DNA of 32,000 nt from Nitratidesulfovibrio vulgaris str. Hildenborough (GTDB lineage Bacteria; Desulfobacterota; Desulfovibrionia; Desulfovibrionales; Desulfovibrionaceae). Shown piece after piece: positions 1 through 32,000 of this stretch. Every line of letters starts with the position of its first letter. Position 1 is the first letter of the stretch. The notes under the pieces were generated by a model. It was not told where the DNA came from. It worked only from the letters and a program-made list of their open reading frames with translations, and did not search any database. The position numbers were made by a program, and so were the translations under genes. The DNA is taken from contig NC_002937.3 in NCBI RefSeq assembly GCF_000195755.1, forward strand, positions 3,120,001 through 3,152,000. The letters run 5' to 3'.

Positions 1-893
1 TCGGTCCCGAAGAACTCGCGGCGGAGAAGGCGCGTCTCGGCAGTGTGCTGCTGGCCTTTCCCAAGCATTCGTGCCACTGGACGCAGGCCATCTACGACAT
101 CGACGCCTTCTGCCACACGTTGCGCCGCACAGGGCGCGACTTCGACACCGTGCTGGTGTGCCTCTACTGGAAGGACGTATTGCAGGGCACGGCCCGCGCC
201 TTCATGGAACGCGGCTTCCGCTGCGTGACGGCAGGGCACATGTACAGCCCCTATTTCCTCAACAGGCTGCGGGCCATCATCGAGGTCGCCGACGCGGGCA
301 TCGCCAACTTCTTCTCCTCGGCCCTCGGGTACTGCGTCCACCTTGGCAGGCCGTTCCGCATCGCCATGCAGGACATGGAGTTCGTCACCCCCGACGCCGC
401 CATGCAGACGCATCGCGAGCACATCTTCAGCACTTCGTCCGGGTCGTGGGAGGCAGACATCGCGGAGGCCTTCAAGGGTGCCCCCATCACCATCACCCCG
501 CACCAGCGGCAACTGGTCGATACCATGTGGGGCAGCGCGCATGTCCGTGATGCGGCGACCCTGCGGCGCATCCTCGACCTGTGCGCGGCCATGCGCACCT
601 CGGGGGCATCCGTCGCCGCCAGCGACTGCATCGCCGCCGACATGGCCGCCCTGTGCATGGTCGAAGAACGCCCCGACGACGCGCTGCTGTTGCTCGAGGG
701 CGTACTGCACCGTGAGACGCCGCCGGCACGCGCCCTCGCCACACTGGCAGAGGCCCACCTCGCCCTCGGGGCCACGGAACGCGCCCTCGACGCGGCCCGA
801 CGCCTCGCCCGTAGCGCACCGGACGATGCCCGCCTCGCGGGGCTTCTGCAACGCATAGCCACCCGCACGGGTGCCTCGACGGTAGCACCATGA
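1..893 (+). CDS. hypothetical protein, 5'-truncated at window edge; C-terminal TPR-like helical repeats
   Basis: The frame starting at nt 3 is open from the window edge (GPEELAAEKARLGSVLLAFPKH...). The Met at 45 in the ORF track is therefore probably internal. The C-terminus (ALLLLEGVLHRE..ATLAEAHLALGATERALDAARRLARSAPDDA) looks TPR-like. The stop overlaps the next start (ATGA at 890-893). I recognise no catalytic motif. Confidence 0.6.
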   Translation, partial: GPEELAAEKARLGSVLLAFPKHSCHWTQAIYDIDAFCHTLRRTGRDFDTVLVCLYWKDVLQGTARAFMERGFRCVTAGHMYSPYFLNRLRAIIEVADAGIANFFSSALGYCVHLGRPFRIAMQDMEFVTPDAAMQTHREHIFSTSSGSWEADIAEAFKGAPITITPHQRQLVDTMWGSAHVRDAATLRRILDLCAAMRTSGASVAASDCIAADMAALCMVEERPDDALLLLEGVLHRETPPARALATLAEAHLALGATERALDAARRLARSAPDDARLAGLLQRIATRTGASTVAP

Positions 894-1966
894 CCGCGAC
901 ACCAGATTGCATGTCCGATACGCCTTCGCCGCTTGCCCCCGCAGGAGGGCGTGCCGCCATCATCGCCGAAGTGGGACTCAACCACGGTGGCGACGCCGAC
1001 CTCGCATGGGAGATGATCGAAAGCGCGTGGGAACACGGGGCCGACCTCGTCAAACTCCAGTCGTTCGCCCCCGGCGGGCTGCTGCACCCCTCGCTGCCCT
1101 ACGCCGCAAGCATGGAGGGCATGATGCTCTCGCTGCGGCAGCACGAGGCCCTCTTCGAACGGGCGCGGCGTCAGGGCATCGCCCTCATCACCACCCCCTT
1201 CGACGCGCCCACGCTCGACCTTTGCACCCGCTTCCGCATCGCCGCCGTCAAGGTGGCTTCCATGGACCTCGACAACACGGCGCACCTGCGTGCCGTGGCG
1301 CGCACGGGCCTGCCGGTCATCCTCTCGTGCGGCATGGGCGACCACGCCGATATCGGCAAGGCCCTCGCCACATTGCGCGAGTCCGGCGCGACCGACGTCA
1401 CGCTGCTGCACTGCATCTCCGACTATCCCGCAAGGCTCGAGGACATGCAGCTTGCCGAGATGCCGCGACTGGCGGCCCGCTTCGGCGTGCCCGTGGGCCT
1501 GTCCGACCACAGCCTCGGCCTCGAAGCCTCGCGCATGGCGCTGGCACTGGGGGCGAGGGTCATCGAACGCCACTTCACCACCGACCCGGCACTGATGGAA
1601 CGCATCCCCGATGCCGACCACGACATTTCGATCACCCCGGCACAGTTGCGTGAACTGCGCCTCGCCGCGGAACGCACCGCCCTCGCCCTCGGCGGGGCCG
1701 AACGCGTGCTCGCCCCGCAAGAGAGCGCAGGACGCACGGCATCGCGCCGGGGTCTCTACGCCCGCACCCGCCTCGCCGCAGGGCATATCCTGCGTGCCGA
1801 GGACGTGACGGCCCTGCGCCCCGTGGCGGCATTGCCCGCATCGGCGCTGGACGCCGTGCTGGGCAGGCCCTGCCCCTGCGACCTTGCCCCGCTGGCACCC
1901 ATTCCCGCGTCCATGCTGCCCAGCCACGAAGAAGCCGTAACAGACGACAAGGAAGGTGCCGCATGA
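890..1966 (+). CDS. neuB: NeuB-family nonulosonic (sialic/legionaminic/pseudaminic) acid synthase, 358 aa
   Basis: Has the N-terminal NeuB signature IIAEVGLNHGGDADLAWEMIESAWEHGADLVKLQSF. Also has HC(I)SDYP and SDHS motifs and a C-terminal SAF-like domain (LYARTRLAAGHILRAEDVTALRP). The ATG overlaps the upstream stop. The sugar substrate cannot be assigned from sequence alone. Confidence 0.85.
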   Translation: MTATPDCMSDTPSPLAPAGGRAAIIAEVGLNHGGDADLAWEMIESAWEHGADLVKLQSFAPGGLLHPSLPYAASMEGMMLSLRQHEALFERARRQGIALITTPFDAPTLDLCTRFRIAAVKVASMDLDNTAHLRAVARTGLPVILSCGMGDHADIGKALATLRESGATDVTLLHCISDYPARLEDMQLAEMPRLAARFGVPVGLSDHSLGLEASRMALALGARVIERHFTTDPALMERIPDADHDISITPAQLRELRLAAERTALALGGAERVLAPQESAGRTASRRGLYARTRLAAGHILRAEDVTALRPVAALPASALDAVLGRPCPCDLAPLAPIPASMLPSHEEAVTDDKEGAA

Positions 1967-2946
1967 CGCCGCAACCTCTTCCCCGCGTGGTCAACCTCGA
2001 ACTGACCAACCGTTGCGACATGGGCTGCGTCTTCTGCGACCATGCCGCCATGCGCGGCACCATGCGCATGGGCGACATGCCGCCGGAGAGACTCGACGCC
2101 ATCGTCGACCAGCTTCTCGACGCCCTCGCGGGCCGCAGATTGCCCGAGATAGGCATGGTGGGCCTCGGCGAACCCATGCTGAACCGCCACCTCGAGACGC
2201 ACCTTGCAAGCCTCGCCCGCATCGCCCCGCACTGCGACAGGGTGACCTTCAACTCCAACCTCGTGCATCTCGACGACGCCAAGGCCCGCCTCATGCTGGG
2301 TTCCGTCGCCACGGCATGCACCTTCTCGGTGAACGCCCCCGACCGCGAACACTACCGGCGCATCATGGGACGCGACCTCTTCGAACGGGTGCTCGCCAAC
2401 CTCACGGGCTTTCTCGAAGTGCGCCGGCGGCTGCGCCCCGACTTCCCGGTGGGTGTGCAAATCATGGAACAGCAGGGCGGCGAGGTGCAGAAACTCACAG
2501 CGCGCATCCCCGCCGACCTGTGCGAGGGCGTCTCGTTCTTCGTGCGCAGACTCTACAGCAAGCCCGCGCTGGTCGACCATGTGGCGCACAGCGACACCCC
2601 CGACGTGCGCCCCTTCGACGTGACCGAAGCCCGCTATCCCTGTTACGAGTTGTACAGCAAGGTCTACATCGACATCGACGGCAACCTGTATCCCTGCACC
2701 ATCGGCAACGACTGCCACAGGGCGGGCAGCGGGCTGCACATCGGCAATGTGGACGAGACCCCGGTCGGCGCGCTCTTCAACGGCGCAGCACTCGCCGCGG
2801 CACGCGCAAGGGCCGAGGCCGACGCGCTGCCCTTTCCCGAATGTGCGGCCTGCAACATATGGGCACTCACCCCCAACAACTTCGAACGCACGCACGAAGG
2901 CCGCTGGACCCTGCGCCCCGACCACAGGCGGGCCTTCGGCCTCTGA
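1963..2946 (+). CDS. radical SAM enzyme with C-terminal SPASM/twitch-like Cys cluster, 327 aa
   Basis: CxxxCxxC motif near the N-terminus (NRCDMGCVFCDH). C-terminal Cys-rich region (YPCYE..GNLYPCTIGNDC..PECAACNIW). SD AAGGAAGG lies upstream, and ATGA overlaps the neuB-like stop. Confidence 0.85.
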   Translation: MTPQPLPRVVNLELTNRCDMGCVFCDHAAMRGTMRMGDMPPERLDAIVDQLLDALAGRRLPEIGMVGLGEPMLNRHLETHLASLARIAPHCDRVTFNSNLVHLDDAKARLMLGSVATACTFSVNAPDREHYRRIMGRDLFERVLANLTGFLEVRRRLRPDFPVGVQIMEQQGGEVQKLTARIPADLCEGVSFFVRRLYSKPALVDHVAHSDTPDVRPFDVTEARYPCYELYSKVYIDIDGNLYPCTIGNDCHRAGSGLHIGNVDETPVGALFNGAALAAARARAEADALPFPECAACNIWALTPNNFERTHEGRWTLRPDHRRAFGL

Positions 2947-2955
2947 GGTGGCACC

Positions 2956-4134
2956 ATGAGCTTCACTCCCGCATCCGCATTCATCCCCTTCTCTCCGCCG
3001 CAGATAGGCCCGGAAGAGGAGCACGAACTTCTCGAGGCCCTGCGCAGCGGCTGGATAACCACCGGCCCCCGCGTGCGCGCCTTCGAAGCCGCCACAGCAG
3101 CCGTGGCGGGCGCGACCCACGGCGTGGCCACGTTCTCGTGCACCGACGCCATGCTTGTGGCTTTGGCCGCCTTCGGGGTCGGCCCCGGCGACGAGGTGAT
3201 AACCACCCCGTACACCTTCATCTCCACGGCGCAGGTCATCCTGCATCGCGGGGCGCGCCCCGTGTTCGTGGATGTGGACCCGCGCACCTTCAACATCGAC
3301 CCCGCCCGCATCGAGGCCGCCATCACCCCGCGCACGAGGGGCATCATGCCCGTGCACTTCGCGGGGCAGGTGTGCGACATGGACGCCATCCTCGCCATCG
3401 CCCGCAGGCACGGTCTCTTCGTCATCGAGGATGCCGCCCACGCCTTCGGCGCCACCCACAACGGGCACCCCGTGGGCACACTGGGCGACGTGGCGTGCTT
3501 CAGCTTCTACGCCACCAAGAACATCACCACGGCCGAAGGCGGCATGGCCGTCACCAGCGATGCCGACCTCGCACAGCGTATGCGGGTGCTCTCCATGTAC
3601 GGCATCAGCGACGCACGCGAGATATGGCAGAAGCGCTACACCCGCGCGGGCAACATCCACTATGACGTGCAGGAGCTCGGCTACAAGTGCAACATGACCG
3701 ACCTGTGTGCCGCGCTGGGGCTGGTGCAGCTGCGCCGCATGGACGCCATCGCCGCCGCCCGCCGCAGCTACGCCGCCATCTACGACGAGGCGTTCGCCGA
3801 CCTGCCCGTGACGACGCCCCATGTCGCCCCCTACGCGGGGCACGCATGGCACCTCTACCCGCTGCGGCTCGACCTTGACCGCATCAGCCTCTCACGCGAC
3901 GAGGTCATCCTGCGCCTCAAGGAATGCAACGTGGGAACGAGCGTCATGTTCACGCCGTTGCACCTCTTCTCGTACTTCCAGCGCGAGATGGGGTTCAACG
4001 AAGGCGACTTCCCCGTGGCCGAAGACCTCTTCTCGCGCGTGGTATGTCTGCCCATGTCGCCCGCCCTCGGTGAAGAGCGCATCCGCAAGGTGGCCGAGAC
4101 CGTGGCGCACGTCGTCACCGAAGGCGCGAGGTAG
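2956..4134 (+). CDS. DegT/DnrJ/EryC1/StrS-family PLP-dependent sugar aminotransferase, 392 aa
   Basis: Family-typical motifs: LEALRSGWITTGPRV, DEVITTPYTFISTA, IMPVHFAGQ.CDMD, FVIEDAAHAFG, and the PLP-lysine region FSFYATKNITTAEGGM. SD GAGGTGG lies upstream. Confidence 0.9.
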   Translation: MSFTPASAFIPFSPPQIGPEEEHELLEALRSGWITTGPRVRAFEAATAAVAGATHGVATFSCTDAMLVALAAFGVGPGDEVITTPYTFISTAQVILHRGARPVFVDVDPRTFNIDPARIEAAITPRTRGIMPVHFAGQVCDMDAILAIARRHGLFVIEDAAHAFGATHNGHPVGTLGDVACFSFYATKNITTAEGGMAVTSDADLAQRMRVLSMYGISDAREIWQKRYTRAGNIHYDVQELGYKCNMTDLCAALGLVQLRRMDAIAAARRSYAAIYDEAFADLPVTTPHVAPYAGHAWHLYPLRLDLDRISLSRDEVILRLKECNVGTSVMFTPLHLFSYFQREMGFNEGDFPVAEDLFSRVVCLPMSPALGEERIRKVAETVAHVVTEGAR

Positions 4135-4138
4135 CACC

Positions 4139-4933
4139 GTGCGCGCCATGTTGCTTCAGCCCTTCTACTTTCCGTGGGCGGGCATGTTCGACATGATGTC
4201 GCGCTGCGACCTCTTCGTGTTCTACGATGACGCGCAATTCGTCCGGGGCAGCTGGCAGAGTCGCAACCGCATCCTCTCGCCGCAGGGGGTGAAGTGGCTT
4301 TCCGTGGCCATCGACAGGTCGGGACATGTGGGCACCGCCATCCGCGACATGCGCGTCAACGACCGTGAAGGCTGGCGGACGAAGCACCTCAACCAGCTGC
4401 GCGAGGCATACCGCAAGACCCCCCACTTCGACCTCGTGTACCCGGAGGTGGAGACGCTGCTGGCGCAGGACTCGGACAGGCTTGTGGACTTCTCCACCGG
4501 CAGCGTGCTGCTGTGTGCGCGGCTGCTTGGCATCGCAACGCCCGTAGCCTGCGCTTCGACCTTCGATGTCGGGCCGTGCCGGGGCGAAGAGAAGGTCATC
4601 GCCCTCATGCGCGCGGCAGGGGCAGACTGCTATTACGACGGTGCCAGCGGCGTGGAACTCTACGCACCCGAACGGTTCGCCGCCGCGGGGCTGGCATTGC
4701 GCTTCCATGCCTATGAGCACCCCGTCTACGAACAGGGTGACAGCCTGCGTGAGCATGCGGCCCTTGCGAAGGCTGGAAGCGCTGCCGCGCCGGACGTACA
4801 GGGCACGCCGGACACGACGGGCACAGGCGGCGCACGTCCCTTCACGCCCTACCTTTCCGTACTCGACCTGCTCTTCCGCACCGGGCCGCAAGCGCTGGAC
4901 ATCCTGCGTTCCGGCAACCGCGAGGTCGCCTGA
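4139..4933 (+). CDS. WbqC-family protein (polysaccharide-cluster protein of unknown biochemistry), about 264 aa
   Basis: N-terminus (V/M)RAMLLQPFYFPWAGMFDMMSRCDLFVFYDDAQF..SWQSRNRI is the typical WbqC start. The GTG at 4139 has GAGG 7 nt upstream. The alternative ATG at 4148 has no SD. The ORF-track extension back to 3821 overlaps the aminotransferase and is rejected. Confidence 0.8.
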   Translation: MRAMLLQPFYFPWAGMFDMMSRCDLFVFYDDAQFVRGSWQSRNRILSPQGVKWLSVAIDRSGHVGTAIRDMRVNDREGWRTKHLNQLREAYRKTPHFDLVYPEVETLLAQDSDRLVDFSTGSVLLCARLLGIATPVACASTFDVGPCRGEEKVIALMRAAGADCYYDGASGVELYAPERFAAAGLALRFHAYEHPVYEQGDSLREHAALAKAGSAAAPDVQGTPDTTGTGGARPFTPYLSVLDLLFRTGPQALDILRSGNREVA

Positions 4934-4961
4934 CCACACAGCATCGACAGGAAGTCGAACC

Positions 4962-6833
4962 ATGCCCTATCTCGTCGCCGTCCTCGTCTCCGCCCTCTAC
5001 TATCTCGCCAAACGCAGCGCGTGGGGCGAGAGCATGTACCCGCATGAGGGGTACCACGCCTATTTCCGTTTCCCCTTCGGTCGGCACCCTCTCCGCTACT
5101 ATGCGCTTGATGGCGGCAGTGCGCCCAACGCCCTTGCCAACCTCTTCTTCTCCACCGCCTACGCACACGGGAGGGACAGGGGCAACCGCGCCTACGACAT
5201 CACGCTAGTGTTGACAGGCGTCTGCCTCTTCGGCATCACGCTGGCCCTCACGGGCGACGCCCGCATCGCCGCGGCGACCCTCACCGTCTACCACCTGCTG
5301 AACCTCGCGCCCCTCGCCACCCTGTCGTTCTGCAACGCCGAGACCGTCGTCAACTTCATGACAGCGCTGGGCACGCTGGTGACACTGTGCGGGATGCAGG
5401 CAGACATGCCGGCCATTTCCCTCGTCGGGGCGTTCATCGCCACGCTGGGCTTTCAGGCCAAGGCATGCACCTTCGACCACCTGTGGCCCCTCGCCTGCGC
5501 ACTCGTCCTGCCCGTGCCCGCGCAACACGCATGGATGGCACTGGCGGGCACGGCGGCAGGACATGCCCTGTACGGCATCCTCGTCATCGTGGCATCGGGC
5601 CGGGGGGTCTTCCACCGCCTGCGCGCCCTGCTGGGGCTGCATCGCCGCAACGCGGCCCAGCGCAACGACGGGTTCGCCTATCGCACCATGCTACGCGACT
5701 TCGCCTTCTACCTGTTCGAGCATCTGCGGGTGGTGCTTCCCTTCACCCCCTTCCTGCCGCTGTACTTCATGGCGCACGGGCCGGACGCACGCCTGCCGTG
5801 GCTGATGCTCGCCCTTTTCACCCTGTCGGCACTCCACATGCTGGTGCGGGGCGTCTTCGCCATCCAGTACGGCGTACTCACGCACTTTCCGCTGGCCTTC
5901 GCCACCGCCGCCTGCCTTGTCCCGCATGGCGGCGACATGCTGTCCCACCCCTTCGCCACCGCCGCCATCCTCCTCACCGGGCTATGGTTTTCCGTCCATG
6001 GATACCGCGACAACGCCCAGAATCACCTCGGCGAATGGCGTACTGCCACGTTCTTCGTGCGACGCTTCATCATCGACTACCTGAAACCGCGCCTCGAACC
6101 GGGCGACCACATCTTCCAGGACGGGCATTTCACCGCCCTGTATGTGGAGACGGGGGCGCCCGGCCCCATCCCTGAACTCGTGTGGGCCGTCCATGCCCGC
6201 AACAACGCCCTGTGGGATGAAGGCCACCGCAGGGCCTTCAACGCCTTCTTCCGCGAGACACGCCCCCGCTGGCTGGTGCTCTTCGCCGACCAGCTGAACC
6301 TCGACGCGCTGGAGAGGGCCTACGGCCTGCGCTACCGCCTCGAGTCCGCACGATTCACCCGCATCTACAGGCTTGCCGAGACCGTGCCCCCCGAGGCGGC
6401 CGAGGACTTCGACCCGCGCACCCTCTACTCCGGCCCCGGCGCACGTCATGCGTCGGACATCGACGCCCTGGAGAAGAGGGCCGCGTTCCTGACCGCACGG
6501 GCGCAGCAACGCCTCGCGGAAGGCCGGACGGAGGTCGCCGCGGAGATGCTGCGCGACGTATGGGAGAGTGCGGGGCACCTGCCGGGGACGGGGGTTGCCT
6601 ACGCCCTCGCACTGGAAGCGGCAGGCGATGCCGGTGGCGCGGTGCAGGTGCTGCGCGACGACCTGCTGCTGCACCCCGAAGGAGGGGCGGCCCCCCACCT
6701 TGAAAGGCTGGTTCCCGCAGTCGTGCCGCAAGGGTCGATAGCCCGCCTGCACCGGGCACTGCTTCCCAGTATCCTCGCGGCGGACTGCTATTTGCATAAA
6801 AAAGGGAAGGCCGCCGTCAACGCCACCCGCTGA
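4962..6833 (+). CDS. polytopic inner-membrane protein (about 10-11 TM segments) with roughly 270-aa C-terminal soluble, TPR-like domain; possible GT-C-type glycosyltransferase or polymerase
   Basis: ATG at 4962 is preceded by AGGAAG. Hydrophobic segments run from MPYLVAVLVSALYYL through AILLTGLWFSV. The hydrophilic C-terminal part ends in helical repeats (AEMLRDVWESAG..YALALEAAGDAGGAVQVL). The upstream part of ORF 4566.. is out-of-context Arg/Pro-rich sequence. Function is inferred from topology and neighbours only. Confidence 0.7.
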   Translation: MPYLVAVLVSALYYLAKRSAWGESMYPHEGYHAYFRFPFGRHPLRYYALDGGSAPNALANLFFSTAYAHGRDRGNRAYDITLVLTGVCLFGITLALTGDARIAAATLTVYHLLNLAPLATLSFCNAETVVNFMTALGTLVTLCGMQADMPAISLVGAFIATLGFQAKACTFDHLWPLACALVLPVPAQHAWMALAGTAAGHALYGILVIVASGRGVFHRLRALLGLHRRNAAQRNDGFAYRTMLRDFAFYLFEHLRVVLPFTPFLPLYFMAHGPDARLPWLMLALFTLSALHMLVRGVFAIQYGVLTHFPLAFATAACLVPHGGDMLSHPFATAAILLTGLWFSVHGYRDNAQNHLGEWRTATFFVRRFIIDYLKPRLEPGDHIFQDGHFTALYVETGAPGPIPELVWAVHARNNALWDEGHRRAFNAFFRETRPRWLVLFADQLNLDALERAYGLRYRLESARFTRIYRLAETVPPEAAEDFDPRTLYSGPGARHASDIDALEKRAAFLTARAQQRLAEGRTEVAAEMLRDVWESAGHLPGTGVAYALALEAAGDAGGAVQVLRDDLLLHPEGGAAPHLERLVPAVVPQGSIARLHRALLPSILAADCYLHKKGKAAVNATR

Positions 6834-6885
6834 CGGTACGGGAAGGCACGTCAGGAACGACACCAAGCACGCAAGGAAGCACCGT

Positions 6886-8592
6886 ATGCCGCCCACCGAC
6901 GAACACCATACCCCCCTCTCGCTGGCAGAGGACATCGCACGAGAACAGCAGAACCCCACCCTGCGGGCTGCCGTCCTGCATCTGCGCCTCGGTGAGACGG
7001 AACAGGCGCGCAGGCTGCTTGAAGAGGCCACAGCCAAATCGCCGCGCAACGGGGCCATACCGCTGGTCATGGCCCTGCACCTTGCCGCCTCGGGCGACGG
7101 CGAAGGTGCCGACACATGGTTCCGCAAGGCCCTCGCCGCCGAACCAGACCAGCCCGAGGCCCTGCGCGCCTACGGTCTCTTCCTGCTGGGGCAGGACGCC
7201 ACGGTACGTGGCCTGCGCCTGCTGCGCATGGCGGCTGAACTTGCGCCGCAATCGCTGGCCATCGGCCTCGAATGCGCCGGTGCGGCCATCATGTGCGGCG
7301 AGTACCACACCGCCCGCGACATGAGTCGCCGCATTCTCTCGGCATCTCCCGGCCACCCGCTGGCGTTGCGCAACCTCGGTGTCGCCCTCGCCGGACTCGG
7401 CGAGAAGGCAGAGGCCACGGATATACGCCGGCGTCTGCACGAAGCGGGGCACGAGGCCGAGGCCCAAGACCTCGACACCGTGCTGGCGCGCATGGAACAG
7501 GACATCCCGCCCGGTTCGCCACTGCCGGGCGACGAGGCCCTGCACCTTGCCTTCGCCTCGCGCAGCTTCGACATCTCGCCCTTCAGGATGCTGCCGTGCG
7601 AGCATGGACGCGACGACGGCCCGGTGGCCCTTTCCGTCATCGTCCCCATCAAGAACGAGGTGGAGAACCTGCCCATCCTGCACCGCGAGGTAGCGCAGGC
7701 ACTGCACGACCTCAAGCAGCCGTGGGAACTCATCCTCGTGGATGACGGCAGCACCGACGGCAGCATCGAAGTGATGGAGGGCATCGCCGCCGCCGACCCG
7801 CGCGTGACCATCATCGTCTTCCGCCGCAACTACGGACAGACGGCGGCCCTCAGCGCGGGCTTCAAGCTGGCGCGTGGCGAAGTGGTGGTGACGCTGGACG
7901 GCGACCTGCAGAACGACCCCGCCGACATCCCCATGCTGCTGGAGGTCATGGCCGAGGGCAACGACATGGTGTGCGGCTGGCGCCGCGACCGCAAGGACAA
8001 GATGGTCACCCGGCGCATCCCCTCCATGGCCGCCAACTGGATCATCAACAAGCTCATCGCGGGCACGGGTGTGCAGTTGCACGACTTCGGCTGTTCGCTC
8101 AAGGCGTACAAGCTCAACATCGTCAAGAACATCAACCTGTACGGAGAGATGCACCGCTTCATCCCGGTGTTCGCGGCATGGCTTGGCGTCCGCATCGCCG
8201 AGGTGGAGGTCAACCACCGCCCCCGCACCCACGGCGTCACCAAGTACAATCTCTCGCGGGTATGGCGCGTCATCTTCGACCTGCTGCCGCTGCGCTTCTT
8301 CTCGGACTACATGACGCGGCCCATCCATTTCTTCGGCAAGATAGCCAACTACATGGTGGCCCTCGGGCTGGGCGGCATCGCCCTGACCACCCTGCTGGCG
8401 AAACTCTTCGGCATGCCGGGTGAGACGCTCACCTTCTGCCTCATGGTGGAGGTGCTGCTCATCGGCGGTCTGCTCATCCTGTGTCAGGGACTCATCGGCG
8501 AGGTGCTCATCCGCACCTACTTCGAGGCGCAGGGCAAGCGGCAGTTCGTCATCGAACGCATCATACGGAACGGCGACACATGTGCGGAATAG
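6886..8592 (+). CDS. TPR-repeat domain fused to GT2 polyprenyl-phosphate glycosyltransferase (GtrB/ArnC/DPM1-like), 568 aa
   Basis: The N-terminal ~230 aa carry TPR-like repeats (e.g. ADTWFRKALAAEPDQPEALRAYGLFLL). The GT2 core has LSVIVPIKNE, ILVDDGSTDGS, FRRNYGQTAAL, TLDGDLQNDP, DFGCSLKAY, GEMHRFIP and H.PR.HG.TKY motifs. Two C-terminal TM helices are typical of GtrB/ArnC. SD AAGGAAG lies 6 nt upstream. Confidence 0.88.
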   Translation: MPPTDEHHTPLSLAEDIAREQQNPTLRAAVLHLRLGETEQARRLLEEATAKSPRNGAIPLVMALHLAASGDGEGADTWFRKALAAEPDQPEALRAYGLFLLGQDATVRGLRLLRMAAELAPQSLAIGLECAGAAIMCGEYHTARDMSRRILSASPGHPLALRNLGVALAGLGEKAEATDIRRRLHEAGHEAEAQDLDTVLARMEQDIPPGSPLPGDEALHLAFASRSFDISPFRMLPCEHGRDDGPVALSVIVPIKNEVENLPILHREVAQALHDLKQPWELILVDDGSTDGSIEVMEGIAAADPRVTIIVFRRNYGQTAALSAGFKLARGEVVVTLDGDLQNDPADIPMLLEVMAEGNDMVCGWRRDRKDKMVTRRIPSMAANWIINKLIAGTGVQLHDFGCSLKAYKLNIVKNINLYGEMHRFIPVFAAWLGVRIAEVEVNHRPRTHGVTKYNLSRVWRVIFDLLPLRFFSDYMTRPIHFFGKIANYMVALGLGGIALTTLLAKLFGMPGETLTFCLMVEVLLIGGLLILCQGLIGEVLIRTYFEAQGKRQFVIERIIRNGDTCAE

Positions 8593-10673
8593 CAGGCATC
8601 GTCTCTCCCGGCGCACCCGTGGCCTCCGCCACGCTCGCCGCCATGACGGAGAGTCTCGCCCATCGCGGGCCCGACGCCTGCGGCCTCTTCATCCGGCCTT
8701 CCGGGGCGGGTAGCCCCCATGTGGGACTCGGGCACCGCCGCCTGTCCATCCTCGACCTCTCCGACGCGGGCGCACAGCCCATGCAGAGTGAGGACGGGGC
8801 GTTCACGCTGGTCTTCAACGGCGAGATATACAACTACCCCGACCTGCGACGCGACCTTGAAGCCGCCGGGCACATCTTCCGTTCGACGTCCGACACCGAA
8901 GCCATCCTGCGCGGCTACATGGCGTGGGGCGAAGGTGTCGTCGCACGTCTCAAGGGCATGTTCGCCTTCGCCCTGTGGGACGAACGAAAGCGCAGCCTGC
9001 TGCTGGCCCGCGACCGCTTCGGCAAGAAGCCCCTGCACTACGCCGTCACCCGGCAGGGCACGCTGCTCTTCGCCTCCGAACCCAAGGCACTTCTCGCGCA
9101 CCCCGAATTCCGGCCCGAACCCGACGCCGCATCGCTTCTCCATTTCCTGCGCTACGACTATGTGCCCGCACCGCGTTCCATCTACGCCGGGGCCGCCAAG
9201 TTGCCGCCTTCGCATCTCATGGTGTGGCGCGACGGACGTCTTGAAGTGCGGCGTTACGCCAGCCTCGCCTTCTCCGGCGCGACCGGGGACCGCGGGGTTC
9301 CGCTGCGCGAGGCCGAAGCCGCCGTGGACGCGCTTCTCGACGCTGCCGTACAAAGACGCCTCGCCAGCGACGTGCCCCTCGGCGTCTTCCTCTCCGGCGG
9401 TCTCGACTCGTCAACGGTGCTTGCCTACATGACGCGGCACATCCCCGCCCACGACATCCGCACCTTCGCCATCGGCTTCGACGAAGCAAGCTACGACGAA
9501 TCGGCCCATGCCGAGGCCATGGCGCGCCATGCCGGGTCGCACCACACCATGATGCGCCTGCCCGCCGCGCGGATGCTCGACCTGCTGGACATGGTGTGGA
9601 CCACGCAGGACGAACCCATGGCCGACGCCTCCATCATCCCCACCCTGCTGCTGTGCCGTTTCGCGCGCGAACACATCACCGTGGCGCTGGGGGGCGACGG
9701 CGGCGACGAACTCTTCGCGGGCTACGACCCCGTGCTTGCCGACCTGCCCGCCCGCTGCCTCGACTGGCTGCCCCCGGCGGCCCTGCGGCTGCTACAGGGC
9801 ATCGCGCTGCGGCTGCCCACGGGGGACGCCAACATGAGCCTCGGCTTCAAGGTTCAGCGTTTCCTCTCCGGTCTCGGGGCACGCGAGGTGGCTGCACGCC
9901 ACCAGACATGGCTGGGGGCGTTCGACGACGAGGGGGCACGTGCCATGCTGCACCCCGACCTGCGCGCCGCCACACGCGACGTCTCGCCCCTCGACGCGCT
10001 GGACATGCTGCGCGAGGAGTGCCGCGACGCCTCACGGTTCGACGCCATGCTCCACTTCTACCAGCGCTTCTACATGTGCGGTTCCATTCTCACCAAGGTG
10101 GACAGCGCGAGCATGGCGGTCTCGCTGGAGGTGCGCTCGCCCTTCCTCGACCAGGACCTTGCGGACTACGTCAACAGGCTTCCGCGTGAGCACAAGTTGC
10201 GCGGTCTCACCCGCAAGGTGCTGCTGCGCAGGCTCATGCGTTCGCGCATGCCCGATGCGCTACTCAAACGTCCGAAGAAGGGCTTCGGCCTGCCGCTGGC
10301 CCGGTGGTTCCGCCATGAACTGCGGCCCCTCGTGACCGCCATGCTCGACCCCGGTCGCGTGGCGCAGGGCGGCCTCCTCGACCCCGTGACCGTGGAACGC
10401 ATGGTACGCGACCACCTTTCGGGACGCCGCGACCACCGCAAGGAGATCTGGTCGGCCCTGTGCGTCGAGGCATGGCGCGAACGCTACCTGCATCACAGCC
10501 GCGCCACGGCATCCGACACGATAGAATTCGGCACGACGCCCCACGGAGACGGGCACCTCATCACAGCGCAAGCCGTCCCTGCACGGTCTTCGGCTGCCAT
10601 CAACGACTCCACGAACGACAGCCCGTCATGGGCCGCGTCCCCTTCGAGGCACAGATGCAACGACTCAATCTAG
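8580..10673 (+). CDS. asnB: asparagine synthase (glutamine-hydrolysing) family amidotransferase, 697 aa, with low-complexity C-terminal tail
   Basis: Canonical Ntn start MCGIAG. GATase-II motifs HRGPD and LSI.DLS..G.QP. Synthetase PP-loop FLSGGLDSS. Overlaps the GT2 stop by 13 nt. Probably a pathway-specific amidotransferase rather than housekeeping AsnB. Confidence 0.9.
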   Translation: MCGIAGIVSPGAPVASATLAAMTESLAHRGPDACGLFIRPSGAGSPHVGLGHRRLSILDLSDAGAQPMQSEDGAFTLVFNGEIYNYPDLRRDLEAAGHIFRSTSDTEAILRGYMAWGEGVVARLKGMFAFALWDERKRSLLLARDRFGKKPLHYAVTRQGTLLFASEPKALLAHPEFRPEPDAASLLHFLRYDYVPAPRSIYAGAAKLPPSHLMVWRDGRLEVRRYASLAFSGATGDRGVPLREAEAAVDALLDAAVQRRLASDVPLGVFLSGGLDSSTVLAYMTRHIPAHDIRTFAIGFDEASYDESAHAEAMARHAGSHHTMMRLPAARMLDLLDMVWTTQDEPMADASIIPTLLLCRFAREHITVALGGDGGDELFAGYDPVLADLPARCLDWLPPAALRLLQGIALRLPTGDANMSLGFKVQRFLSGLGAREVAARHQTWLGAFDDEGARAMLHPDLRAATRDVSPLDALDMLREECRDASRFDAMLHFYQRFYMCGSILTKVDSASMAVSLEVRSPFLDQDLADYVNRLPREHKLRGLTRKVLLRRLMRSRMPDALLKRPKKGFGLPLARWFRHELRPLVTAMLDPGRVAQGGLLDPVTVERMVRDHLSGRRDHRKEIWSALCVEAWRERYLHHSRATASDTIEFGTTPHGDGHLITAQAVPARSSAAINDSTNDSPSWAASPSRHRCNDSI

Positions 10674-11221
10674 GCTGCGGCCAGTACCCCAAAGCGGGGT
10701 TCCTCAACGTGGACGTGGACCCGCTTGCCAAGGCGGACGTGTTCCACGACCTGTCGTCCTTCCCCTATCCGTTCGAGGATGCGCGGTTCGACCTCGTGGA
10801 GATGGACCATGTGCTCGAACACCTGCCCTCGCCGCGCGACGCCATGCGCGAGATATGGCGCATCCTGAAACCGGGCGGCACGCTACGGTTACGGGTACCC
10901 CACTTCTCGCGCGGGTTCAGCCACTACGACCACAAATGCGGCTTCGACGTGACCTTTCCTCTCTATTTCGACCCCACGTTCCCCGGCGGCTACACGGGCA
11001 TCCCCTTCGAGCATGTGCAGACGCGCCTTGTGTGGTTCGCGCAGCCTTGGCTCAAGCGGCAGGTGCTCGGCAACTTCGCCTTCAATGTGGGCAAGATGCT
11101 GGGGATGGTCTTCGACGCGCTGGGCAACATCGCGCCGCTGGCGACGAGCAGGCTTTTCTGCTTCTGGGTGGGCGGCTACGAGGAGATAACCTTCGAGTTG
11201 CGCAGGCCGACGAACACCTGA
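10655..11221 (+). CDS. class I SAM-dependent methyltransferase (Methyltransf_11-like), about 188 aa
   Basis: MQRLNLGCG(QYPKAGFLNVD) glycine-rich SAM motif at the N-terminus, and later LKPGG. ATG 10655 has GAGG 5 nt upstream. The alternative ATG at 10628 has no SD. Both overlap the AsnB tail. Confidence 0.8.
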   Translation: MQRLNLGCGQYPKAGFLNVDVDPLAKADVFHDLSSFPYPFEDARFDLVEMDHVLEHLPSPRDAMREIWRILKPGGTLRLRVPHFSRGFSHYDHKCGFDVTFPLYFDPTFPGGYTGIPFEHVQTRLVWFAQPWLKRQVLGNFAFNVGKMLGMVFDALGNIAPLATSRLFCFWVGGYEEITFELRRPTNT

Positions 11222-11268
11222 CCCTTGAACGGCTCACGTACCCGGCAACCGGCTCACGCCTCGACCAG

Positions 11269-11317
11269 AATACGACACGCCATGACGGTTTCTCGTCCGT
11301 CATGGCGTGTCGTATTT
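11269..11317. terminator. bidirectional rho-independent-type terminator between convergent operons
   Basis: Perfect 20-bp stem (AATACGACACGCCATGACGG / CCGTCATGGCGTGTCGTATT) with 8-nt loop TTTCTCGT. All 20 pairs were checked by hand. ATTT/AAAT-type ends flank both strands. It lies in the 114-bp gap between stops at 11221 (+) and 11336 (-). Confidence 0.8.
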
Positions 11318-11335
11318 GCGTGCCAGGTCTCTATT

Positions 11336-12781
11336 TCATCCTACCTGAGTTCGCGCGGCCTTGACCTGTGCAATGGCGATACGCAACATGAGCAAAGGAG
11401 ACATGCGAACAGGCACAATTCGCTTGAACAGCAGATTCTTGGTCACGGTATAGATGCATTTAAAAAGAATGTTATTACTGGGCAGCTTCGCCAGACAACG
11501 CAGGAACACTCCACGCAAGACCGGAAAGCGGATGACCAGAGGCCCCAGCAGAACGATGTTCTTCTGGATGTTCTTCTCTTCATCCGTGTAGGTCGTCAGC
11601 TTCGAAAGTTCGCCGGTCGACGTGGGTATGTCGCCATCGCCGCCACATCTTTCGGGCAGGATGCCGTCCTTTTCACACATGTCGTGAATCCGTGTTCCGG
11701 GGAAGGGTGCCATGATTGTGAAGTGACCCAATGTAGGCCGGCACCTGATATTCAAGTCCAGTGTGGCGATGTCGTCAGCGAGCGTGGCACGGGGCATGGC
11801 GAGCATGCTATTGGTGTAGATGGCGATGCCAGCCTCGTTGAACAGGTCGAACGATTCGATGATCTTCTCGTTTGAAACCCTACGGTTGAGTACATCACGG
11901 CGCACTGTCTCGGCCCCTGCCTCTATGGACATGCACACCGAACGACAGCCAGCTTCGCGCAACAGGCGGACCATGTCACGCGTGACCACGTCAGCCCGCA
12001 GCAGGCAATAGAACGGCAGCCCGATCAACCTCGGATACTTTTCAGCAAATTCTTCAAGCCACGAATCAACGCGATACGTAAACGAATCATCAGAAATCTT
12101 GATGTATGATGTCGGATAACGTGCGATGACGTCACGCATCTCGGCAATGAGGTGGTCAACTGAGCGTCTTCTTACGACATGCCCAAGACCTGCATACATG
12201 GCATTGTAGGCATGGTTGAAACAATAGGTGCACTTGAAATGGCAACCTCGTGACGCGGCGAAGGTCTTCAGTGGAAAATCTCTTACGATATGGTTCTTAG
12301 CGTAGACTATATCGCGATCTATAAAAGGCAGGTCGTCAAGGTCTGAGACAAGCGGCCTCAGGGTGACAGGCGTTGTGACCGTTCCGACATTGCGTATCCC
12401 CTCGACATGCCCCTCCCTTCCATACTGTTCAAGAGCTTCTACAAGTGCCTCATCGCCTTCGCCAACGCATATAGCGTTTACAGGGAGCACCATAAGACAC
12501 GAAGGATCGAATGTTGGATGCGGTCCACCTACGATGATGAAAAGGTCAGGGAAGACCATTCGAACCTTATTCAGGACTTGATGCATCATCACTGCATCCG
12601 AACTCATGAGGCTTACGCCAAGCATATCGGGCTGAAAAGACCTGATGGCTTCAATATAGTCTTCAGTCAGAAGTGTCAGGCCAACGATATGCCCTCTCTG
12701 CTTCAAGCTTGCGGAAAGCTGCATAAGCCCGAGAGGATCACCCTCAAGGCTTAATCGCGGATGCAGGAACATGAAGCGCAT
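11336..12781 (-). CDS. cobalamin(B12)-binding-domain radical SAM enzyme (class B), 481 aa; compositionally foreign (low GC)
   Basis: Start MRFMFLHPRL.. is preceded by GGGAGA. The N-terminal B12-binding-like Rossmann region (LGLMQLSASLKQRGH.V..) is followed by RGCHFKCTYCFNH (CxxxCxxC). The ORF-track N-terminal extension (to 13129) overlaps the upstream methyltransferase and is Arg/Gly/Cys junk. Hand counts of four 60-nt lines give 38-47% GC, against 73% in one flanking line counted. Confidence 0.85.
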   Translation of the reverse strand: MRFMFLHPRLSLEGDPLGLMQLSASLKQRGHIVGLTLLTEDYIEAIRSFQPDMLGVSLMSSDAVMMHQVLNKVRMVFPDLFIIVGGPHPTFDPSCLMVLPVNAICVGEGDEALVEALEQYGREGHVEGIRNVGTVTTPVTLRPLVSDLDDLPFIDRDIVYAKNHIVRDFPLKTFAASRGCHFKCTYCFNHAYNAMYAGLGHVVRRRSVDHLIAEMRDVIARYPTSYIKISDDSFTYRVDSWLEEFAEKYPRLIGLPFYCLLRADVVTRDMVRLLREAGCRSVCMSIEAGAETVRRDVLNRRVSNEKIIESFDLFNEAGIAIYTNSMLAMPRATLADDIATLDLNIRCRPTLGHFTIMAPFPGTRIHDMCEKDGILPERCGGDGDIPTSTGELSKLTTYTDEEKNIQKNIVLLGPLVIRFPVLRGVFLRCLAKLPSNNILFKCIYTVTKNLLFKRIVPVRMSPLLMLRIAIAQVKAARTQVG

Positions 12782-12812
12782 TGCCGTCTCCCTGGATTGA
12801 CCTGAGTCTAGC

Positions 12813-13844
12813 CTAACTCGTCCGCCGGTAGACCGACACGAACGACCCCGACTTGCGAAGCCATGCCTGCACGATGTTGAGGGGCAGAAACGCCAGCAGC
12901 AGCCACTTGTAGTACCATGCCCGACCGCGGGTGAGCGGTCGCCGCGTCGACGGTGTTGCCTGAAGGCGGTTCTGTACCGAGAGTGCCCAGTGGTCGGTGT
13001 TGGGCTGGAAGCTACGCGAGGCGAGGCGCAGCCCGCACAGCGCAGCAAGCCTGTCCAGCGACACCGGCCCGAAGAGGTAGGTATGCCGCGGCACATGCAG
13101 CCCGCCCCACCAGCGCCCGGCGACGGCATAGTCCCACGAGTCGGTGTTGGGGGTCTCCACCACGATGTGCCCGCCGGGACGCAGCAGCCGCACGGCCTGT
13201 TCCAGTTCGGCTACGGGGTCGGTGACATGCTCGATGAGGTTGTTCATGATGATGACGTCGTAGGGTTCGGCGTCCTTCATGTCGGCAAGCGTTCCGGTCA
13301 CGACGCGGAAGCCCCGGTCGCGGGCACGTTGCGCGATGTCGTCGATGAACTCCACCCCTTCCGGCACCACATCGGGCCGCGCCTTCACCAGTGCGTCGAA
13401 ATAGGCGGCATCCGCACACCCCACGTCGAGGAGTCTTCCCCCTCGCGGCAACAGACGCCCGTAGGCCCGTACCCGCAGACCGTACACCAGCCTGTAGAGA
13501 AGACCCACCAGCCCCTTCGCCCCGGTATGGAAGCCGTGATAGTGCGGCGGATAGGCGGCTTTGAGCTGTTCGATACCGGGTTGCGGCGTCAGCACCAAAA
13601 GGCCGCACTCGGCGCAATGTCCGAAGCCGAAATCGCCCTCCGCGCCGTATTCGTAGTCGGGCACATGCGCGAATGCCGGTGCAAGCCGCACCGCGCACAG
13701 CGGACAATGCCCGTGCTGCACGCCGCCTGCGTTCTCTTCAACCCTTTCCGTGGGCCTTTCCGTGGGCCTTTCCGCAGGCCCTTCCGTAGGCCTTCCGGCG
13801 GCATCTGCACTCCCGTGCATGCGGTCGTTCGTCGCGTCTTTCAT
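12813..13844 (-). CDS. class I SAM-dependent methyltransferase with N-terminal Cys4 zinc-ribbon and (R/G)P(T/A)E tetrapeptide repeats, 343 aa
   Basis: Zn-ribbon CPLC...(24 aa)...CAECG. SAM motif I is LLDVGCADAAYF, with later motifs IIMNNLIEH and LRPGG. The start ATG overlaps the stop of the upstream gene (ATGA on the - strand at 13841-13844). Confidence 0.85.
   Translation of the reverse strand: MKDATNDRMHGSADAAGRPTEGPAERPTERPTERVEENAGGVQHGHCPLCAVRLAPAFAHVPDYEYGAEGDFGFGHCAECGLLVLTPQPGIEQLKAAYPPHYHGFHTGAKGLVGLLYRLVYGLRVRAYGRLLPRGGRLLDVGCADAAYFDALVKARPDVVPEGVEFIDDIAQRARDRGFRVVTGTLADMKDAEPYDVIIMNNLIEHVTDPVAELEQAVRLLRPGGHIVVETPNTDSWDYAVAGRWWGGLHVPRHTYLFGPVSLDRLAALCGLRLASRSFQPNTDHWALSVQNRLQATPSTRRPLTRGRAWYYKWLLLAFLPLNIVQAWLRKSGSFVSVYRRTS
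13743..13790 (-). repeat. in-frame tandem repeat, 4 x 12 bp (CCTTTCCGTGGG-like), inside the methyltransferase N-terminus
   Basis: Units are cctttccgtggg, cctttccgtggg, cctttccgcagg and cccttccgtagg, with a degenerate fifth unit. They encode RPTEGPAERPTERPTER on the - strand. Confidence 0.9.
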
Positions 13845-14974
13845 CTATCCCCCGAGAGGCGTTCGCGGATGAAGGTCTCGCTCATGGCGGGCAGGCAGCC
13901 GTGGCTGCCGTCGAGACCATAGTACGGGTCGGCGAGGATGTCCTGCTGGATGGCTGCCAGACCCTTCTCGCGCACATTGCCGTACCGTATCTGGATGAGC
14001 GGACACGAGACCACGTCGCCGTAGGGTTGCAGGCCCAGCTTCTCACGCCCGGCGGGGCACTTGATGCGCGTGAGGCTCGAATAGAGGTCGGAACGGTTGT
14101 TGGTCGACTGCGCGAGGAACCAGTAGAAATAGAACCGCGCCTTCTCGGTGAGCATCATGTCCATGCGCCCCCGCAACGCCCCGGTGAGGCAGCAAGGGGT
14201 CACCTGCAACATGCAGCCGTGCTTCTTCGCAAGGTCCATGGTGAAGAGCATGTCGTCAGAGCGCACCTTCTGGTTGGTGAGAATGGTGTTGAGCACCACA
14301 CCCACGCCACGTTTACGGAACGCCTCGATGTTGTGGAACACCTTGCGGTAGCCGCCGCGCACGCGGTTGGCGTCGTGCACGTCCTCGAAGGCGGAGTCGA
14401 AGCCCATCTCCACGGAATCGAGATGGTGTTCCGCAAGGCGGGCGACCTTGTCGTCGTCGAGCAGCGTACCGTTGGTGCACAGGTGCACGTAGCCCTTATG
14501 CCGCGTCTTGATGTAGTCGAGAAGCGCGAAGACCTTCTCCTCCTCCAGCATCGGTTCTCCACCGTTGATGCAGAACTGGAAGGCTCCCATGTCGACAGCC
14601 TCGTCGATGACACGCTGCAATTCGGGCAGGGTGAGCAGTTCGGTCTTCTCACGCACGGGGTCATGGTCACGTCTGCACGAGCACTGCTCGCAGCGGGCAT
14701 TGCAGCGATAGGTGACGGCGATCTCGAGCGAACGCAGCAAACGCTTGCGCCCCCTCGCCGCGTTGACGAACCCCGACGCGACCTTGCCCCAGATATCGGG
14801 ATGCGAGAGCACGATGCGCGCGCTCTGCACCACACGGTTGGCGTGCATCTGCGCGTAGGTGAGGGTACGCCCCCACGCAGAGGCCCACTTGCGGTCGAAG
14901 TCCTCATGGTACGCGGCAAGGCTTCTGCCGTTGGAAAGGGTGCTGGCACGCACCGTGGTCTTCGTCTCTTGCAT
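13841..14974 (-). CDS. radical SAM enzyme with SPASM/twitch-type auxiliary cluster domain, 377 aa
   Basis: AVTYRCNARCEQCSC (CxxxCxxC). GGEPML SAM-binding motif. C-terminal Cys motifs (VTPCCLTG, IKCPAGREKLGLQPYGDVVSCP). Strong SD GGGAGG lies upstream. Confidence 0.88.
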   Translation of the reverse strand: MQETKTTVRASTLSNGRSLAAYHEDFDRKWASAWGRTLTYAQMHANRVVQSARIVLSHPDIWGKVASGFVNAARGRKRLLRSLEIAVTYRCNARCEQCSCRRDHDPVREKTELLTLPELQRVIDEAVDMGAFQFCINGGEPMLEEEKVFALLDYIKTRHKGYVHLCTNGTLLDDDKVARLAEHHLDSVEMGFDSAFEDVHDANRVRGGYRKVFHNIEAFRKRGVGVVLNTILTNQKVRSDDMLFTMDLAKKHGCMLQVTPCCLTGALRGRMDMMLTEKARFYFYWFLAQSTNNRSDLYSSLTRIKCPAGREKLGLQPYGDVVSCPLIQIRYGNVREKGLAAIQQDILADPYYGLDGSHGCLPAMSETFIRERLSGDR

Positions 14975-15055
14975 GTTGCCTCCCGTCGGCGGTGTCCCGC
15001 CGGGCCGACATCGTGCGTCGGCACTGCCTTGCGTGACGCCGCGCGCGTGCGCGGT

Positions 15056-16513
15056 CTAGAAGAACGTCTTGAAGAACGTACGGGCCGTGTCCAGCAGGTC
15101 GGCGGGGCGCAGCCTGCGCAACTGGATGAGGAACGGACGCGGGCGCAGGTAGAACCGCCGCAGGGCGCGCTTCTGCGCCGCAAGCAGTCCTTCGACCGAA
15201 TGTTCGGGCGTCACCCATATGGGCTTGTTGTCCGAAAAAGAGGCGTACGACGAATACCGACGCCAGACTTCGGGGTCGAGAGTGTCGCCGGGGCGCACAC
15301 CGTCGTCGATGATGCCCTCGGCCCGGAGTTGCTCGAAGATGGGCGACCCCGGATATGGCGTCAGGATGGAGAATTGTGCCATGTCCAGCGGCAGGCTGCA
15401 TGCGAAGTCGATGGTGGCGTCACTGTCCTCCGGGCGTTCACCCGGCAACCCGAGGATGAAGAGACCGATGGCGTTGATGCGACTCACCCGCTTCACCATG
15501 CGGATGGCGTCGGCTATCTGGGCCGTGGTCTGCCGTTTGTTGACCGCCGTAAGCAGCCTGTCCACGCCGGATTCGATGCCGAAGTTCATGTCCACGCAGC
15601 CGCCCGCAGCCATGGCACGGACGCTGTCCTCGTCGATGGTGTTGACGTGCGCCTCGCACCCCCAGCGCAGACCGGGAAAATGATGCCGCAGGGCGTCCGA
15701 GAGTTCGATGATGCGCTTCTTGCGGCTGGTGAACAGCGAGTCGCAGAAGAAGATGTAGCCGGCGTCGTACTCGCGCAGCAGCAGGTCGACCTCGCCGATG
15801 ACGGAATCGATGGGCCGCACGCGGATGCCGATGTTCTTGTGCGCCACGCAGAAAGTGCAGCGGTTGACGCACCCCCGGGACGAGAAGAGATGCTTCTCCG
15901 TCTTGCCCTCCGGGGTACGGTACAGACTGAAGTTGGGCGTTCTGGCGAAGCTGTAGAGTTCCTTGCGCGTGAGGTCGCGGGCTGGCAACGGCAGGGTGGA
16001 GAGGTCGCGCACGAAGGCGTGCCCGCCCGTCTCGGCGACCACGCCGTCACGCACATAGGCGATGGAGGGCACGGTGGCGAGGTCTCCGCCTTCCTCGAGT
16101 ACGCGCAACAACGCAGGCATGACCTCTTCGCCCTCACCCCGCACCACCACGTCGCAGCAACCGCTGGCGAGGTACTGCCGTGCATAGATGGTGGCGTGGA
16201 CGTTGCCGAGAAGGACGTGCACCCCCGGCATCTCCTGCCGCAGTCTGCGCCCGAAGGTGTACAGGAAACCGCCGTTGGACGTGAACGAGGTGAAGGACAC
16301 CACCTGCGGGGCCGCATCGCGGATGCGCCGCATGAGCGTCTCCTCATCGAGGTTCTCGGCATAGGCGTCGATGAACGCCACCTCGTGCCCCGCCTCGCGG
16401 CACGCCGCCGCCACGTACAGCAGTCCCAAGGGCTCCATCGTGGAGACGAACGATGCGCCGTCGCCCAGCAGCGCCGCAAGGTCGTCAGGCGGATTGATGC
16501 ACAGAACCTTCAT
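15056..16513 (-). CDS. cobalamin(B12)-binding-domain radical SAM enzyme (class B), 485 aa
   Basis: MKVLCINPP... B12-binding-like N-domain (EPLGLLYVAAACREAGHEV, VVSFTSFT, VVRGEGE). Radical SAM core SSRGCVNRCTFCVAH. SD AAGGA lies upstream. Confidence 0.88.
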   Translation of the reverse strand: MKVLCINPPDDLAALLGDGASFVSTMEPLGLLYVAAACREAGHEVAFIDAYAENLDEETLMRRIRDAAPQVVSFTSFTSNGGFLYTFGRRLRQEMPGVHVLLGNVHATIYARQYLASGCCDVVVRGEGEEVMPALLRVLEEGGDLATVPSIAYVRDGVVAETGGHAFVRDLSTLPLPARDLTRKELYSFARTPNFSLYRTPEGKTEKHLFSSRGCVNRCTFCVAHKNIGIRVRPIDSVIGEVDLLLREYDAGYIFFCDSLFTSRKKRIIELSDALRHHFPGLRWGCEAHVNTIDEDSVRAMAAGGCVDMNFGIESGVDRLLTAVNKRQTTAQIADAIRMVKRVSRINAIGLFILGLPGERPEDSDATIDFACSLPLDMAQFSILTPYPGSPIFEQLRAEGIIDDGVRPGDTLDPEVWRRYSSYASFSDNKPIWVTPEHSVEGLLAAQKRALRRFYLRPRPFLIQLRRLRPADLLDTARTFFKTFF

Positions 16514-16548
16514 GCCCCGAGTCCTTTTTCGGCAGGATGTACGCCACC

Positions 16549-16917
16549 CTACACTTCGAGGGCAAGCCTGTCGCGTTCCTTGTCGTCACGCTCGAACTGC
16601 ACCGCCGTGCCGTAGCACGAGAAGTACTTGCTGCCGTCGGGGTGGAAGGCCACGTTCTCGCTGTAGCCGATGATGGCCTGTGCGCCCTTGTTCACCGCGC
16701 GCGCCGCCATGCCGAAGAAGGTCTCGTCCGAATCGTAGCCGCGGCAGCACACCAGCCCGAGTACGCGCGAAATGGCACGCCCTTCGACCCGGTCGGTGGT
16801 CACCACGGGAAAACGACCGTTGAGAAAGAGTTCGCGAACCCTCTCCATGTTCTCGGTGCGCGGGGTGTTCTCGGCCTTGGCCTTCTTCTTGTCGTTACCG
16901 CCCAGCAGAAACAGCAT
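16549..16917 (-). CDS. small protein, 122 aa; by-eye resemblance to YbjQ/UPF0145 domain with shortened middle and a Lys-rich N-terminal extension
   Basis: Strong SD AGGAGGA lies about 6 nt upstream of the ATG, and a sigma-54 promoter lies about 40 nt upstream. VVTTDRVEGRAISRVLGLV... and ...GAQAIIGYSENV...CYGTAVQFE resemble the ends of YbjQ-family proteins. The confidence value refers to the CDS call; the functional assignment is weak (about 0.35). Confidence 0.7.
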   Translation of the reverse strand: MLFLLGGNDKKKAKAENTPRTENMERVRELFLNGRFPVVTTDRVEGRAISRVLGLVCCRGYDSDETFFGMAARAVNKGAQAIIGYSENVAFHPDGSKYFSCYGTAVQFERDDKERDRLALEV

Positions 16918-16955
16918 GTGTGCATCCTCCTGACTTCAGTGTCTGGAGGTTCGGA

Positions 16956-16971
16956 AGCAAGGCACATGCCA
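16956..16971 (-). promoter_or_regulatory. sigma-54 (RpoN) -24/-12 promoter for the radical-SAM operon
   Basis: The - strand reads TGGCATGTGCCTTGCT. This fits TGGCAC-N5-TTGCW with exact GG/GC spacing and one mismatch (C to T at position 6). It lies 38 nt upstream of the ATG at 16917, in a 167-bp intergenic gap. Confidence 0.7.
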
Positions 16972-17046
16972 TGCGCGACGAATCCATGTACGGCGGGAGA
17001 AAAGGCAGGCTTCGCAGAGGCCACGGGCACATACCTGACACCCTGC

Positions 17047-17064
17047 GGGATGCGGCTGCATCCC
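17047..17064 (-). terminator. stem-loop after the HDOD gene (possible terminator, alternatively an activator-binding palindrome)
   Basis: GGGATGC-ggct-GCATCCC: 7-bp stem with 4-nt loop, 21 nt downstream of the HDOD stop and about 85 bp upstream of the sigma-54 -24 element. There is no U-tract. Confidence 0.35.
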
Positions 17065-17084
17065 CGTGCGACGGGAAGCCGACA

Positions 17085-18116
17085 CTACACGGTGGTGCAC
17101 ATGACGGCGGTGCCGAGGTCGTCCACCATGGCGGTCATGGCGTTGGCTACGGCCTCCAGATGCTGCGGGGTGAGCCCCGACGCCTCCCACGCGGAGGCGG
17201 ACAGCGGAGGCACCGCACTCTCTGCGTCGGGCCCGTACCCCATGGCGCGGGCCACGATATCGGCAAGATGGATGACCGAAGGTTCGGGCATGGAGGGCAC
17301 GGATTCCGGCTCATGATGACGCAGCACGGACATGACGAGCGGCACGGGCATGTTCCACTTGTGCAGCAACATGCCCCCCAGCTTGGCGTGGTCGAAACCG
17401 AGAAGTTCACGCTCGGCGAGATGCCCCGGCAGATGCGAGGCACGCAACCGGGGCACAAGCTGGGCAGCCTTCTGTGGTGCCATCATCACGAAGGCAAGAT
17501 ACCCCACGTCGTGCAGCACCCCCGCCACGAAGAGCCTTTCAGGGTCGGGCCGCCCCATGAGCCGCCATATCTCGCGTGCCGCCCCGCCCACGGCGAGGCT
17601 GTGCCGCCATAGCCGTTCCATGTCCACCAGCCCTCGCGGCACGGACCGCATGAGTGACTGCAACATGCCGCTCGCCACCATGGTCTCCAACTGGCGCATG
17701 CCCACCACCGCCACAGCCTGCGTCACCGTGTCCACCCGGCCCGAAAGTCCGTACGAGGCGCTGTTGACCACGCGCAGCAGCCACGCCGTCAACCCCGCGT
17801 CGCGGGTGATGACCTCCGCCGCCTCGCGCACCGAGCAATCGGGGTCTGCAAGACGTTGACGCAACTCGACGTACACCGTGGGCAGGGATGGCAATGCACC
17901 GTCATGCTGCAACAACTCCACCGGGTCGATGGGGGACAGCGGCGGACTGCCTACCTCGTGCGGGTCGTCCGCGACCATGCGCCTTCCTGCGTCGGTCCCT
18001 TGGTTCACGGCCAGTTCACGCAAGGCTGCCAGCGCTGGATGCGCGCCGTCGTTGTGCCTGAACCGCCGCTCAAGCAGTGCGTCGGCCATCAGGCCCGCTA
18101 CCGTGTCCCTGTCCAT
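17085..18116 (-). CDS. HDOD-domain signalling protein, 343 aa
   Basis: HDOD hallmarks: LPSLPTVYVELRQRLADPDCSVREAAEVITRDAGLTAWLLRVVNSASYGL, VTQAVAVVGMRQL, LWRHSLAVGGAA, AGVLHDVGYL, GFDHAKLGGMLLHKWNMP, V.RHHEP. The start at 18116 (MDRDTVAGL..) has GGAGGTG 6 nt upstream. The 113-aa N-terminal extension in the ORF track is rejected. Confidence 0.85.
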   Translation of the reverse strand: MDRDTVAGLMADALLERRFRHNDGAHPALAALRELAVNQGTDAGRRMVADDPHEVGSPPLSPIDPVELLQHDGALPSLPTVYVELRQRLADPDCSVREAAEVITRDAGLTAWLLRVVNSASYGLSGRVDTVTQAVAVVGMRQLETMVASGMLQSLMRSVPRGLVDMERLWRHSLAVGGAAREIWRLMGRPDPERLFVAGVLHDVGYLAFVMMAPQKAAQLVPRLRASHLPGHLAERELLGFDHAKLGGMLLHKWNMPVPLVMSVLRHHEPESVPSMPEPSVIHLADIVARAMGYGPDAESAVPPLSASAWEASGLTPQHLEAVANAMTAMVDDLGTAVMCTTV

Positions 18117-18516
18117 GCTGCACCTCCATGCCCGTACGAGGAGCATACCATACACCCGCGGGGCAGGGGCAAGACCGTGAGAGCGACTTCTGCGACACGG
18201 CAGCGCCGCCCCCGCAGGCGGGGAAAACGGAAGGTCCCACACATGCGACGCGCCCATCGGACAGTCGCGCCCCCGGGAACCATCTCGCAGAGGCGGAAGG
18301 CCCGACACACGAGGCAGCACCGGCGACCCCGCAGGACATGCCGCTTCATGCGCGGACACGGTAGCGGGCACCACAGCGGGCACATCCGTGAAGATGACGA
18401 CGCCGGGAAGCGGGCACCATCCCTTGACCGGGACGAAGAACCCCGGCAATACCATTCCCTGACGGGACGCACCGCACCCGAATGTGCGCGCAGTCAGTCC
18501 ATGTCACGGAGCCGCC

Positions 18517-21500
18517 ATGCACACACAGCCCGCCATCAAAGCCCTTCTCCAACGCGCACTGTGCGCCATCGTCCTGTGCCTGTGCTGCGTCCTGTGCGCC
18601 CCGCCCGCCCCGGCACATGCCGATGCGAGCCGCAAGGCCGTGCTCTATCTCAACTCGTACCACAACGGCTATTCGTGGTCCGACGACATCCTCGCCGGCA
18701 TCCGCAAGGTACTGGAGGCTTCGGGGCGCGCCCTCGTCTTTCAGGTCGAATACATGGACTCCAAGAAGTTCCTGTACAAGGAGACCGAACAGACCCTCTA
18801 CCGCCTCTACCGCGACAAGTTCCGCGACACGCGCTTCGACCTCATCATCGCCTCCGACAATGCGGCGATGGACTTTCTGACACGCTTCCGCGACGAGCTT
18901 TTCCCCGGTGTGCCCGTGGTCTTCTGCGGCCTCAACGACGTGAAGCCCGAGAGCCTTCGCGGTCGCAACATGACGGGGGTCATCGAGGACTACGATGTCG
19001 CCGCCAACATCGAACTCGCCCTGCGTTTCAACCCCCAGCTACGGCGCATGGTCATCATCGGTGACGACTCGGTGACGGGTGCCGCCATCCGCAACCAGGT
19101 CATGGCGCAGGTGGCACCGTTGCGCGACCGCATCGAGGTCGAGGAGTGGACGGACTACCGCCTAGACCAGATGCTCGCATGGGTGCGCGAACAGCCCGCC
19201 GACACCTTCTTCTACTTCGTGCCCATCTACCGGGACATCGGCGGCCTCTTCTATACCGCCGAGGAACTGCTGCAGAAGGTGCGCGCCAACTCGCGCGCCC
19301 CGCTGTACAGCAACTGGGAGTTCCTGCTCGACCACGGCATCGTGGGCGGCAAGCTCATCTCCGGCGTGCGACATGGCGAGATGGCGGCGGAACTGGCGTT
19401 GCGCGTGCTCGACGGCGAAAAGGCCGACGCCATCCCCATCATCGAACGTGCCGACGAAGAGTACATGTTCGACAACAAGGAACTGACACGCCTGTTCATC
19501 AGCCGTTCCATGCTGCCCCCCGGCAGCGTGGTCATCAACGAACCGAGCAGGTTCTACGAGCTCAACAAGCAGGTCTTCTGGACCATCATCATCAGTCTCG
19601 TCATCCTCTCGCTGACACTGGTGCTGCTGGTCATGAACATCCTCGACAAACGCCGGGTCGAGGGCAAGATCAAGGACCAGCTTTCGTACCTGCGGCAGCT
19701 CACCGACACCATTCCACTGCCGGTCTACAGCAAGGACGCCGACGGACGCATCCGCGAGTGCAACCTCGCCTTCCTGCAGTTCTTCTCCGTGGAACGCGAG
19801 TCCGTGCTGGGCCGATACGAATGGCAGGCGGGTGAACGTCTGGCGCTGCTGCGCAATGCCGTGGACACCGACCTCATGCGTGAACCGGGGCAGGCCGCCT
19901 ATGACGACACCCTGCCGGGGCCCGATGGGGAGGCGCGCAACGTCATCGTGCACAAGGCGACCTACAGCAACGCGCGCGGGGCCATCGCGGGGCTTGTGGG
20001 GGTCGTCGTCGACTACACCGACCGCAAAAGGGCCGAAGACAGCCTGCGTGCCGCCGAAGAGAAGTACCGCTCCATCTTCGAAAGCTCGCCCCTCGGCATC
20101 TTCCGTCTCTCCCCGGAGGGCAGCCTCTCCGACGCCAACCCCGCGTTCGCACGCATGGCGGGCTACGACTCGTCACCCGCCATCATGAAACAGGGCCGCC
20201 CCGCCATGGACGCCCTGCTTTCCGGCCTCGACCTCGCACGGGTGGGGCATGAGGGCATCCTCACGTGGGTCGCCGATGTGCAGCGCCCCGACGGCAACCG
20301 CTGCACCATGCACCTCACGCTGCTCATCCGGCGCGACGCGCTGGGCGCACTCCGCCTCGTGGAGGGCTATGCCGAGGACATCACCAAACGCAAGGAGACC
20401 GAACGCGCCCTCTCCGCCTCGCAACGCATGTTGCGGCTGGTTCTCGACAACATCCCCCAGTTCGTCTACTGGACCGACCGCGACCTGCGCTTCATCGGGG
20501 CCAACCGCTCGTTCCTCACCTTCTTCGGCTTCGCCGAATCGCATGATATCAGCGGCCTGACCATGAACGACATCCTCACGACGGCAGTGCACTGGATCGT
20601 GCAGGAGGCCAACCATGCCGTCATCGAGACGGGCAACCCCCGCTACCAGTCCAAGCTGACCATCACCTCGCCCGCAGGGGAGAAGGTGTGGCTCGAGACG
20701 AGTCGCGTGCCCCTCATGGGCGAACGGGGCGATGTGGTGGGTTTGCTCACCACCGCCGAAGACGTGACCCAGCGCATCCACCTCGAACGACAGCTCCTCC
20801 AGTCGCAGAAGATGGAGGCCATCGGCACGCTGGCCGGCGGCATCTCGCACGATTTCAACAACATCCTCACCTCCATCATCAACTCCATCGAACTTGCCAT
20901 CAACGACGTGGCGGCCGACTCGCTGACCTTCACCGACCTCATGCGCGCCCTCAAGGCGGCGCAACGCGGCAGCCGTCTGGTCAAGCAGATTCTCACCTTC
21001 AGCCGTCCTTCGGTGGAGGGCTTCACCACCGTCGACCTCAACGAGGTGGTCACCGAGGCACTGGTGCTCATCAAGGCATCGATGCCGCGCAACATTCAGG
21101 TGCGCACCGCCGTGCCGCCCGACCCCTCGATCACGCGGGCAGACCCCACCCAGTTGCATCAGGTCATCATGAACCTGTGCACCAACTCGTTCCATGCCCT
21201 GCGCGAATCGGGCGGGGTGCTCGACATCAACCTCGAACAGGAACCCATCGGCCCCGAAGAGGCCCATGCCTTCGGCGTCGAACCGGGGTGCTGGCTGCGT
21301 CTCACTGTGTCGGACAACGGGCCGGGCATCCCGCAGGAGATACTGGACAAGATATTCGACCCCTTCTTCACCACCAAGGGCAAGACCGAAGGTACGGGGC
21401 TCGGCCTTGCGGTGGTGCACGGCATCATCAAGGGCCACAGGGGTGCCATACGGGTGTCCAGCCTCGCCCACAGGCGAACCGCCTTCGAGATCCTGCTTCC

Positions 21501-21936
21501 CATGCAGGAACAGACCGAATGCCCCCTGTCACCCGCAGACGCCCCTGCACCGCACGAAGGGCACGGGCGCATCCTCTTCGTGGAGGACGATGACGACCAG
21601 TTGCACACCATCCCGCGTGTGCTCGAAAGCCTCGGCTACAGCGTGCGCGCCTTCAAGAACCCCCTTCGCGCTCTCGAAGCCCTGCGCGAACATCCCGCCA
21701 TGTTCGACCTCGTGCTCACCGACTTCGACATGCCCGAGGCCAATGGACTTGAGCTTGCGGCCAAAATAGGCGATATTGCCCCGCAAGTTCCCGTGATTCT
21801 TGTTTCAGGGCGCGAAGTGGCCGCCGAAGGCGCGGCCCGTGCGGGCAACATCCGCACCATGATCCACAAGCCCTACAACCGGAACATCATTGCGGACGCG
21901 CTTGCACGTGTCCTCAGCCGTAGCGGGAGCGCATGA
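18517..21936 (+). CDS. hybrid sensor histidine kinase/response regulator: signal peptide, periplasmic ABC-substrate-binding-like domain, TM, 3 PAS, HisKA, HATPase_c, REC; 1139 aa
   Basis: ATG 18517 has GGAG 5 nt upstream (the in-frame GTG at 18484 is less likely). Signal-like LCAIVLCLCCVLCAPPAPAHA. Periplasmic YLNSYHNGYSWSDD..DLIIASDNAAMDF..VVFCGLND. TM FWTIIISLVILSLTLVLLVMNIL. PAS-like blocks. H-box GGISHDFNNILTSI, N-box MNLCTNSFHAL, G-boxes DNGPGI and GTGLGL. REC ILFVEDDDD..DLVLTDFDMPE..K. Confidence 0.9.
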   Translation: MHTQPAIKALLQRALCAIVLCLCCVLCAPPAPAHADASRKAVLYLNSYHNGYSWSDDILAGIRKVLEASGRALVFQVEYMDSKKFLYKETEQTLYRLYRDKFRDTRFDLIIASDNAAMDFLTRFRDELFPGVPVVFCGLNDVKPESLRGRNMTGVIEDYDVAANIELALRFNPQLRRMVIIGDDSVTGAAIRNQVMAQVAPLRDRIEVEEWTDYRLDQMLAWVREQPADTFFYFVPIYRDIGGLFYTAEELLQKVRANSRAPLYSNWEFLLDHGIVGGKLISGVRHGEMAAELALRVLDGEKADAIPIIERADEEYMFDNKELTRLFISRSMLPPGSVVINEPSRFYELNKQVFWTIIISLVILSLTLVLLVMNILDKRRVEGKIKDQLSYLRQLTDTIPLPVYSKDADGRIRECNLAFLQFFSVERESVLGRYEWQAGERLALLRNAVDTDLMREPGQAAYDDTLPGPDGEARNVIVHKATYSNARGAIAGLVGVVVDYTDRKRAEDSLRAAEEKYRSIFESSPLGIFRLSPEGSLSDANPAFARMAGYDSSPAIMKQGRPAMDALLSGLDLARVGHEGILTWVADVQRPDGNRCTMHLTLLIRRDALGALRLVEGYAEDITKRKETERALSASQRMLRLVLDNIPQFVYWTDRDLRFIGANRSFLTFFGFAESHDISGLTMNDILTTAVHWIVQEANHAVIETGNPRYQSKLTITSPAGEKVWLETSRVPLMGERGDVVGLLTTAEDVTQRIHLERQLLQSQKMEAIGTLAGGISHDFNNILTSIINSIELAINDVAADSLTFTDLMRALKAAQRGSRLVKQILTFSRPSVEGFTTVDLNEVVTEALVLIKASMPRNIQVRTAVPPDPSITRADPTQLHQVIMNLCTNSFHALRESGGVLDINLEQEPIGPEEAHAFGVEPGCWLRLTVSDNGPGIPQEILDKIFDPFFTTKGKTEGTGLGLAVVHGIIKGHRGAIRVSSLAHRRTAFEILLPMQEQTECPLSPADAPAPHEGHGRILFVEDDDDQLHTIPRVLESLGYSVRAFKNPLRALEALREHPAMFDLVLTDFDMPEANGLELAAKIGDIAPQVPVILVSGREVAAEGAARAGNIRTMIHKPYNRNIIADALARVLSRSGSA

Positions 21937-23357
21937 CAGTGCCCACCATCCTCGTCATAGACGACGACGTTCAGGTCTGCGAAACCATCGCCAGCCTTCT
22001 GGCGCGGCTTCGCTACGCGTGTGAAACGGCCCACAGCCTTGAGCAGGGGCTTGCCATCCTCGAGACCGCACCCGTCGACGTGGTCTTTCTCGACGTGCGC
22101 CTCCCGGACGGCAATGGCATAGACGCCCTGCCACGCATCAGGCAGGCCCCGTCGCACCCCGAGGTCATCATCCTCACCGGCGAAGGCGACCCCGACGATG
22201 CCGAGTTGGCCATTCAGGGCGGGGTGTGGGACTACCTCGTCAAGCCGACGCCCATCAAACAGACCACGCTGACCCTCGCACGGGCCCTCCAGTACCGGGC
22301 CGAGAAGCTCTCCAAGGGCGGCGGGGGCACGGTGGCACTGGACCTTGACGGCGTGGTGGGCATCAGTCCCTCCATGCGCCAGTGTTTCGACCTCGTGGCC
22401 AATGCCGCCACCACGGAAGCCAACGTCCTCGTCACCGGCGAAACGGGCACGGGCAAGGAACTGCTGGCCCGCACCATCCACCGCAACAGCCCTCGCAGGA
22501 ACGGCCCCTTCGTGGTGGTGGACTGTGCGGCACTGACCGAATCGCTCGTGGAAAGCACCCTCTTCGGGCACAAGCGCGGGGCCTTCACCGGCGCACAGCA
22601 GGACCGCGACGGTCTTGTGAAACTCGCCGACGGCGGTACGCTGTTCCTCGACGAAGTGGGCGAGATGCCTCTCGCCATCCAGCGCGCCTTCCTGCGCATC
22701 CTGCAGGAACGGTCGTTCAGGCCCGTAGGCGGCACGCAGGAGATTCGCAGCGACTTCCGCCTCATCTCCGCCACCAACCGCGACCTCGATGCCATGGTCG
22801 AGAGGGGAGAATTCCGCAAGGACCTGCTCTTTCGCCTCAACACCGTGCACGTGGAGTTGCCGCCGCTGCGAACGCGCCCTGAAGACCTGAAGCCGCTCGC
22901 CATCTTCCACATGAACAGGCTGGCCGAACAATACGGCGTGCCCGCCAAGGGCTTCGCCACCGACTTCTTCCAGCAACTCGCCCAGTACGACTGGCCGGGC
23001 AACGTGCGCGAGTTCTTCAACGTGCTTGAGCGCTCGTTCGTCATCTCCGGCCTTGAAGGGGTGCTCTACGCCATGCACCTGCCGCAGGACGTGCGCATCA
23101 AGATCACACGCGCAAGCCTTGCACGGTCGCCCCAGACAGCAGACCACGAAGAGGCGTCGGTGAAGCTTCATGACGTCACGGAAGGCACCAGTGTGTCGCT
23201 TCCGCCCCTCAAGAGCTTCAAACGCCTGATGGAAAAGCGCTATCTGGAACTGCTCATCGCCCAGACCGAAGGCAGCCTGCAGGAGATGCTCGATATTTCC
23301 GGGCTTTCACGTTCCCACTTTTATGCGCTGCTAAAAAAGAATAATATGACACTCTGA
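21933..23357 (+). CDS. NtrC-family sigma-54-dependent response regulator (REC, AAA+, Fis-type HTH), 474 aa
   Basis: REC ILVIDDD..VVFLDVRLPDGNG. Walker A GETGTGKE. Sigma-54 contact loop GAFTGA. Walker B LFLDEVGEM. C-terminal HTH (ISGLSRSHFYALLKKNNM). ATGA overlaps the kinase stop. Confidence 0.92.
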   Translation: MTVPTILVIDDDVQVCETIASLLARLRYACETAHSLEQGLAILETAPVDVVFLDVRLPDGNGIDALPRIRQAPSHPEVIILTGEGDPDDAELAIQGGVWDYLVKPTPIKQTTLTLARALQYRAEKLSKGGGGTVALDLDGVVGISPSMRQCFDLVANAATTEANVLVTGETGTGKELLARTIHRNSPRRNGPFVVVDCAALTESLVESTLFGHKRGAFTGAQQDRDGLVKLADGGTLFLDEVGEMPLAIQRAFLRILQERSFRPVGGTQEIRSDFRLISATNRDLDAMVERGEFRKDLLFRLNTVHVELPPLRTRPEDLKPLAIFHMNRLAEQYGVPAKGFATDFFQQLAQYDWPGNVREFFNVLERSFVISGLEGVLYAMHLPQDVRIKITRASLARSPQTADHEEASVKLHDVTEGTSVSLPPLKSFKRLMEKRYLELLIAQTEGSLQEMLDISGLSRSHFYALLKKNNMTL

Positions 23358-23378
23358 ACCGTGGTCGCACACACCCCA

Positions 23379-23534
23379 TCCGCTTTTTCAGACACGACCC
23401 GACACCGCGCCCCTACGTCCACTTTTTCAGACAGCCACCCGGTAGGCCGTTTACCCGCACAATCATGGCATCATCGCCATCTTCGGCGCATTGTCAGTAG
23501 GGTAACGCCACACGAAGTCCGCTTTTCAAGACAC
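23379..23534 (+). promoter_or_regulatory. three direct copies of a 17-bp motif (candidate upstream activating sequences for the adjacent NtrC-type regulator)
   Basis: TCCGCTTTTTCAGACAC (23379-23395), TCCACTTTTTCAGACAG (23418-23434) and TCCGCTTTTCAAGACAC (23518-23534). They lie about 80-240 bp upstream of the sigma-54 promoter. Confidence 0.6.
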
Positions 23535-23615
23535 GCTACCACGCAACCCCATCCACGAGAAACGACAGCCGGAGGAAAAACCAAGGTTACAGCATAGTTA
23601 CAGATAACACACCAT

Positions 23616-23631
23616 TGGCACATTTCTTGTT
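23616..23631 (+). promoter_or_regulatory. sigma-54 -24/-12 promoter of the por/lactate-utilisation operon
   Basis: TGGCACATTTCTTGTT has correct GG-to-G(C/T) spacing, with the -12 element TTGT instead of TTGC. It lies 136 nt upstream of the por ATG and downstream of the repeat array and the EBP gene. Confidence 0.65.
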
Positions 23632-23766
23632 AAACTTGCGGAGTTCGCGCTCTCCGCGCAACGGTCTCGGGCTCGCCCGCAAGCACCGTGAACTCCAGCC
23701 TCCGGCCCCCGGCGGCATGCCATTTTCACCACGCGCCCACCACAGGGCAGAAAAAGGAGATCGTAA

Positions 23767-27414
<3,648 letters not shown>

Positions 27415-27429
27415 ACGGCTTATGCGGAA

Positions 27430-27495
27430 CCGGAGAGGCGTTGCGGCCGCCTCTCCGGTCTCCCTACCACAAGCGGGCGGATCGGGACCGCCCGC
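27430..27495 (+). other. two GC-rich intercistronic stem-loops between por and the lactate permease gene
   Basis: Hairpin 1: CCGGAGAGGCG (27430-27440) pairs with CGCCTCTCCGG (27448-27458), 7-nt loop. Hairpin 2: GCGGGCGG (27473-27480) pairs with CCGCCCGC (27488-27495), 7-nt loop. Neither has a U-tract. Confidence 0.6.
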
Positions 27496-27519
27496 CAACC
27501 ACTACTCCGAGGAGTGTCC

Positions 27520-29232
27520 ATGTCTCTCGAACTTCTAGCTCTCGTAGCCCTGCTGCCCATCCTGGTGGCACTGGTGCTCATGGTCGGCATGCGCTGGCCC
27601 GCCACCAAAGCCATGCCCCTGTCATGGCTCGTCTGCGTTCTCGGCGCCATCGGCGTCTGGAACCTGCCCGCCGGCTATGTGACCGCCCTTACCCTGCAGG
27701 GCATCGTCACCGCCATCGGCGTTCTGATCATCGTCTTCGGCGCCATCATCATCCTGTACACGCTGCAATACAGCGGCGGCATGGAGACCATCCAGTACGG
27801 GATGCAGAACGTCAGCCGTGACAAGCGCATCCAGGCCATCATCATCGGCTACATGTTCGCCGCCTTCATCGAAGGTGCCGCGGGCTTCGGTACGCCAGCA
27901 GCCCTCGCTGCGCCGCTGCTGCTCTCGCTGGGCTTCCCCCCGCTCGCCGCAGCCGTCATCTGCCTTGTCTTCAACTCGTTCTGCGTCTCCTTCGGCGCGG
28001 TGGGCACCCCCATTCTCATCGGCCTCAAGTTCCTCGCCCCGCTGGTGAAGGACGCCGTGACCGCTGGTACCCCCGGCCTCAACTTCACCGACTTCGGCTC
28101 CTTCGCCAAGGTCATCGGCCAGTGGGCGACCATCATGCACGGTTTCATGATCGTCATCCTGCCCATCTTCATGCTCGGCTTCCTCACCCGCTTCTACGGC
28201 CAGAACAAGTCGTGGAGCGAAGGCTTCAAGGCGTGGAAGTTCTGCGTGTTCGCCGCCGTCTCCTTTGCGGTGCCCTACTTCATCTTCGCATGGTTCGTCG
28301 GCCCCGAGTTCCCCTCTCTGATCGGTGGTCTGGTGGGTCTCGGCATCATCGTCGCCGGTGCCAAGCGCGGCTTCTGCGTGCCTGAAGAGACCTGGGACTT
28401 CGGCCCCCAGTCGACCTGGGACCCCGAATGGACCGGCACCATCAAGACCGCTGCCAAGACCGAGTTCAAGGCTCACATGAGCCAGTTCAAGGCATGGCTG
28501 CCCTACATCCTCATCGGTGCCATCCTCGTGGTCACCCGCGTGCCCAGCCTCGGCCTCAAGGGCTTCCTGTCCGCCCAGAAGATTCCCTTCGACAACATCC
28601 TCGGCTTCAAGGGCGTCTCCGCCTCCATCGACTACCTGTACCTGCCCGGCACCATTCCCTTCACCCTCGTGGCGCTGCTCACCATCCTGCTGCACGGCAT
28701 GAGCGGTGACGCGGTGAAGCGTGCGTGGAGCGAATCGTTCGCCAAGATGAAGGCCCCCACCATCGCGCTCTTCTTCGCCGTGGCGCTGGTCTCCATCTTC
28801 CGCGGTTCGGGCGTCGCCGACGTGGCCCTCAACCCCAACAACTACCCGTCCATGCCGCTGGCCATGGCCAAGGCCGTCGCCGCGCTCGCCGGCAACGCGT
28901 GGCCCATGCTGGCCTCGTACGTGGGCGGTCTCGGTGCGTTCATCACCGGTTCCAACACCGTCTCCGACCTGCTCTTCGCCGAATTCCAGTGGGGTGTTGC
29001 GGCTCAGCTCGAGTTGCCCCGCCAGATCATCGTCGCTGCGCAGGTCGTGGGTGGCGCCATGGGCAACATGGTGTGCATCCACAACATCGTGGCAGTGTGC
29101 GCCGTGGTCGGCCTTGCCGGCCGCGAGGGCATGATCCTCAAGCGCACCTTCTGGCCCTTCATGCTGTACGGTCTGGTTGTGGGCATCATCGCGTCGCTCA
29201 TGTGCTTCGTGTTCCTGCCCAACCTGTTCTAG
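27520..29232 (+). CDS. lctP: L-lactate permease (LctP/LldP family), 570 aa
   Basis: ATG 27520 has GAGGAG 6 nt upstream; the in-frame GTG at 27514 abuts the SD and is rejected. Family motifs FIEGAAGFGTPAALAAPLLLSLGF.PL.AA and FGAVGTPI are present. The protein has more than 12 hydrophobic segments. Confidence 0.93.
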   Translation: MSLELLALVALLPILVALVLMVGMRWPATKAMPLSWLVCVLGAIGVWNLPAGYVTALTLQGIVTAIGVLIIVFGAIIILYTLQYSGGMETIQYGMQNVSRDKRIQAIIIGYMFAAFIEGAAGFGTPAALAAPLLLSLGFPPLAAAVICLVFNSFCVSFGAVGTPILIGLKFLAPLVKDAVTAGTPGLNFTDFGSFAKVIGQWATIMHGFMIVILPIFMLGFLTRFYGQNKSWSEGFKAWKFCVFAAVSFAVPYFIFAWFVGPEFPSLIGGLVGLGIIVAGAKRGFCVPEETWDFGPQSTWDPEWTGTIKTAAKTEFKAHMSQFKAWLPYILIGAILVVTRVPSLGLKGFLSAQKIPFDNILGFKGVSASIDYLYLPGTIPFTLVALLTILLHGMSGDAVKRAWSESFAKMKAPTIALFFAVALVSIFRGSGVADVALNPNNYPSMPLAMAKAVAALAGNAWPMLASYVGGLGAFITGSNTVSDLLFAEFQWGVAAQLELPRQIIVAAQVVGGAMGNMVCIHNIVAVCAVVGLAGREGMILKRTFWPFMLYGLVVGIIASLMCFVFLPNLF

Positions 29233-29249
29233 TACACACATCGCCTGAC

Positions 29250-29280
29250 ATGGGGGGCGGCAGCCGCGGCCGCCCCCCAT
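29250..29280 (+). terminator. 12-bp GC-rich stem-loop after the permease gene (terminator-like or mRNA-processing/stability element)
   Basis: ATGGGGGGCGGC - agccgcg - GCCGCCCCCCAT, hand-verified. It is followed by TTGCATATTG, a weak U-tract. It starts 18 nt after the stop. Confidence 0.5.
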
Positions 29281-29406
29281 TTGCATATTGCTGTATGGCT
29301 GTGTAACCAGCCAGCAAGACACGGAGCACGGCTCCGGAACATACCTCCGCCACTGCGCCCCTTGACGGCTCCGGGGCGGAGCAACCCGAGACGCGAGGAA
29401 CGAACC

Positions 29407-30792
29407 ATGCCCAGCGCATCGCTCATCAAGGAATTCGAAGCCATCATCGGCAAAGAGAACGTCTTCACCAGCGAACCCGACCGCCAGAGCTACGCCTACG
29501 ACTCGGCCGTGCTCGATCAGGTCGTGCCCGCACTCGTGCTGCGTCCCACCGAGACCGAACAGCTCGGCAAGCTCGTGAAGCTCTGCTACGAGAACGACCA
29601 CCCCATCACCGTGCGCGGTGCTGGCACCAATCTTTCCGGCGGCACCATCCCCGACAAGCGCGAAGGTATCGTCATCCTCACCAACAGCCTGAACAAGATC
29701 ATCGAGATCAACGAGCAGGACCTGTACGCCGTTGTCGAACCCGGTGTGGTCACCGCCAAGTTCGCCGCCGAAGTCGCCAAGCGCGGCCTCTTCTACCCCC
29801 CCGACCCGGGTTCACAGGCCGTCTCCACCCTCGGCGGCAACGTTGCCGAGAACGCCGGTGGCCTTCGCGGTCTGAAGTACGGGGTGACCAAGGACTACGT
29901 CATGGGCATCGAGTTCTTCGATGTGAACGGCGGTCTGGTGAAGACCGGTTCGCGCACCGTCAAGTGCGTCACCGGCTACAACCTCGCCGGTCTCATGGCC
30001 GCCTCCGAAGGCACGCTCGGCGTGTTCAGCCAGATCACCCTCAAGCTCGTGCCGCCGCCCAAGGCCTCCAAGGCCATGATGGCCGTGTTCGACGACGTCA
30101 ACAAGGCGTCCGAGGCCGTTGCCGCCATCATCGCCGCCCACGTGGTTCCCTGCACCCTCGAATTCATGGACAAGTCGTCCATCAACTACGTGGAAGACTT
30201 CACCAAGGCAGGCCTGCCGCGTGAAGCCGCCGCCATCCTGCTCATCGAAGTGGACGGCCACCCGGCACAGGTCGAAGACGACGCCGCCACCGTGGTGAAG
30301 GCCCTCAACGCCTCCGGCGCCACCGAAGTGCACGTGGCCAAGGACGCCGCAGAGAAGTTCAAGCTGTGGGAAGCCCGCCGCAACGCCCTGCCCGCCCTTG
30401 CCCGCGCCCGCGCCACCACCGTGCTTGAAGACGCCACCGTGCCGCGCTCGCAGATTCCTGCCATGGTCAAGGCCATCAACGACATCGCCAAGAAGCACAA
30501 CATCGCCATCGGCACCTTCGGTCACGCGGGCGACGGCAACCTGCACCCGACCATCCTGTGCGACCGCCGCGACAAGCACGAGTTCGAGCGCGTCGAGAGC
30601 GCCGTCGACGAGATCTTCGACGTGGCCCTTTCGCTGCACGGCACCCTCTCCGGCGAGCACGGCATCGGCCTCGCCAAGTCCAAGTGGATGGAGAAGGAGA
30701 CCTCGAAGGCCACCATCGAGTACTCGCGCAACATGAAGCGCGCCATCGACCCGAAGTACATCCTCAACCCCGGCAAGATCATCGGAGCCTAG
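29407..30792 (+). CDS. glcD: FAD-linked oxidase, GlcD family (D-lactate dehydrogenase / glycolate oxidase subunit D-like), 461 aa
   Basis: ATG 29407 has GAGGAA upstream. FAD-binding PCMH motifs VRGAGTNLSGG and P.....STLGGNVAENAGG are present. C-terminal motif is GTLSGEHGIGLAK. The ORF-track extension to 29281 is rejected. Confidence 0.92.
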   Translation: MPSASLIKEFEAIIGKENVFTSEPDRQSYAYDSAVLDQVVPALVLRPTETEQLGKLVKLCYENDHPITVRGAGTNLSGGTIPDKREGIVILTNSLNKIIEINEQDLYAVVEPGVVTAKFAAEVAKRGLFYPPDPGSQAVSTLGGNVAENAGGLRGLKYGVTKDYVMGIEFFDVNGGLVKTGSRTVKCVTGYNLAGLMAASEGTLGVFSQITLKLVPPPKASKAMMAVFDDVNKASEAVAAIIAAHVVPCTLEFMDKSSINYVEDFTKAGLPREAAAILLIEVDGHPAQVEDDAATVVKALNASGATEVHVAKDAAEKFKLWEARRNALPALARARATTVLEDATVPRSQIPAMVKAINDIAKKHNIAIGTFGHAGDGNLHPTILCDRRDKHEFERVESAVDEIFDVALSLHGTLSGEHGIGLAKSKWMEKETSKATIEYSRNMKRAIDPKYILNPGKIIGA

Positions 30793-30796
30793 AGAC

Positions 30797-32000
30797 ATGG
30801 CCGACCTTACCAAGCTCGCAAAGATGCTTCAGGAGCTGGACGACCACATGGTCGCCTGCATGAAGTGCGGCATGTGTCAGGCAGTCTGCCCGGTGTTCGC
30901 CGAGACCATGAAGGAAGCGGACGTCACCCGCGGCAAGATCGCCCTGCTCGAGAACCTCGCCAAGGAGATGGTCTCCGACCCCGAAGGCGTTCAGGAGAAG
31001 CTGAACAAGTGCCTCCTGTGCGGTTCGTGCGGCGCCAACTGTCCCTCCGGCGTCAAGATCATGGACATCTTCCTGCGCGCACGCTGCATCGTGAACTCCT
31101 ACATGGGCCTTTCGCCCGTGAAGAAGGCCATCCTGCGCGGGATGCTGACCAACCCCAAGCTGTTCAACGCCCTGCTCGACATGGGCTCGGTGTTCCAGGG
31201 GCTGTTCACCACCAAGGTGAACGACCTGCTCGGCTCGTCCTGCTCGAAGATACTCTCGCCCATCATCGGCGACCGTCACTTCGTGGGTCTGGCCTCCAAG
31301 TCGCTGCACAGCCGCATCAAGTCGCTGGACACCCCGGCTGGCAAGAGCGGCGTGAAGGTGGCCTTCTTCCCCGGCTGCCTCGGCGACAAGATGTTCACCA
31401 GCGTGGCCGACGCCTGCCTCAAGGTGTTCAGCCACCACGGCGTGGGCGTCTACATGCCCGAGGGAATGGCCTGCTGCGGCATTCCTTCGCTGGCTTCCGG
31501 CGACAGGGTCTCGTATGATAAGCTGGTGAAGCTGAACCTCGACCTCTTCGCCAAGGGCAAGTTCGACTACCTGGTGACGCCGTGCGCGACCTGCACCGCC
31601 ACCATCAAGGAGATCTGGCCCAAGATGATGGGCGACTACCCCTTCGAGATGCGCAAGCAGATCGAGGAACTGGAGAAGAAGACCATGGACGTGAACGCCT
31701 TCGTGGTGGATGTGCTGGGTGTGACCCCGGCCGCCGACGCGCCGAAGGGCAACGTCAAGGTCACGTTCCACGACTCGTGCCACATGAAGAAGTCGCTCGG
31801 CGTCACGGCCCAGCCGCGCAACCTCATCCGCATGAACCCCAAGTACGACCTTGTGGAGATGGCGGAATGCGACCGCTGCTGCGGTTCGGGTGGCAGCTTC
31901 AACCTGTACCACTACGACCTGTCGAAGCAGATTGGCGAGCGCAAGCGTCAGAACATCGTGGACTCGGGCGCACAGGTGGTATCCACCGGTTGCCCCGCCT
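30797..32000 (+). CDS. Fe-S oxidoreductase with two 4Fe-4S ferredoxin motifs and two CCG (Cys-rich) domains (GlcF/GlpC/LutA-like partner of the GlcD-like dehydrogenase); 3'-truncated by window edge
   Basis: Not in the ORF track because no stop falls within the window. My own translation from ATG 30797 gives MADLTKLAKMLQELDDHMVACMKCGMCQAVCPVF...CLLCGSCGANCP...FFPGC...CCG...PCATC...HDSCH...CDRCCGSGGSF. The frame is open to nt 32000. The start lies 4 nt after the glcD stop. Confidence 0.9.
   Translation, partial: MADLTKLAKMLQELDDHMVACMKCGMCQAVCPVFAETMKEADVTRGKIALLENLAKEMVSDPEGVQEKLNKCLLCGSCGANCPSGVKIMDIFLRARCIVNSYMGLSPVKKAILRGMLTNPKLFNALLDMGSVFQGLFTTKVNDLLGSSCSKILSPIIGDRHFVGLASKSLHSRIKSLDTPAGKSGVKVAFFPGCLGDKMFTSVADACLKVFSHHGVGVYMPEGMACCGIPSLASGDRVSYDKLVKLNLDLFAKGKFDYLVTPCATCTATIKEIWPKMMGDYPFEMRKQIEELEKKTMDVNAFVVDVLGVTPAADAPKGNVKVTFHDSCHMKKSLGVTAQPRNLIRMNPKYDLVEMAECDRCCGSGGSFNLYHYDLSKQIGERKRQNIVDSGAQVVSTGCPA

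Follow-up and report, generated by a model that had tools for sequence, protein, structure and literature searches.

The array described here probably builds and attaches a sialic-acid-like sugar of the cell surface, and it would do so by an oxygen-independent route. Flagella, S-layers, phage susceptibility, and immune recognition are all influenced by nonulosonic acids, whose known biosynthesis comes down to three textbook routes. On balance, we favor reading the array as a non-canonical route to a CMP-activated ulosonic (probably nonulosonic) acid made by a NeuB-family synthase, together with its decoration and transfer.

Layout of the array

We analyzed a stretch of 32,000 nucleotides of the Desulfovibrio vulgaris genome, hereafter the window. 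All nine + strand genes read at its start were confirmed. They form the 3′ portion of an array of 12 genes, all on the + strand, which spans 15.7 kb, begins ~4474 nt before the window, and ends at position 11221; they would represent most of a 12-gene operon predicted from the sequence. The array is embedded in a ~38-kb glycosylation island, which is lineage-specific. The original prediction had placed the start of the cluster at position 1, which must be corrected, as three more array genes lie upstream. In contrast, its gene placement and its assignments of NeuB, radical SAM, DegT, WbqC, AsnB, and methyltransferase agreed with domain searches, and the overlaps it had reported at 890 (ATGA), 1963 (ATGA), and 8580 (13 nt) are seen in the sequence. 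The gaps at the remaining junctions are 9–52 nt. It had announced a nine-gene cluster in its title, from which g1, g6, and g7 had been left out. In the list of open reading frames alone, g5, g6, g8, and g9 had over-long frames, and their starts were chosen from domain onsets, Shine–Dalgarno sequences, and third-position GC. The hairpin downstream of g9 likely marks the end of the array. A terminator-like site at 11303–11325 was at chance level, with 4 such sites found and 5.2 expected from shuffles.

Table 1. Array genes lying in the window, and the hairpin that follows them
Feature	Position	Strand	Description
g1	..893	+	3′ part of a 407-aa gene; ~300-aa N-domain of no known family and C-terminal TPR
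g2	890..1966	+	NeuB-family PEP-condensing ulosonic-acid synthase with SAF; PF03102, 227 bits
g3	1963..2946	+	Radical_SAM and SPASM (Pfam); BtrN-like enzyme of the twitch type, with a single auxiliary Fe-S cluster
g4	2956..4134	+	DegT-family PLP sugar aminotransferase; PF01041, 443 bits
g5	4148..4933	+	WbqC family; PF08889, 208 bits
g6	4962..6833	+	623 aa, N-terminal half hydrophobic, C-terminal part helical; without Pfam match
g7	6886..8592	+	N-terminal TPR and GT2; membrane helices at C-terminus
g8	8580..10673	+	AsnB-type glutamine amidotransferase; begins MCGIAG; ~60-aa low-complexity tail
g9	10655 (or 10628)..11221	+	Small class I SAM methyltransferase
hairpin	11269..11317	.	Inverted repeat read in the sequence, between convergent operons

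The synthase and the canonical steps

The g2 product matched PF03102 with 227.2 bits (gathering score 22.1) and SAF with 41.9 bits (gathering score 21). Its residues E27, H207, E226, H228, and R310, invariant across its NeuB subfamily, align with E25, H215, E234, H236, and R314 of Neisseria meningitidis NeuB, the metal and catalytic residues of that enzyme. It scored 238.7 against the NeuB/LegI equivalog TIGR03569, below the cut-off of 399.65, and 227.4 against the PseI equivalog TIGR03586, below the cut-off of 340.25. In the tree, g2 fell into its own clade of 34 rows (SH-aLRT 98), separate from the PGAP-named pseI clade (support 100) and from the neuB-type group. The phylogenetic classification suggested by the original prediction as a check thus put the enzyme outside both named clades, PseI and NeuB/LegI. 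The idea of a NeuB-centered glycan operon was itself supported, and the guess that a cytidylyltransferase might lie upstream proved correct. Indeed, just upstream we found u14, a CTP_transf_3 cytidylyltransferase (PF02348, 69.4 bits) fused to a methyltransferase, whose gene ends 333 nt before the window and which scores under the KdsB and PseF equivalog cut-offs.

Like the PseBCHGIF, LegBCHGIF, and NeuCBA systems, the array combines NeuB-family PEP condensation, a DegT aminotransferase, a cytidylyltransferase, and methyl/amido decorations in one surface-glycan locus. It differs from them by its separate NeuB clade, by steps that are absent, and by the presence, in place of these, of two radical SAM–aminotransferase pairs and WbqC. 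The whole 99.95%-complete genome gave no match to PF02350, that is, to a hydrolyzing UDP/GDP-GlcNAc 2-epimerase of the NeuC/LegG type; the same search, run as a control, gave matches in 11 of 14 reference genomes. No PseB over the cut-off was found genome-wide, the best TIGR03589 match reaching 48.6 bits for a cut-off of 407.75, and the array contains no GNAT or LbH acetyltransferase and no PseG. These genome-wide results speak against the Pse/Leg-type pathway with early enzymes upstream that had been proposed at first. An SDR epimerase/dehydratase is encoded elsewhere in the island (LegB model, 72.9 bits), which leaves room for a dehydratase step at the hexose level.

We consider it unlikely that the array encodes a canonical route to pseudaminic or legionaminic acid, with acetamidino and N-methyl decorations and with early enzymes coming from elsewhere. 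Such a route would account for the NeuB family membership of g2 and for PseC being the closest model to g4 (359.5 bits, cut-off 423.5), and the genome has a second NeuB locus with PseG-like and aminotransferase genes. Moreover, AsnB homologues accompany NeuB in 48 of 73 other NeuB loci, and an AsnB was proposed for the formation of the Pse acetamidino group (Pse5Am) in Tannerella forsythia (PMC6120980). However, PF02350 and a PseB over the cut-off are missing from a nearly complete genome, the NeuB, PseC, and PseG-like scores are all under their equivalog cut-offs, g2 falls in neither the pseI clade nor the neuB-type group, the array is devoid of the acetyltransferases, and the synthase has conserved partners of another kind, namely radical SAM enzymes and WbqC.

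Radical SAM–aminotransferase pairs

The array contains two pairs in which a twitch radical SAM gene is followed by a DegT aminotransferase gene, u12–u13 upstream and g3–g4 in the window. The original prediction had pointed to the radical SAM and WbqC genes as the unusual parts of the cluster, and this view was upheld. NeuB, g3, g4, WbqC, u12, u13, and u14 form a module kept in distant phyla, and the association of NeuB, BtrN-like radical SAM, DegT, and WbqC recurs in Parcubacteria, Planctomycetota (Planctomycetaceae), Nitrospirota, Nitrospinota (Nitrospinaceae), and metagenomes. Neither g3 nor g6 was found among 150 other Desulfovibrionaceae genomes. AsnB and the methyltransferase had been counted as parts of the toolkit, but neither belongs to the conserved module.

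The g3 protein (327 aa) has cysteines C18, C22, and C25 (CX3CX2C) and C227, C245, C294, and C297, all invariant in 57 sequences, and no second auxiliary set of cysteines was found among these sequences. Its AlphaFold model (pLDDT 90.8) matched best BtrN (4m7t; Z 23.8, rmsd 2.6, 243/246 residues), the runner-up being 4.4 lower at Z 19.4, with DesII, CteB, SuiB, and anSME at Z about 19. We infer that g3, whose gene adjoins that of an aminotransferase, may be a sugar hydroxyl dehydrogenase. With BtrN/BtrS of the butirosin/2-deoxystreptamine pathway, it shares the CX3CX2C motif with one four-Cys auxiliary cluster, the adjoining DegT aminotransferase and, if the predicted g3 activity is right, the anaerobic conversion of a hydroxyl to a ketone and then to an amine. 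It differs from BtrN by an identity of about 15% and by 80 additional residues, and it is encoded in a NeuB/CMP-sugar operon, whereas BtrN belongs to an aminocyclitol antibiotic cluster.

A common fold does not establish a common activity, and epimerases, dehydratases, and peptide maturases are likewise known among twitch and SPASM enzymes. A possibility, which we regard as rather unlikely, is that the radical SAM enzymes of the array epimerize the sugar, remove oxygen or water from it (as DesII- or AprD4-like deoxygenases/dehydratases), or modify it at carbon, and that the aminotransferases use keto sugars made by an ordinary SDR dehydratase. The sugar radical SAM enzymes DesII and BlsE and the epimerase EpeE did match the g3 model, with Z 17–19, an SDR gene is present within the island, and an SDR gene follows that of a u13-like aminotransferase (41–45% identity) in 5/5 loci. 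Yet BtrN stands above every other entry by the margin given above and over nearly its whole length, and the one auxiliary cluster of g3 follows the BtrN pattern. Besides, an aminotransferase gene adjoins each radical SAM gene: of the 25 loci that could be tested, 23 have g4 directly 3′ of the g3 orthologue, and u12 is followed by u13 in 8 of 8. Finally, the loci with an SDR gene beside the u13-like gene are those without u12, which fits one ketone-maker functionally replacing the other.

A maturation cluster for a RiPP, with SPASM enzymes, an MNIO/MbnB-like protein, and an AsnB-like lactam synthetase acting on a small peptide, appears highly improbable. SPASM domain matches, an upstream match to MbnB/TglH/ChrH (48.9 bits), a score of 214 bits of g8 against a lasso-cyclase model, and downstream B12-radical SAM genes matching ApyD would go in this direction. 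But the MbnB-type, lasso-cyclase, and ApyD scores are all far under their cut-offs, no precursor peptide gene was found, g3 has no RiPP recognition domain and only one auxiliary cluster, as BtrN does, and the conserved neighbors are NeuB, cytidylyltransferase, DegT, and WbqC.

By analogy, the two pairs would carry out an oxidize-then-transaminate amination. Each radical SAM enzyme would convert a sugar hydroxyl to a ketone in a BtrN-like manner, without O2 or NAD, and its partner aminotransferase would convert the ketone to an amine, as in BtrN/BtrS (butirosin) and KdnB/KdnA (Kdo8N). In the Shewanella KdnB/KdnA system, which makes 8-amino-Kdo from Kdo, an ulosonic acid is likewise oxidized, then transaminated; here, a radical SAM enzyme would take the place of the iron alcohol dehydrogenase as oxidant, and the array has two such pairs. 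The u12 protein joins its radical SAM domain to a cytidylyltransferase-like domain, residues 248–440 being 30.7% identical to the cytidylyltransferase domain of u14 (E 6e-17). Oxidation and transamination might possibly take place on the CMP-linked sugar.

WbqC, transfer, and decoration

The g5 product, the sole WbqC copy in the genome, scored 208.5 bits against PF08889 (gathering score 21.3). WbqC is present in 6/7 loci of the NeuB subfamily of g2 versus 1/73 other NeuB loci. Among eight long members of the WbqC family, six are fused to GNAT and one to radical SAM/SPASM. The g5 model (pLDDT 91.5) matched best BshC (4wbd; Z 13.9 over 236 residues), then class I LysRS (Z 11.1), GluRS (about 8), and MshC (6.7). 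BshC and MshC ligate cysteine to an aminosugar, in the synthesis of bacillithiol and mycothiol, respectively. What WbqC has in common with them is a class I aminoacyl-tRNA synthetase-like catalytic fold, seen in the model; its gene also lies directly after that of the aminotransferase that would supply the sugar amine. In contrast with BshC, WbqC is about 230 aa long, lacks the coiled-coil and extra domains, and has no detectable sequence similarity; the WbqC profile gave no sequence match to PDB chains at E up to 10. The likeness to BshC is in fold only, hence WbqC may work like BshC but is not taken as a member of its family. The resemblance of the model to BshC and class I aminoacyl-tRNA synthetases suggests that WbqC is an amino-acid:aminosugar ligase, which would acylate the new sugar amine with an amino acid or another carboxylate at the expense of ATP.

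Candidate transferases are g1, g6, and g7. The true start of g1 is 330 nt upstream of the window, at an ATG preceded by a GGAGGGG Shine–Dalgarno sequence and 3 nt past the stop of the cytidylyltransferase gene. The protein has a TPR_19 match; no Pfam or PDB sequence match supports an assignment of g1 to a transferase family. Its ESM Atlas neighbors are TagF/KpsS/polysialyltransferase-like (0.85–0.89), with a TM of 0.53 to Glyphos_transf; taken as leads, these language-model neighbors are the basis for calling g1 a candidate CMP-sugar transferase, which would use its TagF/KpsS-like domain, next to TPR, to transfer the CMP-sugar. Similarly, Atlas neighbors of the PMT_2/PMT type with TPR (0.94–0.98) are what makes g6 a candidate GT-C (PMT_2/GT39-like) periplasmic glycosyltransferase, Pfam and PDB sequence searches with g6 having given no match. 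Next to it, g7 combines Glycos_transf_2 (111 bits) with TPR families and hydrophobic segments at residues 486–543. As a GT2 of the ArnC/GtrB/PgfS type, it is a candidate polyprenyl-phosphate sugar synthase; its best model was ArnC (183.8 for a cut-off of 529), and PgfS gave 141.8 for a cut-off of 500. Together, g7 (GtrB/ArnC-like) and g6 (GT-C-like), both with TPR, might carry out a periplasmic glycosylation step that depends on polyprenyl phosphate and is local to this array. That so many of the transferases are fused to TPR would favor a protein as acceptor.

The g6–g7 pair resembles the Arn, Gtr, and Pgf systems by a GT2 with C-terminal membrane helices lying beside a polytopic protein with GT-C-like neighbors. 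It departs from them by its TPR, by the low scores of g7, by the lack of a Pfam match for g6, and by its absence from related NeuB/radical SAM loci. That g4, g7, and g6 would be an Arn-like system, which makes a polyprenyl-phosphate-linked amino sugar and transfers it in the periplasm onto lipid A or LPS, with a separate NeuB pathway merely sharing the operon, seems to us quite improbable. ArnB was the second-best model for g4 (348 bits) and ArnC the best for g7, g6 has GT-C-like neighbors, and formyltransferases are found in related loci. Nevertheless, these scores are far under the cut-offs (631 for ArnB), the array showed no gene of the ArnA or ArnD type, g4 accompanies g3 and NeuB in loci without g6 and g7 (these two being present in 0/34 and 1/34 related loci, respectively), and TPR on both proteins suits a protein acceptor better than lipid A.

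Like g6 and g7, AsnB (g8) and the methyltransferase (g9) are absent from nearly all related loci, g8 being almost never present. The g8 protein has GATase_7 and Asn_synthase domains, and its MCGIAG start provides the catalytic Cys2. It scored 461.5 against TIGR01536, over the cut-off of 267.1, and 541 against TIGR03108, under the cut-off of 816.9. Its NCBIfam matches (E up to 1e-5) fell into nine families, each of an AsnB, GATase, or lactam-synthetase type, and the PseA/WbuX type was not represented. The enzyme, initially called PseA-like, is therefore better described as a full-length glutamine-hydrolyzing AsnB. It may catalyze carboxylate amidation or amidine formation on the glycan. The g9 protein, with a Methyltransf_11 match of 44.7 bits and an N-terminal LNLGCG motif, would carry out methylation, as would the methyltransferase domain of u14.

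In related loci, formyltransferase, carbamoyltransferase, PIG-L, and MBOAT genes represent decorations of amines and hydroxyls. A comparable case is the NulO cluster of Ca. Kuenenia stuttgartiensis, which has NeuB, a deacetylase, and a formyltransferase and which MS links to CMP-NulOs that are methylated and carry two amines, one free and the other formylated (SugarBase preprint, 10.64898/2026.04.20.719630). The relatives of the present module resemble it by their PIG-L and formyltransferase genes. However, the preprint describes legB/legC/legG homologues, legG being absent from the present genome, and makes no mention of genes for radical SAM enzymes or WbqC (10.64898/2026.04.20.719630).

A more detailed scheme, which we put forward as possible yet tentative, is a late-stage route to an amino-ulosonic acid independent of O2 and NAD. 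The ulosonic acid made by the new-clade NeuB would be plain or mono-amino; after CMP activation, the two twitch radical SAM dehydrogenases, one of them fused to a CMP-sugar-binding domain, would make ketones, the dedicated aminotransferases would aminate these, and WbqC would aminoacylate the product. The outcome would be a so far undescribed nonulosonic acid, or an ulosonic acid of another length, that is N-aminoacylated, amidated, and methylated and is carried by a cell-surface protein.

The module swaps the usual dehydratase, acetyltransferase, and hydrolase steps for radical SAM–aminotransferase pairs and WbqC. A full-text literature search found no paper containing both "radical SAM" and "nonulosonic." Since the module is spread over uncultured anaerobic lineages, its chemistry represents a real gap. 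D. vulgaris Hildenborough is a genetically tractable model sulfate reducer, which makes knock-outs, CMP-sugar profiling, and anaerobic enzymology feasible. Assigning a function to WbqC would help to annotate a very large family of proteins of unknown function, whose genes occur in O-antigen and glycan loci. If the proposed activity is true, WbqC would be the first characterized member of an aminoacyl-tRNA synthetase-like ligase family (>10,000 clusters) that adds amino acids to sugar amines.

Gene content of the array and its island

The genome comprises two replicons (3,570,858 and 202,301 bp, 99.95% complete). Because the DNA of this region is about 65-70% GC, spurious open reading frames were abundant; genes were chosen by third-position GC, domain onsets, Shine-Dalgarno sequences and start codons. 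All nine plus-strand genes predicted at 1-11221 (g1 to g9) were confirmed, as were the overlaps claimed at 890, 1963 and 8580, the other intergenic gaps being 9-52 nt. The array extends upstream by three genes, u12, u13 and u14, with gaps of 10 nt. It had been suspected that a CMP-activating enzyme might lie upstream of the window, and one is indeed present there, namely u14.

Features of the array and its surroundings (window coordinates; negative values lie upstream of the window)
Feature	Position	Strand	Content
u12	about -4474 to -2750 (L005:15526-17250)	+	cytidylyltransferase-like domain fused to radical SAM/SPASM
u13	about -2739 to -1705	+	second DegT aminotransferase
u14	about -1694 to -333	+	CTP_transf_3 cytidylyltransferase fused to methyltransferase
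g1	-330 to 893	+	407 aa, unknown domain + TPR
g2	890-1966	+	NeuB + SAF
g3	1963-2946	+	Radical_SAM + SPASM
g4	2956-4134	+	DegT
g5	4148-4933	+	WbqC
g6	4962-6833	+	hydrophobic, without Pfam match
g7	6886-8592	+	TPR + GT2
g8	8580-10673	+	AsnB, N-terminus MCGIAG
g8 C-terminal tail	10460-10673	+	Ser/Thr/Ala/Pro-rich
g9	10655/10628-11221	+	methyltransferase
inverted repeat	11269-11317		long, perfect; between two convergent operons
B12-binding radical SAM gene	11336-13129	-	3' end of convergent operon
YbjQ-like gene	16549-16935	-	small protein (PF01906, 27.7 bits); head of convergent radical SAM operon

The array sits in an island spanning about -21 kb to +17 kb. Genes divergent from u12 encode a radical SAM/SPASM enzyme, a methyltransferase and an MbnB/MNIO-like protein, and farther upstream lie an SDR epimerase/dehydratase, additional methyltransferases and a set of five genes for glycosyltransferases, of which one carries a TPR fusion. 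Downstream of the array is a convergent operon in which a methyltransferase and one further radical SAM/SPASM gene accompany two B12-radical SAM genes; the B12-binding gene at its 3' end falls within a stretch of 52-57% GC, versus 63-70% around it. The inverted repeat between the operons scored weakly in a simple terminator scan because it has no clear T run, and the promoter/terminator scan gave a signal no better than shuffles. No Wzx/Wzy- or ABC-type export genes were seen in the island. Its flanks hold leuA/leuC/leuB, pspC, a sigma-54 activator and moeA upstream, and HDOD, kinase, NtrC, por and lactate permease genes downstream. A flagellar linkage by position was rejected, as none of these leu, psp, moeA, signalling and lactate-utilisation genes is flagellar.

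The NeuB-family synthase and the canonical routes

The synthase g2 scored 238.7 bits against TIGR03569 (cut-off 399.65) and 227.4 bits against the PseI model TIGR03586 (cut-off 340.25), and the solved PseI and NeuB structures were at about equal distance from it. Its relatives in a collection of 5.8 billion proteins were found at 94% and 84% identity in near strains, then as about 60 clusters at 42-50%. The original prediction had proposed placing it among the NeuB, LegI and PseI clades. In a quick tree search of 92 sequences, with support by SH-aLRT only, with anchors that were PGAP-named pseI and neuB genes from plasmids and not characterised enzymes, and with a "subfamily" group picked by similarity to the query, g2 and 33 relatives formed a single clade (SH-aLRT 98), apart from the pseI clade (support 100) and from the neuB-type group, in which the other NeuB paralogue of the genome sits. 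The catalytic and metal residues of NeuB are kept in g2. Scores below cut-off, a clade of its own and the retained residues point to a functional NeuB-family synthase that, by the tests available, would be neither PseI nor NeuB/LegI.

The Pse/Leg-type pathway that had been suggested was not supported: PF02350 (NeuC/LegG) had no match in the whole genome, the best PseB match there reached 48.6 bits versus a cut-off of 407.75, and g2 falls outside both the pseI and the neuB-type groups. At the second NeuB locus (C1:394354-401951; L008:10357-17951), the NeuB reaches 309.7 bits on TIGR03569, below cut-off, and is accompanied by a LIC12162-family transferase, a PseG-like fusion, an aminotransferase, an Fe-ADH and an acetyltransferase, with a KdsB-like cytidylyltransferase and an HpaI-type aldolase nearby. 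On this gene content, the canonical Neu, Leg and Pse pathways seem closed to both NeuB loci.

A conserved radical SAM, aminotransferase and WbqC module

We surveyed all island proteins by tblastn against 80 loci of species-representative genomes and 79 metagenome loci, the latter retrieved with the g3 alignment. The loci were collected by patterns from the query families and are not phylogenetically independent. A block (u12)-u13-u14-WbqC-NeuB-g3-g4, often with MbnB-like, MT23 and radical SAM genes, recurred at 40-63% identity in MAGs of Parcubacteria, Planctomycetaceae, Nitrospinaceae and Nitrospirae. In the 34 loci with a g3 orthologue, g4 was directly 3' of g3 in 23 of 25 testable cases and NeuB directly 5' in 11 of 27, while g6, g7 and g8 were present in 0, 1 and 1 loci, respectively. 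u12 preceded u13 orthologues (at least 54% identity) in 8/8 loci, an SDR followed more distant u13-like genes in 5/5, and u12 orthologues (39-51% identity) adjoined u13-type aminotransferases in many metagenome loci. Relatives of the module carry PIG-L, formyltransferase, carbamoyltransferase and MBOAT genes. A variant in Planctomycetes and Proteobacteria MAGs (L009:2225-7180, L010:10994-16099) has, after WbqC-NeuB, an unknown 340-aa protein, a carbamoyltransferase, a radical SAM/SPASM enzyme and a formyltransferase, and no aminotransferase gene stands directly 3' of NeuB.

In the g3 family (57 clusters), C18/C22/C25 are invariant together with exactly four further cysteines (C227, C245, C294 and C297), which argues for one auxiliary cluster in a twitch arrangement; u12 and another upstream gene, u11, have the same cysteine spacing. 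Searching PDB sequences with g3 gave nothing useful. With its AlphaFold model (pLDDT 90.8), Foldseek returned a flat list of SPASM/twitch enzymes in which BtrN was not separated from other SPASM enzymes, and VIA-align placed BtrN on top (Z 23.8, rmsd 2.6 Å, 243 of its 246 residues), 4.4 Z units above CteB, DesII, SuiB and anSME. BtrN turns a secondary alcohol of 2-deoxy-scyllo-inosamine into a ketone, which is the substrate that a DegT-family aminotransferase goes on to aminate. With their almost obligate adjacency, the gene pairs g3-g4 and u12-u13 fit this oxidise-then-aminate logic, and we infer that g3 and u12 would likewise oxidise a hydroxyl to a ketone for amination by g4 and u13. In u12, residues 248-440 share 30.7% identity with the cytidylyltransferase domain of u14 (E 6e-17), and among NCBIfam models it matches best, at 75 bits and below cut-off, an uncharacterised subfamily named "spiro-SPASM". 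Reading the locus as a RiPP cluster was rejected, since it yielded no gene for a precursor peptide and its other genes encode sugar enzymes.

WbqC (g5) belongs to a very large family, with 10,133 representative clusters at an E-value limit of 0.001. Eight long members comprise six fusions to a GNAT acetyltransferase, one fusion to radical SAM/SPASM and one double WbqC. It accompanied the present NeuB clade in 6/7 genome loci versus 1/73 loci of other NeuB clades. The WbqC profile found no sequence-level link among PDB sequences. Foldseek of the model (pLDDT 91.5) gave a weak BshC match (E 0.018), and an exhaustive VIA search ranked BshC best (Z 13.9, 236 residues), followed by class I LysRS (11.1), GluRS (about 8) and ArgRS/CysRS/MshC (about 6.7-7.6). 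In both BshC and MshC, the reaction joins cysteine to an amino sugar through the sugar's amine. Given this BshC-like fold, the chemistry of BshC and MshC, and the position of WbqC directly 3' of an aminotransferase, here and in a Parcubacteria locus, we hypothesise that WbqC may use the amine formed there as the acceptor for ligation of an amino acid or another carboxylate; a fused GNAT would then cap the ligated residue.

Candidate genes for transfer and decoration, and known relatives

The remaining genes would serve transfer and decoration. In the ESM Atlas, the neighbours of the g1 protein were TagF/KpsS/polysialyltransferase-like (0.85-0.89, TM 0.53), which is a lead only, and its search of PDB sequences gave nothing useful. 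Enzymes of this type all take CMP- or CDP-activated donors. g7 combines an ArnC/GtrB/PgfS-type GT2 with TPR and membrane helices, and g6, for which PDB sequences offered no useful match, had PMT_2/GT39-like Atlas neighbours (0.94-0.98). The island contains four TPR-bearing transferases, which suggests that the acceptor may be a protein.

The amidotransferase g8, described as PseA-like in the original prediction, is a bona fide AsnB-type enzyme and not of the PseA/WbuX type. Its frame continues past the conserved synthetase end with the tail of about 60 aa and overlaps the start of g9 by 19 or 46 nt. AsnB homologues stood beside NeuB of other clades in 48/73 loci (35/73 within 500 nt), mostly Alphaproteobacteria MAGs (L016-L088). 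In T. forsythia, an AsnB has been put forward, though not proven, as the source of the Pse acetamidino group (PMC6120980).

A search of 150 further Desulfovibrionaceae genomes from 72 genera revealed no orthologue of g3 or g6, and the NeuB-family matches present in 114 of them were all at most 43% identical, which marks the array as a lineage-specific acquisition. In one metagenome contig (L098, Ga0302253_1000850), the stretch from u10 to g5 was 97-100% identical at the protein level; that sample thus contains this strain or a very near relative.

Orthology to an already characterised O-antigen or capsule locus had been named as a possible objection; plasmids, genomes and the literature yielded no such locus. 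Literature searches on the locus tags of these genes (which we take to be DVU3008-3013), on Desulfovibrio vulgaris with nonulosonic acids and on WbqC found no relevant study. A Kuenenia NeuB cluster with a deacetylase and a formyltransferase was linked to CMP-NulOs bearing one free and one formylated amine, in a preprint that mentions neither radical SAM enzymes nor WbqC (10.64898/2026.04.20.719630).

Collectively, the sequence evidence indicates that the operon is real and that it probably encodes a novel form of biosynthesis for a glycan of the nonulosonic-acid type. The mechanism we propose for it appears well motivated, and its host is one in which that mechanism can be put to the test experimentally.

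Follow-up and report, generated by a model that had tools for sequence, protein, structure and literature searches.

What do the radical SAM enzymes of a five-gene set in Nitratidesulfovibrio (Desulfovibrio) vulgaris Hildenborough act on, and do the five genes belong together? The set, DVU3020 to DVU3016, lies on the minus strand of the 32-kb stretch of DNA that we analysed (the window), and its five proteins match AAS97487–AAS97491 exactly. A first-pass annotation had proposed an undescribed system with no recognisable substrate gene. Its gene order and domain calls agree with the ORF coordinates and a Pfam profile search, and the intergenic gaps (35, 81, −4 and 31 nt, from DVU3020 to DVU3016) hold no plausible ORF for a short precursor peptide, as it had stated. 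The enzymes matched no curated equivalog family in NCBIfam. Our literature search turned up no paper that treats these genes or the wider module, and we agree that the system is undescribed. The features of the set are as follows.

16956–16971, minus strand: sigma-54 (−24/−12) promoter TGGCATGTGCCTTGCT, upstream of DVU3020
16549–16917, minus strand: DVU3020, 122 aa, divergent YbjQ-like protein (Pfam YbjQ_1)
15056–16513, minus strand: DVU3019, 485 aa, radical SAM enzyme with B12-binding domain (class-B architecture; Pfam)
13841–14974, minus strand: DVU3018, 377 aa, radical SAM enzyme whose C-terminal domain is of the one-auxiliary-cluster (twitch-like) type (Pfam)
13743–13794, no strand assigned: 12-bp tandem repeat, 4.3 copies (Tandem Repeats Finder), giving the ERPT repeats of the DVU3017 N-terminal extension
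12813–13844, minus strand: DVU3017, 343 aa, Zn-ribbon class I SAM methyltransferase (Pfam)
11336–12781, minus strand: DVU3016, 481 aa, second radical SAM enzyme with B12-binding domain, inside a longer ORF (Pfam)
11271–11318, no strand assigned: perfect inverted repeat, 20-bp stem and 8-nt loop, between convergent transcription units

Promoter, hairpin and members of the set

The promoter TGGCATGTGCCTTGCT has one mismatch to TGGCACG-N4-TTGCW and is the sole such site in the window. Since 39 of 100 shuffled sequences yielded at least one match, a lone match is not rare by itself. Kazakov et al. 2015 had published the same DVU3020 site (CATGGCATGTGCCTTGCTT at −56); they give the operon as DVU3020 alone and the glycan operon DVU3004–3011 as likewise sigma-54-dependent. 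The motif is kept 5′ of the operon in three relatives, L084, L085 and L081 (89%, 82% and 62% identical). The 21 kb of L085 contain a single match, where 0.09 would be expected, and it stands 109 nt 5′ of the first B12-domain gene. In Desulfovibrio-lineage relatives the motif lies directly 5′ of the radical SAM genes, with or without a YbjQ-like gene. The near-consensus RpoN promoter first read from the sequence is real and was already known. The "perfect terminator" at the other end survives in part: the 20-bp hairpin is perfect (−44.5 kcal/mol, z = −7.2), but no U-tract follows 3′ on the operon (minus) strand, and we therefore regard it as a hairpin between convergent units rather than a textbook intrinsic terminator.

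DVU3020 matches YbjQ_1 at 27.8 bits (cut-off 23) over its C-terminal 39 residues only, and its family counts 45 representatives among 1.84 billion proteins. A homologue is present in L084. The gene is missing from L085, and neither the 80 genome loci retrieved for the DVU3019 family nor any of the DVU3018-anchored loci contain it. It is restricted to close relatives and, judged by this distribution, is a lineage-specific passenger behind the sigma-54 promoter, outside the conserved module. The suggestion that the YbjQ-like protein serves as a conserved substrate or carrier was rejected, because outside the closest relatives the enzymes occur without it.

DVU3019 (B12-binding 92.2 bits, Radical_SAM 66.5 bits) has an invariant CX3CX2C motif across its family and 807 homologues at E<1e-30, and by this count is the widely conserved member of the set. 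A homologue of DVU3016 (B12-binding 68.7 bits, Radical_SAM 70.2 bits) is paired with the DVU3019 orthologue in L081, L085 and L119 and is missing from L084. GC3 in DVU3016 is 0.60, against 0.79–0.90 in its neighbours, and its identity to the L085 homologue is 91%, against only 82% for DVU3019. These features mark DVU3016 as a partner that recurs with DVU3019; the copy in D. vulgaris, however, is compositionally foreign and was probably acquired or replaced recently. The best solved relative of both enzymes is AprD4 (E 4.7e-24 for DVU3019 and 3e-13 for DVU3016). Because AprD4 binds no cobalamin according to a 2026 review of B12 radical SAM enzymes, methylation by DVU3019 and DVU3016 is not assured. 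The words polysaccharide, glycan, glycosyl and aminoglycoside are all absent from that review.

DVU3018 scores 86.2 bits for Radical_SAM and 23.1 bits for SPASM, the latter confined to positions 1–43 of a 67-position profile. The invariant cysteines of its small family (46 clusters) are C91/C95/C98 and C262/C306/C324/C360; the partial SPASM match and the four invariant C-terminal cysteines led us to call the domain twitch-like. A fold search with the predicted model (pLDDT 88.8) placed peptide-modifying and nucleotide- or sugar-modifying radical SAM enzymes equally close. DVU3017 (Methyltransf_23, 74.8 bits), whose gene overlaps that of DVU3018 by 4 nt (start/stop), has a family-wide invariant CxxC...CxxC Zn ribbon (C47/C50/C77/C80). 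In over 20 loci the gene for the twitch radical SAM enzyme has a DVU3017-type gene next to it, a recurrence that identifies DVU3017 as the fixed partner of DVU3018. Depending on the strain the protein has 338, 342 or 343 aa, and the variants differ within the ERPT repeat region.

Convergent cluster and conserved neighbourhoods

The glycan cluster that converges on the set carries a radical SAM/SPASM gene of its own, in agreement with the earlier reading, and comprises the following features.

890–4933, plus strand: nonulosonic-acid/amino-sugar genes (Pfam), with the next four lines as members
890–1966, plus strand: NeuB (Pfam)
1963–2946, plus strand: radical SAM/SPASM (Pfam)
2956–4134, plus strand: DegT aminotransferase (Pfam)
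about 4157–4933, plus strand: WbqC-like (Pfam)
4962–6833, plus strand: DVU3012, polytopic membrane protein with C-terminal TPR (hydropathy; homologues in L084, L085 and L081)
6886–8592, plus strand: DVU3013, N-terminal TPR and ArnC/GtrB-like polyprenyl-phosphate glycosyltransferase (GT2; sequence match to solved ArnC/GtrB)
8580–10673, plus strand: DVU3014, asparagine-synthase-like (Ntn glutamine) amidotransferase (AsnB; Pfam Asn_synthase, 313 bits)
10655–11221, plus strand: DVU3015, small class I methyltransferase (Pfam), a recurrent module member

NCBIfam matches of the 890–4933 genes, which Kazakov et al. 2015 assign to the operon DVU3004–3011, are PseC-, ArnB-, NeuB- and PseI-like, all under equivalog cut-offs. 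Matches of DVU3012 to solved structures are confined to its TPR part, and our comparisons did not identify the protein as a GT-C transferase. DVU3013 matches solved ArnC at E 3.5e-48 (residues 248–561) and GtrB at 3e-33, and carries a DGD motif and two C-terminal hydrophobic helices at about 486–540; its NCBIfam scores for ArnC (184 bits) and PgfS (142 bits) lie under the cut-offs of 529 and 500. DVU3014 passes the asn_synth_AEB cut-off. DVU3015 homologues adjoin the module in L081, L084, L085, L098, L104, L109 and L117.

The 80 sampled DVU3019-family loci comprised 47 orthologue loci (at least 39% identity) and 33 remote archaeal-type loci. AsnB and/or GT2 genes lie within 10 kb in 26 of the 47, and in 17 of the 26 with both flanks of at least 5 kb, so that about one third of the well-flanked loci have neither. 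AsnB (the DVU3014 homologue) was found in 23/47 orthologue loci versus 0/33 remote ones, and GT2 in 1/33 of the latter. This homologue is the commonest neighbour of DVU3019 and DVU3018 orthologues, and a Pfam census of 106 immediate neighbours was headed by Asn_synthase (13), Glycos_transf_2 (11), Radical_SAM (10) and methyltransferases. DVU3018 orthologues adjoin AsnB–GT2 in most adequately flanked loci. Across many bacterial phyla, DVU3019 orthologues and the DVU3018–DVU3017 pair adjoin an ArnC/GtrB-like GT2 gene and an AsnB-like gene, often in one co-directional operon and mostly within polysaccharide or LPS clusters; in D. vulgaris this set is divided between two convergent units.

The arrangements vary (MT, methyltransferase). 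A metagenomic contig (L090) reads GT2-AsnB-MT-B12-twitch-MT-MT-membrane protein, all co-directional. L081 reads MT-B12-B12-GT2-AsnB-membrane-NeuB-epimerase-oxidoreductase-cytidylyltransferase, also co-directional, and in L085 the four enzymes are flanked by nonulosonic-acid genes and MT-AsnB-GT2-membrane protein. Among loci anchored on DVU3018-family genes, L088, L093, L103, L104 and L114 share the order GT2-AsnB-twitch-MT, and the short contigs L102 and L105 show AsnB-twitch-MT. Glycan contexts elsewhere include Wzy with Bac_transf, Lpt/KdsD, an Rml/UDP-Glc dehydrogenase/GT87 cluster, an ABC-2 exporter with a PMT_2-like protein, and a heptosyltransferase. By this comparison of loci, what is conserved across phyla is the neighbourhood of GT2 and AsnB, not the five-gene set. 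The five genes form no conserved unit, as the absences of DVU3020 and DVU3016 noted above attest, and the tailoring genes behave as a variable cassette.

Candidate substrates

Because the GT2 and AsnB neighbourhood is conserved, the putative operon most likely supplies the radical-SAM tailoring steps of a pathway that modifies an envelope glycan. DVU3019–DVU3016 would probably act in the cytoplasm as tailoring enzymes, and the core of this cell-envelope pathway would be encoded by the convergent DVU3012–DVU3015. A likely substrate can thus be named after all: the sugar made and carried via DVU3012–3015. Tailoring of the neighbouring glycan, a fallback in the first-pass annotation, is strongly backed by the conserved neighbourhoods; together with the undescribed status it is what stands of that interpretation, whereas the five-gene unit, the YbjQ-like substrate and RiPP maturation do not.

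In such a pathway, DVU3013 would load an activated sugar onto undecaprenyl phosphate and the AsnB-like enzyme would amidate a carboxylate on the sugar (e.g. of a uronic acid). The B12-domain enzymes could methylate unactivated carbons or catalyse another radical rearrangement, and the twitch radical SAM enzyme and Zn-ribbon methyltransferase may form a fixed pair working in two steps, such as radical oxidation or epimerisation and then methylation. The tailoring enzymes might meet their substrate as a nucleotide sugar, as an Und-P-sugar or in the completed glycan. Once tailored, the lipid-linked sugar would be flipped (we identified no flippase gene) and transferred in the periplasm, possibly via the membrane-TPR protein DVU3012, a candidate periplasmic transferase. 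The acceptor might be LPS or a surface glycoprotein that also bears the nonulosonic acid made next door.

That nonulosonic acid could itself be the substrate: the radical SAM enzymes would tailor the legionaminic- or pseudaminic-type product of DVU3004–3011 or its CMP form (for instance by C-methylation of an N-acyl side chain), with GT2 and AsnB a separate matter. The enzymes adjoin NeuB and cytidylyltransferase genes in all three Desulfovibrio-lineage contexts, the L085 nonulosonic-acid operon holds another B12-domain radical SAM gene and a methyltransferase, and the D. vulgaris radical SAM/SPASM gene sits between NeuB and DegT. Outside the lineage, however, a NeuB homologue lies within 10 kb in only 1/47 orthologue loci (L012), against 26 for AsnB/GT2, and the DVU3018-anchored loci have GT2-AsnB and no NeuB, which makes this substrate unlikely.

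Action on a lipid or polyprenyl carrier rather than on a surface-glycan sugar, as by hopanoid (HpnJ/HpnR/HpnP) or ladderane-type class-B radical SAM enzymes, is improbable. It would accord with NCBIfam matches to HpnJ (131 bits), HpnR and a ladderane-associated family, with the lipid phosphate used by the GT2 partner, with one Brocadiaceae locus among the DVU3019 orthologues and with the GT2–B12 radical SAM pairing for which HpnI/HpnJ are a precedent; but these matches fall far under curated cut-offs, the annotated neighbourhoods showed neither hopanoid nor fatty-acid genes, and the gene contexts are polysaccharide or LPS clusters.

RiPP-like maturation of the 122-aa YbjQ-like protein or of an unannotated small peptide is hardly credible: the top NCBIfam match of DVU3019 is the RiPP enzyme ApyD (169 bits, cut-off 750), SkfB, SuiB and CteB are roughly as close to the DVU3018 model as its other matches are, and lasso-peptide cyclases belong among AsnB-like enzymes, but the YbjQ-like gene is missing as described, the gaps hold no candidate precursor ORF, the 25 commonest Pfam families of the 106 neighbours include no transporter, peptidase or RiPP-associated family, and DVU3014 reaches 214 bits against a lasso cyclase cut-off of 525.

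Comparison with known systems

The proposed radical-SAM tailoring of an envelope glycan can be compared with several known pathways. The Arn (ArnB/ArnC/ArnT), Gtr (GtrA/B/C) and Pgf (PgfS/PgfM) systems deliver an undecaprenyl-phosphate-linked sugar to an acceptor across the cytoplasmic membrane. DVU3013 is a full-length ArnC/GtrB homologue with C-terminal hydrophobic helices, and its cluster also holds a DegT/ArnB-like aminotransferase and a polytopic membrane protein. However, the D. vulgaris cluster has no recognised ArnA, ArnD, ArnT or GtrA homologue, and those systems lack an AsnB-like amidotransferase, radical SAM enzymes and several methyltransferases.

In hopanoid head-group tailoring, HpnI (GT2) and HpnK have roles alongside HpnJ (B12 radical SAM), and the pairing of GT2 with a class-B radical SAM enzyme on a lipid-linked sugar is shared. 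HpnJ is among the best NCBIfam matches of DVU3019 and DVU3016 (131 and 82 bits; cut-off 578), but the module lies in polysaccharide/LPS clusters with no hopanoid genes seen. Aminoglycoside and nucleoside antibiotics also have sugars that are tailored by radical SAM enzymes (AprD4, GenK/GenD1, BtrN, BlsE). Of these, AprD4 is the nearest solved relative of both B12-domain enzymes, and BlsE and other twitch-type enzymes are among the sequence and fold matches of DVU3018. The similarity is low (15–20% identity, TM about 0.5–0.6), and the D. vulgaris genes belong to the setting of a lipid-carried envelope glycan rather than to a secondary-metabolite cluster.

DVU3017 resembles TcaB9/TylC3-type sugar 3-C-methyltransferases, which have an N-terminal zinc-binding domain, in that a four-Cys Zn ribbon precedes its class I fold. 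It matches TcaB9 and another sugar 3-C-methyltransferase weakly (E 1.2e-4 to 1e-3); it matches generic methyltransferases such as UbiG better, and has no Pfam match to the TcaB9-type zinc or C-terminal domains. DVU3014 aligns over its full length with the XrtA/PEP-CTERM-associated amidotransferase TIGR03108 and clears the cut-off of the generic model for glutamine-hydrolysing asparagine synthases, but its 541 bits lie under the TIGR03108 cut-off of 817 and the annotated neighbourhoods showed no exosortase gene. O-antigen clusters include uronamide-forming AsnB-like enzymes.

Gene content of the radical SAM operon

All five predicted proteins match AAS97491 to AAS97487 exactly, and their placement relative to AAS97494 (DVU3023) identifies the genes as DVU3020 to DVU3016.

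Genes of the five-gene set (window positions)
16549–16917, minus strand: DVU3020, 122 aa, YbjQ_1 match
15056–16513, minus strand: DVU3019, 485 aa, B12-binding and Radical_SAM domains
13841–14974, minus strand: DVU3018, 377 aa, Radical_SAM and partial SPASM domains
12813–13844, minus strand: DVU3017, 343 aa, class I methyltransferase
11336–12781, minus strand: DVU3016, 481 aa, B12-binding and Radical_SAM domains

From DVU3020 to DVU3016 the intergenic gaps are 35, 81, −4 and 31 nt. Gene order and domain calls had been proposed for all five genes in a first-pass annotation, and Pfam agrees on every named domain. Both B12-domain enzymes have the class B architecture (PF02310, 92.2 and 68.7 bits; PF04055, 66.5 and 70.2 bits, for DVU3019 and DVU3016, respectively), and the CX3CX2C cysteines of the DVU3019 family (C215, C219 and C222) are invariant. 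We assign both to class B radical SAM by domain architecture, with cobalamin binding and methyl transfer as putative functions; a 2026 review cites AprD4, their nearest solved relative, as an enzyme that does not bind cobalamin. None of the operon's enzymes reached a curated NCBIfam equivalog cut-off. The best scores were ApyD (169 bits vs a cut-off of 750), BchE (159 vs 481) and HpnJ (131 vs 578) for DVU3019, and the mycofactocin maturase (93 vs 265) for DVU3018.

Beyond the CX3CX2C triad, the DVU3018 family has just four invariant cysteines (C262, C306, C324 and C360), and the Pfam SPASM match spans profile positions 1–43 of 67. The seven-cysteine motif of SPASM domains with two auxiliary 4Fe-4S clusters is absent from DVU3018. 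The four cysteines and the partial match argue for a one-cluster twitch domain; of the earlier “SPASM/twitch” label, the twitch part holds and the full SPASM domain does not. A fold search with the DVU3018 model (pLDDT 88.8) returned SkfB, viperins, SuiB, MoaA and BlsE at TM 0.5–0.6, which was not discriminating. DVU3017 weakly resembles sugar 3-C-methyltransferases, and its CxxC...CxxC zinc ribbon is invariant across the family. Its N-terminal extension contains a repeat:

13743–13794: 12-bp tandem repeat, 4.3 copies, encoding ERPT repeats in DVU3017

The copy number of this repeat varies between strain variants of 338, 342 and 343 aa. The original GenBank model (302 aa) begins 3′ of the repeat, at the Zn ribbon, as do homologues from other phyla. 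A 904-aa ORF on the plus strand (13901–16615) is antisense to DVU3018 and DVU3019, and further long antisense ORFs occur across the window; such ORFs are a usual feature of GC-rich DNA and are unlikely to be genes.

Promoter, hairpin and conservation among close relatives

A sigma-54 element with −24 GG, −12 GC and proper spacing, TGGCATGTGCCTTGCT at 16956–16971, lies upstream of DVU3020. It is the sole site of its type within the 32-kb window, although one chance match per 32 kb is not improbable. The same site was already listed among 87 sigma-54 promoters of the Hildenborough strain, with no activator (enhancer-binding protein) assigned, the function given as “unknown” and the operon given as DVU3020 alone (Kazakov et al. 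2015). The near-consensus RpoN promoter of the first-pass annotation is thus real and previously published. We examined loci from three Desulfovibrio-lineage relatives (89%, 82% and 62%; L084, L085 and L081, respectively). In each, a TGGYAY-N5-TTGCW motif stands directly 5′ of the radical SAM genes: before the YbjQ-like gene in L084; 109 nt 5′ of the first B12-domain gene in L085, which has no YbjQ-like gene and where the motif is the sole match in 21 kb (0.09 expected); and before a B12-B12-GT2-AsnB-...-NeuB series in L081. Because the motif is kept upstream of the radical SAM genes, the promoter probably serves the enzymes and not DVU3020 alone. This would fit the published role of sigma-54 in D. 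vulgaris, which mainly governs cell-exterior functions, including the adjacent operon DVU3004–3011 (Kazakov et al. 2015).

Downstream of DVU3016 the sequence can form a 20-bp stem without mismatch (−44.5 kcal/mol, z = −7.2). On the operon strand it is followed by no U-tract (3′ tail, CUGGUCGAGG), and a terminator scan of the window did not call it. What had been described as a perfect terminator is indeed a perfect hairpin; since it lacks the U-tract of a rho-independent terminator, we regard it as a hairpin separating the two convergent units. Nothing in the window matched Rfam or tRNA models, and no riboswitch was found upstream.

The five genes are not conserved as a unit. The 89% relative has the order HDOD-YbjQ-B12-twitch-MT (MT, methyltransferase) without DVU3016, the 82% relative has B12-twitch-MT-B12, and the 62% relative retains just the two B12-domain enzymes. 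Genes of the DVU3016 and DVU3019 types are nevertheless recurrent partners, together in L081, L085 and a further locus (L119). DVU3016 itself has a GC content of 52% and a GC3 of 0.60, vs 0.79–0.90 in every neighbouring gene, and is 91% identical to the copy in L085, a lower-GC relative, whereas DVU3019 and its L085 counterpart share 82%. The low GC3 and the excess identity indicate that DVU3016 was probably acquired recently, or laterally replaced, within the operon.

The region beyond the upstream end of the operon holds the following:

17085–18455, minus strand: DVU3021, HDOD/HD-domain gene, ORF of 456 aa
18484–30792: lactate-utilisation region with the hybrid sensor kinase DVU3022
21933–23357: DVU3023, regulator (sigma-54 activator), within the lactate region

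The DVU3021 homologue in the 89% relative has 343 aa, so the true start probably lies near 18116; in the same relative a sensor kinase gene, the HDOD gene, the YbjQ-like gene and the radical SAM genes follow one another as they do here. The lactate region also holds pyruvate:ferredoxin oxidoreductase, lactate permease and an FAD-linked (D-lactate/glycolate-type) dehydrogenase. Its content agrees with the DVU3023 regulon as published and has no bearing on the radical SAM module.

A recurrent neighbourhood of glycan genes

The DVU3019 family comprises 807 clusters at E < 1e-30, from Omnitrophota, Elusimicrobia, Thermodesulfobacteriota, Magnetococcales and others. We fetched 80 of its genome loci and mapped the window proteins onto each, separating orthologue loci (anchor, the DVU3019 homologue, at least 39% identical; n = 47) from remote loci (n = 33, mostly Archaeoglobi). 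Within 10 kb of the anchor, an AsnB-like amidotransferase was found in 23/47 orthologue loci, an ArnC-like GT2 in 13/47 and either or both in 26/47; where both flanks reached 5 kb, 17 of 26 orthologue loci had one or both. The corresponding counts for remote loci were 0/33 for AsnB and 1/33 for GT2. Among the 106 ORFs no more than 1.3 kb from the anchor, the commonest Pfam families were Asn_synthase (13), Glycos_transf_2 (11), Radical_SAM (10) and methyltransferases.

The small DVU3018 family (46 clusters) has the same neighbourhood, more sharply drawn. In over 20 loci the twitch enzyme adjoins a DVU3017-type methyltransferase; five loci (L088, L093, L103, L104 and L114) repeat the order GT2-AsnB-twitch-MT, and two shorter contigs (L102 and L105) have AsnB-twitch-MT. 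One locus, L090, has GT2-AsnB-MT-B12(485 aa)-twitch-MT-MT-membrane protein all on one strand; these are counterparts of DVU3013, DVU3014, DVU3015, DVU3019, DVU3018 and DVU3017 plus an unrelated polytopic membrane protein at the place of DVU3012. By its gene content, the D. vulgaris module is such an L090-like single-operon set split into two convergent units.

The partner genes were characterised individually. DVU3013 begins with a TPR region, and its C-terminal domain aligns full-length with solved ArnC (E 3.5e-48) and GtrB (3e-33); the protein falls under the ArnC and PgfS equivalog cut-offs. The alignment, together with two C-terminal hydrophobic helices at 486–540 and a DGD motif, points to a polyprenyl-phosphate glycosyltransferase homologue. 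DVU3014 is a glutamine-hydrolysing amidotransferase of the asparagine synthase family, nearest to the XrtA/PEP-CTERM-associated family and under its cut-off. DVU3012, considered as a candidate for the GT-C transferase partner (ArnT/GtrC/PMT-like) of such a glycosyltransferase, spans the membrane several times and ends in a TPR domain. Its membrane part had no Pfam match up to E 1, and its homologue search gave two close matches. Against solved structures, the family profile hit TPR proteins only and the membrane-domain profile hit none; a single-sequence AlphaFold model reached a pLDDT of just 47, too low for use. The membrane proteins at its position in L090 and L120 match PMT_2 (GT-C) at or near threshold (25.8 bits vs a cut-off of 26.1 in L090), and hhalign of DVU3012 against these PMT_2-like neighbours gave a probability of 0.2.

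In other phyla the surroundings are polysaccharide or LPS loci, with Wzy and an initiating transferase; Lpt and KdsD; Rml, UDP-glucose dehydrogenase and GT87; a heptosyltransferase; or an ABC-2 exporter. Two observations stand beside these. An Endomicrobiales MAG locus (L120, also L004; JAFGGC010000007, 1–21455) has about 12 radical SAM genes in 20 kb, several of them SPASM or B12-binding, along with an ABC-2 exporter, a PMT_2-like membrane protein, GT2, an acetyltransferase and TPR proteins, and seems to take the radical-SAM/glycan theme to an extreme. Archaeoglobi MAGs (L052–L079, about 8900–11300 per locus) contain remote DVU3019 homologues (30–33% identity), mostly with a SPASM-type radical SAM gene (22–27% identical to DVU3018) upstream. 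Neither AsnB nor GT2 lies nearby, and the two genes form a conserved archaeal pair of their own.

Candidate substrates and comparison with known pathways

We conclude that the radical SAM module probably belongs to an envelope-glycan context; any individual step is held with much less confidence. This is a well-supported genomic reading of context, not a discovered mechanism: the association of genes is observed, and how they might act we infer from what is known of their families' chemistry. B12-domain radical SAM enzymes typically methylate unactivated carbons, and cyclisations, ring contractions and dehydrations are found among their relatives; the substrate that AprD4 dehydrates is a sugar diol. 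Sugar dehydrogenases and decarboxylases occur among the twitch enzymes. The ArnC/GtrB-type enzyme would place a sugar onto undecaprenyl phosphate and the AsnB-type enzyme would convert a carboxylate to an amide. The lipid-carrier-linked or nucleotide-linked sugar would be amidated and radical-SAM tailored in the cytoplasm, then moved across the membrane and transferred onto LPS or a glycoprotein. The operon indeed has no recognisable substrate gene, as the first-pass annotation held, but the neighbouring genes most likely encode the “missing substrate”, which makes the locus less mysterious than it had appeared.

Other targets were weighed. Tailoring of nonulosonic acid itself is unlikely. In the Desulfovibrio lineage the module always lies beside genes for NeuB, a cytidylyltransferase, a 2-epimerase and HisH/HisF-type amidotransferases, and in other phyla it sits in the polysaccharide and LPS loci described. 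Separately, the nonulosonic-acid operon of L085 (2531–9693, minus strand), which also has HisH/HisF-type genes, has, between the 2-epimerase and NeuB, a methyltransferase gene and yet another gene for a B12-domain radical SAM enzyme (526 aa), the third in that relative. A lipid target is less probable again.

A RiPP or protein target is hardly credible. The gaps of the operon yielded no credible precursor-peptide ORF, the window has no leader peptidase or dedicated exporter, as had been noted against a canonical RiPP cluster, and the 25 commonest Pfam families among the 106 neighbour ORFs include no transporter, peptidase or RiPP-associated family. RiPP maturase scores were far under their cut-offs (ApyD, 169 vs 750 bits; rSAM_ocin_1, 85 vs 282). 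We reject a RiPP cluster on these grounds. DVU3020, earlier proposed as substrate or carrier, matches PF01906 at 27.8 bits (cut-off 23) over residues 69–107 only and is, by this match, a divergent YbjQ/UPF0145 family member. An exhaustive HMMER search of 1.84 billion proteins gave 45 representatives (E <= 1e-3), most 60–75% identical, and tblastn up to E = 10 found no homologue in the 80 DVU3019-family loci. DVU3020 is therefore not co-conserved with the enzymes, which in L085 occur without it, and its role as substrate was rejected.

Returning to the polyprenyl-phosphate-linked sugar, we tentatively propose an uncharacterised envelope pathway that would first amidate it and next remodel it through radical SAM chemistry (C-methylation, oxidation or rearrangement), with periplasmic transfer to follow. 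Such a pathway may be common to many anaerobic or uncultured bacteria, among them Omnitrophota, Elusimicrobiota, Planctomycetota, Myxococcota, Magnetococcales, Nitrospirota and Desulfovibrionaceae. If true, cobalamin-type radical SAM chemistry would for the first time be linked to a glycan of the cell surface, and the products would be a new class of surface sugars, branched or amidated. D. vulgaris Hildenborough offers a genetically tractable model for the module. The set consists of an ArnC-like GT2, AsnB, a twitch radical SAM enzyme and a Zn-ribbon methyltransferase, B12-domain radical SAM enzymes being optional, and it is found repeatedly in numerous phyla, most of them uncultured. Work on it would bring new sugar chemistry and help to interpret the many “radical SAM” genes of metagenomic glycan clusters.

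Searches by locus tag and module keywords found no paper on DVU3012–3020 or on this gene combination (one locus-tag match was false, a typo for DVU3062), which, with no equivalog family reached, bears out the view that the combination maps to no characterised pathway. Much is known of radical SAM and cobalamin-type enzymes that act on antibiotics, cofactors, lipids and peptides. No paper was found that paired B12 radical SAM with polysaccharide terms, nor did the literature yield a radical SAM/cobalamin-type enzyme assigned to a bacterial surface polysaccharide or lipid-carrier sugar pathway; the words polysaccharide, glycan, glycosyl and aminoglycoside are all absent from a 2026 review of B12 radical SAM enzymes. 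Tailoring enzymes within a glycan cluster are familiar in kind, as is an Arn/Gtr-like lipid-carrier route. DVU3013 matches the ArnC/GtrB-type GT2 with C-terminal membrane helices of the Arn/Gtr undecaprenyl-phosphate sugar pathway. What sets this locus apart is the combination of such a route with radical SAM chemistry, uncharacterised and spread across many phyla.
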